Source: a virus
Lineage: Duplodnaviria; Caudoviricetes
Direction: 5' to 3' (one strand)
Virus record (IMG/VR): IMGVR_UViG_3300029288_000079
Location: 1-64,000 of that record
DNA length: 64,000 bases
A model generated the notes under the pieces. That model was given only the letters and a program-made list of their open reading frames with translations, searched no databases and was not told the origin of the DNA. How positions within the stretch are numbered: position 1 is the first letter of the stretch; each line of letters opens with the position of its first letter. The position numbers were made by a program, and so were the translations under genes. Shown piece by piece: positions 1 through 64,000 of the stretch.

Positions 1-260
1 CCATACACACCATCTTTCTGCAATCTTATTCCACTAGGTAATCTTTTGTTTTCTGCAATAACGTCTTTCCATATGTTGCTAGCTACTTTTTCTGCTAAGT
101 CCATTTTATCAATACATCCATCACATAATGATGTATGCTTATCAGGAAGATCGTTGTATTCCCTTCTAGTAAAATATTCTTTAATTTCACAACCCGTACA
201 ATATAAAATATACCTACCATCTATATCTATAAAACCTGCAAACATACCTTGATTAAACAT
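1..260 (-). CDS. hypothetical protein with two CxxC motifs (runs off window start)
   Basis: Manual translation from ATG at 260: MFNQGMFAGFIDIDGRYILYCTGCEIKEY...SLCDGCIDK..., open to position 1. Confidence 0.55.
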   Translation of the reverse strand, partial: MFNQGMFAGFIDIDGRYILYCTGCEIKEYFTRREYNDLPDKHTSLCDGCIDKMDLAEKVASNIWKDVIAENKRLPSGIRLQKDGVY

Positions 261-279
261 TGGTGATACCCCTAATTTT

Positions 280-465
280 CTACTTAATCCACTCATCTAA
301 CCCTGCTTTAATACAGCCCTCTACACTACTGTTATCTTTACATAAAGCAGATTTAATAGCAAAAAGTACAACCTCTGACTCTAAATTATACTTCTTGGCC
401 TTTTCTAAAGTTACTGAGACAATTTCCAACTCTCTGATAATATCTGCTGATTGATTTACTAACAT
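280..465 (-). CDS. hypothetical protein
   Basis: 61-aa ORF with GAGGTG RBS upstream. Confidence 0.55.
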   Translation of the reverse strand: MLVNQSADIIRELEIVSVTLEKAKKYNLESEVVLFAIKSALCKDNSSVEGCIKAGLDEWIK

Positions 466-493
466 ACATTCACCTCATATTTATAATAATATG

Positions 494-947
494 TGGAGCT
501 GCCGAGATTCGAACTCGGGTCTTATAGATAAATCACCTAGACGACTACAAGTTTATTCTGTTTAAAACTTCTTTTGCCGCTATACTACAGACAAATTCGG
601 ACAATATAGATGATCTTTAATAACTATCAGAATCATCAAACTGATTTCCGCAACCTCCACCACCTGACTTTAAGGATCCTTAGACAAAGCTTATTATTAT
701 CAGATTCATTCGTCTGTTTATTTATAAGTCTCCGGTCGTGCTTACCGTCTCTAAGAATTATCAAGACCTTTGCTTGTTTAGGCTCCCTTAGGCTTCAACA
801 AGCTCTTCACCAGCAAGAACTAAACTACCATCCTCACTAACGAATGATGTCGATTTTTGATCGGCATTTTTAGTTTTCTAACTTTTAAAGAGTCAGCAAC
901 TTACTTGCCCTCTAGACTTTCATCTATAATCGATACCTTTCAGCCCC
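494..947 (-). ncRNA. ssrA: tmRNA
   Basis: 5' GGGGCTGAAAGGTATCGA; 3' GACCCGAGTTCGAATCTCGGCAGCTCCA; acceptor stem with G3-U70 and A discriminator; T-arm; internal tag frame 865..788 after TAAAAAT-GCC resume context. Confidence 0.93.
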
Positions 948-954
948 ATTTTTC

Positions 955-962
955 AAAGAACA
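955..962 (-). promoter_or_regulatory. boxA-like motif TGTTCTTT(GAAAA) upstream of tmRNA
   Basis: Resembles rrn boxA consensus; one of four copies. Confidence 0.6.
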
Positions 963-967
963 AATAT

Positions 968-1140
968 GATTTACAGGTAATCCAATTACTCTTATGTTCA
1001 GTTATTCCCTCACATAAGACCCACGACGAAATCCTATAGGTATGGACATGGGGGCAGATTTAATCTGCAGAGTGTCTTAGCACTTGATTCTGCAAATAAC
1101 GATTTCGTCACCATGACTCTAAGCAGCCTGCCTGTAAACC
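968..1140 (-). ncRNA. structured ncRNA, about 173 nt, possibly 6S-like
   Basis: Closing stem GGTTTACAGG/CCTGTAAATC; inner stem GACGAAATC/GATTTCGTC; hairpin CTTATGT/ACATAAG; no minus-strand ORF. Confidence 0.55.
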
Positions 1141-1148
1141 AAATTTTA

Positions 1149-1156
1149 AAAGAACA
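1149..1156 (-). promoter_or_regulatory. boxA-like motif TGTTCTTT
   Basis: Identical octamer just upstream of the 968-1140 RNA. Confidence 0.55.
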
Positions 1157-1166
1157 TTAAAAACTT

Positions 1167-1432
1167 TGCAACCACTAGCAGGCTTCGAACCTGCAACATT
1201 CGATGATTCATGTAGGTGTGTTTTATTGGTTACACAAATCTATATATGGCATCGAACTTGCCAATATTATCAAATATATCTTCGCTTTCTGGAGGTTCAA
1301 ATGACCCAATTTACGTGGAAGATCACACAATGCTTATCGAAACATCACCTATCGACAGTTCACTGATTAATACTACCCCAGGATTGCTACTTTGATATAT
1401 CTTAAGCGTCTACCTGTTTCGCCATAGTGATC
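1167..1432 (-). ncRNA. tRNA-like RNA with about 200-nt structured insertion in place of the anticodon arm
   Basis: Acceptor (G)ATCACTA/TAGTGGT(T); D-arm GCG-AAACAGGTAGA-CGC; T-arm GCAGG-TTCGAAG-CCTGC; no anticodon stem. Confidence 0.7.
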
Positions 1433-1434
1433 AC

Positions 1435-1442
1435 AAAGAACA
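1435..1442 (-). promoter_or_regulatory. boxA-like motif TGTTCTTT
   Basis: Identical octamer 2 nt upstream of the tRNA-like RNA. Confidence 0.55.
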
Positions 1443-1455
1443 AATAAAATTAAAG

Positions 1456-1624
1456 TCCTTTACAATACTGTTGGTATCTCTTTAGTTGTACCAATTTCAG
1501 GGGCTCAACCTGCGTCTGCTTTTGACTAAGTATCTTGAGCCTGCCTAGTCATTATCAGCAAAATAATTCCAATCACTATAGCCGAGAAAATATTTCTTTC
1601 CTTATTTATTCAGTATTATAAAGA
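1456..1624 (-). ncRNA. structured ncRNA with predicted kissing loop
   Basis: Closing stem TCTTTATAATACTG/CAGTATTGTAAAGGA; stems TGACTAGG/CTTAGTCA, CAGG/CCTG, TTGGTA/TACCAA; complementary loops GGCTCAA and TTGAGCC. Confidence 0.6.
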
Positions 1625-1627
1625 ACA
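1620..1627 (-). promoter_or_regulatory. boxA-like motif TGTTCTTT
   Basis: Identical octamer at the 5' end of the 1456-1624 RNA. Confidence 0.5.
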
Positions 1628-1672
1628 GGCACCGTTTATTGGGTTAGAGGCCCACATCACAGTTTACTTAAA

Positions 1673-1963
1673 TTAGACAGATTCACCCAATAACTTTTCA
1701 ACAAACTTTTTCAATCTTTCAAGTTTCTCCTCACAATCAACCATTGTTCCACCATTAAATAAATGTGTTATTTTAATAATCTGGTTTTGTATAATTCCTA
1801 ATTCTGATCTTCTCTTATTCAAGTTGTCAGTATCAGTCAAAGTTAAATACTGGTTTAAGTAATCTTCCATCGCTTCGATTACTAAATTACTATGCGCTTC
1901 AACATGACAATCATCTTCGATCAGTAAATGTCTTCTTTTTAAAATTTTAAATGCTAATTCCAT
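1673..1963 (-). CDS. hypothetical protein
   Basis: 96-aa ORF in the minus-strand gene run. Confidence 0.6.
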   Translation of the reverse strand: MELAFKILKRRHLLIEDDCHVEAHSNLVIEAMEDYLNQYLTLTDTDNLNKRRSELGIIQNQIIKITHLFNGGTMVDCEEKLERLKKFVEKLLGESV

Positions 1964-2007
1964 ACTTATTTTCTTTTATTTGTGCCCTGCACTATAACAA
2001 CTACCTA

Positions 2008-2193
2008 TTATACACATCCCCCAGTATAATCATTAGAATCTACAATATCCAAAATAAAATTATATAATTTTATTAACCAACATAATGGATTACACCATAA
2101 ATGATATACTTTAAATGCCCTTGAGGTCCAAAATAATCTATTGCATCTTCTACAATTATTATGATGCAATATCGGGTGATTATACCACATCAT
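2008..2193 (-). CDS. small Cys/His-rich hypothetical protein
   Basis: 61-aa ORF overlapping the next gene end; CRRC and CNPLC motifs. Confidence 0.45.
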   Translation of the reverse strand: MMWYNHPILHHNNCRRCNRLFWTSRAFKVYHLWCNPLCWLIKLYNFILDIVDSNDYTGGCV

Positions 2194-2386
2194 AAACCCT
2201 TTCTAAATTACAATATTTTCTTAGTTCGGCTAATGCTTTTCCACCTGAATACTTTAAAATTTTTCTAAATTTTGCTACTTGAACAGGTATGATATGTCCT
2301 TCATAACGTTTACCATTAATAGTAATTTTTATTACATCTGGCGAACGTTGAAAAGATACATATTTCACATCAATAATATCCGACAT
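2180..2386 (-). CDS. hypothetical protein
   Basis: 68-aa ORF, tightly packed. Confidence 0.6.
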   Translation of the reverse strand: MSDIIDVKYVSFQRSPDVIKITINGKRYEGHIIPVQVAKFRKILKYSGGKALAELRKYCNLERVYDVV

Positions 2387-2395
2387 ATAAATACC

Positions 2396-2635
2396 TTATA
2401 TAAGTTGTGCAACTCTAGTAATACCTACTACATGGACGGCCACAGCTCTCTCACCTACTCCTATAAGTTGCTGGAGAGTAGTTAATTCAAATTTATTTAG
2501 ATCTGTCTGAGTTATTGGTAAATCTGACTCTATGGACTGAGTACAAATTGGATTTTCCTCTTGAAACAAAATATTCTTTCTAAAAGCTACTATATATTTA
2601 CTCATTGTAAGATCCTTTATAATTAGTCTTACCAT
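2396..2635 (-). CDS. hypothetical protein
   Basis: 79-aa ORF, tightly packed. Confidence 0.55.
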   Translation of the reverse strand: MVRLIIKDLTMSKYIVAFRKNILFQEENPICTQSIESDLPITQTDLNKFELTTLQQLIGVGERAVAVHVVGITRVAQLI

Positions 2636-2648
2636 CTCATATAATTAA

Positions 2649-3368
2649 TTATGTATTTGTCAATTCTCGAATCTTGCTGACATTGCTTTCTCTATAAACA
2701 AGATACTGCTTTTCAGCAAAAGAAGCAAGCTTCTCACTATGTGTTATAAGTACAATTTGACGATTAAACCTCTCAGATAAGGAAGCTAATAACTTACCTA
2801 ATCTTTCCGTATAAAAATCTCCGACAGCACTGCTTGGTTCATCCAAGAATATTGGTCCCTGAATCTTAAGAAATTCAGCCATAACGAGTCTCAAAACTAA
2901 AGCTATTACCTGATTTATGGCACCCCCATACATAAAATTAATATCCTTATGTTCCTTTACTAGATCCTGTAACTGTCTTTCGTACTTTACAGGCTCTTCT
3001 AAATACATATGAAACTTATCTTCATCTTCTTTGCTTCTTAAAATGAAAAAGTCAACTTCTATCTGATTACGTCTAGTTACAAATTCTATACAAAATCTAA
3101 GATCTTGCTCAAATACATAATGCAACGCTTCTGTTACGATGGGTGAGAGATACTCCATGATCCCACGCTCTGTTCCTAACACTAATGTACTAAGCAGAGT
3201 ATGAACCTCCTCTAATAGCTTCTGTCTATCTGTAATCTCTTTATACTTTAGCTGTAATGTTGCTATGTTCTGATTCAGCATATCAGCAACACCCTTCTGC
3301 TGCATAAGCTCAGAATGAATATTTTTTATTCTATCATTCACAGGAAATCCAATTGTTTTTAACCACAT
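2649..3368 (-). CDS. SbcC/Rad50-like ATPase, C-terminal half
   Basis: Coiled coil followed by signature-like YGGA, Walker B IFLDEP and H-loop LITH; no Walker A; true start may be the GTG near 3341. Confidence 0.85.
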   Translation of the reverse strand: MWLKTIGFPVNDRIKNIHSELMQQKGVADMLNQNIATLQLKYKEITDRQKLLEEVHTLLSTLVLGTERGIMEYLSPIVTEALHYVFEQDLRFCIEFVTRRNQIEVDFFILRSKEDEDKFHMYLEEPVKYERQLQDLVKEHKDINFMYGGAINQVIALVLRLVMAEFLKIQGPIFLDEPSSAVGDFYTERLGKLLASLSERFNRQIVLITHSEKLASFAEKQYLVYRESNVSKIRELTNT

Positions 3369-3942
3369 TCAAAATGTTATTCTTTAAATCCTCTATAGAT
3401 CCATCATTAATTATGACAACATCTACTAAATCCATGTCTATAGGTACTTCACTAGCATGTTTCATGTTGCCAGTACCGTTGCGAGTTAATCTAATAACAA
3501 ACCCTTTTCTATCTTTAATAGCCTTGGCTTCATTATCGAACCTTACGTCTGTAATAACAAATAACATATTATTATCATCAGGTACATTTTTAAACAACTG
3601 TTCTACCCAAAAATCTTTCCCAAATATATTACGATGAGCTTCTGTGCCATAACGTTGAAGGAAAGTTCTCATTGTAAAAGGTTCTACCATTATATCATCG
3701 TCTGGATAACAATAATCAATAGGTCCTCCCCAATCTTCATCTAAAATTAATCTAAACTTAACACTATCGAAAATTTTCAAGCCCTCTAACTGCTCCCTAC
3801 TAATATTTAATAAAGTACAGGCCGAATCTTTTAACTTATCTGCAAAGCTAAATCTTTGACACTTATTACCAAATATATCTTTAAGAATACCATACACAGT
3901 ATCTTTACCTGACTGAGCCGGGCCCGTAATCCCTATCCACAT
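3334..3942 (-). CDS. deoxynucleoside monophosphate kinase (T4 gp1-like)
   Basis: GITGPAQSGKDT P-loop, FADKLK, RTFLQRYGTE, ITDVRFDNE, HASE motifs. Confidence 0.9.
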   Translation of the reverse strand: MWIGITGPAQSGKDTVYGILKDIFGNKCQRFSFADKLKDSACTLLNISREQLEGLKIFDSVKFRLILDEDWGGPIDYCYPDDDIMVEPFTMRTFLQRYGTEAHRNIFGKDFWVEQLFKNVPDDNNMLFVITDVRFDNEAKAIKDRKGFVIRLTRNGTGNMKHASEVPIDMDLVDVVIINDGSIEDLKNNILNVVKNNWISCE

Positions 3943-3943
3943 A

Positions 3944-4216
3944 TCAAACTCCTTTCAATTCCTTGAGCTTAGCTTCTATATCTGTAACTTCCTTCTCTAT
4001 ACCTCGCTGCAATTCATCTCTGGTATTTGTCAGTTCTTGAAGAGTCTCATTCAAATTATCAGTAGAAACTCCCGCATCTCTAAGACCTTGGATTTTTTGG
4101 TCATATGTCTGTTTCAAAACATCTCTTCTAGCTATTGCACTATCTTTCTCTTTAGATAGCTTTTCAATTCTACTTTTTAAATTCAATAAGTCATTTGTAT
4201 TTTCTGCAGTTGACAT
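3944..4216 (-). CDS. coiled-coil protein, possible middle piece of the split Rad50
   Basis: 90 aa with heptad pattern, located between the two SbcC halves. Confidence 0.6.
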   Translation of the reverse strand: MSTAENTNDLLNLKSRIEKLSKEKDSAIARRDVLKQTYDQKIQGLRDAGVSTDNLNETLQELTNTRDELQRGIEKEVTDIEAKLKELKGV

Positions 4217-4257
4217 AATATATCTCCTTGTTCATAGATAATATATAAAATTTTATA

Positions 4258-4491
4258 TTAAGAAACAACAACATCTTCTTGTAAAGATTCTACTACAATA
4301 GACCCACATATAGGACAAGTTTCTACAGGTTTTTCTTTACCCTCATTACCTGCAACTACATATTCATCACTTTCAAATAATACTCCACAACCTGATTTCA
4401 TGCAGGTAAATTGCACAGTTGGAAGCTTATCAAAGTCAATCCCGTTCTTACACAATATTGATTTCATTTTATACCACCTTCTCAACAACAA
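4258..4491 (-). CDS. zinc-ribbon protein
   Basis: CMKSGC and CPIC motifs. Confidence 0.6.
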   Translation of the reverse strand: MLLRRWYKMKSILCKNGIDFDKLPTVQFTCMKSGCGVLFESDEYVVAGNEGKEKPVETCPICGSIVVESLQEDVVVS

Positions 4492-4717
4492 TAACTCTCT
4501 CTATCCCAATTTCAGGTATAAGTATTGTTACTAATGATTTACCGTCTTCTGCTATTTTTTTTATGCATAACCATCCATTATCAGTATTGTATCCTAAACA
4601 TTCTATGGTTTCTACAGTCTCCATTTTATATCTATATATTTTTAAGATAAATACTAGTTTATTTTTAATACTTCCTGCAATTGTTAACTTATCATCATTC
4701 ATGTTTAGACCTTTCAA
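4469..4717 (-). CDS. hypothetical protein
   Basis: 82-aa ORF overlapping its neighbours. Confidence 0.55.
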   Translation of the reverse strand: MKGLNMNDDKLTIAGSIKNKLVFILKIYRYKMETVETIECLGYNTDNGWLCIKKIAEDGKSLVTILIPEIGIERVIVVEKVV

Positions 4718-5681
4718 TTAATTTAAACGCCTCTTCAATTACTAAACTACCATATCCAAGCTTCTCTGCTATTAATGGTACCTGTTGCTTCAAATCAACT
4801 GCTTCTACACTTGTTTTACGAACCATTTGAATAAATCTAGCCACATCTTGAACCTGTATATTATCTTTTTTTTCAACCTTTTCATTAAAAGGATGATCTA
4901 AAGATGGTACATCAATTAATTCTATACTTGCATCATAGGGCATAGGATTATTATTGCATGTTATAGTCAAAATAGCTACTCTAGGAGTTCTCTGCACACC
5001 TGTATTCTCTAACCTACCTATAGATCCGGGATTACAAAATGCTACCTTATTTGGCAACTGTATTACACCCCAACCATGGTGAATATGGCCACAAAAAACT
5101 ATTTGAGCTTTAGTATTTAGATCTGATGCTAGTATATGAGGATAGGGTACAGATTTCATTACTACAGATCCATGTATAACTTGGATAACAGTTTCAGGAT
5201 AGCTGCTTGGTAATTCCAATTCCTTAGGATTTTGTTCCATCCAATAAGTATGATTATTAAATACTACTTTTGCAGATGGGTACTGCTGGCTTATTTTATT
5301 GATTCTCAGTGTTACTTCATTGGATTCACCCTCTAACCCCATAACTCTAACTACGCCTGCACAATGAAGTATACCTAAAGCAGTTCTATCGAAGCTACGT
5401 AATTGATACCCAAAGTAATCATGACTTCCAATAGCACTATAAATATTAATTCCCCAACTCTTCAAAATATCCATCATTTCATAAAGAACACTATTTGGAG
5501 GTTCCGGACTATCAAATAGATCTGCACCACATATAACATAATCTACATGATTCTGCTTCCATATGTCTCCAATAGCTCGCATTTTATTAAATATAGATTC
5601 CCTAAAATTATCAGTCCTGCCTTCAGGAGATGTAGCTCTGGCATGAACATCTGTAAAGAATCCTATCTTCATTTCAGTCAT
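4695..5681 (-). CDS. SbcD/Mre11-like metallophosphoesterase nuclease
   Basis: TDVH, GADLFD, GSHD, GHIH, NPGS motifs. Confidence 0.9.
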   Translation of the reverse strand: MTEMKIGFFTDVHARATSPEGRTDNFRESIFNKMRAIGDIWKQNHVDYVICGADLFDSPEPPNSVLYEMMDILKSWGINIYSAIGSHDYFGYQLRSFDRTALGILHCAGVVRVMGLEGESNEVTLRINKISQQYPSAKVVFNNHTYWMEQNPKELELPSSYPETVIQVIHGSVVMKSVPYPHILASDLNTKAQIVFCGHIHHGWGVIQLPNKVAFCNPGSIGRLENTGVQRTPRVAILTITCNNNPMPYDASIELIDVPSLDHPFNEKVEKKDNIQVQDVARFIQMVRKTSVEAVDLKQQVPLIAEKLGYGSLVIEEAFKLIERSKHE

Positions 5682-5881
5682 ATCTTATACCTTTTTCTAT
5701 AATATAAGTTAGCACTACTTTTCACTGTAATCCAACTTTTTATTACATGAACACTCATAAAAGCACCAAAATAATTTTTATTTTTCTCACATTCTTGTAA
5801 ATTTTCTGTCTCTATTTTTATAAGTTCATTACATAGTTTTTCAATAACTTCAACTTGATTTTTTGTTATTAACCTCCTCAT
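5678..5881 (-). CDS. hypothetical protein
   Basis: 67-aa ORF with ATGA overlap to the next gene. Confidence 0.55.
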   Translation of the reverse strand: MRRLITKNQVEVIEKLCNELIKIETENLQECEKNKNYFGAFMSVHVIKSWITVKSSANLYYRKRYKI

Positions 5882-5895
5882 ATTCAGTTATCCTT

Positions 5896-7095
5896 CTATT
5901 GATCAAACGGTCTATCACATATAGGACAAATACCTAAATCATCTTTTAACTTATTAAATTTTTTCTCACTCAAATCCAGATTAGCCTCAACTTCACCAAT
6001 TTTATGCTGAATTTCGTTTAAATCTTCAGATAATTTCTCAAGCTCACCCATCTTTACTACCAATCGCCTTACTCCATCCTCAGCACTCTCTACATTCTTG
6101 ATATTAGGTATATTTATTTCACTTATTTTATATAACCTATCTAAATTTAGTTTTATACTTATAGTTGATTCCACTGAGGATATATTTTTATTAATAGCTT
6201 CTATATTATCCATATTAGAAACCTCTATAGCAGATATCTTATCTGCTGACTCTATTTGCCTCTTAATATCTATGCAGTATACTATAGAATCTATAAGACC
6301 ATTAATACGACTTATCTCCTCGTATGCTGTATAAATATCTATGTCCAATAACTTTATCTTATTACTTACAGATGTAGCTTCTGAAATAATATCAATAAGA
6401 TCATTTTTAATTATAATAAAATTATCAATCTTCCTATCAGCATCATCTTGTTTTTCCTGTAAACTATCCACCCAAACTAGTTGTTTAATTAACTCAGGAA
6501 TAGTCTCATACCTGGCAAGCTTCTCCTCATTTTGTTTGATATCAGCAACATTCTGATCAATGTCCCTATTTATAGATTTTAACTCAGCAGAAGCCATCTG
6601 TACGGCTCGTTCAGCGTAGTCTACTCCACTAACTCTACCAATTACCTTCCCCCGAATTGAAGCTAAACCATCCCCAGATATCAAAAATAAAGGATCCAAT
6701 TGATGTTGAAAATTTATATCAAACTCCACATCACCAAATTTCTGTAGAGAAGATACTTCTAACTTATTTAATACTTCAATAGGGATTCCAGTTTTTCCAA
6801 ACTTTGTAAATTGAACACCATCAACTCTATAAACATTACTATCACTGGATTTATCATTACGAACTATACGCTCAATAACTCCTAAATCTGTAGTAATCTC
6901 TACACTAGAATATTTCTGTTTTTCTCTTATAAATAATATTCCATCGGGGTAATCCCTTAAAATTTTTCGGCAAGCACGAAATATAGCACTTTTCCCATGA
7001 TTATTCAACCCCACAATAGCAGTAACATGGGGTGAGAATTCTAGCATAGTGTCAGAATGTGACTGAAAATTCTGTATACGAATACTTCTTAGCAT
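5896..7095 (-). CDS. SbcC/Rad50-like ATPase, N-terminal half ending at the zinc hook
   Basis: IRIQNFQSH, Walker A GLNNHGKS, Q-loop FQHQ, coiled coil, terminal CPICDRP. Confidence 0.9.
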   Translation of the reverse strand: MLRSIRIQNFQSHSDTMLEFSPHVTAIVGLNNHGKSAIFRACRKILRDYPDGILFIREKQKYSSVEITTDLGVIERIVRNDKSSDSNVYRVDGVQFTKFGKTGIPIEVLNKLEVSSLQKFGDVEFDINFQHQLDPLFLISGDGLASIRGKVIGRVSGVDYAERAVQMASAELKSINRDIDQNVADIKQNEEKLARYETIPELIKQLVWVDSLQEKQDDADRKIDNFIIIKNDLIDIISEATSVSNKIKLLDIDIYTAYEEISRINGLIDSIVYCIDIKRQIESADKISAIEVSNMDNIEAINKNISSVESTISIKLNLDRLYKISEINIPNIKNVESAEDGVRRLVVKMGELEKLSEDLNEIQHKIGEVEANLDLSEKKFNKLKDDLGICPICDRPFDQ

Positions 7096-7106
7096 CAGCT
7101 ACCTTT

Positions 7107-7859
7107 CTAGCAATCAATCGCTTTCGGAAGTTCAGGTTTACTAATATCAAATTTTTTAATAACCTTTGCAATCTGCTCAAAAGTAAGATCACAATGATCG
7201 TCAGTCCAGTCCGTTATAAAATACCATCTATCTGATTGACTCAATATCCCAAATGCAACAGGATCTTTTGTCTTTTGCTTTTCCTCAGGGCTCATTTTTT
7301 CCAAGTCTCTTTGGTCTGGATTATAATAATGAAGTATTACAATATCATCAAAATAAGGACGTATTGCCTGAATCTTTTTCAAAGAATTTTTAGGTATAAC
7401 TCGCACATAATCCTGAAGTTTTGTATCAGATATATGGCCTCCTTTTATATTATTCTTATGCTTCCACAATTCCTCACGAGTTATAAAAAATCGAATACTC
7501 TTTGCATACAAAACACATTCTCTAGTCTCACGAATAAGATCCCTCATGAATCTCTCACCTAATAGCATCTGACCCTGATTAGTTGCCACATCAAATGAAG
7601 CTTGTAAATCCCTTATTCTAGTATTCAATCTTTTCTTTTCTAACGCCTTAAATTTTTTCTTTATATAAGTAAAATATAATAAAGGGTGTATTTTTCCATC
7701 AGGTAATGGTTTACTACCACAATCTGATAGACCAACTTGCATATTAATAACTTGACTAGAATCAGTATAGTAAAGATTACCTGCCGAGTTTCCAACACCC
7801 ATTGTCGTAACCGAGCATGGTGACTCTACATCTCCACTCAAATATCTTGAAAGTGCCAT
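7107..7859 (-). CDS. hypothetical phage protein
   Basis: 250-aa ORF with AAGGAG RBS; KDPVAFG and WYFITDW near the C-terminus. Confidence 0.7.
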   Translation of the reverse strand: MALSRYLSGDVESPCSVTTMGVGNSAGNLYYTDSSQVINMQVGLSDCGSKPLPDGKIHPLLYFTYIKKKFKALEKKRLNTRIRDLQASFDVATNQGQMLLGERFMRDLIRETRECVLYAKSIRFFITREELWKHKNNIKGGHISDTKLQDYVRVIPKNSLKKIQAIRPYFDDIVILHYYNPDQRDLEKMSPEEKQKTKDPVAFGILSQSDRWYFITDWTDDHCDLTFEQIAKVIKKFDISKPELPKAIDC

Positions 7860-7885
7860 AATAACTCCTTTAAAATTAATAAAAA

Positions 7886-8110
7886 TTATTTACTATTTCT
7901 CATCCACTGGTCTAATTGGTAGGCTAAATGGTCTGGTACTTTTTCCATTTTTGAGTCTTTTGTTACCTTTTTAGGAACTTCAAACCATCTCCAAAAATTT
8001 TGACCTCCAATTTGAACAGAAACAAACTTATACTGCTTTAATCCACAAAATGAGTGACATACAATTATAGTTCTACCTAAATGATCCTTTGTCTTCTTAT
8101 AAAATTTCAT
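7886..8110 (-). CDS. hypothetical protein
   Basis: 74-aa ORF. Confidence 0.55.
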   Translation of the reverse strand: MKFYKKTKDHLGRTIIVCHSFCGLKQYKFVSVQIGGQNFWRWFEVPKKVTKDSKMEKVPDHLAYQLDQWMRNSK

Positions 8111-8120
8111 TCACATACCC

Positions 8121-8759
8121 TTATATTTTCTCAAACATCATTACACCACGAATTCTATTATTTGTAGATCTATAAATAGATATTGTTCCATAAAAATTCC
8201 AATCCCTTTTAGCATAAATTGGAGGTGATTGATCCATCCATAGTAAGGACCCTCCAGGTTTTAATATCTTATGGCATTCCTGCAAAACTTTCTGCTTATT
8301 TACAAGACATTTACCATAATGCTCAGCATCTTCAACTGAATATGGAGGATCTGCAAATATTAAATCATAATAACCAGGTATAAAAATTTCCGATATTTTT
8401 TCAATCTCATATACTGCATCTGGATTATTCACTCTATCCCAGTCTACTCTAAAAGCTTCCTGATTATTTAGTAAATTTTCATGAACCTGCTCATCTGTAA
8501 GAGAGCCACTAAATAGATGTAAAATATTAACTGCATCGGGAAACATACAGGAAGTTCTTTTTAAATAACCCCTAGGATATGCGCCAAAAAACGGTTCATC
8601 TTTATCATTACGTTTACTCTCACTCCTGTAATTATTTCCAATAAACCAAGTAGCAGATATCCATCTATCAGATATCATAAACTTGCTATCCGGCCATTTA
8701 TCTCCAAAATAATCGTTATATAGCATAGCCCTGCGCTGTGGATTCCAATAGTTTTTCAT
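8121..8759 (-). CDS. putative amino-methyltransferase (N6-A/N4-C type)
   Basis: LHLFSG motif I, FADPPY motif IV, ILKPGG. Confidence 0.7.
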   Translation of the reverse strand: MKNYWNPQRRAMLYNDYFGDKWPDSKFMISDRWISATWFIGNNYRSESKRNDKDEPFFGAYPRGYLKRTSCMFPDAVNILHLFSGSLTDEQVHENLLNNQEAFRVDWDRVNNPDAVYEIEKISEIFIPGYYDLIFADPPYSVEDAEHYGKCLVNKQKVLQECHKILKPGGSLLWMDQSPPIYAKRDWNFYGTISIYRSTNNRIRGVMMFEKI

Positions 8760-9781
8760 TGTTTCTCAAATCCTACATATGATTTTTTAAAATTATTACT
8801 ATTATAAGAATGTTTCATAAGATCTTTTAATAATTCTATAGATGACTTAAAATCATTACCTAAACAATGAACAGAAACAATCAGTTCTGATAAAGCTGCA
8901 AAAGATAGTCCATCCGTAGCCTCTACATATGTATCTATAATTCCATCAGATACACCCTTCAATTTACCCTCGAAAAATTTTCTACGGGCAAATGCCGGAG
9001 GAGTGTCAATAAATATAATGCGATCAAATCTTCTAGGACGAGAAATGATTCTCCTATCTAAACGTTCTGGATAATTACTAGTAGCTAACATCAATACTTT
9101 ATCTATCTGTATACCACCATCTAGTAATTGAAGTAGTTCTGACTCCCCATATTTTTCAATTATAGCATCAATGTCTTCAAATATACATACCACAGGACGA
9201 TCAGGCTCTACTATACGAAATCTAGATAATGCTTTTCCAAAAACATTACATTCCACACCACCAGAAGTAAAAGAAAATATAATACCTCCATTACTTATTA
9301 CTTTTTTACATATCTCTTGAACTGCTACAGTCTTACCCCCACCTGCAGGTCCAAATAAAAGTATACCGCGCTTATGGATAAATCCATATTTTTCAAAACT
9401 ACTTGAACAATCCCAAAATGTATCTATATCATTCATTACATCTTTTACAATATACCCTTCCATAGGTATAAAATCATCCTGTGTTATTTCTGTTTTTACA
9501 AATATAAAATCTATTGGAGGTTCTGCATAAGCTACCCCATAAAATCCAGAAGGCATAATAGGCACAGTTTTTCTAACAATATAATATGTATTCCTATCTA
9601 TCTGTATATATTGTTGATATACTCTGTTATCTGTATTATCCTCATTACATCCTAAAGTATCTGTTAAGGATTTATTAATTACCATTGGTTTTGGACTACT
9701 ACTTCTAACAGCCATAAGTTCTTGAGAATCTTTAAGTCTTTCTCTTACCCTAGTACCAAACTTTTCTATATTAGAGTTCAT
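8756..9781 (-). CDS. AAA+ ATPase
   Basis: GPAGGGKT, IFEDID, ATSNYPERLD, SRPRRFDR. Confidence 0.9.
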   Translation of the reverse strand: MNSNIEKFGTRVRERLKDSQELMAVRSSSPKPMVINKSLTDTLGCNEDNTDNRVYQQYIQIDRNTYYIVRKTVPIMPSGFYGVAYAEPPIDFIFVKTEITQDDFIPMEGYIVKDVMNDIDTFWDCSSSFEKYGFIHKRGILLFGPAGGGKTVAVQEICKKVISNGGIIFSFTSGGVECNVFGKALSRFRIVEPDRPVVCIFEDIDAIIEKYGESELLQLLDGGIQIDKVLMLATSNYPERLDRRIISRPRRFDRIIFIDTPPAFARRKFFEGKLKGVSDGIIDTYVEATDGLSFAALSELIVSVHCLGNDFKSSIELLKDLMKHSYNSNNFKKSYVGFEKQ

Positions 9782-10371
9782 TTATCCATACCCCATTTTA
9801 CCTGCTCTATATATTCAATAACTGAAGGAACTTTTATAACAGAATTTACAACATCTGCATTATAAGGATAATTAGGACAATATATCTTACAGCCTGGAGA
9901 TTTCTCTGCTACGTCTAAACAATTCTTAGTTCTGTCATCTATATAATATCTTATACCTAGAAATTCAATAATGTTACCCTTCGTTGATGTCTCTATTACC
10001 TGAGGATCTCTAAATCCCATAGCCCGTAACCAATTTATTGTCTGATATGTAGCGGAAATACCACCCGTAGCTAGTCTAGATGTTATAAAATAAAAATCAT
10101 GTTGATGCCTGTTATGATTTACAAAATCAACTACAACTTTTATATTCTTAATAGGAGGTATAGATCTCCAAAAGTTAGGATTTTTATCCACTATCTCCCA
10201 TGCTCTTTTAATCTCTAGTTTAGTCACAGGTAAAAATTTATCATAATACCAATGTAAAACCTCTGAATAATCATTTAATATAGGACATTTTGGATTAATA
10301 CCATTAAGTATACCAGTAAACACTTTTGTAAAGTTAGCTATTACACCATCCACATCAAATCCAATTCTCAT
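9778..10371 (-). CDS. HAD-family 5'(3')-deoxyribonucleotidase
   Basis: DVDGVIANF, FITSR, IDDR, PYN motifs. Confidence 0.85.
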   Translation of the reverse strand: MRIGFDVDGVIANFTKVFTGILNGINPKCPILNDYSEVLHWYYDKFLPVTKLEIKRAWEIVDKNPNFWRSIPPIKNIKVVVDFVNHNRHQHDFYFITSRLATGGISATYQTINWLRAMGFRDPQVIETSTKGNIIEFLGIRYYIDDRTKNCLDVAEKSPGCKIYCPNYPYNADVVNSVIKVPSVIEYIEQVKWGMDK

Positions 10372-10378
10372 AATGTCC

Positions 10379-11455
10379 TCAGTTATTTGTTCCTAAAAGT
10401 ATATTACCTAATGCTGTGCCTGCTATAATCTCTATTGATCTCTTTGTAGATTCATGAACACTTGCAGCATAGTTTGTGACGTTATTTAATACAGTATAAG
10501 TCTTGAAATCAGTCATACTAGGTTCATTAATAGGCAACCCAAACATCTTATTACGTTTATTTTCCTCTTTCCAAATATCCACTCTTTGAATAATCAATTT
10601 TCTATCTTCCTCCTTTGTTCCAATAAGCTGATCAGCTGTAGAACCCCCAACATATTTCTGAAGTTTCCTGAATATACCTGCGATCTCATGCTCAAACATG
10701 CGCCTCTCTTCAATTCCTATAGAATTAGTTTTAATAGCTAATAGCAACTCTTCATCATAATGTTCTACATTTTTAGAAAAATCCAAAAGCCTAGCTTCAG
10801 GAGTTAGTCTATAATCTGCTCTAATTTTTCCAAAGAATGGCATAACAAAACTATTAGTACAATATGTCCTATAAAGAATAGATTCCAGCTTAAGTTGAGT
10901 TTCTTTAAGAATGGACCCATATATATGTGACCCTGCCATTAAAAAATCATTCTCAGAAGAACTATCAGGATCCCTAAACTGAGTTTTTTGAAACCCTAAA
11001 CAGATAGTAAGCATTATCTCCCCAATATCAATATACTGGACTGATTCTCGATCTGAGAAGCAAGATAATGTATCCAAATAAGAAGCTTCATCATATTGCT
11101 TTTTAACAAATCCTGCCACAGATCCATCATTACGCTCCAGCATAATAATAGTATTAGAACTATTTTCTCCCAACAATCTATGCATATTGGTAATCAATAA
11201 GTCTAACGGAATCTTCAACGCAAAGGACCCAGATATACCAAGTATCTTATACAACTTTTCAAAAGCATAGCGAGTCATTACCTTCCCCTCAGGATACACA
11301 TCTGAAATCAATTTTCCATCAGAATTGATAGAGATCTTCTCACAAGTGGTCTTAGTAGGTGTAACTTTCAAATCTTTAGCTATATTAATTGCCTCATTAA
11401 TAACACGGGTCCTTACAGGTTTAATATATTCAGCAAATTTCATCGTAGAATACAT
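10379..11455 (-). CDS. hypothetical protein (possibly DUF932-like)
   Basis: 358 aa; YRTYCTNS and LNNVTNYA resemble DUF932-type phage proteins. Confidence 0.5.
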   Translation of the reverse strand: MYSTMKFAEYIKPVRTRVINEAINIAKDLKVTPTKTTCEKISINSDGKLISDVYPEGKVMTRYAFEKLYKILGISGSFALKIPLDLLITNMHRLLGENSSNTIIMLERNDGSVAGFVKKQYDEASYLDTLSCFSDRESVQYIDIGEIMLTICLGFQKTQFRDPDSSSENDFLMAGSHIYGSILKETQLKLESILYRTYCTNSFVMPFFGKIRADYRLTPEARLLDFSKNVEHYDEELLLAIKTNSIGIEERRMFEHEIAGIFRKLQKYVGGSTADQLIGTKEEDRKLIIQRVDIWKEENKRNKMFGLPINEPSMTDFKTYTVLNNVTNYAASVHESTKRSIEIIAGTALGNILLGTNN

Positions 11456-11513
11456 AAATTATTCCTTAATGTTAATGTTAGTGTTAAGCAGACGTTCGCA
11501 AAGCATGTAAATG

Positions 11514-11699
11514 CTACTTCTTTTTTTGAGCTTCCAGTTCCTTTATAAGTTGTGTTAATAGATTAACCGCTATCTCATTATAATTATGTTCTACGAGTTT
11601 TTTGATTTTATTTAATACCCATATCAAATTTTTATCTGCCATGTTAATCTCCTTTTGCGTCACAACTTTCATTTCATCTCTCTTTTGATATAGTTTCAA
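11514..11699 (-). CDS. hypothetical protein
   Basis: 61-aa ORF. Confidence 0.5.
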   Translation of the reverse strand: MKLYQKRDEMKVVTQKEINMADKNLIWVLNKIKKLVEHNYNEIAVNLLTQLIKELEAQKKK

Positions 11700-12159
11700 C
11701 TATATCATTATCAGTAACAGTTTTTTCTTTACCATGTAAAAATCCTGCCAATAATACACCTCCAAAAGATATTGTTAAAAATGGATCTCCAGGATGAATA
11801 CGAGTGGGGTACCTTGGATGATTATTGAACACAATTACATATAATTCATTTTCAATAGTATAACCATAGTTTATTAAATCCCATCCAAAACGCTCAGAAC
11901 GTTCTGTAACAAGTCTTATATTTAGGCTATCTCTAAATAAAGGAGCCTCAATCTTTATACCCGTGTTAATCAACCTCCATTGTTTTGATGGAATTGTAGC
12001 ATCCACTAGAGACAACAGTAACCTACTACCCCAATTCTGTCTTATAACCACAGGATATGGAGGATGTGAATTACCTGCATAGCTCCACCAGAACACCCTA
12101 ACAAGTGATAAAATGTATAATATAATAACATTCAATATTAAAATATCTATTATTAACAT
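11674..12159 (-). CDS. degenerate dUTPase-fold protein with N-terminal transmembrane helix
   Basis: Hydrophobic N-terminus; TIPSKQWRLINTGIKIEAP, ELYVIVFN and IHPGDP follow the trimeric dUTPase strand pattern, but catalytic motifs are altered. Confidence 0.55.
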   Translation of the reverse strand: MLIIDILILNVIILYILSLVRVFWWSYAGNSHPPYPVVIRQNWGSRLLLSLVDATIPSKQWRLINTGIKIEAPLFRDSLNIRLVTERSERFGWDLINYGYTIENELYVIVFNNHPRYPTRIHPGDPFLTISFGGVLLAGFLHGKEKTVTDNDIVETISKER

Positions 12160-12174
12160 ATAAACTCCTATTTA

Positions 12175-12435
12175 TTATTTTACAATTTTTGAAGCTTTTT
12201 TAAGAGCATCTGCTCTAACATCCATAACAATCTTGAAGTCAGGATCATACATTACATGTGCTTCAATATCTTTATACACAATATCCACAGCAGTGCTCTG
12301 TAAAGCTTCAGAAGCTTTTTTAACGGCCTCCTCATCTTCTGATCTTATATCAAAATCTTCTGCTATAGAAGTTTTAAATTCAAAGCTTTGATAGGCCCCA
12401 CTAAGAACCACTCTAAATGATTTCTTTATTAACAT
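12175..12435 (-). CDS. hypothetical protein
   Basis: 86-aa ORF with AAGGAG RBS. Confidence 0.6.
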   Translation of the reverse strand: MLIKKSFRVVLSGAYQSFEFKTSIAEDFDIRSEDEEAVKKASEALQSTAVDIVYKDIEAHVMYDPDFKIVMDVRADALKKASKIVK

Positions 12436-12799
12436 TGTGTAACTCCTTTATTTTATCCCAATATTTTATCCATTCAGTCACTAACTTTGAATATTGTTCT
12501 GTATGATTATACTTAAACCACAGCAAAAAAGCAATGGGATTACGATGAGCAGAAAAATACCGATTAAATTTGTGATGCATCGGACATAATGATACCCCAT
12601 TAATTACCATAAACCTAAATTCCACTATTTCACGAGGTATGAGATGATGGGCATTCAGCATCTTCTTAGCTCCACAAACAATGCAAGAATTACCATCACG
12701 TTCCTTTACAGCAATACCCCATTCCTTATACTTTTTATTTGTCTCTCTTTTTGCCAATTTCTTAAGATATTGCTTTGTTATTTTTTTCTCTTTATTCAT
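12413..12799 (-). CDS. HNH endonuclease
   Basis: ERDGNSCIVCG, AHHLIP, NGVSLCPMHH. Confidence 0.85.
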   Translation of the reverse strand: MNKEKKITKQYLKKLAKRETNKKYKEWGIAVKERDGNSCIVCGAKKMLNAHHLIPREIVEFRFMVINGVSLCPMHHKFNRYFSAHRNPIAFLLWFKYNHTEQYSKLVTEWIKYWDKIKELHNVNKEII

Positions 12800-12819
12800 A
12801 CCTGCCCCTAAAAATAAAA

Positions 12820-12900
12820 TTGTCTCCCGTCTTGGCTAATATCCTAGTGCTGCATACTAGTTGCAAGCACTCCCACCATCAACCAACAGACGAGAGGCAA
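12820..12900 (-). other. long imperfect intergenic hairpin (possible RNase III site or terminator)
   Basis: TTGCCTCTCGTC/GACGGGAGACAA, TTGGTTGAT/ATTAGCCAA, AGTGC-TTGCA/TGCA-GCACT. Confidence 0.55.
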
Positions 12901-12919
12901 AAATACATACCAACCTATA

Positions 12920-13528
12920 TTAAGCTGGAAAATCCAACTTTTTACCTGATGCAACAGGTGCCGAAGTTGTTGTCACAGGTTTTGTCACAGGTTTTGTCAC
13001 AGGTTTTGTCACAGGTTTTGTCACAAGATTAACCTGTTCTGTAGCTGAATTAGGTGCAGCTTCTTCTTCTTCAGATTGCTGTACTGTAACCGCAGATTTT
13101 GCTGCAGGCCTTGCAAATTTCTGAGATGCCTGTTGTATCTGTTTCTGATACTCATCGATGGATTTAAACCATACAAATTTGTTCGCGGGTTTACCCATGG
13201 TATTATTAGCTATTTTTACCTCAGCAAATAATTCAGATCCGATGAAGTCATTTGTCTCTATCTCAATACCTTCTTTTAAATTAAGATCATCTATAGGAAG
13301 TCCACAAGCCTTAAGAAAGCTTGCATATTGAGCATTGATCGATTCCAAATTGGAAGCAAATGAAATAGTTTTTTCATTGAACTCACTATCCTCATTTACC
13401 TGCAGTTTCCAACTATTGAATTCTTCTTTGTTAGACTTATTTGTTTGACGGGTGCAATCCATTACAATAAGTCTATAAACCCCCTCAGGAAGTGGGTCAT
13501 AATTTGATTCTTTTAATGCTACTTTCAT
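12920..13528 (-). CDS. putative ssDNA-binding protein (DUF669-like OB fold)
   Basis: YDPLPEGVYRLIV N-terminus, DFIG-ELFAEV, low-complexity tail ending LDFPA. Confidence 0.65.
   Translation of the reverse strand: MKVALKESNYDPLPEGVYRLIVMDCTRQTNKSNKEEFNSWKLQVNEDSEFNEKTISFASNLESINAQYASFLKACGLPIDDLNLKEGIEIETNDFIGSELFAEVKIANNTMGKPANKFVWFKSIDEYQKQIQQASQKFARPAAKSAVTVQQSEEEEAAPNSATEQVNLVTKPVTKPVTKPVTKPVTTTSAPVASGKKLDFPA
12971..13026. repeat. 12-bp tandem repeat (tgtcacaggttt) about 4.5 copies, encoding VTKP repeats
   Basis: Directly visible in the sequence. Confidence 0.9.
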
Positions 13529-13555
13529 TTTGTATCTCCTTAATTAAGTTATTTA

Positions 13556-13756
13556 TTATTTAGTTAAACAATACCATTCTTTAAATCTTTTACCTACTCT
13601 ATATCTACTCAATAACTTACCTTCTCTCTCGAGTTCATTCAATCTTGTTGCTATGTTGTTTTGACTCGCCTCTATAAATCTAAATTCATGCACTGCTAAA
13701 GGAACCTTAACCTTCCCAAAATAATCTAACAATTGTTGTTTAATAGATTTACCCAT
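13556..13756 (-). CDS. small winged-HTH protein
   Basis: SQNNIATRLNELEREGKL helix-wing pattern. Confidence 0.6.
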   Translation of the reverse strand: MGKSIKQQLLDYFGKVKVPLAVHEFRFIEASQNNIATRLNELEREGKLLSRYRVGKRFKEWYCLTK

Positions 13757-13759
13757 ATC

Positions 13760-13975
13760 TCAATCCTCCACTTCTATTGTTATCTTATAAACTTTGCCTA
13801 TCTGAAGTTTTGTACCATCTTCTAAAGTAGAACCCCAATTAGACCATCTTGGAACAAGACTAATACAATATTGACCTTCATTAGATATCATTAAAACTTT
13901 CTCATCTACGCTTTTAATCTCCTCACAACAGGATTTGTATTCAGCTTCTGCATATGTTGTTATTGTTCTAGGCAT
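13760..13975 (-). CDS. hypothetical protein
   Basis: 71-aa ORF. Confidence 0.55.
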   Translation of the reverse strand: MPRTITTYAEAEYKSCCEEIKSVDEKVLMISNEGQYCISLVPRWSNWGSTLEDGTKLQIGKVYKITIEVED

Positions 13976-14588
13976 TACCTGACCTTCTATTATTTTTTGA
14001 GGCTACAACAGGATATTGCAATCCAATAAGAGATTCTACATTACGCTGTTGACGAGATAAATTTACATTAACATTCATCAAAGTTTCTTGTTTCTCCTTC
14101 ACTATATCAATCAAAGCCTCAAGATCATTTAAAATACCCTCCACAATATTCATTAGCTTTACTACCTCGGGCATAGTATTTTGAACTGCAGCAGACTGTA
14201 GTTCCTTATTCTTTAAAGCCTTCACTTTATCATCAGAAGATAACATCTCAACTTCTTTTTTCTTATATATTCTTTTCAAACGACTATTATATCTCTGCCA
14301 CTGAGCTCTCTCACGCAATATAGAAATATGAATATTACTAGCTCTACTCAAATGTCCCTGAACTGTAGCATATAATTGATTCATACCCGCCACATCCTCT
14401 TCAGGAAAAGCATTAAGACTTACTTGCATGGATTCAATTTCATCCATCTGTTTATTGAAATCAAATGATTGCTCTGATATCTCAATGGCAAGTTTACCCA
14501 AATCCTCTTGAAATAATACTATGGCATCGGTATCAGTAGGTTCTTCTATATCAGACCCTATACTTCCACTAACAAGTTTAATTCTCAT
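13968..14588 (-). CDS. helical coiled-coil protein, possible UvsY-like recombination mediator
   Basis: All-helical pattern; located between recA and the SSB-like gene. Confidence 0.45.
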   Translation of the reverse strand: MRIKLVSGSIGSDIEEPTDTDAIVLFQEDLGKLAIEISEQSFDFNKQMDEIESMQVSLNAFPEEDVAGMNQLYATVQGHLSRASNIHISILRERAQWQRYNSRLKRIYKKKEVEMLSSDDKVKALKNKELQSAAVQNTMPEVVKLMNIVEGILNDLEALIDIVKEKQETLMNVNVNLSRQQRNVESLIGLQYPVVASKNNRRSGNA

Positions 14589-14606
14589 ATTTTATCCTTT
14601 AATTAA

Positions 14607-14737
14607 TGAGTACTTGGCAGTTGATCTGCGATTGATTAGACTAACCGAAGAATTTATGATTTCTCGAGCTAATCTCAATTTTATAAGCTGCTGTCAATAT
14701 AAAATCATTTATCAGACTATCACGTCACAAGTACTCA
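14607..14737 (-). ncRNA. multi-stem structured intergenic RNA downstream of recA
   Basis: Perfect 10-bp closing IR TGAGTACTTG/CAAGTACTCA; internal stems TTTTATA/TATAAAA and GATTAGCTCGAGAA/TTCTTCGGTTAGTC. Confidence 0.5.
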
Positions 14738-14744
14738 CCATTAT

Positions 14745-17051
14745 TTATCCAAATAATATTTTTTCAGTTTCTTTTTGTATAGCTTCCTGCAATTCAGGTT
14801 TATCCAATAGAAACTCCTTTACTGAATCAATACCCTGACCAATTTTGTCCTCTTTATAACTATACCAACTACCTGATTTTTGTATAACATTTCTTTCAAC
14901 AGCAATATTTACTAAATCTGTTAAAAAGTCAATACCTTTACCAAATATAATCTCAACTAAAGCCTCTCTAAAAGGAGGTCCAACTTTATTCTTTACTACC
15001 TTAATCCTATTCTTGCTACCTACAACTACTGAATTTTTATCCTTCATAAACTCTATGCGTCTTACATCTATACGAATTGAGGCGTAAAACTTCAAAGCAT
15101 TTCCTCCTGTAGTAGTTTCATTAGATCCAAACATAACACCAATTTTAGAATTATGTGTTAAAAATTGATTTGCTATAAATAATTTATCACCCTCTACTTC
15201 TATATCAAAAGCTTCAAATTCTACATTTTCTATATCCATAACCTGACAAAATCTATTAGATACTAAAAACTCTCTCTCTATATCAAAGCCTTCCCCAATA
15301 AACTCTAAAAAATAGGATAATCCCAATCTACTACAATTTAATTTTTTGAATAGGCACATCTTATAAGCTTCATAATATCTAAGTTTAGATATATTTTTTA
15401 TACCCTTATCTTTAACTTTATTAAATAAATTTAAAGCATATTCATAAGGTACTACATCATACTTTCCTCGAGCTGTCAGGTCATATTCAAATATTTTACA
15501 TTTATCCTGTTTAGTAATCTCAGCAAACCCTATAATAGAGGAAAATTTTAAAGCATCCTGCCCCGTTATATATAATCGGTTAAACCAGTCACAGTCATCC
15601 TTTCTAATATCAGCAAATATTCCCAAATAATATAATACATTAGCTATTTGAATTGTTGATTCACTATTTTCATTAGTAAATATAAACCCTCCTTTAGTGA
15701 ATCCATGAGTATCAAAAAATACACCCCTTAAAAAAGATATTATAACAGATCTTTTTGATTTCAATATTATATCAGGTATAGTTTTATATTTACCATATCT
15801 TTTTATACCTAAATTTTTCATAAATTGAACAAGATATTTTCCAGTTACAGATATATATTCAGGAGTCCCATATACGTTATCTTTACCAAATATTTTATTG
15901 CACATATCTAAAACTAACTTATGTCTCTCTTTATTTTTCTCTGTAAAAGAAATTCTATAATCTCCGGATTCAGGAGATTCCAATATATAACCATCAGAAT
16001 AGTAACAACCTAAAAAAAAGGCGAAATCCTCATCTAGATTATTAGGAAGTTTCATCCTCTTTGTATTATTGTTAACTTTAATATCATTGATATATTCAAA
16101 TAAACTGATGTAAGATTTATTATCTAAAATTGAGTTTTCCTTTACTATGGGCTGAATAAACCAATCTCCTATTTGAACCTCAGTAGCTTTTTTAAAGGTG
16201 TATTTTCCATTAGATATAATGGGCTGTTTATGATTGTTACTTAAATCAAAATAACCTCTATATTTCAAATATAATCTTTTGCCACCCATCACACCAGAAC
16301 TTATTTTATTAATTATAACATTAGAATGATTTCCACAGCCTAATACGTGGGATCCTAAACTCGCAGACTTTAAATGTGTTAAAGACCCATCGCAAAGTAA
16401 CAACGTGTTCTCTGGAAGACACCTTAGTTGATTAATGAATATTAAAATAGTCTTTGACTTTGCAACAACACTTACCAACTTTCTTAGTGCTTGACCCATC
16501 ATACGAGCTTGAGCACCCATTTGAGCATCCCCAAATTCCCCCTCTATCTCGCTTTTTGGAGTAAGTGCTGCAACCGAATCTACTACTATTACATCTATAG
16601 CACTGCTTCTAACTAACTCTTCAACTATTGTAAGACCCTGCTCTCCGTAGTCAGGTTGAGATAAAAGCAAATCCTCAACATTTACACCTATATTTTTAGC
16701 ATAATTTAAATCCATGGCATTTTCAGCATCTACATAAGCACAAATACCCCCCAATTTCTGTGCTTGAGCTACTATTTGCATGGCTAATGTGCTTTTACCA
16801 GAACCCTCTGGGCCATATATTTCAACAATACGCCCTCTTGGTAATCCACCTACAACTAAAGCATAATCTAATGACATACATCCCGTAGTTATAACCGGAA
16901 CTTTATCTACTGGTTTATCCCCCAAACGCATAACAGATCCTTTACCAATATTTTTTTCAATATTTGCTAAAGCATTCTGCAAAGCTATATTCTTGTCAGG
17001 ATCTATAGCCTGTTTTTCTGGTTTTACGGGTTTAACAACTCTTGCTGCCAT
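14745..17051 (-). CDS. recA: RecA recombinase containing an intein
   Basis: [43 protein letters not shown]; 344-aa extein after intein removal. Confidence 0.97.
15150..16421 (-). mobile_element. LAGLIDADG intein (424 aa) in RecA
   Basis: Starts CLPENT, ends THN followed by Ser+1; FLGCYYSDG and [11 protein letters not shown] endonuclease motifs. Confidence 0.93.
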
Positions 17052-17134
17052 AATTATCCTTTATATTTTGTTCATGTCTAGGTTTACTTCTTTTAGCTTA
17101 TCTATCTTATATACTGTAATTACATATTATACTA

Positions 17135-17437
17135 TCAAATAGATATTCTGCTCCGATAATAAACATCATATTCTCTTATACTAAGTTTTGTAGCATGTGA
17201 AATGATTCTTGCATAGCATCCATCTTTCCTCAATTGTTCAACGATTTTCCTTGCCGACAACTCACTGTAATTGCTCACCGAATTATATTTTTTATACCCC
17301 AGCCGCTCTAATCGTTCTTCAAGTTCTTTCGTCATGTAAGCATAGTTGTGTCCTCTGTTCGCCGCCAATCTTGCCTCGTATTGACGGAATCCCCAATCAA
17401 GCCTCTGTTTGTCTGTCATTTTCTGTTTGTATCCCAT
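17135..17437 (-). CDS. hypothetical protein
   Basis: 100-aa ORF. Confidence 0.6.
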   Translation of the reverse strand: MGYKQKMTDKQRLDWGFRQYEARLAANRGHNYAYMTKELEERLERLGYKKYNSVSNYSELSARKIVEQLRKDGCYARIISHATKLSIREYDVYYRSRISI

Positions 17438-17441
17438 ATTA

Positions 17442-17747
17442 TCACTCTAAAATTCTCATTCTCTGTGCTATATACCATAAACCACCCTGATTAACTGGCC
17501 TATTAATTGACTTATATTTTTGAATCTCAACAGGAATCCATATTCTTCCCGTCTTTTTCAAATGTGGTGCATCTGGCTTTGCTAAAGTGTGCCAACCTTT
17601 ACGAGTAGAATATCCTTTTGTTGGATACTCTTTGGCTACTAACCAAATCCCTACCTGTAACTTCTCTTTTTTATTAATATATAAAGACCCCAATGAACCG
17701 TCTTTCCGTAATCTAAACAATTTATATGCTCTCATATTTCTCCTCAA
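17442..17747 (-). CDS. hypothetical phage protein
   Basis: AYKLFRLRKDGSLGSLYIN, RKGWH, QGGLW; probable ATG start at 17735 after AGGAG. Confidence 0.7.
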   Translation of the reverse strand: MRRNMRAYKLFRLRKDGSLGSLYINKKEKLQVGIWLVAKEYPTKGYSTRKGWHTLAKPDAPHLKKTGRIWIPVEIQKYKSINRPVNQGGLWYIAQRMRILE

Positions 17748-17817
17748 TGAGCTGGTGCAGGGTAAGATACTTGCCCTTCATCTATGCCCCCGCACCCGGA
17801 AGAGACTCCTCGCTCAT
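17747..17817 (-). promoter_or_regulatory. GC-rich structured 5' leader or small RNA
   Basis: ATGAGC/GCTCAT, GGTGCGGGG/CCCTGCACC and AGATG/TATCT stems directly after a TATATT -10-like box and before an RBS. Confidence 0.5.
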
Positions 17818-17857
17818 CTACAATATAATACCACTACAATTTTTAAATTTTTAAACA

Positions 17858-18142
17858 TCATAAATATCTTCCAAAACCTACCAAACTTTCCCATGCATAA
17901 TTCTTTAAGCCATTTTTGGTGTACTCTCTAATACCTACAACTTCCATTACAGTTATTTCTCCTGTCCAACAATGAATTTTATCCCGAAGCATTAGAGCAG
18001 CCCTACACACTGTAACATATTCACCACAATTTGGACACATATTACTCCCCAAAGGACTAAATTTTTCACAGCTAGCACAATAATTATAATTACTAAATGC
18101 ACCTTGCCTAACAATATATTCAAATGACCAAGGCCATTTCAT
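17858..18142 (-). CDS. zinc-ribbon protein
   Basis: CASC and CPNC motifs. Confidence 0.6.
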   Translation of the reverse strand: MKWPWSFEYIVRQGAFSNYNYCASCEKFSPLGSNMCPNCGEYVTVCRAALMLRDKIHCWTGEITVMEVVGIREYTKNGLKNYAWESLVGFGRYL

Positions 18143-18403
18143 AGTTTCACCAAAGTTGTAATTACTGTGAGAAATTTCATAAGTCTCATTTTAGCCCCAT
18201 ATTTATTTATTTAATATTATATTTGATCTCGGACAGATGCGCGTTCTCTCAGGTCTTGCAAATCTTGTCGCAATCTATATGCTGGCTTTTTTTGATTTCA
18301 CAACACAATTGTTCTAAGTCTTCTAATGCCATCACAAAATATTTGTAATCAATCTTTTTATTATGTGCCATTTCATCCTCCTACCAAAAACATAATCCTT
18401 GTA

Positions 18404-19210
18404 TTAATTAGGTATAGTATAATAAAAACTTTTATCAATATCAACTAATATCTCATTTACACTCTTATTTTTTAACGTCTCATCCGGATCCTTCCAAGGC
18501 TGCTCAGGCATACACCCAACTTTAAATCCTATATCTACAGCCATGGGGTACGACTTTATCAAAGCCTTACCTCCAGCCTCATCATCATCAAACCATAAAA
18601 CAATATTATTGCATACACGCTTAAGTATATGTAATTGCTGTAAAGTCAATGCCGTTCCACATGGGGCTACAACATTCTTTATACCAGACTGCCATAGGGA
18701 CATGACATCAATATTACCCTCAACTATAATACAGTACCCCTTATCTATAATAGATTCTAAAGCTTGTGAAAATCCGAATAATGATAACGATTTCCTAAAT
18801 ATTTGACTGTTACGGGTATTTACATATTTTGCATCCTCAGGATCTGCATCAGGCATCTTTCTACCGCTAAATGATACAATATTACCGGATACATTACATA
18901 TGGGAAATATTATACGATCATTCATAATACTGCATAATTTTGAGTCATGAATAAATATAACACCTAATTTCAATAAATCTTCTTTAACAGTTATATCTAA
19001 TAGTCTGATAAAGCTATCTATATCCATAGGTAAATAACCTATTCCAAAAGATTTTATACACTCTTGCTGTAGATTTCTTTGAGTTACATAACCTAGAGAT
19101 CTATCATAACTATACAAAGCTTCCATGGAAAGTTCGGAAAACTTTCTCATAGCTTTATAAAATTCTTCAGCTCTTTTGAGTATCGGTGCTGTTAAGTTGA
19201 CGTTGTTCAT
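18404..19210 (-). CDS. dnaG: DnaG-type primase catalytic (TOPRIM) core lacking the zinc-binding domain
   Basis: FGIGY, DRIIFPI, FSGR, KYVNT, IVEGNIDV, FDDDEAG, KDPDE. Confidence 0.9.
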   Translation of the reverse strand: MNNVNLTAPILKRAEEFYKAMRKFSELSMEALYSYDRSLGYVTQRNLQQECIKSFGIGYLPMDIDSFIRLLDITVKEDLLKLGVIFIHDSKLCSIMNDRIIFPICNVSGNIVSFSGRKMPDADPEDAKYVNTRNSQIFRKSLSLFGFSQALESIIDKGYCIIVEGNIDVMSLWQSGIKNVVAPCGTALTLQQLHILKRVCNNIVLWFDDDEAGGKALIKSYPMAVDIGFKVGCMPEQPWKDPDETLKNKSVNEILVDIDKSFYYTIPN

Positions 19211-19604
19211 TTAATATTCTTATTACCTTTTCTCCAACTGAATCTTTTCTTTTAGAATCTCTATCAATGCACTCTTGCAAAGGAGTGTTAATCCATATGG
19301 TTTCTATTTCAATATCTGATGAGATAGACTTAATAAATATAAACCACCAATCCACAGTGCTATTTTTTATATTGGTATCATCTATAACCACAGAGCAATC
19401 ATGCTTCAATAATTCTTTAACAATACTCTGCTCAATATGTTTTATGAAACTTTCATTTATCTCTGAATATACATTAAAATCCAACATCTTCCTTAGATCA
19501 TCTCTATTGATTCTTTTTGTCGCAATACTATTTACTACAAGTTCTCTAGCCTTTGTTGTTTTTCCAGATGCAGGAAGACCTCTAAGAATAATAACTTTAG
19601 GCAT
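19167..19604 (-). CDS. polynucleotide kinase-like P-loop kinase (AAA_33)
   Basis: RGLPASGKTT, INRDDLR, VIDDTN, ECIDRD. Confidence 0.85.
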   Translation of the reverse strand: MPKVIILRGLPASGKTTKARELVVNSIATKRINRDDLRKMLDFNVYSEINESFIKHIEQSIVKELLKHDCSVVIDDTNIKNSTVDWWFIFIKSISSDIEIETIWINTPLQECIDRDSKRKDSVGEKVIRILNEQRQLNSTDTQKS

Positions 19605-20031
19605 TTATTTCCTCCTTTATCTCCATTAATACAATCCCAGCCTTCATTGCATAATTATCAATTCTATCTATTCTATATGGATTTTGATAACATACAATTT
19701 TAACACCCGCACTAACCAATAATTTGAAACAAGTTAGACAAGGACTATGCGTAATATAGGCAATAGACCTATCAAGCACAACACCATTCTTTGCAGCTTG
19801 AGCCACTGCATTAGCTTCAGCATGTACTGTCCTAACGCAATGATTCAACTCATCAATGTCATGTCCCACATCATCACAATGTTCTGTATCCTTAAGACTA
19901 CCATTATATCCCGTAGATAATATGACTTTATCTCTGACAATTATACACCCAACATGAAGTCTTGAACAAGTACTTCTAGTAGCAATTTGTTTAGCTAAGT
20001 TCATAAAGTAACTATCCCAAGATTCACGCAT
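19597..20031 (-). CDS. dCMP deaminase
   Basis: RSTC, TGYNG, HAEANA, SPCLTC. Confidence 0.93.
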   Translation of the reverse strand: MRESWDSYFMNLAKQIATRSTCSRLHVGCIIVRDKVILSTGYNGSLKDTEHCDDVGHDIDELNHCVRTVHAEANAVAQAAKNGVVLDRSIAYITHSPCLTCFKLLVSAGVKIVCYQNPYRIDRIDNYAMKAGIVLMEIKEEINA

Positions 20032-20155
20032 TTGTTATCCCTTTATTTTACGATTTTTAATAATATCCATTATAATTACAATAACAAATATTATAATATA
20101 ACCTATACAAAATCTAAGCATAAACTGTGAGAATGTAAGAATACATAACATATTA

Positions 20156-21061
20156 TCACCTATATTTAAAAAATTGTTCAGGTCTAATTTTTTTCATTTC
20201 ATACAGATCGAATAATGTGTTTACTGTAGTAGGATTCTCACCATCAGCCATAGATAATCTAATAACAGGTATATCTACGCACTTAGTTAATGATATTACA
20301 GTCTTATTAATTATTAACTGTTCACGATGATCCTGTAAGACTTGCTTTATCTTTTCAGTTGCAATAATACTAAATATGTCATTAAACCAATCCTTTATGG
20401 CTCCATTCTCTTGCAATAATTTTGCAGCTGTCTTCTCACCTATGGATGGTATACCCTCAATACCATCAGAAGTATCCCCTACCAATGTTAAATAATCAGC
20501 CAACAATTCAGGTCCAACACCAAAATCCTCTGTAACTTTACTAATATTATGCACAGTATCTCCACCTGTCGTGGGAGCTATTACTTGAACATCCTTTGTA
20601 ATAAGCTGTCGTAGATCCTTATCTCCCGTAACTATAAAGGCTTTACGATCAGGGTGTAATAAAGCTGTCGTATATATAAAATGAGCTATAACATCATCCG
20701 ACTCATACCCTGTAGAGGTATATTGAGAGAACTGTATCGAGCTCAATGCAGACTTTATATCCTGTTCCTGAACCCTCAACTCCATAGGCATCGACTTCCT
20801 ATCATGCTTATACGTAGGTAAGATCTCCAATCTTTTAAGATCTGTCCTATGACTTCCCCAACATATAATATTGTTTTCAGCCCCATATCGATCTAAATAT
20901 TTAGCTAGATATGAAAAGAATCCATAAAAGGCACCACTCAGCTTACCTGTAGATGTTTTTAAAGAATTACCTGGCCTATTGAATGCAAAGTAAGATCTGT
21001 ACAATAAGTACTCACCATCTATCAATAATAACTCTGGCTTTTGTTGAAATTTAATTATCAT
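20156..21061 (-). CDS. 5'-3' exonuclease / flap endonuclease (PolA N-terminal type)
   Basis: LIDG, YKHDR, ESDDVI, TGDKDL, LVGDTSDGIEGIPSIGEKTA. Confidence 0.93.
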   Translation of the reverse strand: MIIKFQQKPELLLIDGEYLLYRSYFAFNRPGNSLKTSTGKLSGAFYGFFSYLAKYLDRYGAENNIICWGSHRTDLKRLEILPTYKHDRKSMPMELRVQEQDIKSALSSIQFSQYTSTGYESDDVIAHFIYTTALLHPDRKAFIVTGDKDLRQLITKDVQVIAPTTGGDTVHNISKVTEDFGVGPELLADYLTLVGDTSDGIEGIPSIGEKTAAKLLQENGAIKDWFNDIFSIIATEKIKQVLQDHREQLIINKTVISLTKCVDIPVIRLSMADGENPTTVNTLFDLYEMKKIRPEQFFKYR

Positions 21062-21185
21062 TTATTACCCAATCTTTATTTTCAAGTTTATCTCCAACTA
21101 CTTATCAAATGTATTACATACCATAGGCTCTCCTGAACCTGGATTACTTATAACAAATTGGCTCTCTTTTACAATAACTTCCATC

Positions 21186-21410
21186 TTATTTTATCCTTTT
21201 TAATCTAGACGAAGGGCATAATATTTGCCACCACATGCAAATAGAAGATATACAACCTAAACTTTGAAAAAACCAATATACCCCATACTTTGAAAGACCT
21301 ATGCAAATGATAGATAAAAATGCAGAGAGTAATATATATTGAATCTCATTTTTGTTCCAAAGTCCATTTGAAACCCATTCAATTGTACAAAATCCTAAAT
21401 ATAACTTCAT
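21186..21410 (-). CDS. small membrane protein
   Basis: Two hydrophobic segments. Confidence 0.55.
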   Translation of the reverse strand: MKLYLGFCTIEWVSNGLWNKNEIQYILLSAFLSIICIGLSKYGVYWFFQSLGCISSICMWWQILCPSSRLKRIK

Positions 21411-22195
21411 ATATTCTGTCCTGGAAATGAATAAAAATGTTTTGTCAAAATATCTTGAGTTAATCTATCTATGGCCTCTAGATTAGGCTTGTCCGGTAAT
21501 TGAGAGCAAGTATATGCTAACTCCATGTCTTTAAATAACTGCATAGCCTCCTTCTTTACCTTATCTATGCTCCACTGACCAGTTTTTATCTGTATTAATT
21601 CAGATCTATCTTGTCTTTCAACCTCTAATTCACCTGTCTTCAAAAATTCTATACCCTGCCGTAATAATCTAATCATATGGGAAGAATTTTTACAATCAAA
21701 ACCAAATTTATTTATCAATGCTTTACGTTTTTCACCAAGATATCCTTCACATGCCATATGCTCCATCTTTTGAAGTTGACCGTAAGAATATCCACAGAAT
21801 GATTTATACAAACCTCTGTGAACAAATAAATGTCTGTTTTCCACAAGCATTTTGAACTGCCATGATGTTTTTAAAATATGCTTTTCCGGAGTCCAAAGGG
21901 CCTGCATTACATTTGGATTGGCTTTGGATAATAGCCTAATAAACTTTTTAAAATCATATACTAATACATCCCAGTAATCTTGCTTAACCTCAAACTGTTC
22001 AAATTGTTTTAATCCAAAAAAATACTCTTCTGTAGGTATTGCAATTCCTAAAATATCTTTATCATCTATTGAACTTGGCTCATGATTAGGAATAAATGTA
22101 CCATGAGCTATACTACCTCTATAACACAAAAGTATAGACTGATTCCACATATTAAATTGCGGAGCATTATTCAGTATTTTGTTTAATAATCTCAT
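21407..22195 (-). CDS. Pol-beta superfamily nucleotidyltransferase (RlaP/YcgL-like)
   Basis: RGSIAHG, DDKDILG, NPNVMQALW, HMIRLL. Confidence 0.85.
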   Translation of the reverse strand: MRLLNKILNNAPQFNMWNQSILLCYRGSIAHGTFIPNHEPSSIDDKDILGIAIPTEEYFFGLKQFEQFEVKQDYWDVLVYDFKKFIRLLSKANPNVMQALWTPEKHILKTSWQFKMLVENRHLFVHRGLYKSFCGYSYGQLQKMEHMACEGYLGEKRKALINKFGFDCKNSSHMIRLLRQGIEFLKTGELEVERQDRSELIQIKTGQWSIDKVKKEAMQLFKDMELAYTCSQLPDKPNLEAIDRLTQDILTKHFYSFPGQNI

Positions 22196-22207
22196 TTATA
22201 ATTACAG

Positions 22208-22281
22208 TAGCGGGGGTGTGACTTGAACACACGATCTTTTGGTTATGAGCCAAACGAGATGACCATCTTCTCTACCCCGCC
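22208..22281 (-). tRNA. tRNA-Met(CAT), initiator-like
   Basis: Cloverleaf GGCGGGG/CCCCGCT; D-stem with A11-U24; anticodon arm TTTGG-CTCATAA-CCAAA; T-loop TTCAAGT; CCA not encoded. Confidence 0.93.
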
Positions 22282-22287
22282 AAACTT

Positions 22288-22521
22288 TTAGTTAGCTTTT
22301 GTAAGATCTAAATAATATTCCTTTCCAACTTCAAACACATCTTCCTTATATTGCCCGATTTCAAGACTGCCTACGGGAGTACATTCAAAGAATTTCTTAT
22401 TTTCTTCACTGCCATCCATAACTGGCGACATTTTTGCCACATATATGAAAACATCTTTATTATTCCATGCTATTCTTTTAATAACTTCAATACATTTATA
22501 TTTTGCACGTACCATAACCAT
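22288..22521 (-). CDS. hypothetical phage protein
   Basis: VRAKYKC, EENKKFF-TPVG, GKEYYLD; AAGGAG RBS. Confidence 0.7.
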   Translation of the reverse strand: MVMVRAKYKCIEVIKRIAWNNKDVFIYVAKMSPVMDGSEENKKFFECTPVGSLEIGQYKEDVFEVGKEYYLDLTKAN

Positions 22522-22548
22522 CTCCTTATACTTTAATAAATTTATAAT

Positions 22549-24234
22549 TTAGCCTTGCTGTGATGCCATCATTTTCTCAAATTCAGCTTTCTCCTCAGGA
22601 GACTCAACAACTACACCCTCGGTAGTTAAAAATAGCCCGGCAACACTTGCAGCATTTTCTAAGGCACACCTTACAACTTTGGTTGGATCTATAACACCTG
22701 TAGCCATTAAATCCTCAAATTTGTCTGTCAAGGCATTATAACCATAACTATCAGGATAATGTAGGTTTCCACCTATTAAAATATTAGGTATTTCTCCACT
22801 GTCCTTTATATAATCAGGATTGTAAATTTTATCTAAAATTACCTCTCCATTTTTACCTGCATTTTGAACAATAGTAAATAATGGTGTTTCCAGGGATTTG
22901 TATATTATCGCACGACCTGTTTCAAAATCCTTAGAATTGGATTTATTCTCCACTAAAAGAACGTCTCTGCTACGAATATAAGCAGTTCCACCACCCGGAA
23001 CTATACCCTCTTCAACTGCGGCTCGAGTAGCATGTAATGCATCCTCAACACGAGCCTTCTTTTCATTTATCTCAGCCTCAGATGCTGCACCCACACGTAA
23101 TATGGCCACCCCACCCGATAATTTAGCCAGACGTTCCTCAAGCTTCTGTTTATCGAACTCAGATGGTCCCATATCGATCATATTACGTATCTGCTGGATT
23201 CTTTCTTGCAAGGCTTCCTGAGACCCCTTACCACCAATTAAAGTAGTGCTATCACGAGTAACAGTAACTTTGTCAACTGACCCGAGATCATTAAGAGTTG
23301 CATTTTTAAGAGATGGACCAAATTCATCATTTAACACCTTGCCACCTGTTAATATAGCGATATCCTTCAAAATATCCTTTCTTCGATCACCAAACCCAGG
23401 TGCTTTAATAGCACAGACAGGAATCTGTGCTTTAACACGATTTACAACCAATGTTTTCAGAGCATCACCTTCAACATCTTCTGCAATAATAAGCATTGGT
23501 AGATTTTTTTGCAATGCTGAGTTTAATAATCCTACTAAATCCGCTGGATTAATCAATCTACCCTCGTATATCAGTACCCCACACTTCTCATAAACTGTAT
23601 CGAATGTAGCCATGCGATTGATAAAATATGGTGATAGATATCCACGATCTAATACCATACCTTCCACATAATCAATATAAGTTTTAAAAGTCTCAGAGGT
23701 CTCAATAGTAATGACACCATCGTTACCAACCTTCTCCATCGCATCAGCAATAAGATTACCTATCTCAGAATCATTATTAGAAGATATTGTCCCAACCTGA
23801 ATTACCTCCTCTTTAGTTGAAACTTTCCTTGATAATTTCTTCAATCTATTTACAACCTCTAATACAGCTGAATCTATCCCACGTTTTATCTCAACAGGAC
23901 TAGAACCTGCTGTAACACTCTTTATCCCCTCTGCAATAATTGCTTGAGCTAATACAGTAGCTGTAGTTGTTCCGTCTCCAGCTGTCTCTGCTGTCTTGGA
24001 TGCAACTTGCTTAATCAATTGAGCCCCCATATTTTCAACTACATCTTTTAAGAAAATCTCTTTTGCTACAGTCACACCATCTTTCGTAATCATGGGTCCA
24101 CCATACTTCTTATCTAAAATAACATTTCTACCCTTTGGACCCAATGTTACCTTCACCATCTTTGCTAATGCATCTACACCCTTCTTAAGTCTTTCTCTAG
24201 CTTCCTCATTATACAGCAAAATTCGTGATTCCAT
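22549..24234 (-). CDS. groEL: chaperonin GroEL
   Basis: VTLGPKGRNV, AGDGTTTAT, APGFGDRRK, VIDPTKVVR. Confidence 0.97.
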   Translation of the reverse strand: MESRILLYNEEARERLKKGVDALAKMVKVTLGPKGRNVILDKKYGGPMITKDGVTVAKEIFLKDVVENMGAQLIKQVASKTAETAGDGTTTATVLAQAIIAEGIKSVTAGSSPVEIKRGIDSAVLEVVNRLKKLSRKVSTKEEVIQVGTISSNNDSEIGNLIADAMEKVGNDGVITIETSETFKTYIDYVEGMVLDRGYLSPYFINRMATFDTVYEKCGVLIYEGRLINPADLVGLLNSALQKNLPMLIIAEDVEGDALKTLVVNRVKAQIPVCAIKAPGFGDRRKDILKDIAILTGGKVLNDEFGPSLKNATLNDLGSVDKVTVTRDSTTLIGGKGSQEALQERIQQIRNMIDMGPSEFDKQKLEERLAKLSGGVAILRVGAASEAEINEKKARVEDALHATRAAVEEGIVPGGGTAYIRSRDVLLVENKSNSKDFETGRAIIYKSLETPLFTIVQNAGKNGEVILDKIYNPDYIKDSGEIPNILIGGNLHYPDSYGYNALTDKFEDLMATGVIDPTKVVRCALENAASVAGLFLTTEGVVVESPEEKAEFEKMMASQQG

Positions 24235-24273
24235 GCTTCCTCCAATTATTATATTATTTTTTACTGTGTTTGT

Positions 24274-24462
24274 TTATTTTTTTCTTTCTTTCATAAATAT
24301 ACGAGCAGATTCATATTCTTCTTCAGTAATCTGTAATGAATAAATTATATTTGTTGTCCTGCCTAATGTTCTTTCGATAAGAAGAAATTTATTAATAAAA
24401 CCCTCATACCAAATTGTAGAAAAATTACCATCTCTTTGAACTGTAAGAATATAATATTCCAT
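24274..24462 (-). CDS. hypothetical protein
   Basis: 62-aa ORF. Confidence 0.5.
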   Translation of the reverse strand: MEYYILTVQRDGNFSTIWYEGFINKFLLIERTLGRTTNIIYSLQITEEEYESARIFMKERKK

Positions 24463-24468
24463 TTATTT

Positions 24469-24651
24469 CTATTTCCTTATATTATGCTTTTTATAATAAT
24501 TCTCTTTCACTCTCTTACATAAATTTTCAATCTCCTCACATCTTTTTTTACTATTACCGATCAAGCAATGTATACCTACGTCATAATTAGAACCCATAAC
24601 ATCCAACAATGCACTTTCAAGTTCTTCGATATAATCACTTTGATCACCCAT
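24469..24651 (-). CDS. hypothetical protein
   Basis: 60-aa ORF with GAGGA RBS. Confidence 0.55.
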   Translation of the reverse strand: MGDQSDYIEELESALLDVMGSNYDVGIHCLIGNSKKRCEEIENLCKRVKENYYKKHNIRK

Positions 24652-24658
24652 GACTTCC

Positions 24659-25216
24659 TCACATGTTTATTCCAATAAACTTACAAAACTTTTCAAACAT
24701 ATTCTTGTCTACAAAAAAAGCGAATCCATTATCCAACTCTAGCCATCCTAGGTTTCTCCGAGCATACCCATCACTCTCCACATTTTTCTTATCAAAGTAT
24801 TCTTTTAAACCACAATGTTCTTTAAGATCAATTTTTTTATCCATTCTATAAAGCTGACTGATTCTCCTTCTGACCTCTTCTTCGTAAGGAATAGGACATA
24901 CATAATATACTATCTTATCCTTATTAAAAATAATTTTAAATGCCACTAAGTTATTCTTACTACTCTGCTCTGCCAAAAATGACAATGCATTTGGTACTGC
25001 TCCCCATTCAAACTCAGCAGACCCCATATAATCAAATGACCAAATACTTCGAAGAAGATTCATATCATCCTTAGAGAGACCCCCATTTATAAGACCTCCA
25101 CCAAATGAAAATGGATTGTCTTTAGAAATACCTATGCCTGAAGAAGGCTTTTGAAGCCTTTGAATTAAATGTGATCTTTTAAGCTCTTTTTGCAGTGAAA
25201 GTGGACTATCAAACAT
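24659..25216 (-). CDS. hypothetical phage protein
   Basis: 185 aa; FDYMGSAEFEWGA motif. Confidence 0.7.
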   Translation of the reverse strand: MFDSPLSLQKELKRSHLIQRLQKPSSGIGISKDNPFSFGGGLINGGLSKDDMNLLRSIWSFDYMGSAEFEWGAVPNALSFLAEQSSKNNLVAFKIIFNKDKIVYYVCPIPYEEEVRRRISQLYRMDKKIDLKEHCGLKEYFDKKNVESDGYARRNLGWLELDNGFAFFVDKNMFEKFCKFIGINM

Positions 25217-25596
25217 TATTTTTCCCTTTCTATTAATTGTAACTCTTTCTTAAACCTTTCTATTTCGAGAAGTATGCTACGTTTATATAATTTTACACAA
25301 TGAGCAATTAGCTTATCAACATCCTTTTCAATCTTAATGTCAAAAATATTATTTAAAGAGTCATTAGCCCATGGTTGTAATTTTACAATCCAATTTTTAG
25401 TAGTATTTTTACCCGAATTATACTTACATATTCTACCATTGAATTCATATCTAAAGGAATCTAATCCCTTACTTATATAAAAAGGAAAACTAAGATAATC
25501 ATCAAATACTACCTCTTGATGATCTCCATTATCAGGATAATTCTTAATATTTCTTAGTCTATATTTTATAGGCATACTTATACTCCTACCCTTCAA
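25216..25596 (-). CDS. hypothetical protein
   Basis: ORF coupled (TAATG) to the next gene. Confidence 0.6.
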   Translation of the reverse strand: MKGRSISMPIKYRLRNIKNYPDNGDHQEVVFDDYLSFPFYISKGLDSFRYEFNGRICKYNSGKNTTKNWIVKLQPWANDSLNNIFDIKIEKDVDKLIAHCVKLYKRSILLEIERFKKELQLIEREK

Positions 25597-25620
25597 TTTT
25601 CTTTATAAAAAAATAAAATA

Positions 25621-25875
25621 TCACTTTTTAGCCTTTATCTGTTTTTTATGTGCTTTTTTATTCTCTTTAGTTAGAAAATTCAATATACTTTTCTGACCCT
25701 CATTATAGCCTATAATACGTGCAGCATCCCAAGATAGTTTAGCTATCTTTTTACAAAATGATTCAATAATAGTAGTATCACCTATAACTACATCTGTTTT
25801 CCACCATTGTTCAAATGTCATTACTAGCTCCTTAATTGTTGAAATAAATATAATAAGATATTTTAATAAAGTCAA
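25621..25875 (-). CDS. hypothetical protein
   Basis: Probable start at MTFEQWW. Confidence 0.5.
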   Translation of the reverse strand: MTLLKYLIIFISTIKELVMTFEQWWKTDVVIGDTTIIESFCKKIAKLSWDAARIIGYNEGQKSILNFLTKENKKAHKKQIKAKK

Positions 25876-25876
25876 T

Positions 25877-26200
25877 CTATAATTTATCTGCCATCTCAGC
25901 TAGTATATCCCCGTGACATGAGTGGGGGCTGCAAAAACACCCTAGTCTTTTATCTTTAAGACTCCTTAAATTTTCTAAGATCCAAATCCTCCTCTCCGGT
26001 TCTATATCTTGCCACTTATTGCCCTCTAACCACTGTCTAAAACAATTTATACTCTCCGCTCTGCTCTCTACAAAAACACTAGCTAATTTTGACTCTACTA
26101 TATGAGTAAAAGGATTACCATAGTGAAATTTGTTAGAATAGGATCTTCCAATATAAACATCATAATCACTGTATTTTTTATTTACTACAATTGTTGGCAT
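25877..26200 (-). CDS. DUF4326-family protein
   Basis: DVYIGR, GNPF, LGCFCSPHSCHGDIL. Confidence 0.85.
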   Translation of the reverse strand: MPTIVVNKKYSDYDVYIGRSYSNKFHYGNPFTHIVESKLASVFVESRAESINCFRQWLEGNKWQDIEPERRIWILENLRSLKDKRLGCFCSPHSCHGDILAEMADKL

Positions 26201-29040
26201 ATTTTAGATCTCACTTTAGATTTGAATGGTTCTTTCCAGTCCGAAAATTTATCAAATATTCCCTGCAACTGTTCATCAAGATCTTTTTTTATATCTATTT
26301 CAACCATATCACCCCACTTCTTACCAACTTTAGCTTCAGCTTCTATTTTTACGTGAAGCTCAGGTAATGGTCTTTCAAATTCTTCAAATGCTACTTGAAT
26401 AACAGTTTTTAAATAGTCCTTTGGTATACAAAATACCAGTGAATCATATACTGTCAAATTCAATTTTACAGGAACTTTATTACCCCATAACTTTGATAAT
26501 ATACGAACTCCCGCCATCAAAGTCAAATCAGAAGCAGACCCTTGTACTGGAGAATTTGCCGCCATCCGCTCCAGTCCAAAATCTTGACGAATTTTAAGCT
26601 CAGGTATATGTCTTCTACGCCCAAATATACAACTCACATATCCATCCCTTCTACAATCAAGATGTAACCTATTAAGAAATGCAAATCCCTTTCTATACCT
26701 CTTTCTTATATTATCTAAAATCCTCTCAGCTTCCTTCAAAGGAATATTAAGAGACTTTGCTATAGCTGGAGCAGTCCTTCCATAAATCGGACCAAATACT
26801 ACCTCAGTCTTTGCTTCCTGTCTCTGTTCTTTAGTTACATCTTTTGTTAATGCAACAAATTCCTCAGGAGTAATATCACCTTTTGTAGGTAACACCCTAT
26901 TATAATAAGCCACACCTCCCATAACTTTATGTATATCAAGACCTAGCTCAATATCCCGAATCATGCGCTCATCTTGACTCATACTAGCCCATACACGAAA
27001 CTCCATGGCTTTACCATCCAGCTCTAATAAATAGCAACCCTCATCCGCAATGAATGTGTTTTTAAGATCTGCTGCAGTGGCCTTTCTAGGTATATTATTG
27101 AGATTTGGCATGCGACTAGAAGGTCTACCCGTCTTTGTTCCAGTTAGAAAGTACTGAGTATGTACTCTATCATTATGATCAATGTGATTTAACAGACCAT
27201 CTACAAAGGTAGATTTCAATTGCATTAATTTTCTAGTTGTAGATATTATACTGCATGCCTCATTCTTTTCAGACAATTGCTCTAATACTGCTGCATTTGT
27301 ACTATGAGTAGTAGTAGGCTTCTTATCCTTACCCTTTGTAAACTCAATTATGGACAAACCTAAATAAGTAAATAAAAATGAACCTAATTGTTTAGAAGAT
27401 TTAGGATTAAATGTCAAATACTTCTTTTTATCAGAAATACTCTCAAAGTATCCTTCAAATCTTGGAAACCTTTTCCGTAACTTATCATTCTCTCCATATT
27501 TAATCAAATACTCAGATCTCTTTTGTGCATTCTGAGAATCTATAAATCCTATAACTGCAGGATCTGAATATAATGAATTTCTTAAATCAGTTATCTTTTC
27601 AGCATAAGTTTTTTGAAGGTTTTCTAAATGTTTCTTATCTACCCTTACACCCTGAACTTCAGTCATAATCAACATCACTTGTGCAGGCATCATAATATCA
27701 AATAATGTAAATTCTAACCCATCCTTTTTAATTAATGGGAGCATGGCCTTATAAGCCCTGAATGTCACATCAGCATCGCAGGAGGCATATGGATATAGTA
27801 GTTCATTTGGTATCTCTGAGTAAGATATCTGAATTTTTTCTTTAATAGATAATCTAGCTAATAGATCTTGAGCTGCATCCAGATCTAACTCGTTCTCACC
27901 TAATTCTTCAATCTCTATAGTATCCTCAAATTCCTTTGACTGCGACTCTGACTGTGACTCTAACTCTTTAATTCTAGATTTAAGCTCCTTTTTTTTGTCA
28001 TCTTTCTTTCTTTTCTTTTCAAATTTAAGCTTATTTACATATTGCTCTAACTCAGTTTCATAACCCCCAACATCAGTAAACTCCCATGCTAATGCACCCA
28101 AATTATGTGCAAGATTTTCTTCCAATAAAAAATGCATAAGCATAGTATCTGCATGAAATCCCCTAACTTTAATACCATATTGCATTAACATCTTTATATC
28201 AAATGATCCATTCTGCATTATCTTTTTTTGATCATTTTCCATAATAGACTTAAGCTTGGACCAAACTTCTTTTTCATTATTCTTACAAAAACCATTTCTA
28301 AGATCTAAAAGTACAGCAGTTCTCTCGGCCCAACTAAAAGTCATCATGAATATAGTGTCTTTAAGAAAATTTATACCTGTAGTTTCACAGTCAAATGACC
28401 ATTCAGATTGTTTGTTAAGATTATCAATAAGCCAGTCAAATTGCTTCTGATTATCTATAACATAGTAATCCCTAGGCTGTGTTTGCTGTATTACATTACC
28501 CCCCTTTAATAAATTAACAGCATTGCGTATATCACCAAGAAACTGAGGCTTCTTTGTAGCATCATATAATATTGCAGCTGGATGCCACGTAGCAAATAAG
28601 GCACAATTATATTGTTGGCTCTCAAATCTTCTACCCCGCATTTTTGTGATAGTACCTAAATTAGGTAAAAATGTGGACACTGGTGTATTTCCCAACAAAA
28701 CTATTATCTCGGGCCTAAGAAGTTCTATCTCCTGCTCAAGATATTGGAAACATATCTTTATCTCATCCTTGGTAGGCTTACGATTATTAAAAGGCTTGCA
28801 ACAACACATATTACTTATAGCTACACGATCTCTAGCTAACCCTGATTGCTCTAAAGCCTCATTCAGCATTTGACCAGCCTGCCCTACAAAAGGAATACCC
28901 TGTTGATCCTCATTGGCCCCCGGAGCTTCACCTATAATAAGCATCTTTGCATTATCAGGCAACACAGAATGAACTACTCTAGTTCTATCCTTACACAGCG
29001 TACAACTTTGACAATTGTCTATATGTTGAGAAGGTATCAT
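26185..29040 (-). CDS. polA: family-4 uracil-DNA glycosylase fused to family A DNA polymerase (3'-5' exonuclease plus polymerase)
   Basis: CQSCTLC, GEAPG, PFVG, HPAA (UDG4); FDCETTG, NGSFDI, YASCDAD (exonuclease); TKTGRPSS-PNLNNIP, NSPVQGSASD, VYDS (polymerase). Confidence 0.95.
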   Translation of the reverse strand: MIPSQHIDNCQSCTLCKDRTRVVHSVLPDNAKMLIIGEAPGANEDQQGIPFVGQAGQMLNEALEQSGLARDRVAISNMCCCKPFNNRKPTKDEIKICFQYLEQEIELLRPEIIVLLGNTPVSTFLPNLGTITKMRGRRFESQQYNCALFATWHPAAILYDATKKPQFLGDIRNAVNLLKGGNVIQQTQPRDYYVIDNQKQFDWLIDNLNKQSEWSFDCETTGINFLKDTIFMMTFSWAERTAVLLDLRNGFCKNNEKEVWSKLKSIMENDQKKIMQNGSFDIKMLMQYGIKVRGFHADTMLMHFLLEENLAHNLGALAWEFTDVGGYETELEQYVNKLKFEKKRKKDDKKKELKSRIKELESQSESQSKEFEDTIEIEELGENELDLDAAQDLLARLSIKEKIQISYSEIPNELLYPYASCDADVTFRAYKAMLPLIKKDGLEFTLFDIMMPAQVMLIMTEVQGVRVDKKHLENLQKTYAEKITDLRNSLYSDPAVIGFIDSQNAQKRSEYLIKYGENDKLRKRFPRFEGYFESISDKKKYLTFNPKSSKQLGSFLFTYLGLSIIEFTKGKDKKPTTTHSTNAAVLEQLSEKNEACSIISTTRKLMQLKSTFVDGLLNHIDHNDRVHTQYFLTGTKTGRPSSRMPNLNNIPRKATAADLKNTFIADEGCYLLELDGKAMEFRVWASMSQDERMIRDIELGLDIHKVMGGVAYYNRVLPTKGDITPEEFVALTKDVTKEQRQEAKTEVVFGPIYGRTAPAIAKSLNIPLKEAERILDNIRKRYRKGFAFLNRLHLDCRRDGYVSCIFGRRRHIPELKIRQDFGLERMAANSPVQGSASDLTLMAGVRILSKLWGNKVPVKLNLTVYDSLVFCIPKDYLKTVIQVAFEEFERPLPELHVKIEAEAKVGKKWGDMVEIDIKKDLDEQLQGIFDKFSDWKEPFKSKVRSKICQQL

Positions 29041-29280
29041 TTATAATTCATCAATCTTATCTTTTACATCAGAATATGTATTCCAAATATCCTTGAACAT
29101 GTAATATCGACTTAAGTAAAATGAAGCCATAGCTCCAAATAACTGTGACATACAATAACAAACTATTATCCTCCACAATACTAAAGGATGCCCAATTTGT
29201 ACAAATACAAGTGCCACAAACATTAACGCTACCACAAGACACCACCAAAACCTATACAAATAAAACCTGGTTAAATTCAC
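29041..29280 (-). CDS. small membrane protein
   Basis: Two hydrophobic helices; GGAGG RBS. Confidence 0.6.
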   Translation of the reverse strand: MNLTRFYLYRFWWCLVVALMFVALVFVQIGHPLVLWRIIVCYCMSQLFGAMASFYLSRYYMFKDIWNTYSDVKDKIDEL

Positions 29281-29288
29281 GTAACCTC

Positions 29289-29480
29289 CTATACTAAATC
29301 AGATTCAAATATTCCCGTATCTTCCCATTTATCTTCATTTACTAAATAAACCCGACCATTCCAGACTATGTATTTATATCCAAGTTTACGAGCTGGCCTC
29401 AGAAGTTCATTTATATTTCCGACGAATGTATAACAAGTTAATGCGTTCTTCCATGTTGCATCAATCTTTGTGTCAGACAT
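29289..29480 (-). CDS. hypothetical protein
   Basis: 63-aa ORF with AAGGAG RBS. Confidence 0.6.
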   Translation of the reverse strand: MSDTKIDATWKNALTCYTFVGNINELLRPARKLGYKYIVWNGRVYLVNEDKWEDTGIFESDLV

Positions 29481-30453
29481 GACATTCTCCTTTTATTTTA
29501 TGTTCAATTAAATTTTCTATTTCAATCCAATCACCATTATCTATACTATACCAAACTCCAGAACGATCCTTAGCCAACAACCCATCAACATTAGGAGATC
29601 TAGTTCTATAGGCATGCCTATAAAAATAATCCCCACTGATACCTAATTTATCCAACAGTTCAACAATGTTCTTGTTAGGTATTATAATAAGATCAATATT
29701 TTTATCAGAATCAATATTAAAACGTTTTATAAACTTAACATATCTACTCTTATATTTATTGTTAGAAGACTCTGCTAAAAGTCGAATCTTCCAAGCAGCA
29801 TATTTATTCTGTGAAGTCTCTTTATTAATTATACCTGATCCCATAAGTTCCCTGGATATATTATCTTTCAGTATGTTATAATTTTCATGCTTCTCTCTTG
29901 CTATATTACTGAGATGCTCATCTTCTAAAACTATCTTTTCAACTATCGGTAAAATTTTCATTGGTATGCTGTTCCAAAAATCTATATCTCTAGTACAATC
30001 CTCTAGAAGATTTAACCCCTTCATTAAGTCAAATGATTCCGTAATATCATCAATATCACTGCAGTAGTATATTGTCTTCTTTGATGGAACTTTAAAAGCA
30101 GACATTCTTAAACTATAAAAATAGTTCTTTACTATATAAGTAAAATTTATAGAAAAGTCATGTCCAGCACCATGCATAACAAGATATCTATAACAATTCT
30201 CCTTTATCTCTGAAAGCATGTCCTCCTCTGGCATTCTAATGCTTATCATACTATTCTTAGCTCTAAAATTTCTTACAGATGATAGGGCATAATATTGTAT
30301 AACCCTCCATAAATCCATAAACCTATTACCAGACACCGAAAATTTTATTATAGTACCACAATCTAGTTTTTCTGGAGATTTCAAAGGCTCACAACAATCT
30401 GATGCTGCAGTGTCTATAGACTTAAGAAATAATCTTTTATTTTCATCTTCCAT
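29473..30453 (-). CDS. hypothetical protein with sigma-factor-like segments
   Basis: EDMLSE...FTYIVKNYF (region 2-like) and LSNIARE (HTH-like); weak. Confidence 0.45.
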   Translation of the reverse strand: MEDENKRLFLKSIDTAASDCCEPLKSPEKLDCGTIIKFSVSGNRFMDLWRVIQYYALSSVRNFRAKNSMISIRMPEEDMLSEIKENCYRYLVMHGAGHDFSINFTYIVKNYFYSLRMSAFKVPSKKTIYYCSDIDDITESFDLMKGLNLLEDCTRDIDFWNSIPMKILPIVEKIVLEDEHLSNIAREKHENYNILKDNISRELMGSGIINKETSQNKYAAWKIRLLAESSNNKYKSRYVKFIKRFNIDSDKNIDLIIIPNKNIVELLDKLGISGDYFYRHAYRTRSPNVDGLLAKDRSGVWYSIDNGDWIEIENLIEHKIKGECHV

Positions 30454-30455
30454 AA

Positions 30456-30992
30456 CTACTCCGATATAGATGACATCTGTGAATAGAATTCAGAATAAAG
30501 ATTTAATAGAGTTACATACTTTTCATCCACTATTTGCTTATCCACTATGTAAACCCAACTACATATAGAAATCCAGTTAGAGTATTGTTCTATAGTGGAT
30601 CTGTGTCTTAACAATTCCTGTAAAATATGAGCCTCAAAAGCATTGCATAAATACTTATAGTCCAATAATGAATATTTTGTTTTTAAATTTATTATGGAAA
30701 CTTTACATTTCTCAAGTACTTCACTATAATTTTTATTTATTTGATCTTGAAAATTATTAACCAACAATATATAAGCATCATGAGTACTTATTCCCTCTTT
30801 TCTCGCTACAAATTGAACAGTATTACCCCCAAAACCACAAGAAAAACAATTCCACATATCTTCATCATTAAATGAAGCTGATCCAAAAGATTGATCATCA
30901 TGGAAGGGGCATAGGAACAGAGTTTCTCCTGCGCTATTGCTATCCTGAGTCTCTATACCGTAATGCTCCATTACTTCAGATAAACACATCAC
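30456..30992 (-). CDS. stand-alone primase CHC2 zinc-finger protein
   Basis: CPFHDD, WNCFSCGFGGNTVQFV. Confidence 0.85.
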   Translation of the reverse strand: MMCLSEVMEHYGIETQDSNSAGETLFLCPFHDDQSFGSASFNDEDMWNCFSCGFGGNTVQFVARKEGISTHDAYILLVNNFQDQINKNYSEVLEKCKVSIINLKTKYSLLDYKYLCNAFEAHILQELLRHRSTIEQYSNWISICSWVYIVDKQIVDEKYVTLLNLYSEFYSQMSSISE

Positions 30993-31007
30993 TTATGAAA
31001 TAATCTC

Positions 31008-32351
31008 CTATGTTAATCGTTTTACCTCAGGTTCATCAAACTTTATGGTCTTAATTTCCCTGTCCCCCACATATTTCCATTGATCATTAATATATAATGA
31101 AAAGGTTTTATTTTTAGGACCATATCTATTTTTCTTTATAGATACATTTAAATTATTACTTCCCGCATCATACTCACTAGCATCTTGCCATAAATGTAGC
31201 ACCAAGTGGCATACATTCTGAAAGTAGTGAGACTCACCAATATGCTCAGTACCCATCTTCTCCTTATCCTTGAGCTTCTTACCCTCACGATTCTCTTGCA
31301 TACTACCAATGATAGGCACTCCATAGGATCTAGTTATTCTTCGAAGTTCAACTCCAAGATTCTTAAATTTCTCACTTGTATTACTCCATGGAGTAAGTGG
31401 CTCCATTTCATTAATATAATCAATTATAGCAACATCAGGAAATTTTCCATATTGAGCTCTGTGCAGTTCAAATTCTCCTATAACATCTGCAGAAGTAGAT
31501 TTGTCAGGTATATCTATTATTCTAAGAGGATATTCCTTTTTAGCTATATCTATTAGTGCAGATCTATAATCCAAGCCCTCTGCACCAAGACCACCTCTTA
31601 TCATCTTATCAAAACTCAATCTTGAATGCCTAGCATCTATTATATGTTCATAATCGTCAATATCTATTTCTAAAGTAAATACAGTAGTATCTTTTTTCTC
31701 CAAAAAAGCAAAGTTATATGCTAGATTAGACTTAAAAATTGACTTATACCCTCCAGAGTTTGCGAATAGTAAAACTATGTGCCCTGGACGCAACCCCCCA
31801 TTGGTATATTTATCCAAACCCTCCATATTATATGGAATTCCTAAAACTTTACTTGGATCCCTTTCCATCTCACGATAATATTCCCATCTTTCTCGAGCCT
31901 CTTCAAATATCCACCTACGCTCACGATGTCCCGCCTCCAAAGGACTGACCAGTCCCGATAAAGACGTAATATTTTGCCTTACTATCTCCCCCACATTAGA
32001 ACTAGATATTCCTGCACGAATATTCTCAGCCACATCCACTAACTTTCTTCTGGAGTACATTACAAACATATCTTGCAATTTCACCCGCAATTCAGATAAA
32101 TCAGGATCCACATGTTCTATCTCTTTTATAAATAACTTAACCTCAGGATCCTCCGATTTATCTAAAATTATATTGGCAGTTGGATATACTGAATAAGGAG
32201 GTTTTAAAAATTCAGAAAACTCTTCATAAGCCTTCCGAGTAATCTCATGGTTAAACCAAGCTGTGGGTATATTACGCCAAAAGTTTGGGCCTTTTAAACA
32301 AGCTGCAAGAACATAACATTCTGTTCCATAATCTCTAAATTCTTGATTCAT
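31008..32351 (-). CDS. DnaB-like replicative helicase
   Basis: LDKYTNGGLRPG, ANSGGYKS, FTLE, IIDYI, SMQENR, KNRYG. Confidence 0.9.
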   Translation of the reverse strand: MNQEFRDYGTECYVLAACLKGPNFWRNIPTAWFNHEITRKAYEEFSEFLKPPYSVYPTANIILDKSEDPEVKLFIKEIEHVDPDLSELRVKLQDMFVMYSRRKLVDVAENIRAGISSSNVGEIVRQNITSLSGLVSPLEAGHRERRWIFEEARERWEYYREMERDPSKVLGIPYNMEGLDKYTNGGLRPGHIVLLFANSGGYKSIFKSNLAYNFAFLEKKDTTVFTLEIDIDDYEHIIDARHSRLSFDKMIRGGLGAEGLDYRSALIDIAKKEYPLRIIDIPDKSTSADVIGEFELHRAQYGKFPDVAIIDYINEMEPLTPWSNTSEKFKNLGVELRRITRSYGVPIIGSMQENREGKKLKDKEKMGTEHIGESHYFQNVCHLVLHLWQDASEYDAGSNNLNVSIKKNRYGPKNKTFSLYINDQWKYVGDREIKTIKFDEPEVKRLT

Positions 32352-33115
32352 ATATTACCTTTAGACAGCAATAATTTTTTAGCTCTCTTATCTGATCTAT
32401 AACTATCACCAACCATAATTACAGGTATAAGCTCATTAAATCTATCTACCACATTAGCCGCTTGAGAAGACCCTAACATTTTCATTGAAATATTAGAAAC
32501 AACTATAAGAGAAGTATTTCTATTATATATATTACTAAAAAATTCATTAACCCATGTTCCAGTTATAGAATGCATATCTGAAGCCTTGTTATCTTTTTCA
32601 ATTTCATCTATCATCAATAACTCTACTTTATCTTCCATCCACAAAACAAGATCCTCACTATCCTTATTATCAATAGTTCCTCGTAATAAATTTGAAATGG
32701 TAGACATACGAGTAGAATAACAAGAAATACCCTGTTTTAAAGCCTGTTTCATAATCCAATATGCTGATGCAGATTTTGCTGTACCCCCCATACCTTCAAT
32801 AAATAGACCCACACCCTGTTTTGTAAGCTCCTGAATATCCTTCCCATACTTAGTTATTATTTTTATAGATGTTTCATTTTCTTTTTTAAACTTAGGTGTC
32901 AAATCATTTTCAATATCAAAATCCCAATAACGCTTAGGTATACCTGCATTAAGCAGCTGTATAGTCCATTTGAATTTTTCCATACAGCTGCAATCAAGAA
33001 TATTACCATCCTTGAATATACCACCTGACCCATCACATCCACAATCCTGACCAACAATACTTGATCGTAATTCATTAACAATATCTGGTTTTAACCAAAT
33101 TCTTTGTCGTTCCAT
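32348..33115 (-). CDS. DnaC/IstB-like helicase loader ATPase
   Basis: CGC...CSC zinc site, AGIPKRY, GMGGTAKS, LMIDEI, VSN; probable start MERQRIW. Confidence 0.8.
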   Translation of the reverse strand: MERQRIWLKPDIVNELRSSIVGQDCGCDGSGGIFKDGNILDCSCMEKFKWTIQLLNAGIPKRYWDFDIENDLTPKFKKENETSIKIITKYGKDIQELTKQGVGLFIEGMGGTAKSASAYWIMKQALKQGISCYSTRMSTISNLLRGTIDNKDSEDLVLWMEDKVELLMIDEIEKDNKASDMHSITGTWVNEFFSNIYNRNTSLIVVSNISMKMLGSSQAANVVDRFNELIPVIMVGDSYRSDKRAKKLLLSKGNI

Positions 33116-33116
33116 A

Positions 33117-33269
33117 CTATTTAATTCCAAATCGTTTGTATTTCTTAATAAGCTTTTTTCTACAGATAAAATAATGTCCCCCATTGCCCTTTGAAATTCT
33201 ACCATCACCTAGCTTTTTCTGAACTTTACTTAGCACCCTACTATATTTTCTACGCTGATGTGAGTTCAT
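33117..33269 (-). CDS. small highly basic protein (50 aa)
   Basis: Manual translation MNSHQRRKYSRVLSKVQKKLGDGRISKGNGGHYFICRKKLIKKYKRFGIK; ATGA-coupled to the upstream methyltransferase stop. Confidence 0.55.
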   Translation of the reverse strand: MNSHQRRKYSRVLSKVQKKLGDGRISKGNGGHYFICRKKLIKKYKRFGIK

Positions 33270-33817
33270 ATTACCTTCTCTATTGAAATTGTTTCTGGTA
33301 TAATAACTTTTCCAATTTTAGAAAATACTTGTTTAAACTTTAATATATTTATACCAAAATACACAAAAGTCTGGCCCCTTTTAGCTTGCCCACCAACTTT
33401 ACCATTTATATCTACAAATTTAATACGCTCACGAGCACAACACACCGGAAAAGACTCCCATAACTGCTCGTACCATTTATATCCTTGGGTAGAATTCACT
33501 AATAAAATACCCTCTTTAAAATTACCCTTGTACCACTCTTCAATCATCTTTTTTGACCACGTAGCTTGACCACTTTTACCATCCTCTTTACCATATGGAG
33601 GATTACAAAATACTGTATTGGCTTTCCAATCTTGCTTCAAACCATTCTCTTTTTTACCAAACCAACAATTTGCTTTGATCCATTTCTGACAAAATTTAGC
33701 AGATGCGGGATCCAAATCTATTTTTCCTAATACATTTTTAACTAAATCTATATACACAGGTGGAGTATACCACTCTACCGTATTATGCGAAGTAAGAACA
33801 CTCATTGCTTGATCCAT
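33266..33817 (-). CDS. phage DNA N6-adenine methyltransferase
   Basis: EWYTPP, DLDPAS, FCNPPYG, RIKF. Confidence 0.9.
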   Translation of the reverse strand: MDQAMSVLTSHNTVEWYTPPVYIDLVKNVLGKIDLDPASAKFCQKWIKANCWFGKKENGLKQDWKANTVFCNPPYGKEDGKSGQATWSKKMIEEWYKGNFKEGILLVNSTQGYKWYEQLWESFPVCCARERIKFVDINGKVGGQAKRGQTFVYFGINILKFKQVFSKIGKVIIPETISIEKVI

Positions 33818-34132
33818 TTATACACCTGTACCCATTATTTTACTCGATATAGACTCTAAAAAATTCTGTTTATTTTCTCTAACTTTTGGATATTTTTTCC
33901 AATGTTGCACCAGTCCATCAAACATCTTCTGTACACCCTCATTTGTATTAATACCTGTAAATGTAGCTACTCGCCCATCCGGAAGTAATGACATAAACAA
34001 AAATTCTTCACATATATTTAAACATTCTTTTATACGTACTTCCTGGATATCTTTATTTTGCTCATCATATATCTCATAAAATGATGGGGAATATTTCATA
34101 TCTGGCAGTTTCACCCCTGGAATTTTTTCCAT
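33818..34132 (-). CDS. hypothetical protein
   Basis: 104-aa ORF. Confidence 0.6.
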   Translation of the reverse strand: MEKIPGVKLPDMKYSPSFYEIYDEQNKDIQEVRIKECLNICEEFLFMSLLPDGRVATFTGINTNEGVQKMFDGLVQHWKKYPKVRENKQNFLESISSKIMGTGV

Positions 34133-34133
34133 A

Positions 34134-34370
34134 TTAAAATTCTCCTGTTAACCAAACCCTTATAATTCTAGAGTCATTTTCATTACTTTTCTTTTTTAAG
34201 GATATAGATTCTCCATAGCATGTTATAGTAACCTCATCATTATAAAAAGTTATACTACAAAATCCTGCTGATTTAATATCAGATCTCATACATGCCTCAG
34301 AATGCTTTTGACATGTATCAAACAATATAAAAGAGTTATCCTCAAATATTATATATTTTAATTCTCTCAT
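34134..34370 (-). CDS. hypothetical phage protein
   Basis: SAGFC and CYGESISL motif. Confidence 0.65.
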   Translation of the reverse strand: MRELKYIIFEDNSFILFDTCQKHSEACMRSDIKSAGFCSITFYNDEVTITCYGESISLKKKSNENDSRIIRVWLTGEF

Positions 34371-34744
34371 AGTTTTTTAAAAAAATCCTCTTTATATAAT
34401 TCATTTCGCATAGCTATAAAATAATCATTAGTTAATTTAGGATAATCCTGATATATATGATACACCTTTTCACTTACAATACTTCCAAATACAGGGACAA
34501 ACTTGTTCTTAAGAAAATATTCAGAAAATAGAGTATCAATAAAACACTTATAATCTTGATTTGATAATCTAAGCTTCATCCTAAACCCTTTCATCCTGGA
34601 CAAATAAGCTCTCCAAGCCACTGGAGGAATTACCAATCCACCATTCCCAGCCCTCTTCAAACAATCTGAAAAATATAAAAGAAAATCCCTATTACTCCAT
34701 TGCTCTAAAGGCTTTACTTCAGATTCCTTTAAAAGTAATTTCAC
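34367..34744 (-). CDS. hypothetical protein
   Basis: 125-aa ORF with coupled start and stop. Confidence 0.65.
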   Translation of the reverse strand: MKLLLKESEVKPLEQWSNRDFLLYFSDCLKRAGNGGLVIPPVAWRAYLSRMKGFRMKLRLSNQDYKCFIDTLFSEYFLKNKFVPVFGSIVSEKVYHIYQDYPKLTNDYFIAMRNELYKEDFFKKL

Positions 34745-34938
34745 TTGGGCCTTTCTATGTTTGTCATTACAATTTTTTTACAATGATCCAACTTAATATC
34801 TCTAATGCCCCCCTTATCCAAATGAATTTCACCCTCAGCAGTAACTAATAAAGACAGCATATCGTTACCAATGAATTCTCTTACAATGCCATGTAGTACT
34901 GTGCCATTCTTTAAAGTAACTTTTGTTTGCATCAGCAT
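34741..34938 (-). CDS. small protein, possibly Sm/LSm-like fold
   Basis: KVTLKNGTVLHGIV beta pattern. Confidence 0.5.
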   Translation of the reverse strand: MLMQTKVTLKNGTVLHGIVREFIGNDMLSLLVTAEGEIHLDKGGIRDIKLDHCKKIVMTNIERPK

Positions 34939-35094
34939 ATTAAATTCCTTTTCATTATTCTATCTCCAAAATAAAAATAAAAACTGCAAATCGTTACCAT
35001 GTTTTATAGATTCAACCAACTCTGAGTATCCATTATCATTTTCCCTTCTATTTATTACTCAATTCAGCGTTCTATGTACTTACATGTTATGTCG

Positions 35095-35562
35095 TCATTG
35101 CTCATTTTTAGATACGCTTTGTGGCACTTCTTTTTCCGCTAAGAATTTTTGGATTATCTCTTCAACCTTTTCACCTACTGGATCACTCGTGTACCAACGA
35201 ATAAGTTTCCCAATCTTAGAGGCATAGTTCACCTCGTTTGTCGTGCTTTTCCCGATGTAATCATTTCGGTTCACAACAAACACTTCATCACAATCATCAA
35301 TCTTGCGGAAGTGTAATTCATCCATCGCGGTTGCAACGCTTTCGTGTTCGGCGATATGGTCAGGGATTCCCCTTGCATACCATATCGGCAATAAATGAAG
35401 TCCATTTGTTATTTTGTGTTCATCGCGCTCTATGAACCATGCACAAACAGCCATCACATCCACAAATCTTGAAGAACCACACATTACAACTCGTTTTGGT
35501 TTTTCCATATTTTCCTCAGTGCCACAAAGCGTTAAAAGTAGATGCAATGCGAACATAACCAT
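35095..35562 (-). CDS. cassette-borne nucleoside deoxyribosyltransferase-like / DUF4406-like protein
   Basis: MCGSSRF, HFRKIDDCDEVFVVN, YIGKST-NEVNYA. Confidence 0.6.
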   Translation of the reverse strand: MVMFALHLLLTLCGTEENMEKPKRVVMCGSSRFVDVMAVCAWFIERDEHKITNGLHLLPIWYARGIPDHIAEHESVATAMDELHFRKIDDCDEVFVVNRNDYIGKSTTNEVNYASKIGKLIRWYTSDPVGEKVEEIIQKFLAEKEVPQSVSKNEQ

Positions 35563-35952
35563 GTGGCCAAGCTGACCGAATCAGCCAAATGCAAAATTCA
35601 TTGAGTTAAACGCCCTTCAAAATCAGTCTGCAAATGTCTTGTACTAATTCCTCTTCTGCCATTCTCAATTCTTTTATTTTTCTTTTATCCATTCTTGTTA
35701 ATGCCCTTAAGGCAGAGTGAAGCAATTCATGTATTAAAAAGTCCTTCGGTTCTTTTGTCTTTGTTCCCCATCCATAAATTATTGATCGTTTATTCCTCGG
35801 ATGAATAGAACATTGCGCTCCATACTTACTTGCACATTGGTATGTTATTTTCCAGTCTTGTAATATTCTCAGTTGGCTCTTTAGGGCGTTTAACTTTTTC
35901 TTACTCATTTTGAACGTTTCTCCTTCGGCAGTTTAGCAACCATCCGTTACGC
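35553..35952 (+). repeat. attC-like site 1 (400 bp, whole ORF nested in the loop)
   Basis: ACATAAC...GCCAAGCTGACCGAA paired with TTCGGCAGTTTAGC...GTTACGC. Confidence 0.65.
35606..35908 (-). CDS. HExxH zinc-metalloprotease-like protein nested in the attC loop
   Basis: LIHELLH and EEELV motifs. Confidence 0.65.
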   Translation of the reverse strand: MSKKKLNALKSQLRILQDWKITYQCASKYGAQCSIHPRNKRSIIYGWGTKTKEPKDFLIHELLHSALRALTRMDKRKIKELRMAEEELVQDICRLILKGV

Positions 35953-36113
35953 GGTCGCGGTAAAGCGTGCAATTGCTTCAATTTTTTTACACACTTTCTT
36001 TTCTCAACTGTCCAGAATTTTATACAACTGTTAGCTAAGGCAATCTCTCTCCGTGCGGTTTTGATAGTTTTTTTTCTCTTTTCTATCTTATTCATCTTAA
36101 ATTCCTTTCGCAA
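35901..36113 (-). CDS. small basic cassette protein
   Basis: C-terminus RNGWLLNCRR is encoded by the attC right arm. Confidence 0.55.
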   Translation of the reverse strand: MRKEFKMNKIEKRKKTIKTARREIALANSCIKFWTVEKRKCVKKLKQLHALPRPRNGWLLNCRRRNVQNE

Positions 36114-36203
36114 TTACATGCTCACTAAAATGTTAATTGATTTATTTGTAAACATTTTCCTGCTTAACGAAAAAGTTCTCGTTTTGTCCATTGTCATAAT
36201 TTC

Positions 36204-36521
36204 CTATAAACTATTTTTATCTTCATCCATTAATGTGCCGGTAGAATCAATACGCTGGATAGGTATTATTGTGCCGAATATTTTGCTAATTTCTTCTTTG
36301 GATGAATAATAGTAATCACTTATTGCCATATTCCCGAATAGACTATTATATACCCAGCGATATTTCATTACTTTCTTTTTAGGCATAGTAAACGTCTCTT
36401 CTTTTTGACCGACGAATTGCCATAAGGAAGGGCCTCCTTCTACATGCGCTCTATCATCTTCTGAATTAGGTGTTACATAATGGTAAAGCCCATTTCTATG
36501 TAAATATGCATTTACTAACAT
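36204..36521 (-). CDS. hypothetical protein
   Basis: 105-aa ORF with AAGGAG RBS. Confidence 0.6.
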   Translation of the reverse strand: MLVNAYLHRNGLYHYVTPNSEDDRAHVEGGPSLWQFVGQKEETFTMPKKKVMKYRWVYNSLFGNMAISDYYYSSKEEISKIFGTIIPIQRIDSTGTLMDEDKNSL

Positions 36522-36772
36522 GGTATTTCTCCTTTAATTGGTTCATTAATTCTTGCCAAAAGCCATAGCAATCCACTAATTATCAACATTGCTCCACAAC
36601 TCGACCAATGATCTATTTTCATTTCTACACTTATGTTGCCGAAAGACCATATCAGCGTTTCTATGGCTACGGATACACCCATAAATATCATTCCATATAA
36701 GAAAGAAATTATTCTGTGTTCGTTTAGTTCCATAATGTTCTCTGTTCGCAAAAAATATAACCAAAGTTTCAA
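36515..36772 (-). CDS. small membrane protein
   Basis: Two hydrophobic helices. Confidence 0.6.
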   Translation of the reverse strand: MKLWLYFLRTENIMELNEHRIISFLYGMIFMGVSVAIETLIWSFGNISVEMKIDHWSSCGAMLIISGLLWLLARINEPIKGEIPC

Positions 36773-36839
36773 GTTGACCGAATCAACTTGCGTTTTTTAT
36801 TCTAACCTTTCAGCACGGCAGCTTAACCATCCGTTAGAC
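36755..36839 (+). repeat. attC-like site 2 (85 bp, canonical size)
   Basis: ATATAAC-CAAAGTTTCAAGTTGACCG paired with CGGCAGCTTAACCATCC-GTTAGAC. Confidence 0.8.
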
Positions 36840-36847
36840 ATATGTGC

Positions 36848-37195
36848 TCACAGTCCCGCTATAACGCATTCGTCACACACCCGCGTTTTGCCTGTATCAC
36901 TTCTGTCTTGTTGATTTACTACATATCCATAACTCGATCCACAGACATCACAAGTATGTGCCGGACAAAACGCTATGTGCGGTTGTCCTAATTCGTATTC
37001 CACTCCACAGTCAGGACACTTCGTTAATCGCGCACTGCCTAACACGTTGCTCAAGCTGACTGGCGTCAGCTCGTTTTTGTTAAGTATTTTTTCTATTAGG
37101 TCGGCAGCGTCGTAATATCCATTTCGGTTTGCTAAATCCATTGTGCTTCGTAATTGTTCGGTTAAACTTCTTTGGTCATTCATGTCTTGTCGCAC
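36848..37195 (-). CDS. Cys-rich zinc-finger cassette protein translated through an attC arm
   Basis: CPDC, CDVC, CDEC; segment PVSLSNVLG is encoded by the attC 3 left arm. Confidence 0.65.
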   Translation of the reverse strand: MRQDMNDQRSLTEQLRSTMDLANRNGYYDAADLIEKILNKNELTPVSLSNVLGSARLTKCPDCGVEYELGQPHIAFCPAHTCDVCGSSYGYVVNQQDRSDTGKTRVCDECVIAGL

Positions 37196-37242
37196 TTTAT
37201 TTCCTTTCTGTTTACGCCAGCAGCTTCGCTTAATCGTTGGGT
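37037..37242 (+). repeat. attC-like site 3 (206 bp)
   Basis: GCCTAACACGTTGCTCAAGCTGACTGGCGT paired with ACGCCAGCAGCTTCGCTTAATCGTTGGGT. Confidence 0.8.
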
Positions 37243-37250
37243 GGACGCGA

Positions 37251-37433
37251 TCAATAATCTTCTTTTATGCGTTCATATCGTTCATCCAGTTCCAGAAGGA
37301 CTATAAGTTTATCAATTATTTCTTTCCTTCCAGTTCGTTTACCATTTTCAAACATTGAAAGTTCTCGTTTTGTCCATTGTTTTACTTTTATAGGCTTTAA
37401 TTTTCCCATCTTTTCCTCCAACCAGCAACTCAA
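37251..37433 (-). CDS. small cassette protein (probable start MGKLKP)
   Basis: GGAGG RBS is supplied by the attC R'' box. Confidence 0.55.
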   Translation of the reverse strand: MSCWLEEKMGKLKPIKVKQWTKRELSMFENGKRTGRKEIIDKLIVLLELDERYERIKEDY

Positions 37434-37545
37434 GCTGACGTGATGAGCGTTTTACGTTCTTCCGTTTCAGTTGTAATTCATTATCATATCGGTATTCATT
37501 CATGCTTCAAGTCTTTTCCATGTGCAGTTTATGTTGCCGTTAGGC
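37416..37545 (+). repeat. attC-like site 4 (130 bp)
   Basis: CTCCAACCAGCAACTCAAGCTGACGTG paired with TGTGCAGTTTATGTTGCCGTTAGGC. Confidence 0.75.
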
Positions 37546-37761
37546 TGGTGGCACTTCTCTGTACAAGCTCGCAATCAATAACCTATCCTCGTGTTTCGGG
37601 TTTTCTTTTTCGTCATTAACCACTGCAAACCAAGTGCCTGCAAATTTTTCCAGTCGCACAAATTTAACAGGGCAAGTACCATACCATAGCACTGTACCTT
37701 TTTTCATAAATCTTGCGTCCTTAAATTTCATCGCTGTTCTCCTTTTTATAAAATGTGCCAC
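37540..37761 (-). CDS. small cassette protein (probable start MKFKDA)
   Basis: AAGGAG RBS; TAA stop lies within the attC R' box. Confidence 0.6.
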   Translation of the reverse strand: MAHFIKRRTAMKFKDARFMKKGTVLWYGTCPVKFVRLEKFAGTWFAVVNDEKENPKHEDRLLIASLYREVPPA

Positions 37762-37762
37762 C

Positions 37763-37875
37763 GCCTAATACGGCTTCAACTTTGACAGAATTAGCTTTGG
37801 TACGTTTGTCCATATCTTTTGATTTTTTCATTGATTCGCTCCCCTCCTGTTAGTAGTTTGCATATTGTATCGGCT
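37763..37875 (+). repeat. degenerate attC-like site 5
   Basis: GCCTAATACGGCTTCAACTTTGACAG paired with CTGTTAGTAGTT; R' eroded. Confidence 0.5.
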
Positions 37876-37880
37876 TATCA

Positions 37881-39404
37881 TCATCCTAGTTCCTTTGCTA
37901 ATTCTTCTAATGTGCATTTGCTTACGTCACGTTCTATTAACTTAAACTCAGGCTCCGACTTATAAATCTCCAATCTCCTTTTAGAATGCTTTGAAATATA
38001 CCTAACATCATGATAAAAGTCAATAATTCCACAAGATATTTTTCCTTCTGCAGCCGTGATAGATCTCATACGCTGTAATGTAGAAATACTACTCAATCCT
38101 CCGGCAGCATTTATAGTAAAATCTAAACTTAACAAATCTATACCCTCCTCAAACAATGTTGATATACAGCACATAATCTTTTTTTCACGTATTTTTTGAA
38201 TAACATCAACTCTTCTATCAGTCTTATCTTTTCCAGTCAAAACTACAGAATTTTTTATGGCCTTGTGCAAAACATTGGCATGATAAATTGTATCAGTTTG
38301 TATAATCACAGACTTATTATTATTATTCAAAGACATAACCAGTAAATTAATTAAACCTATAAAAAATTTATTTTCAACTACTGCTTGTTTATAAACTGTA
38401 GGATATGCTGCATCAATATCAAATTTTGGTAATTTATAAAAATATATTGTAGGACGTAATAAAAAACCCTCTCTAATAAGCTCTGAATATGTTACAGTAT
38501 GAATTATATCACCAATAGCTTCTTCTACCAACATATCTTCATCTTTATCTGCAAAAGGAGTAGCTGTTAGACCTATCTTTAATTCCGCATTAGTACATTT
38601 ACTCAGTACAAATTTACTCGTATTTGATAAACTATGATGAGCTTCGTCATAAAACACTAATTTAGCTTTTTTAAGTAATATTTGAATTAATATTTTTTGT
38701 TTCTTTTCTATTGAAAGCTCTTTATCTAGATCTTTTTCTTTTATTTCCTTACTATAAGCCGAAAAAGCACTTTGAACAGTAACTATAGTTATATCCTGTA
38801 TATCTACTTTACCATCCCCTACAATGCCTACAGTTATATCAGGAAGAAACTGATGAACTCTATCCAAAGTCTGATAAGCAAGATCTAAACTTCTACAGAA
38901 AAATACCACAGGAAATTTACGTTCCGAGTCCACTATCGCAATAAACATCAAAGTTTTACCTGACCTCATAGGTGCTTTTAAAATTCCAAAACGTTTTTCT
39001 ACACAACTTTGAGCTGCCAATAATTGATATGGTCTCAATTCATAAGTATTAGATTTTTGTACAAACTGCTCGGAACGAGGTTTATCAATAACATTAACCT
39101 CACAGCCATGTTTCTGCAATATATTAATAACTCTATTTAAAAGACCTACACGAAATGTTTTTGTTTTGGCATGATAGAGATGGTACTGACCATCCCATTG
39201 ATGATTTTGAAATTTTGGTGAGAAAAAGTAATTTTCAGCGTAAAAAGAAAGTTCATTATATATTATTGCTTCTAATTCTGTAGGAAGTTCTGTAAGAAAC
39301 CTGCACCACACAGAATAGAATTGTATATCTACTATAATATTAAACTGTTGATCTATGTCTTCAGAAATCTCTTCATGAAATATATCAACATCTATTTTTA
39401 CCAT
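37881..39404 (-). CDS. superfamily 2 DNA helicase (UvsW-like)
   Basis: LRPYQ, APMRSGKT, DEAHH, GLTATP, EEGID. Confidence 0.9.
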   Translation of the reverse strand: MVKIDVDIFHEEISEDIDQQFNIIVDIQFYSVWCRFLTELPTELEAIIYNELSFYAENYFFSPKFQNHQWDGQYHLYHAKTKTFRVGLLNRVINILQKHGCEVNVIDKPRSEQFVQKSNTYELRPYQLLAAQSCVEKRFGILKAPMRSGKTLMFIAIVDSERKFPVVFFCRSLDLAYQTLDRVHQFLPDITVGIVGDGKVDIQDITIVTVQSAFSAYSKEIKEKDLDKELSIEKKQKILIQILLKKAKLVFYDEAHHSLSNTSKFVLSKCTNAELKIGLTATPFADKDEDMLVEEAIGDIIHTVTYSELIREGFLLRPTIYFYKLPKFDIDAAYPTVYKQAVVENKFFIGLINLLVMSLNNNNKSVIIQTDTIYHANVLHKAIKNSVVLTGKDKTDRRVDVIQKIREKKIMCCISTLFEEGIDLLSLDFTINAAGGLSSISTLQRMRSITAAEGKISCGIIDFYHDVRYISKHSKRRLEIYKSEPEFKLIERDVSKCTLEELAKELG

Positions 39405-39435
39405 GTAATTAATTTACCCTTAAAATTAAATTAAA

Positions 39436-39531
39436 ATGTATTGAGATCCTCTCAGCCTGGAGCACAGGGACTTAAAGCAGACCCTATAACGATCTACGAC
39501 TTAGCTACATCACTCTGAACCCCAATACCAT
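39436..39531 (-). ncRNA. structured leader or small RNA, about 96 nt
   Basis: Closing stem GTATTGGGGTTC/GGATCTCAATAC; inner ATAGGG/CCCTGT; begins right after a sigma70-type promoter. Confidence 0.55.
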
Positions 39532-39538
39532 TATATTT

Positions 39539-39567
39539 AATATAAATAAATTAATCGTAAATGTCAA
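39539..39567 (-). promoter_or_regulatory. sigma70-type promoter
   Basis: TTGACA-17 nt-TATATT. Confidence 0.75.
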
Positions 39568-39572
39568 ACTGC

Positions 39573-39887
39573 TTACACCTTTAATTTTGGTATTTTAAAT
39601 ATATGAGTTATTTTATGTATAGGATTACCATAAGTATCATAAACCCAACCCGATCTCTGCAATCCTGATTTCTTATTAAGTATTTTATCTATACTAAAAT
39701 TACATGACCAATTATCAGGAGCTAATGATTCTAAACCATCAATAGTATCTCCCTTAAAACTATTACTAACAACTAAAGCTCTAGAACCATCTTTAAGTTG
39801 TACTATATCATTAACTTCAAGATCCTTAGTGTTAAATTTTTTCCAGCCCATATATTCTCCTAGATTGCTGGTGGAATAAGAACCCAT
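39573..39887 (-). CDS. hypothetical protein
   Basis: Probable start MGWKKF after AGGAG. Confidence 0.6.
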   Translation of the reverse strand: MGSYSTSNLGEYMGWKKFNTKDLEVNDIVQLKDGSRALVVSNSFKGDTIDGLESLAPDNWSCNFSIDKILNKKSGLQRSGWVYDTYGNPIHKITHIFKIPKLKV

Positions 39888-40180
39888 CCTGCATTACGTA
39901 ATTCAAATAAAATTTGTTGGGTATTAATATCACCAGGAACAACATCTGCTGTGTCGGCTACAGCTGTAACAACGCTATTACGAGCAATAGATTCAGCCAA
40001 TCCGTCTAATGCTGTTGCAGATGGAGATTGCGGCGTGGGTATAATAACAAATCCTAGAGATTCTATAGCACCTAGAACCTCTCTAAGAAAAGATTCACTT
40101 AATGGATTTTTATCCATTGATACTACTGCATTATCCAATCTAAAGGATAATTCTTTCTGTAAATCAATAATTTCTAACAT
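39860..40180 (-). CDS. hypothetical protein
   Basis: 106-aa ORF with AGGAGG RBS. Confidence 0.6.
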   Translation of the reverse strand: MLEIIDLQKELSFRLDNAVVSMDKNPLSESFLREVLGAIESLGFVIIPTPQSPSATALDGLAESIARNSVVTAVADTADVVPGDINTQQILFELRNAGWVLIPPAI

Positions 40181-40188
40181 AAAACCTC

Positions 40189-40920
40189 CTAAAAAGTTGT
40201 TCGTATTGATACTGCTCTATTATTTAATGCATCTTGCCCCGTTAATTCAATTATACCATTTACTTTAATTTTGAAGCTTCTTTTATTAAAATAACCCTTA
40301 ATATTATTAAATATATCCTGCAAACTTACTTTATCTATATCTCCATCATTCCAAAATGCTGCTTGAGGAAACATATCAAACTTAGTTAATTTTTGCACTA
40401 TATCCAACATATTTTCAAAAGAATTTAATGTAGCTATATTTAATATAAGTCTTAATTTAGATTGAGTTCCTGGAAGCTCTGAAATCCTTATAGGTATCTC
40501 AACTCCAATAAAAGGATATTTTCCTAATTCCAAATCATATATATATATACAAGACATGGGAAAGAAACTCTTTGTATGTCTTGTAGTAACCCTCTCCATC
40601 ATAAGATAAAATTGAAACTGATATTTTCTTACTGTACAAATATGCTTCATCCTATTTAAAATATCATTGGCACATTCTGTGGAACAAATAGATCCCCCAT
40701 ACTGGTAAAGCTTATCACTTATATCTAAAGCATCGATTACGCTACCCGAAACATTGGGTCTCCTATCAATAGCCTCTAACATAATAGAAACTATCACATC
40801 CGTGTGTCCCTTACCTCTTTTAGAATACACCATTGGTAACTTAACATTATCAACTTTCACGATATCCATAGTTACTCCACATTGCACCCAAGTTAATACC
40901 ACATCTATTATAATAACCAC
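40189..40920 (-). CDS. degenerate GTP cyclohydrolase FolE2-like (T-fold) protein
   Basis: VKVDNVKLP, FQFYLMMER, IGVEIP and GTQSKL follow the FolE2 layout, but CPC and His ligands are absent. Confidence 0.4.
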   Translation of the reverse strand: MVIIIDVVLTWVQCGVTMDIVKVDNVKLPMVYSKRGKGHTDVIVSIMLEAIDRRPNVSGSVIDALDISDKLYQYGGSICSTECANDILNRMKHICTVRKYQFQFYLMMERVTTRHTKSFFPMSCIYIYDLELGKYPFIGVEIPIRISELPGTQSKLRLILNIATLNSFENMLDIVQKLTKFDMFPQAAFWNDGDIDKVSLQDIFNNIKGYFNKRSFKIKVNGIIELTGQDALNNRAVSIRTTF

Positions 40921-41058
40921 CCATTATACTGTGTCAAGTAACTCACACACTTTTTGTAATAACTCTATTTGAGATAAATATAAATCAGCTAATAATTGAT
41001 TCCCAACTTGAGGTGAAATACTGTTCCTGCAAGATGCATCAAATATTTTTTTAGACTC

Positions 41059-43494
41059 CTACATGCAAGTTGAATTCCCGCAAGAATGACAAGTATAACA
41101 CCCACCATTACGCCTTAACTCTCCACCACAATCCTTACAATTTGTGCCTTTGACCACAGTTCCATCTGGAATATATTTCTTTAAAGCTCTAGCTAATGAT
41201 TTAGAAAATGATTGCATATCCCCATTTATTTTTTCACACTGCTGAACAACAAAATCTAAATCAACTCCATGACGTAAACAGGTAGAAACCATTCTAGTTA
41301 AGGCTTCTTCTTCATCTTTCGAATAGTCTACAATATTTTCTAATATAATCTCATCCTGCTCATTCAAAAGTTTGTAATGACCCCGCTTAACTTTAACAAT
41401 TTTTCCTTTATTGGTTTCTTTTACATCAAACTTATTTTTTCCTGAAAATACCTCATATAAGGACCCTTCAAGCATACCTACTGCTACAAAATAAGTATTA
41501 TCTCTTACTTTTATATGATGAATATCTGCCAACAGTTCTTTAGGACGCTTCGTTACTTTCCCATCTGCTGTTTTTTCTAGTTTACTTTTATTATCAGATT
41601 CAATAAGAACTCCGCTACGAGAATTTTTACGATATACAGTAACCCCTTTTAATCCTAACTCCCATGCTCTCATATAAATATTTTTTACAGTATCAATTGT
41701 AACATTTTCCGGCAAATTTAATGTTGACGAGATAGCATGGTCAACATGTTGTTGGGCCCCTGATTGCAATAGCAACCTATCCTCCCAAGCAAGATCCTCT
41801 GCACAACACTTATACCAAGGTGACTTTTTAATATCTTTTTCTCCAGTTACTACCCGCCATTCCAATATTTTAGAATGCATCACTTCAAATTCCCGCCACT
41901 TATCACCACTAGCATCTACAAAATCCACTTTTACATCTTTTTCATTACCTACTATTTTTTTTCTACGTTTATATGATATCTGAAATAAAGGTTCAATACC
42001 AGATGTTGTCTGTGTAAGAATACTCATTGATCCCGCTGGAGCTGTAGTTAATAATGCTATATTCCTACGACCAAACCTAACCATATCATCATATAATTCG
42101 GGATCCTCTTTAGCAATACGTTGTATGAATGGGTTTTCTAATTCTCTAGTCATATCATAGATTGGAAAAGAACTAATCTCTTTAGACATATCTACAGAGG
42201 ATCTATAACAACTAAGTTTGAGAATTTTGTATATTTTTTTAGTTATTCTTATGCTTTCTTCGGATCCATATGCAATACCTTTAGCAGCAAAAACATCTCC
42301 CAAAGCAGTTATACCACATCCTGTACGCCTTCCTATTCTACAAACTGATAATACTTTTTCCCACAAATTCAATTCACGAATTTTTATATCAATACTTTCA
42401 GGATCTTTATGAATCTTTTGTATAATACGCTCTATACATTCTATCTCTAAGTCTATAATATCATCCGCAAGACGTTGCATTATTATAGCGTCATGACTAA
42501 ACTTCTCATAATCAAATTTTGCTTTATCTGTGAATGGATCTATTATATAACTATAAAGATTTATGAGAATAAGACGACAGGAATCCAATTCTGAAAGTGG
42601 AATTTCTGAGCACGGATTTGTACCCTGTGTACGAAAACCAAGACTCGCATAGCAGTCTGCTGGACTTTCTTTAATAATGGTATCCCAAAATAACACTCCA
42701 GGCTCTGCATTATTCCTTGCTTGAGTTATCAAAGCATCCCATAACTCCCTGGCATTAATTTTCTTTCTTATTATAGGTTCATTACTGTCTACAGGCCATT
42801 TAAGTATATAATCTTTGTCTTTCTTAATTGCATTCATTAATTCATCAGATATTTGTACAGAAATATTAGCCCCAGTAACCTTTGTGAGATCCTGTTTTGC
42901 ATTTATAAAGTCCATTATTTGAGGATGCTTGTCAAATAAAGATATCATAAGAGCACCCCTACGTCCACCCTGACCAACTTCTCTAATTGTATTCGAGAAC
43001 CTCCCCATAAATGGAACAATACCCGTAGATGTCTTTGCAGCATTTTTTGTAACAGCACCCTCGGGCCTCAAATTTGATATATTTACACCATTACCACCCC
43101 TACGCTTCGCTATGCTTACAAGCTGTTCATCTGTATATATGATACCAGAATAACTATCTTTCGGCGACTCTACTAAAAAACAATTTGATAAGGAAACATA
43201 TTGATATGGATTGCCAACCCCAAATAAAACACTGCCTTGTGGAACTATGTACTTGAAATGATCTAAATATCCAAAAATCTCATCTTCTGTCAATGGTATT
43301 TTAAACTTTGTTTTTTCAATTCTTACAAACTCTTTTGCTAGTCTTCTAAACATCTGTTCTGGTGTAGATTCTAATAGATTCCCTTCATTATCACGTAAAG
43401 CATATTTATCCAGAAATACAGACGCGGCTAATTCATCTCCTCCAAAATATTCAACTGACTGACGTAAGGCTTCATCCTCATTATAATACTGCAT
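41059..43494 (-). CDS. nrdJ: class II (B12-dependent) ribonucleotide reductase
   Basis: FLDKYAL, SLSNCF, QGGRRGALM, TNPCSEI, APAGS, ISSTLN, KGVTVYR; C-terminal TSCPD-like region and CxxC. Confidence 0.93.
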   Translation of the reverse strand: MQYYNEDEALRQSVEYFGGDELAASVFLDKYALRDNEGNLLESTPEQMFRRLAKEFVRIEKTKFKIPLTEDEIFGYLDHFKYIVPQGSVLFGVGNPYQYVSLSNCFLVESPKDSYSGIIYTDEQLVSIAKRRGGNGVNISNLRPEGAVTKNAAKTSTGIVPFMGRFSNTIREVGQGGRRGALMISLFDKHPQIMDFINAKQDLTKVTGANISVQISDELMNAIKKDKDYILKWPVDSNEPIIRKKINARELWDALITQARNNAEPGVLFWDTIIKESPADCYASLGFRTQGTNPCSEIPLSELDSCRLILINLYSYIIDPFTDKAKFDYEKFSHDAIIMQRLADDIIDLEIECIERIIQKIHKDPESIDIKIRELNLWEKVLSVCRIGRRTGCGITALGDVFAAKGIAYGSEESIRITKKIYKILKLSCYRSSVDMSKEISSFPIYDMTRELENPFIQRIAKEDPELYDDMVRFGRRNIALLTTAPAGSMSILTQTTSGIEPLFQISYKRRKKIVGNEKDVKVDFVDASGDKWREFEVMHSKILEWRVVTGEKDIKKSPWYKCCAEDLAWEDRLLLQSGAQQHVDHAISSTLNLPENVTIDTVKNIYMRAWELGLKGVTVYRKNSRSGVLIESDNKSKLEKTADGKVTKRPKELLADIHHIKVRDNTYFVAVGMLEGSLYEVFSGKNKFDVKETNKGKIVKVKRGHYKLLNEQDEIILENIVDYSKDEEEALTRMVSTCLRHGVDLDFVVQQCEKINGDMQSFSKSLARALKKYIPDGTVVKGTNCKDCGGELRRNGGCYTCHSCGNSTCM

Positions 43495-43536
43495 ATGTAT
43501 CTCCTTGTCATTCGCATATTATTTGTTTTATTAAAT

Positions 43537-43989
43537 TTAAAATGTAACGCCAATAAATTTCTCAGATGTTAAAACTTTATCCATCAACTCTTTTATAAGA
43601 TCCGGATCCAATCCACCATTCCCGGTCCCTATTAAAGGAATATATACCTTCTCCGGATAATTATCTTTTGTGTCCTGTAACCACCTGAGAGATTTTGCTA
43701 CTGTAGCAATATTAGCCACACCTTGCCAGCTAAGGTGAGGACTTTTTACATTGAGAGGCTTCGAAGGTATTAAAATAAGTCTGTAATCCTTATAGTAAAC
43801 TCTAGTAGTTAATAACTGACAATCCCTGCCATAAATCTTGGGTAATTCTGAAAATATCTGAGCCGCATCCTTGGCCAGTCCTGCACCCATCACATTACTA
43901 CCATCATGCTTCCAACCTTCATTAGTAGGTATTACAATGGTAGAACCTAGCTTATAATAAATCCAAATGTTCCCATTCTTCCAATTCAT
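43537..43989 (-). CDS. macrodomain (ADP-ribose hydrolase-like) protein
   Basis: VIPTN, VMGAGLA, PLIGTGNGGL. Confidence 0.85.
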   Translation of the reverse strand: MNWKNGNIWIYYKLGSTIVIPTNEGWKHDGSNVMGAGLAKDAAQIFSELPKIYGRDCQLLTTRVYYKDYRLILIPSKPLNVKSPHLSWQGVANIATVAKSLRWLQDTKDNYPEKVYIPLIGTGNGGLDPDLIKELMDKVLTSEKFIGVTF

Positions 43990-43997
43990 ATCTGCCT

Positions 43998-44357
43998 CTA
44001 TACAATCTTTAAAGATGGCATCTTTATATCTACCCTAGCCGGAGCACCATTCTGCTCCATAGCACATACCGCCATTGCAGCAACCTTACGCATAATATCC
44101 ATTCCTTCTTGATCTGCTATTTGTTTTGGTTTACGAGAAAGAATATGCTTAGCTTCATTTACATAATCTTCTATGTAAACAAACCATTCTTCTACTGAAT
44201 GGACTCCATCACTTGTAGTAGTCTCAGATGTCCATCTTTTATCTTGATAGTCTCTCTCACCATTAATAAGCTCATATACAGATAATCTATCCATTTTATT
44301 CTCCTTGAAATTAGATTTATTTATATAATAGTTAATTTTTTCCATATAGCGCAACAA
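43998..44357 (-). CDS. helical protein, MazG/NTP-PPase-like
   Basis: ERDYQD-RW, EEW, RKVAAMAVCAME; probable start MDRLS. Confidence 0.5.
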   Translation of the reverse strand: MLRYMEKINYYINKSNFKENKMDRLSVYELINGERDYQDKRWTSETTTSDGVHSVEEWFVYIEDYVNEAKHILSRKPKQIADQEGMDIMRKVAAMAVCAMEQNGAPARVDIKMPSLKIV

Positions 44358-44875
44358 TATTCAATCTGAAACAAACAATCGTCTATAGGTAGATGTGCTG
44401 TTCCAACAATCTGACAGTTTCTTTTTATCTCGGGTGCAAAAGACACTAAAGTTCTTAAATCTCTCTCTAATCTAAAATTCCAAGGTATTTGATGTTTAGT
44501 AGCTGTATAAGCATCCTCTAAAATACCAAGATCAAAGCGAGGACTATTACCCCATATCTGTAAATTTTCTGTCCCCAAGTCTTCTAAAAATAGTCTAAAT
44601 TTATGAAGCACTTCTGATATATTTTTTCCTCCTACAGAAATCTCTTGCCTAGCTTTGTCACCTTGAGATAACCACCACTCAATAGTATCACCACCAACCT
44701 TTAATCCTATGTCCAAGCAAGATTGAATAGAAGCCTTCTCATAGAAACTACGACCTGTCTGACCCGTTGCAATATCAAATTCTATCGCTGCAATAGAACA
44801 TATAACAGATTGACTCTTGTTTCCCATTGTTTCTATATCGATCATTAAATCACCAAGATTACCTGTCTGTCCCAT
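44321..44875 (-). CDS. DEDDh 3'-5' exonuclease (Rv2179c-like)
   Basis: MIDIETMG, WGNSPRFD, RDLRT, AHLPIDDC. Confidence 0.88.
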   Translation of the reverse strand: MGQTGNLGDLMIDIETMGNKSQSVICSIAAIEFDIATGQTGRSFYEKASIQSCLDIGLKVGGDTIEWWLSQGDKARQEISVGGKNISEVLHKFRLFLEDLGTENLQIWGNSPRFDLGILEDAYTATKHQIPWNFRLERDLRTLVSFAPEIKRNCQIVGTAHLPIDDCLFQIEYCCAIWKKLTII

Positions 44876-44947
44876 ATTACCTCCAAATTAATTTATTCTT
44901 TAATATGCATATTTAAAAAGACATGTTAGTTACACTTTTCATTACAA

Positions 44948-44976
44948 AGTATAATACAAATTTTCATAAAGGTCAA
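44948..44976 (-). promoter_or_regulatory. sigma70-type promoter
   Basis: TTGACC-17 nt-TATACT. Confidence 0.65.
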
Positions 44977-44990
44977 GTTATTCTTAATAA

Positions 44991-45629
44991 TTAAAAATCA
45001 TCTTTATGAATTTTTATCTTATCCAAAATCTTCTCTTTCTGAAGTCTAACACATTCTGATGTAGTATGCATGATTGTTGCTACGTCTCTTAACGTCCTAG
45101 CCTCATAAGGTGGATCTAATCCAAATAGAAGTGATATTATAATACGTTCTTTTTCTGAAATATCACTTAAGTATAATTTTACAATATCCTCTGAAGTATT
45201 CCTTATAAAAGAAGTGTCATTATTAAGGTCCTCTATATCCTGAAAATCTCCCTCAAAGGCAGAATTTATAACATTCTCTCTAATCTCCGCAATCTCTTTC
45301 AAATATTGCCCTATCGCAAATCTTATATGATAAAAGCAATAACTAAATACTCTAACCTTATACTTACTTACATCGTATCTTCTTATGCCCTGTATAAGAC
45401 CTACATTTGCCTCTTGTATAACATCCATAACATCTACATTATTTGGAATTGTAAAGTTCCTTAAAAAATATATTACAAATCTCAGATGAGAATTGACCAC
45501 TCTCTCAAAAGCTTCTGCAGATCCAGAGGCTACCTGAAACATTAACTCCCTCTCCTCGGCTGCTTTTAGAGGGATATACTTAGGATGTGCTAATGTTTTA
45601 GTATATTGCTCAAAAACTAAATTATGCAT
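44991..45629 (-). CDS. phage sigma70-family RNA polymerase sigma factor
   Basis: SHLRFVI, DVIQEANVGLI, RTLRDVA, ECVRL. Confidence 0.9.
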   Translation of the reverse strand: MHNLVFEQYTKTLAHPKYIPLKAAEERELMFQVASGSAEAFERVVNSHLRFVIYFLRNFTIPNNVDVMDVIQEANVGLIQGIRRYDVSKYKVRVFSYCFYHIRFAIGQYLKEIAEIRENVINSAFEGDFQDIEDLNNDTSFIRNTSEDIVKLYLSDISEKERIIISLLFGLDPPYEARTLRDVATIMHTTSECVRLQKEKILDKIKIHKDDF

Positions 45630-45651
45630 TATTACCTCAAAATAATTTTAT

Positions 45652-46821
45652 TTATAACACTGATTTAACGACTGTGGATATGAAATCTATATCTTTTATA
45701 GATAGCCCTGGATGACATGGTAAAACTAATCCTAAAGTATGTAATTTTGTAAGATTCTTAGTAATAAATTTATTTTTTATAAATGGCTGCTGACCTAAAT
45801 TACCACCAGATATGGGTCTAGTCTCTATATTTTCCCTATTTAAAGCAGTTATAACTCTATGCTTCTGATTGATATCTTTACATATAATAGGATACGTAAT
45901 GCAAGATATTTTACTAAACTCATTACCCTTTTGCATATCTAATGTTGTGTTCATAAAATTATGTCTGTAACGCATAAAATTTCTATGCCTATATCCTGCA
46001 ATTTCATCTAATATTTTTAATTGCTCTAGTCCTAAAACAGCATTAAACTCTGTAGATCTAACATTTAATCCTGGGTAATAAAATGTAAATCTAGACATAA
46101 ATTTAGATATACAATACTCAATCTCCATATCATTTCTAACAGAATCCTCCACATCCACAGACCATCCATGACTTCTTATCATTTTTAATAAAATACTAAG
46201 ATCTTTATTATCTGTAGAAACCATCCCACCTTCAATAGTACTTATTTGATGGCCATAATAAAAAGAAAATGTACCTATATCTCCTAAAGTTCCGACATAT
46301 TTATTTTCTGCTTTAGATCCTACTGCAGGACAAGCATCCTCCATTAATAAAAACTTATATTTATTTCTAAGTTTTATAAGCTTACCCATATTCCCTGGAT
46401 ACCCAAGAGTTGGAACATACACCACTAAGGAAATTTTATGTAATATAAGAATTCTTTCAAGATCCTGTATGTCCATACTAAATGTATTTAAGTCTACATC
46501 TACAAATTTAATGTCAAATCCCAATTGTATTGCTGGAGACACTGTTGTAGACCACCCAGCACCGCAGATAGCCACCGTTAGGGGCTTATTCCTATGTATC
46601 AACAATTCTTTAATAGCAGCATAAGCTAATAAATTAGCTGAAGATCCTGAATTCACAAAAGTAGAGTAGGAAGCTCCTAAATGTTTAGACCATTTAGTTT
46701 CAAACTCTTTCACTTTAACACCTTGAGTAAGTCTGGGATATTTACTCAGCCATTTAATAGCCTTATCTATATGATATTTTGGTATAGTATCTTGTGCTAA
46801 ATAATACTTATACTTGCTCAT
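45652..46821 (-). CDS. DegT family PLP enzyme, ColD-like NDP-4-keto-6-deoxyhexose 3-dehydratase
   Basis: VNSGSSANL; FSFYYGHQISTIEGG has His in place of the Schiff-base Lys; RSHGW. Confidence 0.85.
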   Translation of the reverse strand: MSKYKYYLAQDTIPKYHIDKAIKWLSKYPRLTQGVKVKEFETKWSKHLGASYSTFVNSGSSANLLAYAAIKELLIHRNKPLTVAICGAGWSTTVSPAIQLGFDIKFVDVDLNTFSMDIQDLERILILHKISLVVYVPTLGYPGNMGKLIKLRNKYKFLLMEDACPAVGSKAENKYVGTLGDIGTFSFYYGHQISTIEGGMVSTDNKDLSILLKMIRSHGWSVDVEDSVRNDMEIEYCISKFMSRFTFYYPGLNVRSTEFNAVLGLEQLKILDEIAGYRHRNFMRYRHNFMNTTLDMQKGNEFSKISCITYPIICKDINQKHRVITALNRENIETRPISGGNLGQQPFIKNKFITKNLTKLHTLGLVLPCHPGLSIKDIDFISTVVKSVL

Positions 46822-48662
46822 GGATTTATCCCTACAATTATATCAGGTAATATCGGATTCTCAAATCCAGATGCAACATCTATAATCATCTCTTTTTTAA
46901 GCTCCTCTCGGTCAAGATAGGGATACATATCTTCCAATGCCGTACTCCAACCCACTAATCTTGGTATATAAGAATGATACTCATGACAATTTACATCACA
47001 TATTACTGTCTCACTTGAGTTCAAAACATCTAATATTTTAGATACTAATTCAGAATTATTATTTATTGTACAAGTCTTAATACCATAAGCTTCAGCTACT
47101 TTAACAAAATCTGGAGGTTTATATCCTACAGGACCACAAGCCTCCGCCCTGCCACCAAAATTAGTCTCTTGAAAGGCCTTGGTAATTCCATATATGTGGT
47201 TGTTAATGATGAATACCTTTACATCTACTCCATAGTTCTTTATAGTTTGGAGTTCTTGAATATTCATATTCATACCCCCGTCACCTATAACACATATAAC
47301 ATTTTGCTTCTTATTAGATGCACACCATGCCCCAATAGATGCGGCAAAAGAAAATCCCATAGGAGAATTTCCATTATTGGTTAAAAACTTCTGGCCTAAC
47401 ATAGTTTCAAAGGCCTGAGACATAATTACAATATTTCCACCACAGTCAGAAATAATAATACTATCCTTATCCACCATACCTGATAATACTCTAGAAAATA
47501 CATAAGGATGTACTATATCTTTAGTATCATAATAAGATTGTTTAATTACATCATACTTGATCTTCCAACCCATAACCTTTTCAGTCCACTGAGAAAAGTC
47601 AGGCATCTCAACAAATTTAGATTTTTCTATATAATCTAAAAGCATATTTAAAAATATGGTAGAATCACAACGAAGATTATAATCAAATACAACCTGTTGT
47701 AATTTTTTCTGAAGATTTGCAATATCAATATCTACAATATATTTCTTTGCACTACGAGCAAATAACTCAGGAGCTCCCCCAGTTATTCTTCCAGATATCC
47801 TAGACCCTATAGCCAACAATAAATCACAATTCTGAATACCTAAATTACGTCCTGACCCACCATATGTTCCAACTCTCCCACCATAATAAGGAAAATCAGA
47901 TGTTACTATGTCCAAAGCATTCCATGTAGGAAAAATAGGTATTTTTAATATATTAGATAACTGTAATAAAAATTTAATGGCCTTGGGATCATGCACACCC
48001 CCTCCTATAAGAAGAGCGGGTCTTTTAGACATGCTTAAATCACTTATAAATGACTTTATAAATCCAAAAATTTGATCTATATCAAATACACTTTCATCTG
48101 GTGAAGAATCATATCCCACTAAATCATCAGTTTCAATCAATTTCTTCTGTATATCTAAGGGTATGTCAAGATGAACCGGACCTGGCCGACCCTCTTGCAT
48201 AATAAATAAGGCTTTTTCTAACTCAAACTTAACATCTTCGGCCTTTGTTATCATAACTGAATATTTTGTTATGGGTTTCATTATACCCACCATATCTGAT
48301 TCCTGAAAACCTACCTGTCGAATAATAGGATCAGGCCTCAAAAACCTAGAGCTTATCTGCCCCGTAATAAATAAGCATGGTACAGAATCATAAAAACAAT
48401 TTCCTACGGGAGTAGTAAAATTCATCCCTCCAGGTCCACTAGTAGCAATAGCTACTCCAAACTTACCAGAAACTTTTGCATATGTTTCGGCTGAGAATCC
48501 CGCAGCCTGCTCATGCATTGTACATACATATCTGGTCTTATCTGTACGGGTGAAAGCATCAAATAAATCACCTACCGCACTACCATAAACACCAAATATA
48601 TCTTTAATACCTTTTTCTGCTATATAGTTAATAATGTAGTCTGCAACCTTTATTTTGGCCAT
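46818..48662 (-). CDS. ThDP-dependent acetolactate synthase-like enzyme (YerE-like sugar-branching candidate)
   Basis: HEQAAGF, TSGPGG, RQVGFQE, GRPGPV, GDGG...NN. Confidence 0.88.
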   Translation of the reverse strand: MAKIKVADYIINYIAEKGIKDIFGVYGSAVGDLFDAFTRTDKTRYVCTMHEQAAGFSAETYAKVSGKFGVAIATSGPGGMNFTTPVGNCFYDSVPCLFITGQISSRFLRPDPIIRQVGFQESDMVGIMKPITKYSVMITKAEDVKFELEKALFIMQEGRPGPVHLDIPLDIQKKLIETDDLVGYDSSPDESVFDIDQIFGFIKSFISDLSMSKRPALLIGGGVHDPKAIKFLLQLSNILKIPIFPTWNALDIVTSDFPYYGGRVGTYGGSGRNLGIQNCDLLLAIGSRISGRITGGAPELFARSAKKYIVDIDIANLQKKLQQVVFDYNLRCDSTIFLNMLLDYIEKSKFVEMPDFSQWTEKVMGWKIKYDVIKQSYYDTKDIVHPYVFSRVLSGMVDKDSIIISDCGGNIVIMSQAFETMLGQKFLTNNGNSPMGFSFAASIGAWCASNKKQNVICVIGDGGMNMNIQELQTIKNYGVDVKVFIINNHIYGITKAFQETNFGGRAEACGPVGYKPPDFVKVAEAYGIKTCTINNNSELVSKILDVLNSSETVICDVNCHEYHSYIPRLVGWSTALEDMYPYLDREELKKEMIIDVASGFENPILPDIIVGINP

Positions 48663-49585
48663 AAATCACTCGCTTTCAATTCATTTATCTCTTCTTCTTT
48701 TATCGGATAGCAAAACTCTTCAGTAGGAAATTTATGAGTCTTAACTTCATATACATAAATCTTTAAAGCCTCTGTTATAATATAAAGCAATCCATCATCT
48801 CTAGTATCCCTACCCAAAGCATTGATACCTTTAGGTGTTTCTGTAATATGACTAACATACTTTTCAGCAACAAAAGTAACATAACATTTAGAGAAATAAG
48901 GTCTAAATGTAGGATATAATCCTAATAGATCATGCATTATCAATAATTGACCATCTACCTTACTTCCAGCTCCAACACCATATACAGGGACATCACTTAC
49001 ACTAGTTATAACTCCACCAGGCTCTGTAGGAATCGCCTCTAATAGAATGGAAAATACCCCAGCATCCCTTAATTTTTGAGCATCCTTCATAGTCTCTAAT
49101 AAATTTTCCACAGTTTTACACTGAACCCTATAACCCCCAAAGGATTGAGTACTTTGAGGAGTAAGTCCCAAATGTCCCATTACCAATATTCCAGCATTAA
49201 CTATAGCCTCTACTCTGGAACAAACTCTTTCACCACCCTCTAGCTTTATGGCATCACATCCAGCTTCTTTTATAAAACGCAACGCACTTCTAATAGCCTC
49301 TTCGTCAGACACTTCATAGGATCCTTGTGGCATATCCCCTATAATAAATGTATTGGGAGCTCCTCTACGAACAGCTTTAGCCATCATAATCATTTCATCC
49401 ATAGTAACAGGATTGGTGGTAGAATAACCATATTGAACCATACCTCCAGAATCTCCAACTAAAATCATATCCACACCAGCTTTTTCAGCACAATATGCTA
49501 AAGGATAATCATACGCAGTAACCCAAGCTATTGGAATTTTTTCTTTTTTCATTTGCTGCAACTTTAATAATGATACCTTTGGCAT
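48650..49585 (-). CDS. panB: ketopantoate hydroxymethyltransferase
   Basis: TAYDY, LVGDSGGM, GDMP, KLEGG, GHLGLTPQ, GAG, DGQ, HDLLG. Confidence 0.93.
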   Translation of the reverse strand: MPKVSLLKLQQMKKEKIPIAWVTAYDYPLAYCAEKAGVDMILVGDSGGMVQYGYSTTNPVTMDEMIMMAKAVRRGAPNTFIIGDMPQGSYEVSDEEAIRSALRFIKEAGCDAIKLEGGERVCSRVEAIVNAGILVMGHLGLTPQSTQSFGGYRVQCKTVENLLETMKDAQKLRDAGVFSILLEAIPTEPGGVITSVSDVPVYGVGAGSKVDGQLLIMHDLLGLYPTFRPYFSKCYVTFVAEKYVSHITETPKGINALGRDTRDDGLLYIITEALKIYVYEVKTHKFPTEEFCYPIKEEEINELKASDLWPK

Positions 49586-49609
49586 AGTTTACTCCTATTT
49601 TATATTTAT

Positions 49610-50950
49610 TTATACAATATCCTTTTTGGGTATCATACTATAAGCTAAAGACTGTAATAATCTCAGCTCACCTATATTTAATGATTCACTTTCCATAATT
49701 CCCGGATATTGTTTACCATATAAGTCCCAATCATTAGTTAAAATCCTAAGACCATATCTTCCTACTTCTGCAGAACGTCTTAAAGCCGTTCCTGGAAAAG
49801 GTACCGCTATAGGGAATGTACAAGAATAAATATCTAAAAATTTTCCCATCTCTATAGATTTCATTGCAGTTTCTCTTGTCTCTCCAGGAAGACCTAATAT
49901 AAAGCTTGCGGCACATGTAATACCCGTCTCTTTTGCAGCTAAAATGGTTTTTTTTATCTGCTCTGATGTATAGGGCTTACCTGTCCTTCTAAGAACACCC
50001 TCATCGGCACTTTCCGCACCAAAAAAAATATAATAACATCCGGCCTCTCTCATTAATTTAAATAGACTGAGATCACATAAATCTATTCTCATCTCACAAG
50101 ACCACTTCAACTTTTTATTAATACCCTTCTTTATAAATTCATTAAATAAATCTATGCTTACATCTATTTTATTATTCTCTATCAAAGTCTCATCAAAAAA
50201 TACCAAAGCCTCACATCCAAAATCTTTTATATTTCTATCTACCTCTTCTATAACAGAATTTACTGATCTAACTATTCTTTTACGACCAAATGGCCTTACA
50301 CAAAACACGCATGTTCCAGGACATCCTCTACTGGTAGAAATAGGCAACTCAAGTTTGGTTCTATGTGGATCAGCACCTGAATAGGAAGATAACTTAAACA
50401 TATCCCATGCAGGAAATGGAAGCAAGTCCAGATTTGTGATTCTTTTAGATATACAACTATTTTTAGTCTTACTACCTATAGTAAGTATATCACCAACATT
50501 TAAATCATTTTCAAAAAAACTAATTATGGATTCCTCAGCCTCTCCACAAAAAGTATAATCAAAGCAAGAAAACTCATTTAAAGTCTCTAATGGCATTGAG
50601 GTAGCATGTGGTCCACCAATAAATGTTTTTATTGAAGGGAAAAGTTCTTTTATTTTTCCTGCTACTGTAGCTGTCTCTTTAATCTGTGTTGTATATCCGG
50701 TAAACCCAATCGCTAAAGGACGATTCCTATTTATAAATTCTATAATATCAGACACATTAAAATTATCTATAAACATATCAATAAATTTGGATTTAATGCC
50801 CCTTTGTTTGGTAGCAGCCAATAAATATGCCATACCTATGTGAGGAGATATTTGACGAGGTGTATCCTTAGATACTTTAAGAGATTCAAAGTATTTTTTT
50901 CTACCTTCAATATCTAATACAACATTTATTAATAAAAGATCCAGATTCAT
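49610..50950 (-). CDS. B12-binding radical SAM enzyme
   Basis: GGPHAT, GEAE, TSRGCPGTCVFC, GLPGET. Confidence 0.9.
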   Translation of the reverse strand: MNLDLLLINVVLDIEGRKKYFESLKVSKDTPRQISPHIGMAYLLAATKQRGIKSKFIDMFIDNFNVSDIIEFINRNRPLAIGFTGYTTQIKETATVAGKIKELFPSIKTFIGGPHATSMPLETLNEFSCFDYTFCGEAEESIISFFENDLNVGDILTIGSKTKNSCISKRITNLDLLPFPAWDMFKLSSYSGADPHRTKLELPISTSRGCPGTCVFCVRPFGRKRIVRSVNSVIEEVDRNIKDFGCEALVFFDETLIENNKIDVSIDLFNEFIKKGINKKLKWSCEMRIDLCDLSLFKLMREAGCYYIFFGAESADEGVLRRTGKPYTSEQIKKTILAAKETGITCAASFILGLPGETRETAMKSIEMGKFLDIYSCTFPIAVPFPGTALRRSAEVGRYGLRILTNDWDLYGKQYPGIMESESLNIGELRLLQSLAYSMIPKKDIV

Positions 50951-50956
50951 TAAACA

Positions 50957-51922
50957 CTATGCCTTTATATAATTATTTCTATACCAATCTATTGTTTTCT
51001 CAATACCCTCTTTAATATTTACTTTAGCCTCCCATTCTAAAATATCTTTTGCTTTCTGCACACTAACAATTCTTCTAGGGATCATCGTAGGCTTTGTAGA
51101 ATCATAATTTATAATTGGACTATACCCCACATGATCACAAGCATATTTTATAACATCTTTTACAGTAGATACTTCACCACTAGTTATATTTACCGGATCT
51201 GCATCTGCCTTAAGTTCTACCATTTTAAGGAATCCATCTACAAAGTCTTCAACATAAACAAAATTTCTCTGCTCTGAACCATCTCCCCAAACTTCTAAGG
51301 GATTTTGTATATTAGCTATTTTGTTAACTAACGCTGGAATAACATGACAAGTCTCTAAATTGAAATCATCATGAGGCCCATATAGTGCTGTAGTTCTAGC
51401 AATAGCAAATTTAGTATCACTCTGTCTATGAAATTGCATACAAACCTTTTCAAGGTACCTCTTCATATTCCCTACACCAGAATAGCCTTCCCAAGGTTCA
51501 CCTGTAAAACCATCACACTCCTTAACAAAATCCCAGTCCGGGTACATAGTGGAACTACCTACAAACCCAAACTTCTTAGCCCCACATTCTACTGCTGCAG
51601 ATATTACATTAACTCCTATCGTAATATTATCCCTAACTAACTGTAACTGACCTGTTTTCTGACCCTTAGCACCTTTAATAACAGCAGCTGCATTTATTAC
51701 TATATCTGGTTTTACCCAATTAAAATACTCTAACGTCTGTACATAATTTCTAAGATCAATCTTACCTATAGTTATGCCATCTCCATTATATTTTAAAATT
51801 CTTCGTTTGAATATTAAGGCATATATATTTGCCCCCTCGTAAGATAGTCTTTTAACAAGGTTTTGGCCTAGTATCCCTGTAGACCCTGTGATAATAATAG
51901 TTTTGTTGGTGTAATAACTCAT
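50957..51922 (-). CDS. NAD-dependent epimerase/reductase (GDP-fucose synthase-like)
   Basis: TGSTGILG, LYGPHDDF, HVIPAL, WGDGSEQRNF; catalytic YxxxK appears as VGNMK. Confidence 0.85.
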   Translation of the reverse strand: MSYYTNKTIIITGSTGILGQNLVKRLSYEGANIYALIFKRRILKYNGDGITIGKIDLRNYVQTLEYFNWVKPDIVINAAAVIKGAKGQKTGQLQLVRDNITIGVNVISAAVECGAKKFGFVGSSTMYPDWDFVKECDGFTGEPWEGYSGVGNMKRYLEKVCMQFHRQSDTKFAIARTTALYGPHDDFNLETCHVIPALVNKIANIQNPLEVWGDGSEQRNFVYVEDFVDGFLKMVELKADADPVNITSGEVSTVKDVIKYACDHVGYSPIINYDSTKPTMIPRRIVSVQKAKDILEWEAKVNIKEGIEKTIDWYRNNYIKA

Positions 51923-51932
51923 ATGTAATACC

Positions 51933-52991
51933 TCAATATTTTACTTTTTTAGAGTCCATAATTTCTTCATATGTAAATACATTATATCTATTATGAATTA
52001 CATTCTGATTATCTTTAAACCAAGCTACAGTTTTACTAATCCCGTCTGTAAGACCTGTAGAAGGACTAAAACCTAATATATTCCGTGCTTTATCAATATT
52101 CAACACTCTCGCCCCAAATTTACTAGGAAATATAGGTTTCAAATTATCTAAATATGATTCACCAAAACTTTCCGCTATAACTTCAGCTAAAAATAATATC
52201 TTATACCCAGTTCCACTACTTATATTAAAAGCTTCACAATCACCTGAATTTTCTAAAGCTAACAACATACCATCTGCTACATCCTCAGAAAATGTAAAAT
52301 CACGTATCATATAAGGATTGTGTATATCTACGGATTTGTTCTCACTAATCTTATTTATTAGAGATCCTACTACCATTGTGGTATTTATATCAAAATCATC
52401 CCAAGGTCCATAGCAATTACCAGGTCTAACTATAACTATACCCTTCCACCCATATTCATCCCTATAAGCCTCAGTTTGTAATTCTGCCATTCGCTTTGCC
52501 CATGCAGAATATTTATCCCCTGAATTTGGAAGTCCCTCCCACATTGTACTCTCTATAAATGTAGATCCTGGAGCATATACTCCAACAGTACTTGTAAGAA
52601 GATATTTCTCGACATTTAATTTCTTTGAACATTTTAACATATTCATATTTATACGCATGTGAGAATCAAAGAATGTAGCTCCCCTGGATACTCCAATAGC
52701 GTTAGACCCCTTAGATCCTGCCAACTGAAACACAAAATTTGCTCCTGAGTCTCTAATAGCATTATAACATTCATCATAATTAGTCAGATCACACTTAATA
52801 TATTCTGCGTCTAAAAATTGCCTTACTTTGCATTTTATATGACTAAATCTAGATACTGAATCCGCAGATGCTATTGTCACATATGCTCCCGCATCTAAAA
52901 GTTTAGTTACTAAAGGAACTCCTATTAATCCAGTACCTCCTGTAACTAGTACATTCTTACCTTTGTAGAAATTCATATCATGCTCCTCCAA
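51933..52991 (-). CDS. NAD-dependent epimerase/reductase (GDP-sugar type)
   Basis: VTGGTGLIG, SAWAKR, RPGNCYGPWD. Confidence 0.85.
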   Translation of the reverse strand: MEEHDMNFYKGKNVLVTGGTGLIGVPLVTKLLDAGAYVTIASADSVSRFSHIKCKVRQFLDAEYIKCDLTNYDECYNAIRDSGANFVFQLAGSKGSNAIGVSRGATFFDSHMRINMNMLKCSKKLNVEKYLLTSTVGVYAPGSTFIESTMWEGLPNSGDKYSAWAKRMAELQTEAYRDEYGWKGIVIVRPGNCYGPWDDFDINTTMVVGSLINKISENKSVDIHNPYMIRDFTFSEDVADGMLLALENSGDCEAFNISSGTGYKILFLAEVIAESFGESYLDNLKPIFPSKFGARVLNIDKARNILGFSPSTGLTDGISKTVAWFKDNQNVIHNRYNVFTYEEIMDSKKVKY

Positions 52992-54088
52992 TAATTAAGC
53001 AGGTCAAGATTTATATCATCTAGAGTCTTCTTAGGCTCCCAACCTGTTAGCTCTTTGAATTTTGTACAGTCAGGTATCTGCAGAGTAATATCTGTAGGAC
53101 GTATACGAGCAGGATCTATCTCTTCAAAAATAAGTCCTCTAGGTATTTCACTCTTTTGTAACATATTCTCAAGAGCCTCCCCAACAGTACAGGTATGACT
53201 TCCACCAATATTATATACATCACCTAATATACCATGATTAGCCACAATCCAATAAGCCTCCACAGCATCATCTACATGTGCATATGTTCTTACAGAATTT
53301 AGATTACCTACTCTTATAATATAAATGTCCTCCTGACCATGATTAATATCATCTCTACGCCGAATATATAATCTTTCTTGCTGAACTAATTGATATGCAA
53401 ATGAAGATAATGCAAAATTTCTACCTCTGCGACTTCCCTCATGACTAAATAACCTTGTAGTCATTACTTTAAGTCCATATGCATTATAATAAAATTGCCC
53501 CATCAAATCCTGACCTACTTTGCTTATAGAATAAGGATTGGCAGCTCTTATAGGATTAGTCTCTTTTATGGGTATCTCCTCAGGACTAGGATTTCCGTAC
53601 ACTTCACTCGAACTACAATTAACTACAATTGGGTCTATCCCAAAATTGTCCCTAGCAACTCTTAATTCATCTAATAAATTTGTAGTACCTATCACATTAG
53701 TAGTAAGAGTTGCCACAGGAGTAGAAAAACTAGCCATAGGATAACTTTGAGCAGCAAAATGAAATACAAATTCAGGTTTGGCTTGTTTTATAATATTATT
53801 TAAACTACCTCTATCAAGAAGATCAGATTCAAAGAATTTAACTCTATCATTTCCATAAAGATGAGATATATTTCTATCATCACTTCTCCAACGTCTCGTA
53901 GCATATATATTAACATCAGGTACATTTTTTAAAAGATAGTCACACATATGACTACCAACCATACCTGTAATACCTGTTATAAGAATATTCATATTATAAT
54001 CCAAAATTATTTTTTTCACGCTCTGCGTATACTTTTCTGTTTTTATCAAGCTCTGCAGGATTGTTATTCCTCGCATAGGTTTTATCAA
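52973..54088 (-). CDS. GDP-mannose 4,6-dehydratase-like SDR
   Basis: ITGITGMVGS, AAQS, SSSEVYG, YSISK, VGNL; probable start MNILITG near 53992. Confidence 0.88.
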   Translation of the reverse strand: MIKPMRGITILQSLIKTEKYTQSVKKIILDYNMNILITGITGMVGSHMCDYLLKNVPDVNIYATRRWRSDDRNISHLYGNDRVKFFESDLLDRGSLNNIIKQAKPEFVFHFAAQSYPMASFSTPVATLTTNVIGTTNLLDELRVARDNFGIDPIVVNCSSSEVYGNPSPEEIPIKETNPIRAANPYSISKVGQDLMGQFYYNAYGLKVMTTRLFSHEGSRRGRNFALSSFAYQLVQQERLYIRRRDDINHGQEDIYIIRVGNLNSVRTYAHVDDAVEAYWIVANHGILGDVYNIGGSHTCTVGEALENMLQKSEIPRGLIFEEIDPARIRPTDITLQIPDCTKFKELTGWEPKKTLDDINLDLLNYWRSMI

Positions 54089-54677
54089 AAGTAGATAATC
54101 CTATACTATAATGTCGATGTTTGAAAAGAATCTCGGGAGCATTTATAAGACAACCTGACCTTCTGGAAAGCTCTGTGAAATCATTGTCAGCACACATAGA
54201 TGTATATTTTGGATAAATAAAATATCCAAATTTCTCAAAAAATGCTCTATTCATTATCGGTTGAGTAAACACAATACCATAATCACGAAGTCCATCATGA
54301 GTTCCAATAGATTTGGGTTGATTAAAATTATCCACATCTTTTAACTTTTCAAAAAGACTCTTATCCCAGTTTGTACAGGGTTCTACATCATCCACTACTT
54401 CTACCAAAATCTGTGTTGTCTTTGATATATACTTAGACAAATTATTCACTGCTGCAACTGGATTCCTAGACTCTCCGATATATACAATTGCTTGTACACC
54501 CTTACAAGGTATTTTAAATATATCTTTATAGGTATCTTGTAAAGGATCATCATTATCAACACCTATAAGATACTCAATACTATCAGGATCCAAAGCTGAT
54601 ACTATCCATTTACAGAAATTATCATATGCTATTTTGGGTCTCTCCCTAGTAGGATGTAATATAGATATATTAATCAT
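53994..54677 (-). CDS. GT-A fold glycosyltransferase
   Basis: PTRERP, VDNDD, VDD, ADNDF, HRH. Confidence 0.75.
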   Translation of the reverse strand: MINISILHPTRERPKIAYDNFCKWIVSALDPDSIEYLIGVDNDDPLQDTYKDIFKIPCKGVQAIVYIGESRNPVAAVNNLSKYISKTTQILVEVVDDVEPCTNWDKSLFEKLKDVDNFNQPKSIGTHDGLRDYGIVFTQPIMNRAFFEKFGYFIYPKYTSMCADNDFTELSRRSGCLINAPEILFKHRHYSIGLSTFDKTYARNNNPAELDKNRKVYAEREKNNFGL

Positions 54678-55930
54678 TTTTTAGTCCACTTCTCGCTGTG
54701 ACTTACTGGTTTATACTTATTTATTAATCTATCTCGTTCTTTTAAAATTTCTTTGGAACTAAGATTATTTGTATGTATTACCGATTCACTATTTCCACCC
54801 CTTTTACCATAAGCACCTAGACCTTCATGCTCAAAGTACAAATCTATATCTTTACCTCTGTCGATATCATCCCTAATCATAGTACCTCGATAAGGGTAAT
54901 ACACAGCTATCTGAGCATCATCTATGCCAGAAGTTTCAATGAACCTTTCTGTCTCCCCTATAGTCTCATAAGTCTCTCCAGGAAGTCCGATCATTAAAAA
55001 TGCCTTGCAAGTAATACCATATTTCTTACATAATTGAACAAATTCATAGTTCTGTTTTACTGTAGTTCTTTTATCTACATTATCTAAGATCTTTTGAGAC
55101 CCTGATTCAGCTCCGAAAGCTATTTCTACACACCCAGTATCTGCAAGCATTTTAGCAAATTCTTCTGAAAAATAATTTGCTTGACCATTACATCTATATA
55201 TCAGATCTCTCTTCTTTAATTCATTACATATGGGCCGAGCTTTTTTAATAGAAATTGCAAATAGATCATCAAATAAATATACTCCACCATATCCTAAGGA
55301 TTTTATATCATCTAACTCCTTACAAATATTTTCATGACTTGACCATCTAGCAAAAGATCCCGCAGACTCACAAAACCTACATTTTTGTGGGCACCCAGTA
55401 GAAGTAAGCATTGTAGCAGATTTTCTACCCATCAAATTATAATTATAATGAGATAGTAATTCTCTTGAAATATCTGAAACTCTATCTGGTCTAGACATCG
55501 ATGCCCAATCCTTCTTAGACATTATATCCTTTTCTATCCGAGACCCGGCACCCTTTAATATTTTTATAAGGGATCTCTGTCCATCATCTGTTACAACATA
55601 ATCCCAATCTGCACTATGTACATCAGAAAAATAATGTTTTGCATGTGGACCCCCTATAATAGTAGGCTTCTTAGGAAATAAAGTTTTCCAATTATTTAAA
55701 AATCTATCAGAATCATTTCGTTGTGGGGTCATTACAGATACACCTACATAATCATATTTTTCATACTTAGCCATATTATCAAAATCAAAATCATCCTCTA
55801 ACCCAACTTCATATCCAAATTGTTCTATATAAGATTTCAAATATAATAGGGCAAGTGGAGGATATACCCGATCAGAATCCAAGTAACCACTACGAAGTGA
55901 TACCAATAAAATTGATATTTTTTCATACAT
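54674..55930 (-). CDS. B12-binding radical SAM enzyme
   Basis: PPLAL, GGPH, GCPQKCRFC, GAESGS, GLPGET. Confidence 0.9.
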   Translation of the reverse strand: MYEKISILLVSLRSGYLDSDRVYPPLALLYLKSYIEQFGYEVGLEDDFDFDNMAKYEKYDYVGVSVMTPQRNDSDRFLNNWKTLFPKKPTIIGGPHAKHYFSDVHSADWDYVVTDDGQRSLIKILKGAGSRIEKDIMSKKDWASMSRPDRVSDISRELLSHYNYNLMGRKSATMLTSTGCPQKCRFCESAGSFARWSSHENICKELDDIKSLGYGGVYLFDDLFAISIKKARPICNELKKRDLIYRCNGQANYFSEEFAKMLADTGCVEIAFGAESGSQKILDNVDKRTTVKQNYEFVQLCKKYGITCKAFLMIGLPGETYETIGETERFIETSGIDDAQIAVYYPYRGTMIRDDIDRGKDIDLYFEHEGLGAYGKRGGNSESVIHTNNLSSKEILKERDRLINKYKPVSHSEKWTKK

Positions 55931-56648
55931 TAGTAGTTTCCAAAATATTTCTTCGTATATGGTCAGGAAATTCTACAATACCACTTACGTCATGTGCAGC
56001 TTTAAAGAATCTATCCGGTGGTCCTGGTGGAGCACCTTCTGCAGCCATATCATCATTACAAATCTGTCTTCTTAACCCTCTATTCATTAAGGCAGCATCA
56101 TTTTTTATCCTACAACTATTTTCAAATATTACAATTTCCGGACATACAGGAACACCACCTTCACGACCTTCTGGAGACCAATGATACTTTCTATCAGTCT
56201 TCATTTTTAAACCACCTTTTATCAGTCTGGTAGTAGGACCTCCATTAGACCAATTAAAATAATGATAAGCATCTTTAGCTGTAAAATATAAAGGAAAATC
56301 CCAGTAACTACTTTTTTTAAATATACCTGTTTTAAATATGCCCCCAAAATTTTTTGTAAAAGTCATGTCAGCGTCTGGTAAGAATGTAAAACCCCCTGTA
56401 CAATGAGATAGACCAAAATTTGTTTGAGCTACTGTAAAATCCCATGGTCTTTCAAATAGTTTAATGGGAACACTATCCTTATAAGAATTTATAATCTCTA
56501 TAGTATTATCTTTAGATCCCCCATCTACCAATACAACTTCATGCAACAGATCTCCTAAATCTTGAGATAAATGCTTACAGCACTCCAAGTACCATAAAAT
56601 TACATGCTCTTCGTCCTGACAAATAGTACATATACTTAAACTATTCAT
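55923..56648 (-). CDS. GT2 glycosyltransferase
   Basis: VDGGSKDNT, DAD. Confidence 0.85.
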   Translation of the reverse strand: MNSLSICTICQDEEHVILWYLECCKHLSQDLGDLLHEVVLVDGGSKDNTIEIINSYKDSVPIKLFERPWDFTVAQTNFGLSHCTGGFTFLPDADMTFTKNFGGIFKTGIFKKSSYWDFPLYFTAKDAYHYFNWSNGGPTTRLIKGGLKMKTDRKYHWSPEGREGGVPVCPEIVIFENSCRIKNDAALMNRGLRRQICNDDMAAEGAPPGPPDRFFKAAHDVSGIVEFPDHIRRNILETTNV

Positions 56649-56651
56649 TTT

Positions 56652-57386
56652 TTATCTCTTTTTCAAAATACACCAATAGCGATCTGTCTCAATAGCTTCT
56701 TCTTCATATACAAATAATTGAGTACCCAATATAGCTAAATCAACGAAAGCTGGACTAATTCTTACACCATGCCAAGTATTCCCAGGGTCTGATCCTGTAG
56801 AGGATCCTGAAATATCCCTACCATGCATTATAAAAATCCCATCTTTCTTTAGGACCCTACCCACCTCATGAATATAACTTTTGATAATTGAAGCAAATGG
56901 TATATGTTGAAAACAGATATATTCAAAAGCCACATCTATACTATTGTCTGGGATCTTATTTAAATTATAACCATCACCCTCAATAAAAAGTATGTTACCA
57001 CATAAACCCCCCAATCTTTTTTCTGCTATATTTAATAATTCTCCAGAAATATCTAATGCATAAAGATTATAACAAGTTGAGGCAATAAATTGAGACATTC
57101 TTCCAAATCCACAACCTATCTCCAATACATTTTCTATATGAACACCCGAATATCCAAAATACTTTTTAATTCTAGGTAAATATTCACCCTCAAAATCATG
57201 CTTGCCAGAACCTTGAATAGCCTCCTCAGATGCATGTTGATTTGCACAGACATATGATGCCGCATCTGTTATAGCCCTAATATTCCAATCGTCTTTTAAT
57301 ACTTTAGAATATTCATCAATTGATAATTGTTTTGTAGAACTTAGAATCTCACAATCAATAGCTCTATTTTTTACATTTTCTTCCAT
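56652..57386 (-). CDS. class I SAM-dependent methyltransferase
   Basis: LEIGCGFGR, LDIS, FQHI, RVLKKDG. Confidence 0.9.
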   Translation of the reverse strand: MEENVKNRAIDCEILSSTKQLSIDEYSKVLKDDWNIRAITDAASYVCANQHASEEAIQGSGKHDFEGEYLPRIKKYFGYSGVHIENVLEIGCGFGRMSQFIASTCYNLYALDISGELLNIAEKRLGGLCGNILFIEGDGYNLNKIPDNSIDVAFEYICFQHIPFASIIKSYIHEVGRVLKKDGIFIMHGRDISGSSTGSDPGNTWHGVRISPAFVDLAILGTQLFVYEEEAIETDRYWCILKKR

Positions 57387-57607
57387 ATTAAGTCTCTTAT
57401 AGGTTCATCAATATTAACTCTTGGAATCTCATCTACATCTATAAAATAAACATTATACCTATCTAAAATTTTGTGTACCTTGGAAATTTCCTCGAGTTCC
57501 AACAACATCTTTCTAAGCATATTAAAATAATGAATCTTATCTTCAGCGTCTTTAGCTGTATCACCATTCCAGTTTATTAAATAATTTGTATTCTTCATTG
57601 TATCCAT
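57371..57607 (-). CDS. hypothetical protein
   Basis: 78-aa ORF. Confidence 0.55.
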   Translation of the reverse strand: MDTMKNTNYLINWNGDTAKDAEDKIHYFNMLRKMLLELEEISKVHKILDRYNVYFIDVDEIPRVNIDEPIRDLIWKKM

Positions 57608-57608
57608 A

Positions 57609-58424
57609 TTACACCTTCAACCCTTCCTTCATCTTACTCATAAATTGCTCCCATCCACCCTCTTTAAAATTAGCTATACGCTCTTTCATAACGGTAGGGT
57701 GTGTTCCGGTAAAATGTCTAACTTTATTACCTGCTTTGATAGTCTCTTCAAAAAGATATAAATAATCACAATATTCTTCACCTAGCTTTTCTTTCATCTC
57801 AAGCATTCTTTTATCAGGAAATCCTAGATCAGTATACATATGCTGGAAATCCCATTCCTTCTTAAACCCAACCTTACCCTCATGAACTTTTCCATAATGA
57901 AATATTTCTATATTACTATCGAATACAGGCCCCTCTCCATTTATTAATTGACAAGCATCACCATCCCAAGTCCAACCTTTGCCCTGCCGAGCAATCCTAG
58001 GTACACGTCTATAACAAAAATCAAATTCAGTCTCATAGTTTGCCATAAAATGCGTATAATGCATGGTTGCCAAATTAAAATCCTTTAACAAAGTAATAGA
58101 CTTAACATCTTCAATACTATCATCATGAAGAACTTCATCAGCGTCTAATTTAAGTGTCCACTCAAAATCAGCTTTCTTCATACAATAATTTGCCAAATTA
58201 GATTGTATAGTATAATGAGTTCCCCAAGGCATGTGAATAAGTTTTATTTTAGAGTACTTATCCGCAAGTTTTTGACACAGTTCTATAGTACCATCATCTG
58301 AATCACACTCACACAATATATGTTGATCCACTGCAGGAAGAATAGATTCCACAGATTCCAAAATTGGATAGTCATAAGTTATAGCATTGTGTATAAATGT
58401 GTAAGAACTTATTCCTGGTTTCAT
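57609..58424 (-). CDS. GT2 glycosyltransferase
   Basis: SDDGT, LDADE, HYG. Confidence 0.85.
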   Translation of the reverse strand: MKPGISSYTFIHNAITYDYPILESVESILPAVDQHILCECDSDDGTIELCQKLADKYSKIKLIHMPWGTHYTIQSNLANYCMKKADFEWTLKLDADEVLHDDSIEDVKSITLLKDFNLATMHYTHFMANYETEFDFCYRRVPRIARQGKGWTWDGDACQLINGEGPVFDSNIEIFHYGKVHEGKVGFKKEWDFQHMYTDLGFPDKRMLEMKEKLGEEYCDYLYLFEETIKAGNKVRHFTGTHPTVMKERIANFKEGGWEQFMSKMKEGLKV

Positions 58425-58702
58425 TTTTGTTTTTCCTTTAATTGTCTTTCTATCTTATCCCGCAAAGAACTTGTCTCATGACTATAGCCATCTTCACGTC
58501 TTTTAAGTTGATTATTCTTTTCCCGTGTAACCTTCCCAGGATCCTTTGAGTCTATTGAGGTCCCTATCTTAGAATGTATTCTATTGGGAAATAATCTATT
58601 CATAATTGTACCACATTTAACACAAAGTCTAGGAAGTTCTGGATTAGTAATATCCAACTCTTCAAAATCACACTCAGGACATTTAAAATCAAATAGTGGC
58701 AT
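58421..58702 (-). CDS. FmdB-like zinc-ribbon protein
   Basis: MPLFDFKCPEC...CVKCG. Confidence 0.75.
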   Translation of the reverse strand: MPLFDFKCPECDFEELDITNPELPRLCVKCGTIMNRLFPNRIHSKIGTSIDSKDPGKVTREKNNQLKRREDGYSHETSSLRDKIERQLKEKQK

Positions 58703-59631
58703 TATATTACTCCCAAAGTTTTATCTATGGCTATTTTTAGTTCTCTCATAGTATTCTCTTTGCTATATCGATCCACAGTTTTGGTAGCCCTAAACATAAT
58801 ATCATTAATAAATTTCTTATCAAAATTAAACAATAGTTTAGATATAACTGTGGCTAGGGTCTGGGAATCCCCATCAGCACAGATCATACAATTTATACCA
58901 TTCTGCATATAATCAGTACCACCCCCACCAGTATAACCTACAACAAAAGTATTACTTGCCATCGCCTCTAACCCTGGAAGACCAAGACCTTCAGGATATG
59001 AGTGAGCAAAAAATATGTCGGCCAATCTTAGTTGTTTGGCAAACTCAGATTCAGAGCTGTCCTTTAAAGATGTGACCGACACATAATTTTTAACCTCACT
59101 CGGTAAATAGAATTCAACAGCTTTCCACCGTAATGAACCATCTTTTCTTTCCTGTACCAAAACATTAGTTTTACGTAATTTAAATTTTTCTATGTCTTTA
59201 TCAGGATAAAAAACAAATCTATCAATAAAGGGTGTAACTCTGTACCCAGGCACACCTATCTTGCTCTGGTTCCACTCAGAAGAGACCCAAAGCTTTATAT
59301 CTGTATAATCCGCACTTCTATCGAAGAAAACCTCACCTTGGGCATAACTGACAAGATAACGAGCTTTAAAACGCCTTAGTGACTCTATATCTTCCCAACC
59401 AACTATAATTACGTCCGGATCCTGCTCAAGACTATGCCAAACGTCACCCCAAGTTATTATTTTAACCTTATGATCAAACCAAGTAGGTATCGATTGATAA
59501 TTAGGAACAGCTATGCAACTATCATACCCGAGTTCCGTCTCCAGCTCAGATAATTGAAAATGAACTTTTATCCCACCACTGGGATCCATATTTTTAGGAA
59601 TAATATGAACTATTTTTTTAGTCATACACAA
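58702..59631 (-). CDS. GT-B (GT4-like) glycosyltransferase
   Basis: SGGIK, EGLGLPGLEAMA. Confidence 0.85.
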   Translation of the reverse strand: MCMTKKIVHIIPKNMDPSGGIKVHFQLSELETELGYDSCIAVPNYQSIPTWFDHKVKIITWGDVWHSLEQDPDVIIVGWEDIESLRRFKARYLVSYAQGEVFFDRSADYTDIKLWVSSEWNQSKIGVPGYRVTPFIDRFVFYPDKDIEKFKLRKTNVLVQERKDGSLRWKAVEFYLPSEVKNYVSVTSLKDSSESEFAKQLRLADIFFAHSYPEGLGLPGLEAMASNTFVVGYTGGGGTDYMQNGINCMICADGDSQTLATVISKLLFNFDKKFINDIMFRATKTVDRYSKENTMRELKIAIDKTLGVI

Positions 59632-59637
59632 TATTGA

Positions 59638-59865
59638 TTAATAATCAAAATCTAAACTAGGTCTAACTGGCTGCAAAACATTATTAATTGTAAATTGTCT
59701 CCAATAAACTTTAGCTCCAAATAAAATTCTAAATCTCTCTTTCCAAGAAAAACCCCAGCAGCTTGTAACCTGACCATCTTCTGTTTTATGTGCAGGAAGA
59801 GGTATATATGGAGGTTGATCCTTAGCATAAATTATATTGCATTGTATAAAATATATAGGCTTCAT
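59638..59865 (-). CDS. hypothetical phage protein
   Basis: AKDQPPYIPLPA, SCW, WKER. Confidence 0.65.
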   Translation of the reverse strand: MKPIYFIQCNIIYAKDQPPYIPLPAHKTEDGQVTSCWGFSWKERFRILFGAKVYWRQFTINNVLQPVRPSLDFDY

Positions 59866-60263
59866 TTTACATATCCTTCTTCTTGATCATCCTCTTCTTT
59901 TTTACCATCATCTTCTACTTGAACATCATCCTCGCCTTGATTACGATTTATTGCCAAATTTATTTCAACAGAATTAATAATAGGACCTACAAGAGTCTCC
60001 TCTTCAACTTCTTCTCTCGATCTAGCGACTCCCTCAGCTACTGTTTGACCACAGGCTAAACAAACTTTATAACCCTTCATCGTAGCCGTCATATCCTCAG
60101 GATGACTACAAAATTCACCCGGCCTTTTATATAAATTAGAATTGTTAGACACTACTACAGTCCCAGTAATATCCTCTAAAGGCTTGCCCTCAGCAAGCCT
60201 TGCCTTTTCTCTTCGCCATCTCTCTATAGGAGATTCATTTGACATAAATTTATTTCTCCACAA
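59862..60263 (-). CDS. hypothetical protein with acidic tail
   Basis: CSHP...CLAC and an E/D-rich C-terminus. Confidence 0.6.
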   Translation of the reverse strand: MWRNKFMSNESPIERWRREKARLAEGKPLEDITGTVVVSNNSNLYKRPGEFCSHPEDMTATMKGYKVCLACGQTVAEGVARSREEVEEETLVGPIINSVEINLAINRNQGEDDVQVEDDGKKEEDDQEEGYVK

Positions 60264-60513
60264 AGTCAGTTTTTACATCTAGTAATAAACTATCTATGTT
60301 TTCCTTCATATATTTTGTAATGCCTTCAAAACCTGCCTCTTCTGAGTCATAATCAAATCCTCTAAAATCTACACGAGCAGGATATACTTCTAAAATCTCT
60401 CCCGTATTATCATCTTGAATATACACAATAGCCCAACCAAAGGTGTGTAAAATTCTATTTATCCACCAAAGAAGTTTTGTATCCTGAAATTCTTTCCAAG
60501 TTTTCTTTTCCAT
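60250..60513 (-). CDS. hypothetical phage protein
   Basis: LLWWINRILHTFGWAI, YPAR-FRGF. Confidence 0.65.
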   Translation of the reverse strand: MEKKTWKEFQDTKLLWWINRILHTFGWAIVYIQDDNTGEILEVYPARVDFRGFDYDSEEAGFEGITKYMKENIDSLLLDVKTDFVEK

Positions 60514-60514
60514 A

Positions 60515-60712
60515 TTAATTTTCCTTTCGAATCATTAAGCCTATGTTCTCGCTCTTACGAGGATCCCCATTTTTATCTATATTATCATACTCTACACTCT
60601 CACATAATCTACCAATTATCCAACCATCACTTTTCCTAATAATTCCATTCTTCTGTATTTCTACACTATGAATAGTTTTTGTTTCTATATAATCACACAT
60701 ACTAACCTCCAA
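60515..60712 (-). CDS. hypothetical protein
   Basis: Probable start MCDY after GGAGG. Confidence 0.55.
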   Translation of the reverse strand: MEVSMCDYIETKTIHSVEIQKNGIIRKSDGWIIGRLCESVEYDNIDKNGDPRKSENIGLMIRKEN

Positions 60713-60715
60713 AAA

Positions 60716-61087
60716 TTATAATTTTAAACCTATATCAAGTGCTGAAATTTCCTCTAGTAAATTTTTAGCTTTAATTTCCCATTCATGAGCATGCTCATCA
60801 AACCCACCAGTAGCCCACGTAAGAGGCATGGCATTACTTATTAAAACGCTACACTTATTTATTACTATACCCACTCTTTTGTAATATGTTAATAAATCTT
60901 CTAAAGAATTAATAAATACACTTGATTGACCATTTAAAGACCTGCATATAAATTCTGCAGACTTTCTCTGATTTTTTGAAAAAATTGCAATTACTTCAGG
61001 ACTATTTCCACCATCTTTCAAACTTAAGACAATATCACTCTCACAATCTGTAATTAAAGAATATTCTTTACCCATTTCAGTCTCCAA
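60716..61087 (-). CDS. hypothetical protein
   Basis: 123-aa ORF. Confidence 0.6.
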   Translation of the reverse strand: METEMGKEYSLITDCESDIVLSLKDGGNSPEVIAIFSKNQRKSAEFICRSLNGQSSVFINSLEDLLTYYKRVGIVINKCSVLISNAMPLTWATGGFDEHAHEWEIKAKNLLEEISALDIGLKL

Positions 61088-62960
61088 AAATTACTTGTTT
61101 TGCTAATTTACCTACCACCTCTATTGAATAATTTTGAGCCTTAATAAGTGAGGCTTTGCCTTTATCTTTTACTTTATCTCTATGATTATATGCATAACGT
61201 AAAAGAGATCTGAAATGTTCTATAGATACTTCAGCCCATTGACCACCAATATAATTCTTAAAATAGGGCAATACCTGTAATGGTATATCAACAAGCTTAT
61301 ATTCAGCTGTCCAGCCAACATCTGAAGTGACAAAATCTGTCACGCCACTATATCCCGTAACTATACTGGGTATTCCTAATGCTGCACACTCAATTATGCT
61401 ATTACCAAAACCTTCACCTCTGGTAGTTAATAAATTACAATCAAAATTTCTTAAAAAGAAAGGCATTACACTATCAGATAATAGTGAATTAGTACAATAT
61501 ATTGGGGCATGACTTTTTCCTCCTGAAAGCTCTTGAATATATTGCTTAATATTTTTTCCCTGTTGTTGAAGAACATAATGTAGAGATAAACTATGCACAG
61601 TCAGAGTCACGTCATCTTTAGCATCAAACTCCTCGATAAAGGATCTGAATAAGGCTTCTGGATTTTTTCTCTCCCCAAAATGAAATACCGAGACAAAATT
61701 CATACCTCTTTTATAGCTCAGAGGCATTACATCTGTAGAAGATTTAAATATACTTAAATCCGTAGCATTAGGTACTACAAAAATAGGAGTTGTCACCCCA
61801 TGATTTAAAATAATTTCACGGAAAAAAGTAGAATTGGTTATAACCTTATCTACAGCATTGAGTTGATCTCTCCAAGCTCTATTAATTCTATTGCTTTCAC
61901 CTGTAGTATGTGCTACACGAGACTTACCTGGAGGCATAAGATATAAATGATCCCCCTCACTACTACGCAAGACATGTCTATTCCAGTAATCATGAGGCTT
62001 ATTTATCATCCTTTTAATTTCCCAATCTATAACATTTCCGGGTTGATGATATTCCTCAGGAGCTATTGCAACATCTACACCATTACGACCAAGGCCTTTA
62101 GCTAAATTACGCATCACAATACTAAAGCTCCACTCTCCCATTATTTTGCAGCAGAACATAACTCTATCTTCAGATTCAAATTCATAAGGATCTTCATCAT
62201 GTTTCATATAAAATTTTATCTGATTATTTCTAGAAATATCATTAACTTTTTTTATGTCTCGATATATGTCTATACCTGTTTTGTTTTCATAATGATAGGA
62301 TTTAGCTGTTGGACAATATACTGATTTAAAACCTAGTTTACGGGCCTCATAACACATATCCACTTCTTCAAAATAGGCTGGGGCAAATCTTTCATCAAAG
62401 TGATCTAACTTTTGCAATAATTTATTTTTTATAAGAAAAAGAGCTCCCGTTATATATTCACACTCTTCCTCTATCTGCTGCACCGAAGGATCATTATCTA
62501 CCTCTCCCGCGCCTTTATGTTGACCCCAACCATATATGTTTAAAAATGCCCCAGCATGTTGAATTCTACCATCTGCAAATAATAATCTACCCCCAACAAT
62601 ACCTATATCATCTGGCCTCTCCTGAAGTAAAGCATCTATACATCCTGGCAAAAGCTCCATATCATTATTCATTATTAGAATGTCTATATCAATAAACTCT
62701 AGAAGTAATAACTCAATACCCTGATTTACCGCAGGGCCAAACCCTTTATTTTCTTCATTAGAGAGACATCTAAATTGTATCCTATCAGTATCTTTCAACT
62801 CCTTAAAAAACTTTACAGTATCATCTGTAGATGCATTATCTATAACAAATACAATAATCTCATCACAAAGTTTAAACTCATGTTGCTTAATAGATTCTAT
62901 AAGCTTCTTCGTATAAAATATCTGATTATAAACAGGAATAACTATACCTAATCTTTTCAT
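61077..62960 (-). CDS. bifunctional GT2-GT4 glycosyltransferase
   Basis: IPVYN, DNASTD, NND, YFEEVD (GT2); RKN, GEGFG-IEC (GT4). Confidence 0.9.
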   Translation of the reverse strand: MKRLGIVIPVYNQIFYTKKLIESIKQHEFKLCDEIIVFVIDNASTDDTVKFFKELKDTDRIQFRCLSNEENKGFGPAVNQGIELLLLEFIDIDILIMNNDMELLPGCIDALLQERPDDIGIVGGRLLFADGRIQHAGAFLNIYGWGQHKGAGEVDNDPSVQQIEEECEYITGALFLIKNKLLQKLDHFDERFAPAYFEEVDMCYEARKLGFKSVYCPTAKSYHYENKTGIDIYRDIKKVNDISRNNQIKFYMKHDEDPYEFESEDRVMFCCKIMGEWSFSIVMRNLAKGLGRNGVDVAIAPEEYHQPGNVIDWEIKRMINKPHDYWNRHVLRSSEGDHLYLMPPGKSRVAHTTGESNRINRAWRDQLNAVDKVITNSTFFREIILNHGVTTPIFVVPNATDLSIFKSSTDVMPLSYKRGMNFVSVFHFGERKNPEALFRSFIEEFDAKDDVTLTVHSLSLHYVLQQQGKNIKQYIQELSGGKSHAPIYCTNSLLSDSVMPFFLRNFDCNLLTTRGEGFGNSIIECAALGIPSIVTGYSGVTDFVTSDVGWTAEYKLVDIPLQVLPYFKNYIGGQWAEVSIEHFRSLLRYAYNHRDKVKDKGKASLIKAQNYSIEVVGKLAKQVIFGD

Positions 62961-63979
62961 TATATAATCTCAATCATACTTTGATTAATATCTAAATTTA
63001 CACTATTAGATAATATTATTTTAGATATAGTTTCTACAAACTTGGTGCCTGTAATTTCCTTAGACCAAATACCTCGAAAACGCTCACCATGTTTTATCGC
63101 TCTCTCCTTTGCAATGGAATAACTATCATAACATCTTCTCAACTTACGTTTTACATCTTGCTCCCGAGGCATAGCCCAACGCATTCCTGGATGATAAATA
63201 CCCTGTCTCAGAACCGAATATGGAACATCAGTTAGATCAAATTCAAATAAAGTAGAAAGTTCTGGGATAACAAAATCCATTTGTCCAGACCACCCTGTTA
63301 CCAATATAGGAACATCACAGGCAATAGCTTCTGCAAGAGGCCTACACCAACCTTCTCCACTTGTAGCCGATACAAAAGCTTTTGATTTTTTATAAAGATG
63401 TGCCATTTCATAATCTGTCATATCCCCATGTATCAAGTATACTTTAGGAAAAGGCTTACCATTCTTTATTGCATCTATACGTTCTCTAGTAAATATTAAA
63501 TCAGGTGAAGAGTTATTTTGAGAAAATGTTTTTACAAATATACCCACATCCTTATTACTTTCAAATGTCTCACAGAACCATTTCAAAAGTAATCCAACTT
63601 GCTTGCGGTCCTCTCCTATAGGATTCACAGCCCACTGACCTGCAGTAATGAAATTAAAAGATGTTGCTAAAGGTAATGCTAAAGTGTCTTCGATAGGATC
63701 ATTATTATATATATCAAGATCCACACCCTCCCCCACTACATACACAGGAACACTCACACCGTGCTGTTGAAAAAGATTTTTTATGAATTGAGAAGGAACT
63801 ATAATAGCATTCATCTGATTACAAGCTTCAGCCCATCCTGCAGGCAATCTATCAGACTCAATACCCGCTGTTATACCTATATTAATTGGACCTACCTTAC
63901 GAAATTCTGTGGGAATTCCAAGATGCATGAATACAAAATCCTTTGTATTAACTTTATTATTCACACAAAACATCAGCAT
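62960..63979 (-). CDS. GT4 glycosyltransferase (N-terminus probably beyond the window)
   Basis: DRK, GEGWCRPLAEA, WSGQMDF; the frame stays open to the window end. Confidence 0.85.
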   Translation of the reverse strand: MLMFCVNNKVNTKDFVFMHLGIPTEFRKVGPINIGITAGIESDRLPAGWAEACNQMNAIIVPSQFIKNLFQQHGVSVPVYVVGEGVDLDIYNNDPIEDTLALPLATSFNFITAGQWAVNPIGEDRKQVGLLLKWFCETFESNKDVGIFVKTFSQNNSSPDLIFTRERIDAIKNGKPFPKVYLIHGDMTDYEMAHLYKKSKAFVSATSGEGWCRPLAEAIACDVPILVTGWSGQMDFVIPELSTLFEFDLTDVPYSVLRQGIYHPGMRWAMPREQDVKRKLRRCYDSYSIAKERAIKHGERFRGIWSKEITGTKFVETISKIILSNSVNLDINQSMIEII

Positions 63980-64000
63980 ATCTAATAAATCTTCGGGAAT

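Follow-up and report, generated by a model that had tools for sequence, protein, structure and literature searches.

The window analysed here covers the opening 64 kb of an IMG/VR virus record that is 181.7 kb long, has 33.5% GC and carries nearly all its genes on the minus strand. Near its left end, where the earlier note had seen no credible ORF between positions 494 and 1627, the minus strand carries no ORF of 60 aa or more from 466 to 1672, and ORFs adjoin this region at both ends. It holds four RNA genes, named unit 1, unit 2, unit 3 and tmRNA in the order in which they are read, and four copies of a boxA-like octamer, one ahead of each RNA (Table 1).

Table 1. RNA genes, tag reading frame and octamer copies of the array, in window coordinates.
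Feature	Position	Strand	Characteristics
Octamer 1, boxA-like, TGTTCTTT	1620..1627	-	also provides the 5′ side of the stem that closes unit 1; intact in L192
Unit 1, stem-closed RNA of ~170 nt	1455..1626	-	16-bp closing helix, 1626-1611 with 1470-1455
Octamer 2, boxA-like, TGTTCTTT	1435..1442	-	kept before the unit 2 homologues of L192 and L119
Unit 2, tRNA-like scaffold	1164..1432	-	7-bp acceptor stem (1432-1426 with 1177-1171), D-arm, canonical T-arm
Octamer 3, boxA-like, TGTTCTTT	1149..1156	-	intact in L192 before unit 3; decayed to TGTTTTTT in L118 and L119
Unit 3, 173-nt RNA	968..1140	-	P1 closing stem (10 bp), P2 long-range stem (9 bp), P3 hairpin, P4 hairpin
Octamer 4, boxA-like, extended form TGTTCTTTGAAAA	955..962	-	ends 7 nt before the tmRNA 5′ end
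tmRNA	494..947	-	Rfam RF00023; G3-U70 acceptor stem; CCA not encoded
tmRNA tag reading frame	788..865	-	25 codons and stop, ending ELVEA; peptide conserved

The phage encodes a sigma-70-family protein, a GroEL homologue, a split SbcC/SbcD system, a family-A DNA polymerase with a UDG-like domain at its N-terminus and a RecA with a LAGLIDADG-like insertion. Among cultured phages, none has a polymerase more than 30% identical to this one, those of SPO1-like Bacillus phages being the nearest. The insertion that splits RecA (window 14745-17051) is ~400 aa long, contains a LAGLIDADG domain and is probably an intein; RecA is uninterrupted (342 aa) in the relatives L118 and L124. A Shine-Dalgarno core is found in 45% of the ORFs against 12% of random positions, and this frequent use suggests that the host may be other than a Bacteroidota. 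In the tmRNAs of these phages (window 491-947), the acceptor strand is followed by TCGATT instead of the TTCGAC of most bacteria, and the TCGATT form is common to the ssrA genes of Omnitrophota and of some Planctomycetota (L016, L018 and L040). Together with a 164-kb relative contig filed at NCBI under a Candidatus Omnitrophica MAG, this form may be a hint to the host.

In other assemblies of the same phage (L111 and L112), window position 1 is joined straight to genome position 181608, with an overlap of ~126 bp (window 1-127 versus genome 181608-181733). Hence the record is circularly permuted or terminally redundant and not truly linear. Just upstream of the array, a 96-aa ORF (window 1673-1963) is missing in the relative L192, which marks an indel beside the RNA genes. 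Homologues of this ORF were not found outside the window phage; it occurs in 13 contigs, and because the 7 that were compared are 100% identical to the window phage they offer no variation to learn from. IS605 OrfB/TnpB genes also lie near the array of two relatives, at different sites (L118:14769-15830 and L119:8481-9680).

The RNA genes and their relatives

Relatives with the same gene order (L119, L118 and L121) were reached through homologues of the SbcD-like protein, and a fourth (L192) by scanning metagenome_contigs with the invariant core of unit 3. As a 17-mer, this core gave 93 matches in metagenome_contigs, of which 4 are real and only L192 is new, and in viral_contigs only two chance matches in coding sequence. 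Comparison of the array region with 50,697 phage records by blastn returned no match, viral_contigs yielded no relatives when the two small ORFs beside the array or the SbcD-like protein served as queries, and in the more distant SbcD relatives L124-L127 the gene-free gap is not at the corresponding place. L192 is ~89% identical to the window and carries the octamer before each of units 1, 2, 4, 3 and the tmRNA, all five copies being intact. The order is unit 3, octamer, unit 2, octamer, tmRNA, a stem-closed element of ~175 nt and a tRNA in L119, unit 3, octamer and tmRNA in L118, and octamer and tmRNA in L121. Module order and content thus vary among the relatives and the octamer punctuation is constant: by our count, GTTCTTT stands at 13 of the 15 module 5′ junctions in this set of contigs, the exceptions being the junction before unit 3 in L118 and L119 (TGTTTTTT, in which the key C is lost) and the element after the L119 tmRNA.

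The additional module of L192, unit 4 (L192:365-600, minus strand; ~1596-1830 when oriented), is ~215 nt long and lies between units 2 and 3. It begins with a hairpin of 45 nt, after which comes another tRNA-like scaffold (7-bp acceptor stem, D-arm and canonical T-arm) in which an insert replaces the anticodon arm, and the module has its own boxA. The ~175-nt element between the tmRNA and the tRNA of L119 (L119:12143-12318) is closed by a GTGCAGC/GCTGCAC stem; neither a boxA nor an Rfam match was found for it.

The tmRNA called by the earlier note is matched over its full length by RF00023 (491-947; 75.1 bits, gathering threshold 47), and ARAGORN did not detect it. The score above threshold is accompanied by a tRNA-like domain with the G3-U70 pair, its acceptor stem formed by GGGGCUG and CAGCUCC, and by a tag reading frame, the peptide of which is kept with synonymous changes in L119, L118 and L192. 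A 10-bp leader-trailer duplex round the window tmRNA is not kept in L119 and was taken as chance.

For the remaining three RNAs, no Rfam family fits anywhere in 948-1672 at E-values up to 10. In minimum-energy folds, units 1, 2 and 3 are closed by long stems between their 5′ and 3′ ends, with fold z-scores of -2.95 (about -3.0), -1.7 and -3.0, respectively. This closure, and stems that are kept or compensated in the relatives, bear out that the three members which the earlier note could not recognise are real structured RNAs. The evidence is weaker for unit 1 than for units 2 and 3. Compared with L192, the stems of unit 1 are kept with two one-sided GU/AU/GC changes, while its loops and 5′ interior are variable. 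A tRNA-like unit 1 was proposed by ARAGORN only at the 80% threshold and with mismatches, and was not adopted.

Unit 2 combines the tRNA-like elements listed in Table 1 with a U8-type linker, a GG dinucleotide in the D-arm and an insert of ~185 nt at the site of the anticodon arm, and its acceptor helix is lengthened to 14 bp by pairing of leader and trailer. Of the 20 substitutions that set the L192 copy apart from that of the window, 16 fall in unpaired positions and the 4 paired ones all retain pairing. In the comparison with L119, compensatory changes are found in the acceptor and T stems and the insert is barely alignable. An ordinary tRNA was rejected, since the Rfam tRNA model reaches 15.5 bits, versus a threshold of 29, on the 3′ part only, and ARAGORN reports one only if an intron of 184 nt is permitted, with mismatches in the anticodon stem and a variable loop of 8 nt. 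A group I intron as the insert was also rejected, with no Rfam match in 400-1800 at E-values up to 10 and poor conservation of the insert in L119.

For unit 3, the covariation analysis, which the earlier note had proposed as a check, found P1-P3 kept in three lineages, with 96.4% of cells paired. Changes on both sides affect 12 of the 28 pairs, a number reached by none of 500 shuffles, and slid controls gave 1-5. P3 has 9 bp and a 17-nt loop in every case, a 23-nt internal segment is invariant, and the P4 hairpin is kept with unrelated sequence. With no Rfam match, unit 3 is, judged by these comparisons, a new conserved RNA family absent from Rfam. A covariance model of it (R1) run on 21 sources returned nothing beyond the training sequences. 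Two known RNAs were considered for unit 3 and rejected. There is no match to 6S RNA, and the fold backed by covariation is branched (P1, P2-P3, P4) and not a rod. A Y RNA (YrlA) acting with Rsr scored 17.8 bits versus 69, and a TROVE domain was not found in the phage genome.

The octamer and the rrn boxA core

The four octamers lie on the minus strand where the earlier note had placed them, and the copy before the tmRNA has the extended form it gave. In the whole 181.7-kb genome, TGTTCTTT occurs 7 times on the minus strand, and 4 of these copies fall within 673 nt, which a scan statistic puts at ~7e-6 as a rough estimate. Octamer clustering is far beyond chance, in contrast to the even density over the genome that the earlier note had named as the outcome to look for against its reading. 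The remaining 3 minus-strand copies are inside ORFs. On the plus strand there are 12 copies, each antisense to the minus-strand genes, with 11 located within ORFs and 1 intergenic. The four copies of the array are the only non-coding copies on the sense strand of the genome. No sequence similarity was detected among the four units beyond the octamer, hence the octamer is not a remnant of duplication, and the idea that the units are paralogues was rejected. The identity among the four window copies ends exactly at position 8. Ahead of copy 1 there is only a weak 4-bp hairpin (~1655-1640), copies 2-4 come after the closing stem of the RNA before them, and no clear boxB or boxC is seen. The ordinary tRNAs of the window and its relatives have no boxA-like leader.

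The end of the identity at position 8 can be set beside the crystal structure of the NusB-NusE-boxA complex, in which exactly nucleotides 1-8 of boxA are those recognised (PMC3177189). All four window copies match the 8-nt core UG(C/U)UCUUU, that is boxA positions 1-8, in its C3-to-U form. GTTCTTT of the octamer fits the published consensus GYTCTTTAANA (PMC5725501), and the boxA of the Taylorella 16S-23S spacer has been annotated as TGTTCTTTAACA (PMC2666751). Downstream of the core, copies 1 and 2 have A/G and then U from position 9, versus AA in the gamma-proteobacterial consensus. The same form was found in real rRNA operons: each of the five bacterial genomes examined, from Saprospiraceae, three Flavobacteriales and one Gemmatimonadales (two phyla), has [A/G/T]GTTCTTT[G/A]A[A/C/T]A in its 16S leader, its 16S-23S spacer or both. 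On these sequence matches, the boxA-like reading of the earlier note appears well founded, as the octamer equals the 8-nt core contacted by NusB/NusE.

A boxA-led tmRNA also occurs in phages that share almost no proteins with the window phage. The first pattern scan, which required the octamer and yielded four phage contigs, was circular, and viral_contigs was therefore rescanned with a pattern confined to the tmRNA body. Of the 11 phage contigs recovered, 9 have [T/A/C]GTTCTTT[G/A/C]A 5-7 nt before the tmRNA, one has GATCTTT and one has nothing (L010, a tmRNA without the element). In five of these phages (L003-L006 and L011), an initiator-type tRNA-Met, CCA-less and with its own sigma-70-like promoter, adjoins the element; because that promoter lies upstream, the element should be transcribed in all five. 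The tRNA-Met itself has no boxA-like leader. In L002, L007 and L008, a -10 box lies just upstream of the element.

In bacteria, GTTCTTT was found 3-12 nt before the 5′ end of the ssrA tmRNA in 77 species (L013-L089), in a scan that took one genome per species and tmRNA 5′ ends of the type starting GGGGCTGA. The species are mostly Saprospiraceae and Flavobacteriales, with others from Acidobacteriota, Acidimicrobiales, Gemmatimonadota, Omnitrophota and Planctomycetota. The positions +8 and +10, on which the scan did not select, are A in 51/64 and 53/64 distinct ssrA leaders, as in boxA. One Saprospiraceae leader (L068) is identical to that of the window tmRNA over 23 nt. The boxA-like GTTCTTTnAnA of these genes is placed 5-12 nt before the tmRNA, and in Bacteroidota it lies downstream of the TAnnTTTG promoter element. 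In a Gemmatimonadales genome (69% GC at the sampled locus), GTTCTTTRANA occurs 10 times versus 0 for the reversed control, and is found in the spacer of the 3 rrn operons inspected as well as before ssrA. In the bacteria with a boxA-like element before ssrA, none was found at rnpB or the SRP RNA gene. The strict ssrA pattern gave 4 matches in a sample of 401 Bacteroidota genomes versus 0 in the control, a figure too pattern-dependent to serve as a frequency, and the ssrA association, which is real, is hence either lineage-restricted or pattern-dependent. At two Flavobacteriales loci (L109 and L110), the 6S-Flavo RNA is preceded at a distance of ~45 nt by CGTTCTTT[T/A]A, which seems to lie upstream of the promoter element. 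In the limited collection of literature searched, no paper was found linking boxA to ssrA/tmRNA, to GOLLD or to stable-RNA genes of non-lambdoid phages.

The octamer is conserved ahead of stable RNAs in phages both near to and remote from this one, and at bacterial ssrA as well, which supports the reading that the earlier note had put forward.

A possible role for host Nus factors and its alternatives

The best reading of the locus, and one that we hold to be somewhat probable, is that the octamer is an rrn-type boxA which recruits host Nus factors for protection from Rho and/or for formation of the closing helices. The four stable-RNA genes (unit 1, unit 2, unit 3 and tmRNA), in tandem within a long minus-strand transcription unit and each headed by UGUUCUUU as an rrn-type boxA, would be transcribed by the host core RNA polymerase. 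On emerging, each boxA in turn would be bound by host NusB-NusE (S10), and with NusA, NusG and SuhB the elongation complex would pass into the antitermination/chaperone form known from rRNA. Rho would thereby be kept from aborting transcription over 1.1 kb of untranslated RNA, and the 5′ strand of each RNA would stay close to the polymerase over the 170-450 nt that separate it from its 3′ partner, so that the closing helix can form once that partner is made. The RNAs would then be released by host nucleases such as RNase P, and the tmRNA would act in ribosome rescue. Nus binding, antitermination or help with folding, co-transcription and processing are steps that we infer from sequence.

Several properties of the locus are consistent with such a course. 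No match to NusB, S10, RNase III or SmpB was found in the phage genome; a T7-like RNA polymerase was not matched either, which is weak evidence since the same search also matched none of its control genomes. With a sigma factor present and no match to Nus factors, S10 or a T7-like polymerase, the host core polymerase and host Nus factors would be the available machinery. No minus-strand terminator was found in the array, and 1.1 kb of untranslated RNA with abutting ORFs and no terminator is a situation in which Rho would act. E. coli rRNA has been reported to be intrinsically resistant to Rho (PMC5725501), hence strict antitermination may not be the point. Other observations count against the Nus reading: the divergence of copies 1 and 2 from the consensus at position 9, the burial of octamer 1 in the closing helix of unit 1, the decayed copy before unit 3 in L118 and L119, the absence of a boxA before the L010 tmRNA and the ~175-nt element of L119, and the few ssrA matches in the Bacteroidota sample. 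In E. coli rrn operons, the leader-trailer helix is essential and boxA contributes to the quality of the subunits (PMC10250234); the boxA-carrying RNAs described here all close by long-range helices between their 5′ and 3′ ends.

Alternatively, UGUUCUUU could be a processing signal at which a host or phage endonuclease cuts the precursor independently of Nus factors, a reading that we consider unlikely. Each spacer contains the octamer, separated by 0-8 nt from the closing helix that follows, and the extended leader-trailer stems of units 1 and 2 resemble the processing stalks of rRNA. The octamer adjoins the discriminator base of the CCA-less tRNA-Met in L003-L006 and L011, a place at which 3′ trimming is needed. 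However, in L002, L007 and L008 the octamer is at the start of the transcript, after the -10 box, with nothing upstream to remove. Furthermore, the same word in rrn leaders is distant from the mature ends and has NusB/NusE as its documented partner there, and an endonuclease of the RNase III type was not matched in the phage.

A second possibility, very improbable in our judgement, is that the octamer serves RNA structure only, as a pyrimidine-rich strand of the leader that would close each precursor by pairing to a purine-rich trailer, without a protein partner. In the minimum-energy folds, GUUCUUU of unit 1 is paired with the 3′ trailer as a whole, being buried in the 16-bp helix of the finished fold, and so is CUUU of unit 2, but the octamer is unpaired before unit 3 and the tmRNA. 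Pairing would also permit covariation, yet the octamer is invariant at 13/15 junctions while the adjacent stems covary, and the unselected positions of bacterial ssrA leaders match boxA as well.

Least probable of the three is that the octamer belongs to a promoter or terminator and that each RNA is its own transcription unit: although copy 3 falls within a sigma-70-like match (TTGCAA, 17 nt, TAAAAT), TATAAT and copy 1 overlap and U-rich tracts follow each closing stem, the promoter-like sites are not above shuffled expectation, no terminator was found on the minus strand, a -10 box at copy 4 would put the start inside the tmRNA, the octamer of L003-L006 lies between tRNA and tmRNA downstream of a clear promoter, and in Bacteroidota it lies downstream of TAnnTTTG.

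Relation to known boxA and phage RNA systems

The action of boxA and Nus factors is textbook knowledge for rRNA operons and phage lambda, and the antitermination complex of rrn operons comprises NusA, NusB, NusE, NusG, SuhB and S4. The array resembles an rrn operon, with its boxA in the leader and in the 16S-23S spacer, in having the same 8-nt core in the same orientation within an untranslated unit of several RNAs, in the repetition of the copies before successive RNAs and in their position adjoining leader-trailer closing helices. Unlike an rrn operon, it is borne by a phage, has four copies in 0.7 kb (five in L192) versus two per rrn operon, and encodes, instead of rRNA, a tmRNA, tRNA-like scaffolds and a new RNA of 173 nt.

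The tRNA cluster of phage T4 contains tandem tRNAs and the stable RNAs species 1 and 2, of unknown function, in a common precursor. It is likewise a tandem phage array of tRNA-type and unassigned stable RNAs; in contrast, the present array includes a tmRNA and tRNA-like scaffolds that carry large inserts, and to our knowledge boxA punctuation has not been described for the T4 cluster.

The array may also parallel the nut sites of lambdoid phages (boxA and boxB, with N), as a phage use of a boxA RNA element that would recruit host Nus factors. The lambda boxA is a weakened variant that depends on phage N and a boxB hairpin and serves operons of mRNA (see also PMC2724277), whereas the boxA of the array is of the full rrn type and stands before stable RNAs. 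In addition, boxA was reported in 2017 to work outside rrn operons, in regulating the translation of protein genes (PMC5725501). By the authors' own statement, non-coding RNAs were left out of that survey of boxA sites (PMC5725501), and it is before non-coding RNAs, not protein genes, that the boxA copies of the array are found.

What is particular to this locus is the dense punctuation by boxA, cassette by cassette, and the new RNA modules. Tentatively, and with less confidence than we place in Nus recruitment itself, the array could be a modular phage copy of the rRNA operon, made of interchangeable boxA-led cassettes at each of which the host Nus machinery would be reloaded to fold long-range helices, with unit 3 possibly a pseudoknotted RNA. 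In that case the tmRNA genes of several bacterial phyla would also have an old reliance on boxA for biogenesis that has gone unrecognised, and the tRNA-like scaffolds could act on the machinery of the host that handles or targets tRNAs.

This work defines at least two RNA families that Rfam lacks, one represented by unit 3 and the other by tRNA-like scaffolds carrying large inserts. The reach of boxA beyond rRNA and lambda can be approached in this compact natural locus, where four or five distinct small RNAs are each preceded by a boxA of their own and the phage gives no match to Nus factors. A boxA before the chromosomal tmRNA gene in several phyla would extend the idea of Nus factors as an 'RNA chaperone' to an RNA whose ends must meet.

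Follow-up and report, generated by a model that had tools for sequence, protein, structure and literature searches.

An integrase-less attC cassette array with reversed genes in the genome of a T4-like phage

Integrons are known as a bacterial gene-capture device, and attC sites have previously been seen in a few phages, only as a route for bacterial cassettes. A different kind of module, the PeSL of T4-type phages, reportedly described by Arbiol et al. in 2010, is said to carry a sigma-70-type early promoter in each repeat and to recombine by homology. Clusters of attC sites without an integrase were published for phages in 2023, and five of six such phage attCs proved to be substrates of IntI1 (Qi et al. 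2023, PMC9892861). Cassette insertion by IntI is not confined to att sites and also takes place at GWT sites (Loot et al., bioRxiv 10.1101/2022.09.11.507474).

The locus described here lies in a 64,000-nucleotide stretch of viral DNA (IMGVR_UViG_3300029288_000079:1-64000, the window), part of a 181,733-bp genome. It is a CALIN, a cluster of attC sites that has no integrase, and forms a 2.9-kb insert in a 182-kb T4-like phage, immediately following the UvsW-like helicase gene (37881-39404, - strand). The row of attC sites is genuine, but the cargo genes are all reversed; the phage thus seems to have its own accessory genes shuffled by a system borrowed from bacteria. A motif search of the whole genome returned four exact matches to CAAGYTGAC, all on the + strand and all inside the array, each followed by GCAGYTT. 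These are the arm motifs proposed in a first-pass annotation of the window, and all five palindromes that it had listed were recovered, offset within 1 nt. They correspond to four intact attC-type sites and one eroded site, all on the + strand within ~2.9 kb, with the layout YAAC-N8-CAAGYTGAC ... GCAGYTT-N8/9(11)-GTT, in which R'' is TAAC or CAAC and R' is GTTA or GTTG. The features of a complete integron (intI, attI and Pc beside the array) are absent. The array is classed as a CALIN because neither PF00589 nor TIGR02249 has a match in the 181.7-kb genome, which extends to the whole phage the annotation's remark that the window contains no tyrosine recombinase.

Comparison with relatives and base composition identify the array as an insertion. 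Contigs with an empty site join position 34958 to 37891, and the relative L001 is without the insert. The left border is formed by a non-coding leader (34959-35085, no strand assigned) that is missing in these empty-site relatives. The CpG observed/expected ratio is 1.13 in the array; its flanks have 0.41 and 0.57 and the genome as a whole 0.45, putting figures to the richness in CG dinucleotides noticed earlier. High CpG extends to the cassette bodies without their arms, and across the whole genome the only 3-kb windows with a ratio of at least 0.85 are those over the array; bacterial arrays range from 0.95 to 1.14. Its composition marks the insert as foreign, and it is missing from close relatives. 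A composition so sharply unlike the rest of the genome would also result if bacterial integron DNA had been misjoined to a phage contig during assembly. However, the same junctions recur in independent contigs from two JGI samples and in contigs of runs from several studies, the contig L007 spans both borders at 99.99% identity over 6.9 kb, and the array genes are collinear with the phage genes, one of them (g1) belonging to a phage gene family. The probability of such an artefact is negligible. A 7-kb query gave no megablast match among GenBank phages. A partial duplication of the neighbouring gene was rejected as the source of the left leader (local alignment score 61 vs 52.7 +/- 6.3 for shuffles). 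A 24-nt repeat is present at 34847-34870 and 34976-34999 (88%).

The five sites differ in length and preservation. Site A (35552-35952, +, 401 nt) is evident from the repeat families D2, D4 and D15 and from its aligned arms, which closely resemble those of site B; its loop contains a gene, g2. Site B (36754-36839, +, 86 nt) shares 87-88% identity with one site in phages G001 and G002. Site C (37036-37242, +) spans 207 nt. Site D (37415-37545, +) has a length of 131 nt, typical for this phage family, and aligns over its full length with sites of G001 and G002. Site E (37755-37875, +) is eroded, with degenerate arms (GTAGTTT and GTATC), and abuts the stop codon of the helicase gene. Sites B and D fall inside the ~55-141 nt attC range, and sites C and A are above it. 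Between sites A and B, a 53-nt element (36119-36171, no strand assigned) is 98% identical to an element of the G001 and G002 arrays, where it is found at the transcription-entry edge. Elsewhere in the same genome, a second, solo eroded site was detected with the family model R2 (142081-142204).

Two covariance models were applied to the sites. Model R1 was trained on eight class 1 integron attCs and no other sites, and model R2 represents the attC family of the array. In the 64-kb window (128 kb of searched strand), R1 gave just two hits at E<=10, site B at 18.4 bits (E = 0.015) and site C, matched by the full model, at 17.3 bits (E = 0.031). Both lie on the + strand and end where predicted; these scores are modest compared with the 51-70 bits of the model's own training sites. 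With R2, site D scores 96.9 bits (only 6.2 bits with R1), site B 63.7 bits, the left part of site C 26.6 bits and the loop of site E (37783-37862) 22.8 bits; site A is missed by both models because of its size. The register of plasmid attCs, TAAC-N8-C[AG]A[AG]NNNGAC ... GTTRRRY, is the same as that of the phage sites. Among 11 aligned family sites, AAC and GTT are invariant in all 11, as are C17 and A24 of the left arm, which RNAalifold leaves unpaired; these are the extrahelical C and A recognized in the first-pass annotation, and unpaired bases on this arm set the polarity of an attC. Pairing extends to 93.6% of cells in the family alignment (A2); compensatory changes are present in 25 cells and affect 8 of 17 pairs. 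None of 500 shuffles reaches the observed values, and slid controls are 25-36% paired. Folding as single-stranded DNA does not favour the attC hairpin (z = -1.9 for site B and -0.6 for site D, compared with -4.6 for the aadA1 attC), and L'' of site B is sequestered by a local hairpin. Since thermodynamic folding is not significant for the phage sites, it was set aside as support for the hairpins and the structural case rests on covariation. Structurally, the sites are true attCs, with R''/R' and L''/L' boxes and two unpaired left-arm bases, and they belong to the attC family of Ignavibacteriota/Bacteroidota chromosomal integrons. The R1 matches at B and C and the covariation in the family alignment thus support the attC identity first suggested from inspection.

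Gene direction distinguishes the phage cassettes from their bacterial counterparts. In all five window cassettes, the longest ORF is antisense to attC polarity, as the initial reading of the sequence had stated. The phage cassettes are built backwards: along the phage's coding strand, each gene is preceded by the attC. With the same attC family, genes are antisense in 13/16 phage cassettes and sense in 42/48 bacterial cassettes (Fisher p = 8e-7); in real class 1 arrays, the canonical direction towards the attC was confirmed. Two unrelated ~40-kb phages also carry sites of this family. The family left arm was found in at least 119 genome stretches, mostly of Ignavibacteriota/Bacteroidota, where ~4 are expected by chance. 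Arrays of these bacteria score 50-68 bits with R2, and IntI is encoded in four of five such genomes (427-453 bits, cut-off 265).

The cargo consists of small genes on the - strand. The first, g1 (35095-35508, 137 aa), belongs to a widespread phage protein family with 440 homologues (57-73% identity) in phage-like operons without attC. Its predicted model (pLDDT 91) weakly resembles the nucleoside 2'-deoxyribosyltransferase/DNPH1 fold (top Foldseek match: E 2e-3, TM 0.5), and a sequence search against the PDB gave no match. The gene g2 (35606-35908, 100 aa), placed inside the loop of site A, encodes an HExxH motif; the Atlas clusters closest to it are viral and hint at SprT-like and M78 proteins. 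Cassette 2 (887 bp) is filled by g3 (35901-36095, 64 aa), whose last 16 codons cross the R'-L' arm of site A, g4 (36204-36521, 105 aa) and the hydrophobic g5 (36515-36733, 72 aa). It also contains a fragment of a g7-like gene (36172-36202) and looks fused or decayed. A Cys-rich zinc-ribbon protein is encoded by g6 (36848-37183, 111 aa), which begins within the site C loop and continues across L'' and R'' of that site. The GGAGG ribosome site of g7 (37251-37409, 52 aa) overlaps R'' of site D; g8 (37348-37503), an alternative ORF that overlaps g7, starts in the site D loop. The last two genes are g9 (37540-37731, 63 aa) and g10 (37721-37831, 36 aa), the latter starting in the loop of site E. No cassette ORF has a significant family in Pfam, PHROGs or NCBIfam, and tblastn of g1-g10 found no homologues in any of the fetched bacterial and phage arrays.

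The placement of gene starts bears on what the hairpins are for. Some genes start inside the attC loop, 20-37 nt beyond L', and the others 5-45 nt beyond R'', and the left attC arm is read through by several cassette genes. Ribosome sites and start codons located in loops or at R'' would fit hairpins kept mainly as phage expression signals, namely ribosome-site/start-codon modules, RNA hairpins and antisense terminators spread by phage recombination in the manner of the promoter/stem-loop modules of T4-type phages, with ancestry alone accounting for their likeness to attCs. The same can be said of the ~50-nt leader of g1, which is 81% like a G001 leader preceding a different gene, and of the terminator-like hairpins on the + strand at L'' of sites B and C (5 vs 1.7 expected). 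Yet promoter-like sites in the array show no excess (6 vs 10.1 +/- 2.8 in shuffles), the repeats have none of them in common, and such signals leave unexplained both the complementarity that spans cassettes, with its partner switch at GTT, and the divergence of partners directly after GTTA. We regard this explanation as highly improbable.

That complementarity is what strand exchange at G|TT in a circular cassette would leave behind at its ends. The start of cassette 1 at the founding R' junction, G|TTATGTCGTCATTGC (35086-35101, +; left junction ACATG|TTA), is complementary at 13/16 positions to the R'' flank of site A (35544-35559). The ends of cassette 4 are complementary as well (GTTGGGTGGA with TCCTCCAAC), and in cassette 5 the remainder of the site D R' pairs with the R'' flank of site E at 15/16 positions with one indel. 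The end complementarity pointed out at first sight therefore stands for cassettes 1, 4 and 5; it is absent in cassette 2 and weak in cassette 3. Over 15 pairs, an R' remainder and the next R'' flank match at a mean of 8.0/12 positions, with at least nine in 9/15 pairs, versus a mean of 5.6 and at least nine in 2.9% for non-partner pairs under the same scoring. Phage G001 presents six consecutive cassettes with 13-14/14 end complementarity. Hairpin transposition of the IS200/IS605 type was considered and set aside, as the junctions share only GTT and have no fixed 4-5-nt target.

Variation among relatives had been predicted to fall at G|TT, and does so in part. In metagenome contigs, the B-type attC has at least six different continuations, which split after CCGTTA. 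Within the left leader region, a 79-nt multi-copy community piece (35011-35089) recurs in other contigs between differing flanks, splitting right after GTTA, and reaches a depth of 112 versus 16 in run X3. The various partners of this attC type, together with the empty site of close relatives, support recombination at the R' box within the community. Away from G|TT, the relative L008 has its breakpoint at ~36547 and the difference between G001 and G002 lies inside a loop. A T-arm-like motif in L008 was considered as a tRNA, and ARAGORN found no gene. The joints 35089>37030 and 35561>37039 have contig sides of only 18-31 nt and were left out of the analysis because they are probably other members of the repeat family.

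These exceptions would suit a relic, assembled elsewhere by IntI, captured once and now decaying, with only homologous or illegitimate recombination acting on conserved attC arms and gene borders. Consistent with such decay are the eroded site E, the solo eroded site elsewhere in the genome, the oversized loops of sites A and C, the poor single-stranded folding, and the fusion of cassette 2, which has three ORFs, a g7-like fragment and no end complementarity. Against it, CpG has not ameliorated at all (1.13 vs 0.45), a sign that the array arrived recently; in the same samples, one and the same attC type is joined to at least six partners, split exactly after GTTA; and sites B and D have stayed intact and retain both unpaired bases. 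A purely relic array is thus unlikely, though less so than hairpins kept for expression.

The explanation that we consider probable is a phage CALIN insert of reversed cassettes, joined by IntI-type recombination in trans and partly decayed. The first cassette would have entered the phage at a GTT site, and the cassettes would have been joined by IntI-type strand exchange at G|TT, with an integrase acting in trans and encoded, most probably, on the host chromosome. The cargo would comprise accessory phage genes, such as those for the 2'-deoxyribosyltransferase-like protein and the small HExxH protein, presumably transcribed solely by read-through from phage promoters. After it was assembled, the array would have partly decayed and also been reshuffled by ordinary recombination. 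A source in trans is plausible, as the same attC family fills Ignavibacteriota/Bacteroidota arrays with a bona fide IntI. Ten other phage records with related sites contain no tyrosine recombinase or IntI. A phage-borne integrase was rejected as the source: among ~300 viral contigs with IntI relatives, the attC family was present in none of the best 80. A search with the phage PanB gave no host signal, its best matches being other phage-like contigs binned under assorted candidate phyla. The original proposal of cassette acquisition or shuffling with IntI in trans is supported by these results, and we infer the dependence on IntI itself.

What sets the array apart is that its cassettes hold phage-type genes in the opposite sense, on an attC family that spans unrelated phages and one bacterial clade. 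If a host integrase moves these cassettes, lytic phages could swap accessory genes, possibly for counter-defence, at single-gene resolution; attC families could mark the hosts of uncultured phages; and sense and antisense pools on one attC family would offer a case for studying the origin of cassettes. A bolder extension, which we rate as slightly less likely than not, is that reversed cassettes form a private pool of Ignavibacteria/Bacteroidota phages and are traded during infection via the host's chromosomal IntI. The attC would then precede the gene and provide its ribosome site and start codon, and the traders would be unrelated phages, 182-kb T4-like and ~40-kb; the 79-nt piece at the left border could be where the array is entered. 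If so, the integron would be a gene-exchange device common to host and virus.

Among the described systems, the phages of Qi et al. 2023 have in common with this locus an integrase-less attC cluster, a lytic-type phage and small cargo genes of unknown function. Unlike in those phages, all cassettes are reversed here and several genes start in the attC loop, and the family is traced to Ignavibacteriota/Bacteroidota arrays and common to unrelated phages. The text of that study (PMC9892861) makes no mention of genes antisense to attC polarity, and the reversed cassette layout was absent from the papers searched. The attG insertion of Loot et al. explains entry of a first cassette at a bare G|WT, and the solo eroded site resembles their SALIN; their targets are bacterial chromosomes, whereas here the insertion would have occurred in a phage genome. 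PeSL modules are similar in that repeated intergenic hairpins border small accessory ORFs where a T4-like phage genome is variable, with unrelated genes swapped between the hairpins. Unlike PeSL, the phage sites have attC architecture, partner-switching ends and no promoter signal. Class 1 attCs (aadA1, aacA4, dfrA1, blaVIM-2, arr-3) have their boxes in the same order and at the same distances and leave the same two bases of the R''-L'' arm unpaired, whereas the phage sites are AT-rich with longer loops and their array has no attI, Pc promoter or intI. Finally, the chromosomal integrons of Ignavibacteriota/Bacteroidota (L084, L161, L137 and others) carry the same attC family as the phage, with the site TAAC-CAGCGGNN-CAAGCTGAC ... 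GCAGCTT ... CCGTTA. Their sites are ~158 or 197 nt long compared with 86-131 nt in the phage, IntI is encoded by these bacterial genomes and not by the phages, and their arrays are similar to the phage array in GC and CpG content.

The source record is 181,733 bp long and complete by CheckV, and the window (~33% GC) carries its genes on the - strand. The array adjoins a UvsW-like helicase gene (37881-39404, -; ResIII 7e-18, phrog_16 6e-62), a neighbor that identifies the genome as that of a large T4-like phage. Between this gene and a small gene at the other border (34741-34938) lie the palindromic attC-like structures proposed in the first-pass annotation, with the arms described there: a left arm, YAAC-N8-CAAGYTGAC, and, after a gap of 39-351 nt, a right arm, GCAGYTT-N8 to N11-GTT. 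The whole genome contains exactly four copies of CAAGYTGAC, all in the array and all on the + strand.

Covariance modeling supports the attC assignment for part of the array. Seven class 1 integrons were retrieved as a reference set, and the R1 model was built only from eight of their real attCs. The aadA1 attC matches plasmid R100 at 58/58 bases and is present in 2,515 plasmid records. The class 1 attCs read TAAC, 8 nt, C[AG]A[AG]NNNGAC ... GTTRRRY, in a register identical to that of the phage sites. Run on both strands of the window at E<=10, R1 returns two matches only, each with exactly the predicted ends: site B (36754-36839, +; 18.4 bits, E 0.015) and site C (37036-37242, +; 17.3 bits, E 0.031). 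For site D (37415-37545) the score is no higher than 6.2 bits, and site A (35552-35952; 401 nt) gives no R1 match, so the covariance support anticipated by the annotation was obtained for B and C, was weak for D and missed A. The model does generalize, since in other viral contigs it recovers previously unseen attCs by the dozen, at 30-50 bits. Elsewhere in the genome, a weak R1 match (~102064-102158, L017:18264-18358; 15.5 bits, E 0.34) lies in a 440-nt ORF-free stretch and has complementary ends, AGCTTAAC and GTTAAAGCT; it may be due to chance.

Searching by pattern and by BLAST brought up a pair of related ~40-kb phages, G001 and G002, both with terminal repeats. They carry nine and four sites of the window kind, and one of these sites shows 87-88% identity with site B. 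In a full-length alignment covering 11 family sites, RNAalifold returned, unprompted, an R stem, a spacer stem and an L stem, leaving unpaired the invariant C17 and A24, which bears out the earlier reading of an unpaired C and A in the left arm. Paired cells amount to 93.6% (shuffles, 78.7%; slid controls, 25-36%), and compensatory changes occupy 25 cells (shuffles, 8.4); 0/500 shuffles reached these covariation values. With R2, the model of this attC family, site D reaches 96.9 bits and site B 63.7; C is matched in its left part (26.6 bits) and the eroded site E (37755-37875) in its loop (22.8 bits). A solo eroded family site lies at genome 142081-142204 (L019:18481-18604) in the same orientation (R2 35.5 bits, E 3e-6), and a 94-aa ORF (L019:18264-18548, - strand) begins in its loop; the site has the appearance of a lone cassette that was domesticated, resembling a SALIN. 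A 53-nt element (36119-36171) is 98% identical to one in the otherwise unrelated G001 and G002. It stands before g3 in the window and just before the first array gene in the ~40-kb phages, and could be a promoter or other signal.

Integron arrays show a footprint at each R' GTT: the bases that follow are part of the next cassette and pair with the sequence flanking the R'' of that same cassette. In G001, 13-14 of 14 bases are complementary across the cassette in six consecutive cassettes. Cassette-spanning pairs from the three phages average 8.0 of 12, with 9/15 scoring >=9, whereas the two ends of one site, compared with each other, score 5.5 and non-partner pairs 5.6 +/- 1.35 (2.9% reach 9). 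Within the window, the end complementarity claimed earlier is clear in cassettes 1, 4 and 5 (numbered in the order of sites A-E), weak in cassette 3 and absent from cassette 2. The latter spans 887 bp with three ORFs and contains a g7-like gene fragment, the first copy of a 31-nt, 90% direct repeat (36172-36202 and 37358-37388); this stranded fragment is a sign of a decayed cassette.

Relatives and base composition point to the array being an insert of recent date. In L001, a relative at 78% identity, just one ORF of 62 aa separates the helicase gene from the gene that follows, and in relatives at 93-95% identity (landfill and groundwater runs) 34958 is joined to 37891 with ~six letters between; contig depth there is 108 and 45 for the empty-site form versus ~3 for the array-bearing form. 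The array has 38% GC against 33.5% genome-wide, and the CG richness noticed at first reading corresponds to a CpG observed/expected of 1.13 against 0.45; across the whole genome, 3-kb windows reach >=0.85 over the array only. Cassette bodies without arms also give 1.13. The G001 and G002 arrays stand at 1.32 and 1.26, with the remainder of each genome at 0.74 and 0.73, and bacterial arrays are alike at 0.95-1.14. The phage itself is strongly CpG-depleted (0.45), as is L001 (0.49), the ~40-kb phages less so (0.73-0.74).

Community contigs with a B-type attC (four runs, three studies) show at least four further unrelated sequences beginning right after ...CCGTTA; counting G001/G002 and the window, the partners number at least six. 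At the array's left border, a non-coding piece of 79 nt (35011-35089) is present in multiple copies in the community (in metagenome run X3 its depth is 112 versus 16 for its surroundings), has other flanks on both sides and diverges directly after GTTA; it occupies the place of attI in a normal integron. For a piece of site D, the match in community contigs ends after the G of GTT. Site-specific exchange would be expected to give such divergence after GTTA, here read from contigs that cannot give frequencies. This partner switching fits the predicted variation at G|TT; two other comparisons do not. Contig L008, a variant from the same sample, matches g1-g4 and site A with 97% identity and departs at ~36547, just upstream of g4, while in G001 versus G002 one site keeps both arms around different loop genes; because neither fits, ordinary recombination also reshapes the arrays. 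Upstream of g4, L008:1-310 is unrelated DNA with a tRNA T-arm-like motif, in which ARAGORN calls no tRNA.

The family left arm, TAACCAGCGGNNCAAGCTGAC, occurs in at least 119 stretches of species-representative genomes versus ~4 expected by chance, and nearly all of the matches listed are Ignavibacteriota or Bacteroidota MAGs by record title. R2 finds long arrays in genomes of this clade (50-68 bits; sites ~158 or 197 nt), and 4/5 genomes with such arrays encode an integron integrase (427-453 bits versus a TIGR02249 cut-off of 265). On these grounds the attC family probably comes from this clade, which would also be the likely phage host; a PanB search gave no host signal for the phage.

The absence of a tyrosine recombinase, first noted for the window, extends to the entire phage genome, and none occurs in ten other phage records with related sites. 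Relatives of Ignavibacteriota integron integrases, at 47-56% identity, are encoded on some 300 IMG/VR contigs, many of them 35-45 kb long, and this attC family is absent from the best 80 of them (loci L207-L286). Two IntI-encoding contigs come from sample 3300014205, the source of L007, a contig of the phage. The best candidate for the array's recombinase is a host chromosomal IntI, which would act in trans as the cutter. IntI1 recombines lytic-phage attCs (PMC9892861), and bare GWT sites are targets of cassette insertion by IntI (bioRxiv 10.1101/2022.09.11.507474). In single-stranded folding the attC hairpin is not favored (site B z -1.9, D z -0.6, versus -4.6 for the aadA1 attC), and in site B a local hairpin resembling a + strand terminator competes for L''; this poor predicted folding would count against high recombination activity of B and D. 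The L'' boxes of sites B (36770-36800) and C (37054-37081) form local hairpins followed by T runs, resembling intrinsic terminators on the + strand, which is gene-free here.

The window cargo is phage-like. The product of g1 has 440 homologues (57-73% identity) in phage-type operons without attC, and its confident model (pLDDT 91) weakly resembles nucleoside 2'-deoxyribosyltransferase/DNPH1 (Foldseek E 2e-3, TM 0.5); the Atlas clusters closest to g2 are viral and hint at SprT-like and M78 proteins. Unlike class 1 integrons, in which the cassette gene lies upstream of its attC on the same strand, phage arrays carry the longest cassette ORF opposite to the attC top strand in 13/16 cassettes, including 5/5 in the window, as the annotation had it; in bacterial arrays it lies on the top strand in 42/48 (Fisher p = 8e-7). 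On the phage coding strand, attC therefore precedes the gene. Accordingly placed are g2, g6, g8 and g10, which start in the attC loop 20-37 nt past L', and g7, g5 and g1, which start 5-45 nt past R''. R'' is overlapped by the GGAGG ribosome-binding site of g7, the reading frame of g6 crosses both L'' and R'', and site A contains the 3' end of g3.

CALINs, attC clusters without integrase, have already been published in phages (Qi et al. 2023, PMC9892861), with no mention of reversed cassettes there, nor any found in the further literature searched. Added here are the carrier, a large T4-like phage of lytic type; an attC family tied to Ignavibacteriota/Bacteroidota integrons whose own cassettes have normal sense; the CpG contrast of the array; and empty-site relatives together with community-level partner switching at GTTA.

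Follow-up and report, generated by a model that had tools for sequence, protein, structure and literature searches.

The phage record IMGVR_UViG_3300029288_000079 (hereafter G000) is 181,733 bp (~182 kb) long, is rated 100% complete by CheckV, has a G+C content of 33% and carries 208 of its 220 ORFs on the minus strand; the window that we analyzed comprises the first 64 kb of this 181,733-bp record. On the minus strand of the window, an intact ORF at 35606-35908 encodes a 100-amino-acid protein of an HExxH family, containing the motif LIHELLH, and is enclosed by two short sequences, AAGCTGACCGAA (35569-35580) and TTCGGCAGTTT (35924-35934), that pair with each other over 5 bp, one unpaired A and then six positions with one mismatch. 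An initial annotation had read these sequences as arms of a 400-bp attC-like site with the complete gene inside its terminal loop, and the observation behind that reading was borne out: the arms and the ORF lie where they had been placed, with the ORF wholly between the arms. On their own, the 11-12-nt arms make a weak case. A gap-tolerant alignment extended the complementarity to outer limits at ACATAAC (35553-35559) and GTTACGC (35946-35952), in agreement with the boundaries at 35553 and 35952 that had been assigned to the site.

Integron attC sites have been described as bearing, on the bottom strand, an R' box of the form 5'-RYYYAAC, an R'' box of the form 5'-GTTRRRY, an unpaired spacer of 5-6 nt and, on the arm opposite AAC, an extrahelical G at about position 16 and an extrahelical T at position 23-24 with a 6-bp stem between them, after which a variable terminal structure follows, all within a total length of 57-141 bp (PMC5027507). 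On the minus strand, 35553-35952 (site B) opens with an R' box GCGTAAC (35946-35952), which matches RYYYAAC with one deviation, and continues through 35926-35945 with the spacer GGATG, the stems GTTGCT and AAACTG, and CCG. The loop, which corresponds to the variable terminal structure, begins with a ribosome-binding site AAGGAG (35920-35925) placed 11 nt ahead of the ATG at 35908, holds the whole ORF and ends with a further 25 nt; the 3' arm (35553-35578) then runs through CGG (35578-35576), an unpaired T (35575), CAGCTT (35574-35569), a G at the extrahelical position (35568), GCCACA, TG and the R'' box GTTATGT (35559-35553). The R boxes retain AAC and GTT and form five Watson-Crick and two G.T pairs, with one deviation from consensus in each box, and the GGATG spacer on the 5' arm, invariant as GG.TG across the family of sites described below, faces two to three unpaired nucleotides of the 3' arm. 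T 35575 stands unpaired after the six-position stem AAACTG/CAGCTT, which has five pairs and one A.C. Because the arm with AAC comes first (5') and the unpaired bases belong to the other arm, we take the gene-sense (minus) strand of site B to be the recombinogenic 'bottom' strand. Site B departs from the published description in its length of 400 bp, with a loop of ~345 nt holding the ORF. G 35568 can be drawn either as a bulge, with 11 of the 15 stem positions paired, or in a G.T pair, with 13 of 15 paired; the extrahelical G may thus have been lost, and the mismatches suggest that site B may have lost the ability to recombine and persist as a relic.

As a duplex, the two flanks of the ORF reach -19.7 kcal/mol, against -9.3 ± 3.7 kcal/mol for 3000 equally spaced segment pairs in the window, 1.1% of which are as good. 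Under permissive scoring across the genome, the flanking repeat of the ORF ranks third of ~215 genes yet falls within the range of non-complementary controls, and complementarity alone therefore does not settle the question. Folding the bottom strand as single-stranded DNA, a check that the initial annotation had proposed, did not strengthen the case, since the 400-nt sequence gains no stability over its shuffles (z about -0.7, either strand), and a local hairpin, GGCTGA-TTCGG-TCAGCT (35570-35586, minus strand), competes with the long-range pairing for the 3' arm. A second copy of this hairpin, with a compensatory change, lies at 36768-36788 within a neighboring site (site A, below). Across the family, cognate arms pair at 12-15 of 15 positions and non-cognate arms at a mean of 10.0 (sd 1.6), with site B between; the earlier statement that its arms pair specifically with each other is thus only moderately true, with 11-13 of the 15 positions paired.

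Separate profile matches were obtained for each arm. With nhmmer profiles made from the sites of two other phages, the 5' arm was matched at 35950-35921 (E 2.2e-5), a stretch that includes the R' box and is the top match in the 181.7-kb genome, and the 3' arm at 35585-35554 (E 1.3e-4); both matches are on the minus strand, the 5' arm preceding the 3' arm, and no further arm match falls between them. Taken together, the duplex statistics, the reach of the complementarity to the outer limits and the separate matches to each arm indicate that site B is more than a chance feature. A MITE or small transposon with terminal inverted repeats was also considered and rejected, as there are no extra copies and no target-site duplication: no direct repeat abuts the ends of the site, and the arms are single-copy in the genome except in other attC sites. 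By blastn, the stretch 34000-38000 had no match among 50,697 phage records.

A pattern derived from the 5' half led to two other phage contigs, G001 (49 kb) and G002 (59 kb), whose sites have the same architecture with different but mutually complementary stem sequences. On the gene strand they share the plan ..TAAC, GG.TG, 6 nt, 6 nt, CCG, loop, CGG, T, 6 nt, G, 6 nt, TG, GTTA.., and a structural scan recovered eight clean sites in G001 and ten in G002 (a count from which one AT-rich chance match in G002 is left out), all 18 with the inner unpaired T and the outer unpaired G; in its strict form the same scan passed no site in G000. The scan itself demanded pairing, while bulge identities, end boxes, uniform loop length and clustering were not demanded. 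These sites are spaced 0.4-1 kb apart, are ~125 bp long, mostly have ends like GGCTAAC...GTTAGCC and agree with every published point of attC geometry (PMC5027507). RNAalifold, applied to 15 of the 18, predicted the stem and both bulges, with compensatory changes in 14 of 16 pairs; none of 500 shuffles reached the observed values, and slid controls fell far lower. A search against Rfam returned nothing at E ≤ 1.

The loops of the G001 and G002 sites are A-rich and have motifs such as ACGGA in common, in no fixed reading frame. An ORF of at least 40 aa (302 aa at most) starts from an ATG within the loop at 12 of 19 related-phage sites and continues across the 3' arm and beyond R'', and the ribosome-binding site and ATG of site B occupy the same place as those of the other sites. 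Some loops hold considerably more: two further loops of 186 and 197 nt contain longer N-terminal coding stretches, and the G001 site at 10209-10764, which has 15/15 arm pairs and both unpaired bases, has a loop of 512 nt in which two ORFs, of 62 and 75 aa, are closed by a perfect 14-bp inverted repeat, with normal loop sequence kept on either side of the insert. Site B also resembles the family in primary sequence, as its 5' arm, from TAAC to CCG, is identical at 24/24 positions to the clean site 24786-24910 of G002, and the final ~12 nt ahead of its 3' arm (TTGGCTGATT) match the loop end of the G002 site at 23428.

Within G000, site B is the last in an array of five sites, all on the minus strand (37784-37874, 37416-37545, 37037-37242, 36755-36839 and 35553-35952), along which 5' and 3' arms alternate without a break. 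A covariance model built from the G001 and G002 sites only (R1) scored site C (37416-37545) at 56.2 bits (E 1.2e-10); this site, with an R' box GCCTAAC and a 3' arm matched at E 1.3e-6, is the best preserved of the window. Site A (36755-36839), a compact attC with a 35-nt loop, scored 40.5 bits (E 5.6e-7) and has nhmmer matches to both arms, and site D (37037-37242) scored 21.5 bits (E 0.016), its loop of ~150 nt holding the start and the first ~45 codons of a 115-aa zinc-ribbon gene and its 3' arm being translated as PVSLSNVLG. Site E (37784-37874) is an eroded remnant in which only the loop part of the model is matched (24.1 bits; E 0.004 genome-wide and 1.5e-4 locally). Because R1 cannot span a 345-nt loop, site B appears to it as two weak half-site matches (E 0.8 and 5), which fits the earlier prediction that attC detectors would miss such sites. 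All attC sites of G000 are eroded. The genome has exactly two copies of each of two words, the 11-mer TGATTCGGTCA and the 12-mer TAACGGATGGTT: one copy lies next to the ORF and the other in intergenic sequence near 36.8 kb. Since both recur there, the two halves that flank the ORF are homologous to the halves of the compact 85-nt element at 36755-36839.

Searches for an integron integrase or tyrosine recombinase were negative with PF00589 and TIGR02249 in the 181.7-kb genome and with PF00589 in G001 and G002, whereas the controls were positive. With no integrase in the genome, the array is a CALIN (a cluster of attC sites lacking an integrase) and not a complete integron, in which an intI gene and an attI site adjoin the array. 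The gene polarity also differs from that of a canonical cassette, whose ORF precedes its own attC and occupies the top strand; in the window, G001 and G002, every array ORF is on the bottom strand, often with its start in the loop.

A stringent two-arm pattern retrieved 102 stretches in bacterial genomes, nearly all of them 121-127 nt long, many in Burkholderiales and others in Ignavibacteriota, Bacteroidota and further phyla. Seven of the arm-bearing genomes were tested, and every one has an integron integrase scoring over the TIGR02249 cut-off, compared with none of 14 control genomes. On a Rubrivivax chromosome, R1 matches lie 22-43 kb upstream of intI; on an Ignavibacteriota chromosome, eight R1 matches lie less than 15 kb upstream of intI on the intI-sense strand, with cassette ORFs mostly on the opposite strand, which is the canonical polarity and identifies the modelled strand as the bottom strand. 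The Ignavibacteriota genome and a Bacteroidota MAG have more than 100 R1 matches each, and Ignavibacteriota or Bacteroidota-like bacteria are plausible candidates for the hosts of these phages and the suppliers of their integrase.

The attC sites of these bacterial sedentary chromosomal integrons (~120-130 bp and VCR-like; Burkholderiales, Ignavibacteriota, Bacteroidota) have their arm family in common with the phage sites, TAACG..TAAGCTGC ... GTCAGCTTG..GGTTAGGC, and the two also agree in their R boxes and spacer, in having a G and a T unpaired at a distance of 6 bp opposite AAC, and in their organization as one-orientation arrays. They differ in their loops, which measure 60-79 nt in 242 of 377 bacterial sites and form a GC-rich, self-paired hairpin in the aligned Burkholderiales sites, and in their setting: the bacterial sites adjoin intI and have cassette ORFs on the top strand, whereas at site B the pairing is eroded, the 345-nt loop holds a whole gene, genes lie on the bottom strand and the genome has no integrase. 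'Large-loop' matches of the structural scan in bacterial arrays are cross-pairs between neighboring sites with near-identical arms and are uninformative on real large loops. With its R' box, 5-nt spacer, stems, unpaired T after a 6-bp stem and R'' box, and as a member of an array, 35553-35952 is supported by these sequence comparisons as an attC-type site homologous to sites beside intI in bacteria, and the initial annotation was sound on the type of site.

A perfect 13-bp inverted repeat has one arm at 35883-35895 (AGGGCGTTTAACT on the plus strand), covering codons 5-9 of the ORF, and its partner at 35604-35616, which takes in the last codons of the ORF, its stop codon and 2 nt beyond; this pairing at the ends of the ORF forms in both predicted folds. 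Such a repeat is not rare in itself, as the genome contains 16 perfect inverted repeats of at least 13 nt and, at a length of at least 12 nt, 47 against 47 in the control. A second repeat, of 47 nt and ~89% matched, has one arm at 35518-35564, starting in the R'' box of site B, and its partner at 35082-35128, the gene-strand end of which, ACATAAC, resembles an R' box. It brackets the next gene (35095-35508) and is the best gene-flanking repeat of the 220 ORFs, with a score of 47 against a control maximum of 30. In G001 and G002, almost all perfect inverted repeats of at least 13 nt fall within or beside the array regions, and several bracket genes. In an excised circle, we infer, gene-bracketing repeats of this kind would lengthen the attC stem; alternatively, they would make the gene loop out of DNA that is single-stranded.

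We consider it probable that 35553-35952 represents one integron-type attC site of 400 bp, now eroded, whose loop has grown to ~345 nt and encloses an intact gene for a 100-aa zincin-like protein. The unbroken alternation of arms along the array, the position of the ribosome-binding site and ATG, the normal 12 nt at the loop end, the 13-bp repeat and the parallel at G001 10209-10764 all argue for a single site; the pairing of 11-13 of 15 positions, the competing local hairpin and the statistically ordinary nature of the 13-bp repeat speak against it. If the bottom strand became single-stranded, the arms would fold to give R and L boxes, most of the loop would be closed by the 13-bp repeat at the ends of the ORF, which would draw the arms together, and an integrase supplied by the host would cut in the AAC of R', giving a mobile unit that carries a gene inside its own recombination site. 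The interpretation offered by the initial annotation is partly supported, and a role for the loop of site B as cargo space is plausible.

Three other explanations bear on the same features. The arms might be halves of two attC sites, the first having lost its 3' arm and the second its 5' arm in a deletion or illegitimate recombination event that left an ordinary cassette gene between the halves, in which case the residual pairing would just reflect the conserved parts of the family (AAnCTG/CAGnTT, CCG/CGG and AAC/GTT). Pairing counts leave room for such an origin, as the 11-13 of 15 at site B overlap the non-cognate range, in which ~5% of pairs reach 13 and ~40% reach 11, and as the 5' arm of site A pairs with the 3' arm of site B equally well (11 each); the erosion of every site of G000 is also what it would lead us to expect. 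However, remnants of the missing arms are absent between or beside the halves at E ≤ 10, no break interrupts the succession of 5' and 3' arms, and the translation start stands at its usual loop position with the usual loop-end sequence ahead of the 3' arm. In addition, the perfectly matched arms of G001 10209-10764 accommodate 512 nt and two ORFs, and we regard a two-site origin of site B as unlikely. Chance complementarity in an AT-rich genome would account for the control scores over 215 genes, which are as high as that of a site ranked third of ~215, and for the equal counts of perfect inverted repeats of at least 12 nt in genome and control (47 each), but it is in practice refuted by the independent profile matches to both arms, by the 24/24 identity with a site of another phage and by array membership, and we give it almost no weight.

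The arms might instead act mainly in RNA, where hairpins in the transcript would enclose ribosome-binding sites and start codons and control translation or mRNA processing, with integron ancestry only as history. The bottom strand is the mRNA-sense strand, so the hairpins would form in the transcript; the array genes all lie on that strand, and the 12 of 19 related-phage sites at which a loop ATG opens an ORF of at least 40 aa through the 3' arm are arranged as such control would have them. Loop motifs conserved without a fixed reading frame, and the concentration of gene-bracketing inverted repeats in the arrays, point the same way. An RNA function, however, gives no reason for AAC/GTT ends or for a G and a T unpaired 6 bp apart opposite AAC, which are cues for the integron integrase; Rfam gave no match, and the sole mismatch of the 47-nt repeat is C.A in the mRNA sense and G.T on the other strand. 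Although it is compatible with an eroded attC site enclosing a gene, we think it improbable that RNA is where these arms mainly act.

The usual assumption about attC sites, on which cassette-mapping tools depend, is that each is a short non-coding hairpin of 57-141 bp located after a gene. The phage family described here breaks three such assumptions: translation signals lie in the loop, whole genes lie in the loop (in at least two cases), and genes run antisense to cassette polarity. Clusters of attC sites in virulent phages are already known, with 17 CALINs reported and five of the six phage attC sites assayed recombined by IntI1 (Qi et al., 2023; PMC9892861). Our arrays are like these CALINs in being attC arrays in phage genomes without an integron integrase. 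They are unlike them in that the sites of that study are predictions of standard tools, a gene-in-loop site being mentioned neither in its abstract nor in its section 3.4, and in that the arrays here (five sites in G000, eight clean ones in G001 and ten in G002) lie antisense to their genes, with gene starts in the loop, as compared with what those parts of the report describe. Synthetic attC sites have been embedded in arbitrary sequence, with function reported to depend on structure and not on sequence, so that overlap with coding sequence is possible (Nivina et al., 2020; PMC7439510); as far as that account describes them, those sites were designed and of normal size, whereas here a natural site has coding sequence in its loop and, at site B, a whole gene. 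What is new is that a loop encloses a whole gene and that genes of antisense polarity have their translation starts within loops.

More tentatively, the attC loop may be a regular coding space in these phages, most sites carrying the ribosome-binding site and start of the adjacent gene and a few (site B and G001 10209-10764) carrying a complete gene or a pair of genes that a short perfect inverted repeat closes off. Provided that a host integrase still recombines them, these phages and the very large integrons of Ignavibacteriota or Bacteroidota-like bacteria might exchange gene-inside-site units that current attC detectors miss, a broader view that we put forward with more doubt than confidence. 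Were such sites still to recombine, cassette surveys would undercount them, the size limit of the single-stranded substrate would be much larger than thought, and phages that lack an integrase could trade genes directly with host integrons.

The gene inside site B belongs to a family of proteins of ~100 aa, with 238 homologs at E ≤ 1e-3 and up to ~55% identity, in which H60, E61 and H64 are invariant and E85, E86, D91 and C93 nearly so (62 sequences). An AlphaFold (AF2) model of the protein, at a pLDDT of 94.8, has its best fold matches among small zincin-like hydrolases (TTHA0227, the SprT domain of Spartan, Wss1, HtpX, selecase and abylysin; Z 5-6.8), which suggests a zincin-like fold, with kinship not proven at these Z values. 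Searches of Pfam and PHROGs gave no match to the ORF, Foldseek with the model against the PDB gave nothing at E ≤ 1e-3, and the best result of a PDB profile search was projannalysin, at a non-significant E of 0.45. Like the minigluzincins and other minimal zincin-like hydrolases (selecase, abylysin, jannalysin, SprT/Wss1 and TTHA0227), the protein has ~100 aa, an invariant HExxH and a later helix with conserved acidic residues, and its predicted fold of three strands and two long helices is also theirs; it has no significant sequence match to them, and the resemblance suggests a common fold at Z values too low to prove kinship.

The initial annotation had raised the possibility that homologs of the ORF elsewhere are also bracketed by paired attC arms, and this expectation failed: 12 homolog loci in other phages have ordinary flank scores, no TG-bulged site and no covariance-model match at E ≤ 1. 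Because these homologs lie without flanking arms or attC sites, the gene and site B are not an old unit, and the gene probably entered the site recently rather than travelling with it. At one homolog locus, L008, the flank score has p 0.01. Loci L002-L005, whose synteny was assessed through neighboring genes, lie in distant phages, and gene order is not conserved. A word-based protein search and a search of viral contigs with the ORF returned the query itself only; the identical protein is present on three other contigs.

The phage contigs G001 and G002, which are related to the phage genome studied here, carry attC arrays and lack an integrase. Eight clean sites of ~125 bp each lie on the minus strand of G001 (9491-21759; L020/L021) and ten, also of ~125 bp each, on the plus strand of G002 (15444-25295; L023/L024), and in both arrays the bottom strand is the gene strand. 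At 12 of 19 sites in these contigs, the ATG of a gene lies inside the loop and its ORF runs through the 3' arm.

At the eroded site B, whose loop holds the HExxH ORF, a 70-aa basic ORF (window 35901-36113, minus strand) spans the 5' arm, such that its residues RNGWLLNCRR are the translation of the outer box R' and the stems, and it overlaps the start of the HExxH ORF by 8 nt (ATGAGTAA). Because this ORF reads across R', a crossover there would alter its C-terminus. Both site B and the compact site A of the same array also contain a local hairpin with a TTCGG loop (window 35570-35586 and 36768-36788, respectively), the stems of which differ by a compensatory change, GCTGA/TCAGC versus GTTGA/TCAAC; as the hairpin is built from the 3'-arm stem, it competes with attC folding.

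The neighbour of site B, a 137-aa protein gene (35095-35508, minus strand; motif CGSSRFVDVMAVCAW..ERDE), is bracketed by a 47-nt inverted repeat (window 35082-35128 and 35518-35564; ~89% identity between arms, including a perfect 15-mer) that is the top gene-flanking repeat of the entire genome. From its start within R'' of site B, this repeat runs to an R'-like ACATAAC at its other end, and its downstream arm encodes the non-conserved C-terminal tail of the protein. The protein matched no Pfam or PHROG family, and homologs at 61-65% identity occur in three unrelated phage contigs (L002-L004) of widely unlike G+C. A second kind of gene-bracketing palindrome may be represented by perfect inverted repeats of the form TAAATGC(A/C)GTGC ... 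GCAC(T/G)GCATTTA in G001 (10257-10270/10700-10713) and G002 (21952-21964/22227-22239 and 26005-26017/26178-26190), which hold small ORFs in the 160-430 nt between their arms; one copy sits within an attC loop.

Among 150 candidates scored in each of two bacterial genomes, an Ignavibacteriota chromosome (G006) and a Bacteroidota MAG (G007), the covariance model built from the G001 and G002 sites matched more than 100, scattered across several regions beyond the one adjacent to intI, and the cassette arrays of both genomes appear to be either very large or several in number. Three phage-type sites scoring 96-106 bits lie on contig C33 of G007, possibly a phage contig that was binned with the MAG.

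Follow-up and report, generated by a model that had tools for sequence, protein, structure and literature searches.

Seven contiguous genes lie at positions 45652-54088 on the minus strand of the window, by which we mean the whole 64,000-nt stretch of DNA analysed here, taken from the 181.7-kb genome of an uncultured phage that CheckV scores as 100% complete. The preliminary description of a contiguous, mostly overlapping gene set is borne out, as overlaps or gaps between neighbours do not exceed 24 nt, and the first 13 nt of the ThDP gene lie within the end of panB. The cluster extends upstream to at least position 63979, where a second B12-binding-domain radical SAM enzyme, a SAM methyltransferase, and GT2, GT1/GT4 and GT2-GT4 fusion enzymes are encoded, with about seven glycosyltransferases upstream of the seven-gene core. 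The genes, with their family matches, are as follows.

45652..46821, minus strand: ColD-type PLP/PMP-dependent sugar 3-dehydratase with His for the catalytic Lys (PF01041, 197 bits; ColD 2GMS)
46818..48662, minus strand: YerE/JanthE-like ThDP-dependent carboligase, proposed sugar C-branching enzyme (TPP_enzyme N, M and C domains)
48650..49585, minus strand: PanB (2-oxo-acid hydroxymethyltransferase), proposed maker of the branch donor (PF02548, 311 bits; TIGR00222)
49610..50950, minus strand: B12-binding-domain radical SAM enzyme 1, candidate tailoring enzyme (C-methylation or radical dehydration; PF02310 and PF04055)
50957..51922, minus strand: Fcl/ColC-like extended SDR without the catalytic Tyr (VGNMK) or a Cys109 equivalent (NF047922)
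51933..52991, minus strand: extended SDR without the catalytic Tyr (SAWAK; PF01370, 134 bits)
52973..53992, minus strand: NDP-sugar (probably GDP-sugar) 4,6-dehydratase of the GDP-heptose dehydratase/Rmd-like subtype (PF16363, 230 bits)
53994..54677, minus strand: 227-aa protein, glycosyltransferase-like by PHROG only (phrog_14945, E = 5.6e-23)
54674..55930, minus strand: B12-binding-domain radical SAM enzyme 2 (PF04055 and PF02310; CPQKCRFC at residue 180)
55923..56648, minus strand: GT2 glycosyltransferase (PF00535)
56652..57386, minus strand: class I SAM methyltransferase (PF08241, PF13649)
57609..58424, minus strand: GT2 glycosyltransferase (PF00535)
58421..58702, minus strand: small Zn-ribbon protein within the glycosyltransferase block (PF09723)
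58702..59631, minus strand: GT-B (GT1/GT4) glycosyltransferase (PF00534, PF13692)
61077..62960, minus strand: GT2-GT4 fusion glycosyltransferase (PF00535 N-terminal, PF13692/PF00534 C-terminal)
62960..63979, minus strand: GT4-like glycosyltransferase (PF00534)

The 227-aa product of 53994..54677 has no Pfam or NCBIfam match, and its homologue occupies the same position in L011, one of the loci surveyed below. The GT2 gene at 55923..56648 is kept in loci L004, L005 and L011, and the Zn-ribbon protein has a 75% identical homologue in locus L002.

Dehydratases, SDRs and radical SAM enzymes

The enzyme encoded at 52973-54088 had been described as a GDP-mannose 4,6-dehydratase (Gmd). It scores 132 bits on TIGR01472 against a cut-off of 415, level with RmlB at 131, and among solved structures it matches GDP-glycero-manno-heptose 4,6-dehydratase best (7US5, at 226 bits), followed by Rmd (165 bits for 2PK3), with true Gmd at about 105 bits. 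It is assigned to a GDP-heptose dehydratase/Rmd-like subtype, nearer to these enzymes than to canonical Gmd. The Y186xxxK190 and GxxGxxG motifs are present, and the substrate is likely to be GDP-linked, either a hexose or a heptose. Translation probably starts at the ATG at 53992 (MNILITGITGMVG) rather than at the TTG at 54088. The whole 181.7-kb genome carries no sugar nucleotidyltransferase (NTP_transferase), which makes any naming of the starting sugar conjectural.

The earlier assignment of the DegT protein (45652-46821) as a His-type dehydratase holds. Its best PDB match is ColD (2GMS, 182 bits), with E1 (3BCX) at 141 bits, and His191, in the sequence FYYGHQIST, falls opposite His188 of ColD, which is mutated to Asn in entry 3B8X (H188N). 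The E1-type CxC Fe-S cysteine motif, for which this protein was searched, is absent.

Reduction of the pathway product had been ascribed to the two SDRs, a role that is called into question by the motif columns, in which the Tyr of YxxxK is missing from both (V-G-N-M-K and S-A-W-A-K). The Fcl/ColC-like SDR (50957..51922) scores 162 bits on NF047922, for which the cut-off is 500, and when it is aligned with GDP-fucose synthases, Val stands in for the Tyr and Met for the Cys, while the His is kept; among the other loci, this Tyr-less state is found in L004 and L011 only. The second SDR (51933..52991) gives weak PDB matches to the GalE-like 4ZRM and to WbmF (2PZJ). As both candidates are Tyr-less, a canonical YerF-type reductase is wanting in this phage. 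C-methylation by a radical SAM enzyme, also part of the earlier proposal, has likewise lost ground. Radical SAM enzyme 1 carries a CxxxCxxC motif (CPGTCVFC) at residue 210, every NCBIfam match lies far under its cut-off, and the closest protein of solved structure is AprD4, a sugar diol-dehydratase (6FD2, 61 bits). Moreover, the radical SAM genes lie outside the conserved core of viral panB loci.

PanB and its ThDP-dependent neighbour

PanB exceeds the cut-off of the TIGR00222 equivalog (258 bits versus 207.55) and retains all of the catalytic and 2-oxo-acid-binding residues (D45, D84, K114, E116, H138 and E183). Residue 58 differs consistently, being Asn in viral and Leu in cellular PanBs. 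In the phylogeny, the PanB of the window groups in a phage PanB clade, and ThDP-linked viral PanBs cluster together in a mostly viral clade that is separate from panC-linked cellular PanBs. The absence of panC, panD and panE, first reported for the window, extends to the entire 181.7-kb genome, which also has no ilvC, ilvD or ilvN (the ALS small subunit); PanB is an orphan in this genome.

The ThDP enzyme, which has a GDG motif at residue 460, falls under the AHAS equivalog cut-off (388 versus 538). Its best PDB match is JanthE (8RPH, 297 bits), to which it is only modestly nearer than to the next, 5AHK (276 bits), which we take to be PpYerE; E. coli AHAS I follows at 240 bits. JanthE is a ketone-accepting enzyme (PMC12188165).

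Viral and cellular panB loci

The preliminary description had proposed a survey of panB-ThDP-colD synteny, and its outcome favours the linkage. Of the 50 viral panB loci, 47 carry a ThDP gene, compared with none of the 77 cellular loci (p = 1.2e-31 by Fisher's test, which treats loci as independent though they are related; the viral loci fall into six groups by lineage and show three different gene orders). The ThDP gene abuts panB, at a distance of 250 nt or less, in 44 of the viral loci and in 0/77 cellular ones. Unbiased clustering found only PanB, the ThDP enzyme, SDR (48/49) and DegT (45/49) to be common to all lineages; the DegT proteins have His at the catalytic-Lys position without exception (49/49), and the accessory genes are mostly glycosyltransferases. 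The module is thus no oddity of a single phage, being widespread in six viral lineages that include NCLDV giant viruses; contigs bearing NCLDV capsid genes carry PanB, the ThDP enzyme and the His-type DegT dehydratase together. A literature search found no paper describing the viral PanB-ThDP sugar module.

The ThDP subtype tracks the dehydratase type, and all 24 loci with a TSFYASHV-type dehydratase form one ThDP clade (support 1.0). PanB tracks virus lineage. Thus L007 and L010 share 62% identity in PanB and 32% in the ThDP enzyme, the corresponding values for L007 and L030 are 39% and 50%, and for the window and L004 they are 75% and 33%; in L004 the ThDP enzyme has been swapped and ColD lost. 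The abutment of the two genes supports a functional tie between PanB and the ThDP enzyme, and these comparisons fit a PanB that would act independently of the sugar scaffold, as expected of a supplier of free donor. The cellular locus L055 has a PanB-ThDP pair beside GNAT, NeuB and CMP-sugar synthetase genes with no 3-dehydratase, so the pair can serve another scaffold or chemistry.

A candidate route to a branched sugar

The cluster follows the logic of yersiniose formation, as recognized earlier, and of erwiniose formation, with a 4,6-dehydratase, a His-type 3-dehydratase and a YerE-like ThDP enzyme encoded in one overlapping gene string. Judging from these sequence comparisons, we consider it reasonably probable that the phage encodes a route to a C-branched 3,6-dideoxy sugar nucleotide, with PanB making the donor and the adjacent phage glycosyltransferases using the product. 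The 4,6-dehydratase would oxidize and dehydrate a host-made GDP-sugar, GDP-mannose or possibly GDP-glycero-manno-heptose, and the ColD-type His-dehydratase would take off the 3-hydroxyl to give a GDP-4-keto-3,6-dideoxy sugar. In parallel, PanB would hydroxymethylate a free host 2-oxo acid with methylene-THF, the most conservative candidate being 2-oxoisovalerate, from which ketopantoate, a 4-hydroxy-2-oxo acid, would result. The YerE/JanthE-like enzyme would then decarboxylate the PanB product and add the acyl-anion equivalent to C4 of the keto-sugar, yielding a tertiary alcohol with a hydroxyacyl branch. We know of no sugar with such a branch. Tailoring by the atypical SDRs, the B12-type radical SAM enzymes and the methyltransferase might follow, and glycosyltransferases would finally transfer the sugar, probably to virion proteins. 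Ketopantoate, with its quaternary beta-carbon, would be sterically demanding as a ThDP donor, and PanB might instead use pyruvate or 2-oxobutyrate.

The earlier proposal that PanB supplies a hydroxymethylated 2-oxo acid as branch donor gains comparative support from the abutment on the ThDP gene (44/50), the kept active site and the scaffold-independent lineage. For erwiniose, caryophyllose and gastriose, the gene clusters include an aldolase that supplies the YerE-like enzyme with its 2-oxo-acid donor; ErwE does not accept pyruvate, its preferred donors being 4-hydroxy-2-oxo acids (PMC9306805). The 'unifying scheme' for acyl-branched sugars comprises ErwI/ErwJ-ErwE-ErwF of Pectobacterium atrosepticum, MMAR_2331/2332 of Mycobacterium marinum and MygI/MyGE/MygF of M. 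gastri (Steitz et al. 2022, PMC9306805), and by analogy it supports PanB as donor maker, for which it is a direct precedent. The phage shares with these clusters the NDP-4-keto-3,6-dideoxy sugar genes, the YerE-like carboligase, a dedicated C-C-bond-forming enzyme for a gamma-hydroxy 2-oxo-acid donor, and glycosyltransferases. It differs in that the donor would be formed by PanB, a hydroxymethyltransferase that depends on methylene-THF, where those clusters use a pyruvate aldolase; in that GDP is the probable carrier and the dehydratase is of ColD type, in place of CDP and E1/E3; and in that its genes are virus-borne, with B12-type radical SAM enzymes added and no canonical YerF/ErwF-type reductase.

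Yersiniose A is made in Yersinia pseudotuberculosis by DdhA-D, YerE and YerF. That pathway likewise uses a 4,6-dehydratase, a His-type 3-dehydratase and ThDP-dependent addition to a C4 ketone, but YerE takes pyruvate and needs no donor-making enzyme, the sugars are CDP-linked, and E1 ([2Fe-2S]) acts with E3, whereas the DegT protein of the window is without the E1 cysteine motif. The GDP-colitose pathway (Gmd, ColD, ColC) offers a GDP-type 4,6-dehydratase, a ColD-like His-dehydratase (2GMS being the top match) and an Fcl/ColC-like SDR; in the phage, however, this SDR is without Tyr and Cys, the 4,6-dehydratase belongs to the GDP-heptose dehydratase/Rmd-like subtype, and the ThDP and PanB genes are inserted between the pathway genes. 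Pantothenate PanBs (E. coli 1M3U, M. tuberculosis 1OY0) have the same fold family and catalytic residues, and the phage protein scores above their equivalog cut-off; unlike them, it has no pathway partners in its genome, its gene stands beside a ThDP carboligase among sugar genes, and it belongs to a separate, mostly viral clade with Asn58 in place of Leu.

Published annotations (PMC6851583, PMC5371798) would make these ordinary auxiliary metabolic genes, with PanB serving host pantothenate and CoA, the 'acetolactate synthase' serving branched-chain amino acids; on this reading the remaining genes (Gmd, ColD and ColC) would simply make GDP-colitose. Although the equivalog score of PanB and the presence of a dehydratase, a ColD-like enzyme and an Fcl/ColC-like SDR agree with this, we find it very improbable: panC/D/E and ilvC/D/N are absent from the whole genome, the ThDP enzyme is under the AHAS cut-off and nearer JanthE, and the Fcl-like SDR has neither the catalytic Tyr nor a counterpart of Cys109, both of which a ColC-type epimerase/reductase requires. 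Furthermore, panB-ThDP adjacency survives three gene orders and six viral lineages, always among sugar genes, and cellular panB is never beside such genes (0/77).

It is unlikely, too, that the joint product of PanB and the ThDP enzyme is a small hydroxyacyl or aldehyde unit with no C-linkage to C4, whether an O- or N-acyl glycan substituent formed after decarboxylation to a hydroxy-aldehyde or acid, or a separate metabolite. The L055 pair, in its setting without a 3-dehydratase, and L004, which keeps PanB despite its swapped ThDP enzyme and lost ColD, would fit such a role. Against it, 45 of 49 PanB-ThDP loci have the His-type 3-dehydratase, which makes the 4-keto-3,6-dideoxy acceptor of YerE-type enzymes, the ThDP subtype co-varies with dehydratase type, and the ThDP enzymes lie closest to YerE-like enzymes, which accept ketones. 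The order of steps might also be reversed, the ThDP enzyme adding a simple acyl group, such as the acetyl that YerE takes from pyruvate, to the NDP-4-keto sugar before the PanB homologue hydroxymethylates alpha to the branch ketone on the sugar nucleotide. Hydroxymethylation alpha to a ketone is PanB chemistry, the adjacency of the two genes would be explained equally well, and the alpha-hydroxy-ketone of the branched product could perhaps chelate Mg2+ like a 2-oxo acid. We nevertheless doubt this order, since viral PanBs have an intact canonical active site, in which the carboxylate-binding Lys114 is retained, and no added nucleotide-binding element, and the PanB lineage does not show the co-variation with dehydratase and ThDP type expected of an enzyme acting on the sugar product; in the erwiniose pathway the aldol reaction comes first and the ThDP reaction second, and pyruvate is no substrate for ErwE (PMC9306805).

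PanB is likewise paired with the proposed branching enzyme in many other phages and in giant viruses of algae, and there the pair has hitherto been read as vitamin and amino-acid genes. Prasinovirus (OtV, OlV, MpV) genes are listed as 'acetolactate synthase', 'aminotransferase' and 'ketopantoate hydroxymethyltransferase' and are interpreted as amino-acid and CoA genes (PMC5371798, PMC6851583, PMC5454428). These lists name the same families as the module on the NCLDV contigs, the likeness to the isolates being drawn from the published lists.

Organization of the cluster and its sugar enzymes

The window covers the first 64 kb of an IMG/VR virus record of 181.7 kb, which is complete by CheckV's rating. 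Its GC content is about 33%, and essentially all genes lie on the minus strand, including a glycan block that spans positions 63979 down to 45652. From 63979 the block encodes a GT4-like protein, a GT2-GT4 fusion, a GT1/GT4 protein, a GT2 protein, a SAM methyltransferase, another GT2 protein, a radical SAM (rSAM) enzyme with a B12 domain and a 227-aa glycosyltransferase-like ORF. After this ORF come seven pathway genes, spaced by overlaps or by gaps of no more than 24 nt:

52973-53992, minus strand, 4,6-dehydratase
51933-52991, minus strand, second SDR
50957-51922, minus strand, Fcl/ColC-like SDR
49610-50950, minus strand, B12-domain rSAM enzyme
48650-49585, minus strand, PanB
46818-48662, minus strand, thiamine-diphosphate (ThDP) enzyme
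45652-46821, minus strand, ColD-type DegT protein

Genes for a sigma factor, an exoribonuclease and a class II ribonucleotide reductase lie downstream of the block. A megablast comparison of the cluster DNA with isolated phages gave no match. A promoter and terminator scan of the cluster did not do better than with shuffled sequence, and we therefore make no claim about operon boundaries. The cluster reported in the preliminary description is confirmed, with corrections to the subtype and start of the supposed Gmd and to the SDR residues.

The 4,6-dehydratase, whose start is better placed at 53992, carries the YxxxK and Rossmann motifs. It had previously been called Gmd, a name that we do not retain. 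The protein misses the score of the TIGR01472 equivalog (132 versus 415 bits), and structures of the GDP-glycero-manno-heptose 4,6-dehydratase (7US5, 226 bits) and of Rmd (2PK3, 165 bits) match far better than true Gmd (about 105 bits).

The DegT protein is a predicted ColD-type sugar 3-dehydratase, as judged by its fold, its histidine and its missing [2Fe-2S] motif. His191 aligns with ColD His188, at the position of the PLP-lysine of aminotransferases, and ColD is the nearest match (182 bits versus 141 for E1). Identity with E1 (RfbH/DdhC) was rejected on the NF011936 score (196 versus 423 bits), on length (389 aa versus about 437-450) and on the six cysteines, which include no CxC motif. E1-like proteins with the signature 'CSFYPAHH' were seen in other loci, not in the window.

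The two SDRs depart from the expected catalytic residues. In the Fcl-like SDR the Lys and His are retained, but Val takes the place of the catalytic Tyr and Met that of Cys109; its score on NF047922 is 162 versus 500 bits. With the Ser-Tyr-Lys triad and the Cys/His pair thus incomplete, we rejected its identity as a GDP-L-fucose synthase or ColC-type epimerase-reductase. The second SDR reads S-A-W-A-K at the YxxxK position and is likewise without the Tyr. YxxxK is present in 98 of 105 SDRs across the panB loci compared, the window included, and Tyr-less SDRs occur only in a sub-clade formed by the window and two of these loci, L004 and L011. What marks this sub-clade is that the dehydratase is of the GDP type and the 3-dehydratase of the ColD type, and that a tandem pair of Tyr-less SDRs replaces the canonical reductase. 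The tandem genes sit directly upstream of panB (window 50957-52991, L004 4487-6469, L011 6006-8014); their motifs are VGxxK and [S/A]xxxK, and a Tyr is found 1-3 residues further upstream.

The rSAM enzyme of the cluster has a B12-binding domain and a CxxxCxxC core, and all of its NCBIfam matches fall far below the cut-offs. Compared with other carriers, the window adds two rSAM enzymes with B12 domains. The SDRs had been proposed to reduce the pathway product and the rSAM enzyme to C-methylate it. Nothing testable here supports either role: both SDRs are Tyr-less, and the structure closest to the rSAM enzyme is AprD4, a sugar diol-dehydratase that does not methylate.

PanB and the adjoining ThDP enzyme

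PanB scores above both curated cut-offs (258 versus 207.55 on TIGR00222 and 304 versus 272 on NF001452), and its catalytic and Mg2+ set is conserved (D45, D84, K114, E116, H138 and E183). A search over 5.8 billion proteins, from which 120 relatives were taken, places it in a large family with 60-65% identity over the full length, many members being encoded on contigs of 100-200 kb. The family alignment was then used to fetch loci. The whole active site is common to viral and cellular PanBs. Residue 58 is the only conserved position that differs systematically, being Asn in 93% of ThDP-linked viral PanBs and Leu in 81% of cellular ones; Asn58 may be a substrate-specificity determinant of the viral enzyme.

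The ThDP enzyme has the three-domain architecture of the decarboxylase family (PF02776, PF00205 and PF02775), with GDGG at residue 460 and 'MHEQAAG' near residue 50, in the region of the N-terminal catalytic Glu. Its closest solved structure is 8RPH (JanthE, 297 bits), followed by a small margin by 5AHK (276 bits), which we take to be PpYerE. JanthE is a YerE-like enzyme that joins 2-oxo acids to ketones and tolerates bulky donors (PMC12188165). Structures of acetohydroxyacid synthase (AHAS) score lower, at 240 bits for E. coli AHAS I and about 217-232 for the yeast and plant enzymes. The ThDP gene overlaps the ColD-like gene and shares its gene string with the 4,6-dehydratase; its company of predicted genes for an NDP-4-keto-3,6-dideoxy sugar is conserved across viral lineages.

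By name, PanB would belong to pantothenate synthesis, working with PanC, PanD and PanE, and the ThDP enzyme would be a biosynthetic acetolactate synthase (ALS). Family searches of the whole phage genome found no PanC, PanD or PanE, so that their reported absence from the window holds for all 181.7 kb and PanB is left without any of these three partners. The same searches found no KARI (KARI_N), dihydroxy-acid dehydratase (ILVD_EDD), ALS small subunit (ALS_ss_C) or NTP_transferase; most or all control genomes were matched. Given these absences, PanB and the ThDP enzyme cannot belong to phage-encoded pantothenate or valine pathways, and the starting nucleotide sugar must be host-derived. Identity as a biosynthetic acetolactate synthase is further opposed by the score on the AHAS equivalog TIGR00118, which is below the cut-off (388 versus 538 bits), in addition to the missing small subunit and ilvC/ilvD partners. 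We class the ThDP enzyme, which by sequence is nearer to characterized enzymes of the YerE-like group than to AHAS of amino-acid synthesis, as a predicted YerE-like carboligase that would join a 2-oxo-acid donor to a sugar ketone.

Seven divergent phage loci (L015, L019, L020, L022, L024, L035 and L050) encode the ThDP enzyme in two overlapping ORFs of about 335 and about 250 aa just upstream of panB, at about 6240-8001 in each. The split appears to be natural and conserved, and not an artefact of sequencing.

PanB-ThDP pairs in viral and cellular loci

A survey of panB-ThDP-colD synteny had been suggested as a check on the proposed pathway, and it bore the association out. With the PanB family alignment, 50 viral and 80 cellular loci were fetched with their flanks, and their ORFs were compared with the window proteins. 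A ThDP gene is present in 47 of the 50 viral loci and lies no more than 250 nt from panB in 44. Of the three loci without one, two are on contigs that break off immediately behind panB, and the third, L029, is of the panC type and has a PanB nested among those of Bacillota. Among 77 cellular loci there is not one with a gene for a ThDP enzyme, a DegT protein or a sugar SDR within 8 kb (Fisher p = 1.2e-31, a value that overstates independence because the loci are related to one another), and panC accompanies panB in 28 of the 80 cellular loci versus one of the 50 viral loci.

The pair persists in three gene orders (PanB>ThDP, ThDP>PanB and divergent) and in six lineage groups. Unbiased clustering of the ORFs from 49 PanB-ThDP loci yielded exactly four families common to all groups, namely PanB, ThDP, extended SDRs (48 loci) and DegT (45 loci). 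All 49 DegT proteins of the viral loci have His at the lysine position and are ColD-like, E1-like or of a 'TSFYASHV' flavour. Accessory families are mostly glycosyltransferases, and the SDR that adjoins the pair in other clades is RmlD-like.

The carriers are not only phages. One PanB sub-clade (37-43% identity) lies on records with several NCLDV capsid genes, some of them labelled GVMAG, and these are prasinovirus-type giant viruses. In a quick tree, with SH-aLRT support given in brackets, the viral PanBs linked to a ThDP gene all form one group (89), apart from cellular PanBs, and split into a phage clade that includes the window (99) and an NCLDV-containing clade (94).

The pair is also not exclusive to viruses. 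A 196-kb contig of a Bacteriovoracales single-cell assembly (JAOMEV010000001.1; locus L055:1-16918) carries a phage-clade PanB with a ThDP enzyme and no His-type DegT protein. We rejected the explanation that this is a mis-binned phage, as the assembly has no Terminase_6N and no UvsW-like helicase and the neighbours form a cellular-looking glycan cluster. Its other genes encode an SDR, a CMP-sugar synthetase, a FabG-like SDR, an rSAM-SPASM protein, a GNAT protein, an ABC exporter, a GmhA/HAD fusion and NeuB. In this setting the scaffold on which the pair works may be a nonulosonic acid or a heptose. Spirochaetes were considered as a cellular source on account of MAG labels and the branched sugar 'aurantose', whose structure was not found in the open literature. 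This source was rejected, as none of the 12 best PanB loci among 301 Spirochaetota genomes has a ThDP gene within 1.5 kb. Of three PanB copies in a Treponemataceae MAG (G011; contigs C425, C5 and C58), which are 63%, 54% and 47% identical to the phage enzyme, the closest sits on a 1.8-kb contig, for which phage and cellular origins are alike possible.

Searching the 'phages' collection by tblastn with PanB and the ThDP enzyme returned mostly bacterial contigs filed as phage. Among these hits (H1-H37) are many that bear the name of a Listeria, Staphylococcus, Salmonella, Escherichia or Campylobacter phage and carry housekeeping ilvB, panB or panC; they appear to be such contigs. The panB of Microcystis phage MaAM05 (L134; MW495066.1: 254372-273130) was rejected as an example of the module, being accompanied by panC and the suf operon and not linked to a ThDP gene. 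These genes, with the suf operon complete (sufBCDS, iscU), lie at the end of the 274-kb record, in what seems to be cellular DNA or else a large island taken from a host.

Proposed donor formation and the putative branched sugar

The logic of the cluster is that of yersiniose synthesis, in which a 4,6-dehydratase and a His-dehydratase are followed by YerE and YerF. Because ketopantoate belongs to the 4-hydroxy-2-oxo acids and PanB resembles aldolases in its mechanism, the window cluster is best seen as a new variation on the unifying scheme published for acyl-branched sugars. In the erwiniose, caryophyllose and gastriose clusters, a donor-forming aldolase is encoded beside a YerE-like enzyme (PMC9306805; review PMC12247030), and ErwE refuses pyruvate and prefers 4-hydroxy-2-oxo acids (PMC9306805). 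Set against the clusters of this scheme (PMC9306805), the window has deoxy-keto-sugar genes, a ThDP enzyme and glycosyltransferases, but PanB stands in for the aldolase, and both SDRs that are candidates for the NAD(P)H reductase are Tyr-less.

PanB could act either before the ThDP enzyme, on a free 2-oxo acid, or after it, on the branched sugar. The 24 'TSFYASHV' loci, from phages and giant viruses alike, all share a single clade in the ThDP tree (support 1.0), but their PanBs belong to different clades. The ThDP enzyme thus co-varies with the dehydratase type, whereas PanB follows the virus lineage. The same pattern is seen in pairwise identities, given here as PanB/ThDP: 62%/32% for L007 versus L010 and 39%/50% for L007 versus L030, all three being panB loci of the comparison, and 75%/33% for the window versus L004 and 49%/58% for the window versus locus L027. 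L004 has lost ColD and acquired transketolase-type and E1-type ThDP systems. Parsimony counts of DegT labels differ only slightly (7 on the ThDP tree versus 9 on the PanB tree), and the argument therefore rests on clade composition and pairwise identities. PanB does not track the scaffold as would be expected of an enzyme acting on a branched sugar. Together with the shared active site, this lineage pattern favours a PanB that would act on a free 2-oxo acid, with its product as the ThDP donor.

Comparative evidence accordingly stands behind one part of the earlier interpretation, a proposed branched-sugar pathway with PanB as donor supplier; SDR reduction and rSAM C-methylation are not supported. 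Beyond this, we put forward tentatively a broader reading that we hold to be possible but rather doubtful. Viruses of bacteria and of green algae would share an unrecognized form of sugar branching, in which ketopantoate or another hydroxymethylated 2-oxo acid made by PanB is the ThDP donor. The product would be a deoxysugar with a hydroxyacyl branch, possibly the quaternary-carbon 3-hydroxy-2,2-dimethylpropanoyl group, and in the window phage the two B12-domain rSAM enzymes and two Tyr-less SDRs would remodel branch or ring. To our knowledge, a 3-hydroxy-2,2-dimethylpropanoyl branch is present in no described glycan.

The earlier interpretation is partly supported by these comparisons. Its main import is that viral 'metabolic' genes which are widely counted would pass to glycan synthesis, and that a sugar not yet described is predicted. 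If the reading were true, the genes that virome studies count as auxiliary metabolic under the names 'panB' and 'acetolactate synthase' would be virion-glycan genes. Re-annotation would move panB out of vitamin B5/CoA synthesis, and 'acetolactate synthase' and 'aminotransferase' out of amino-acid synthesis, in phages, marine viromes and prasinovirus-type giant viruses. A vitamin-pathway enzyme would have been recruited as a donor-forming step, which would extend the aldolase-based scheme and predict an undescribed sugar structure. PanB/YerE-like pairs would be new biocatalysts for tertiary alcohols with functionalized side chains, and a rare sugar that is specific to viruses and displayed on virions would have consequences for host recognition and the virus-host arms race. 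In papers on prasinoviruses the same families are given as genes of amino-acid and CoA metabolism (PMC5371798, PMC5454428, PMC6851583), and in the literature covered, which is incomplete, we found no paper linking PanB to YerE-like enzymes or branched sugars.

A close relative, with a PanB of 75% identity, is the panB locus L002:8885-16983 (IMGVR_UViG_3300014204_012498), from which ColD and the rSAM have been lost. Three successive ThDP systems are encoded there (a 548-aa ALS-like protein, a split transketolase and a shortened E1 alpha/beta pair), together with an aldo-keto reductase. Branching chemistry appears, from this case, to be swapped rapidly between related phages.
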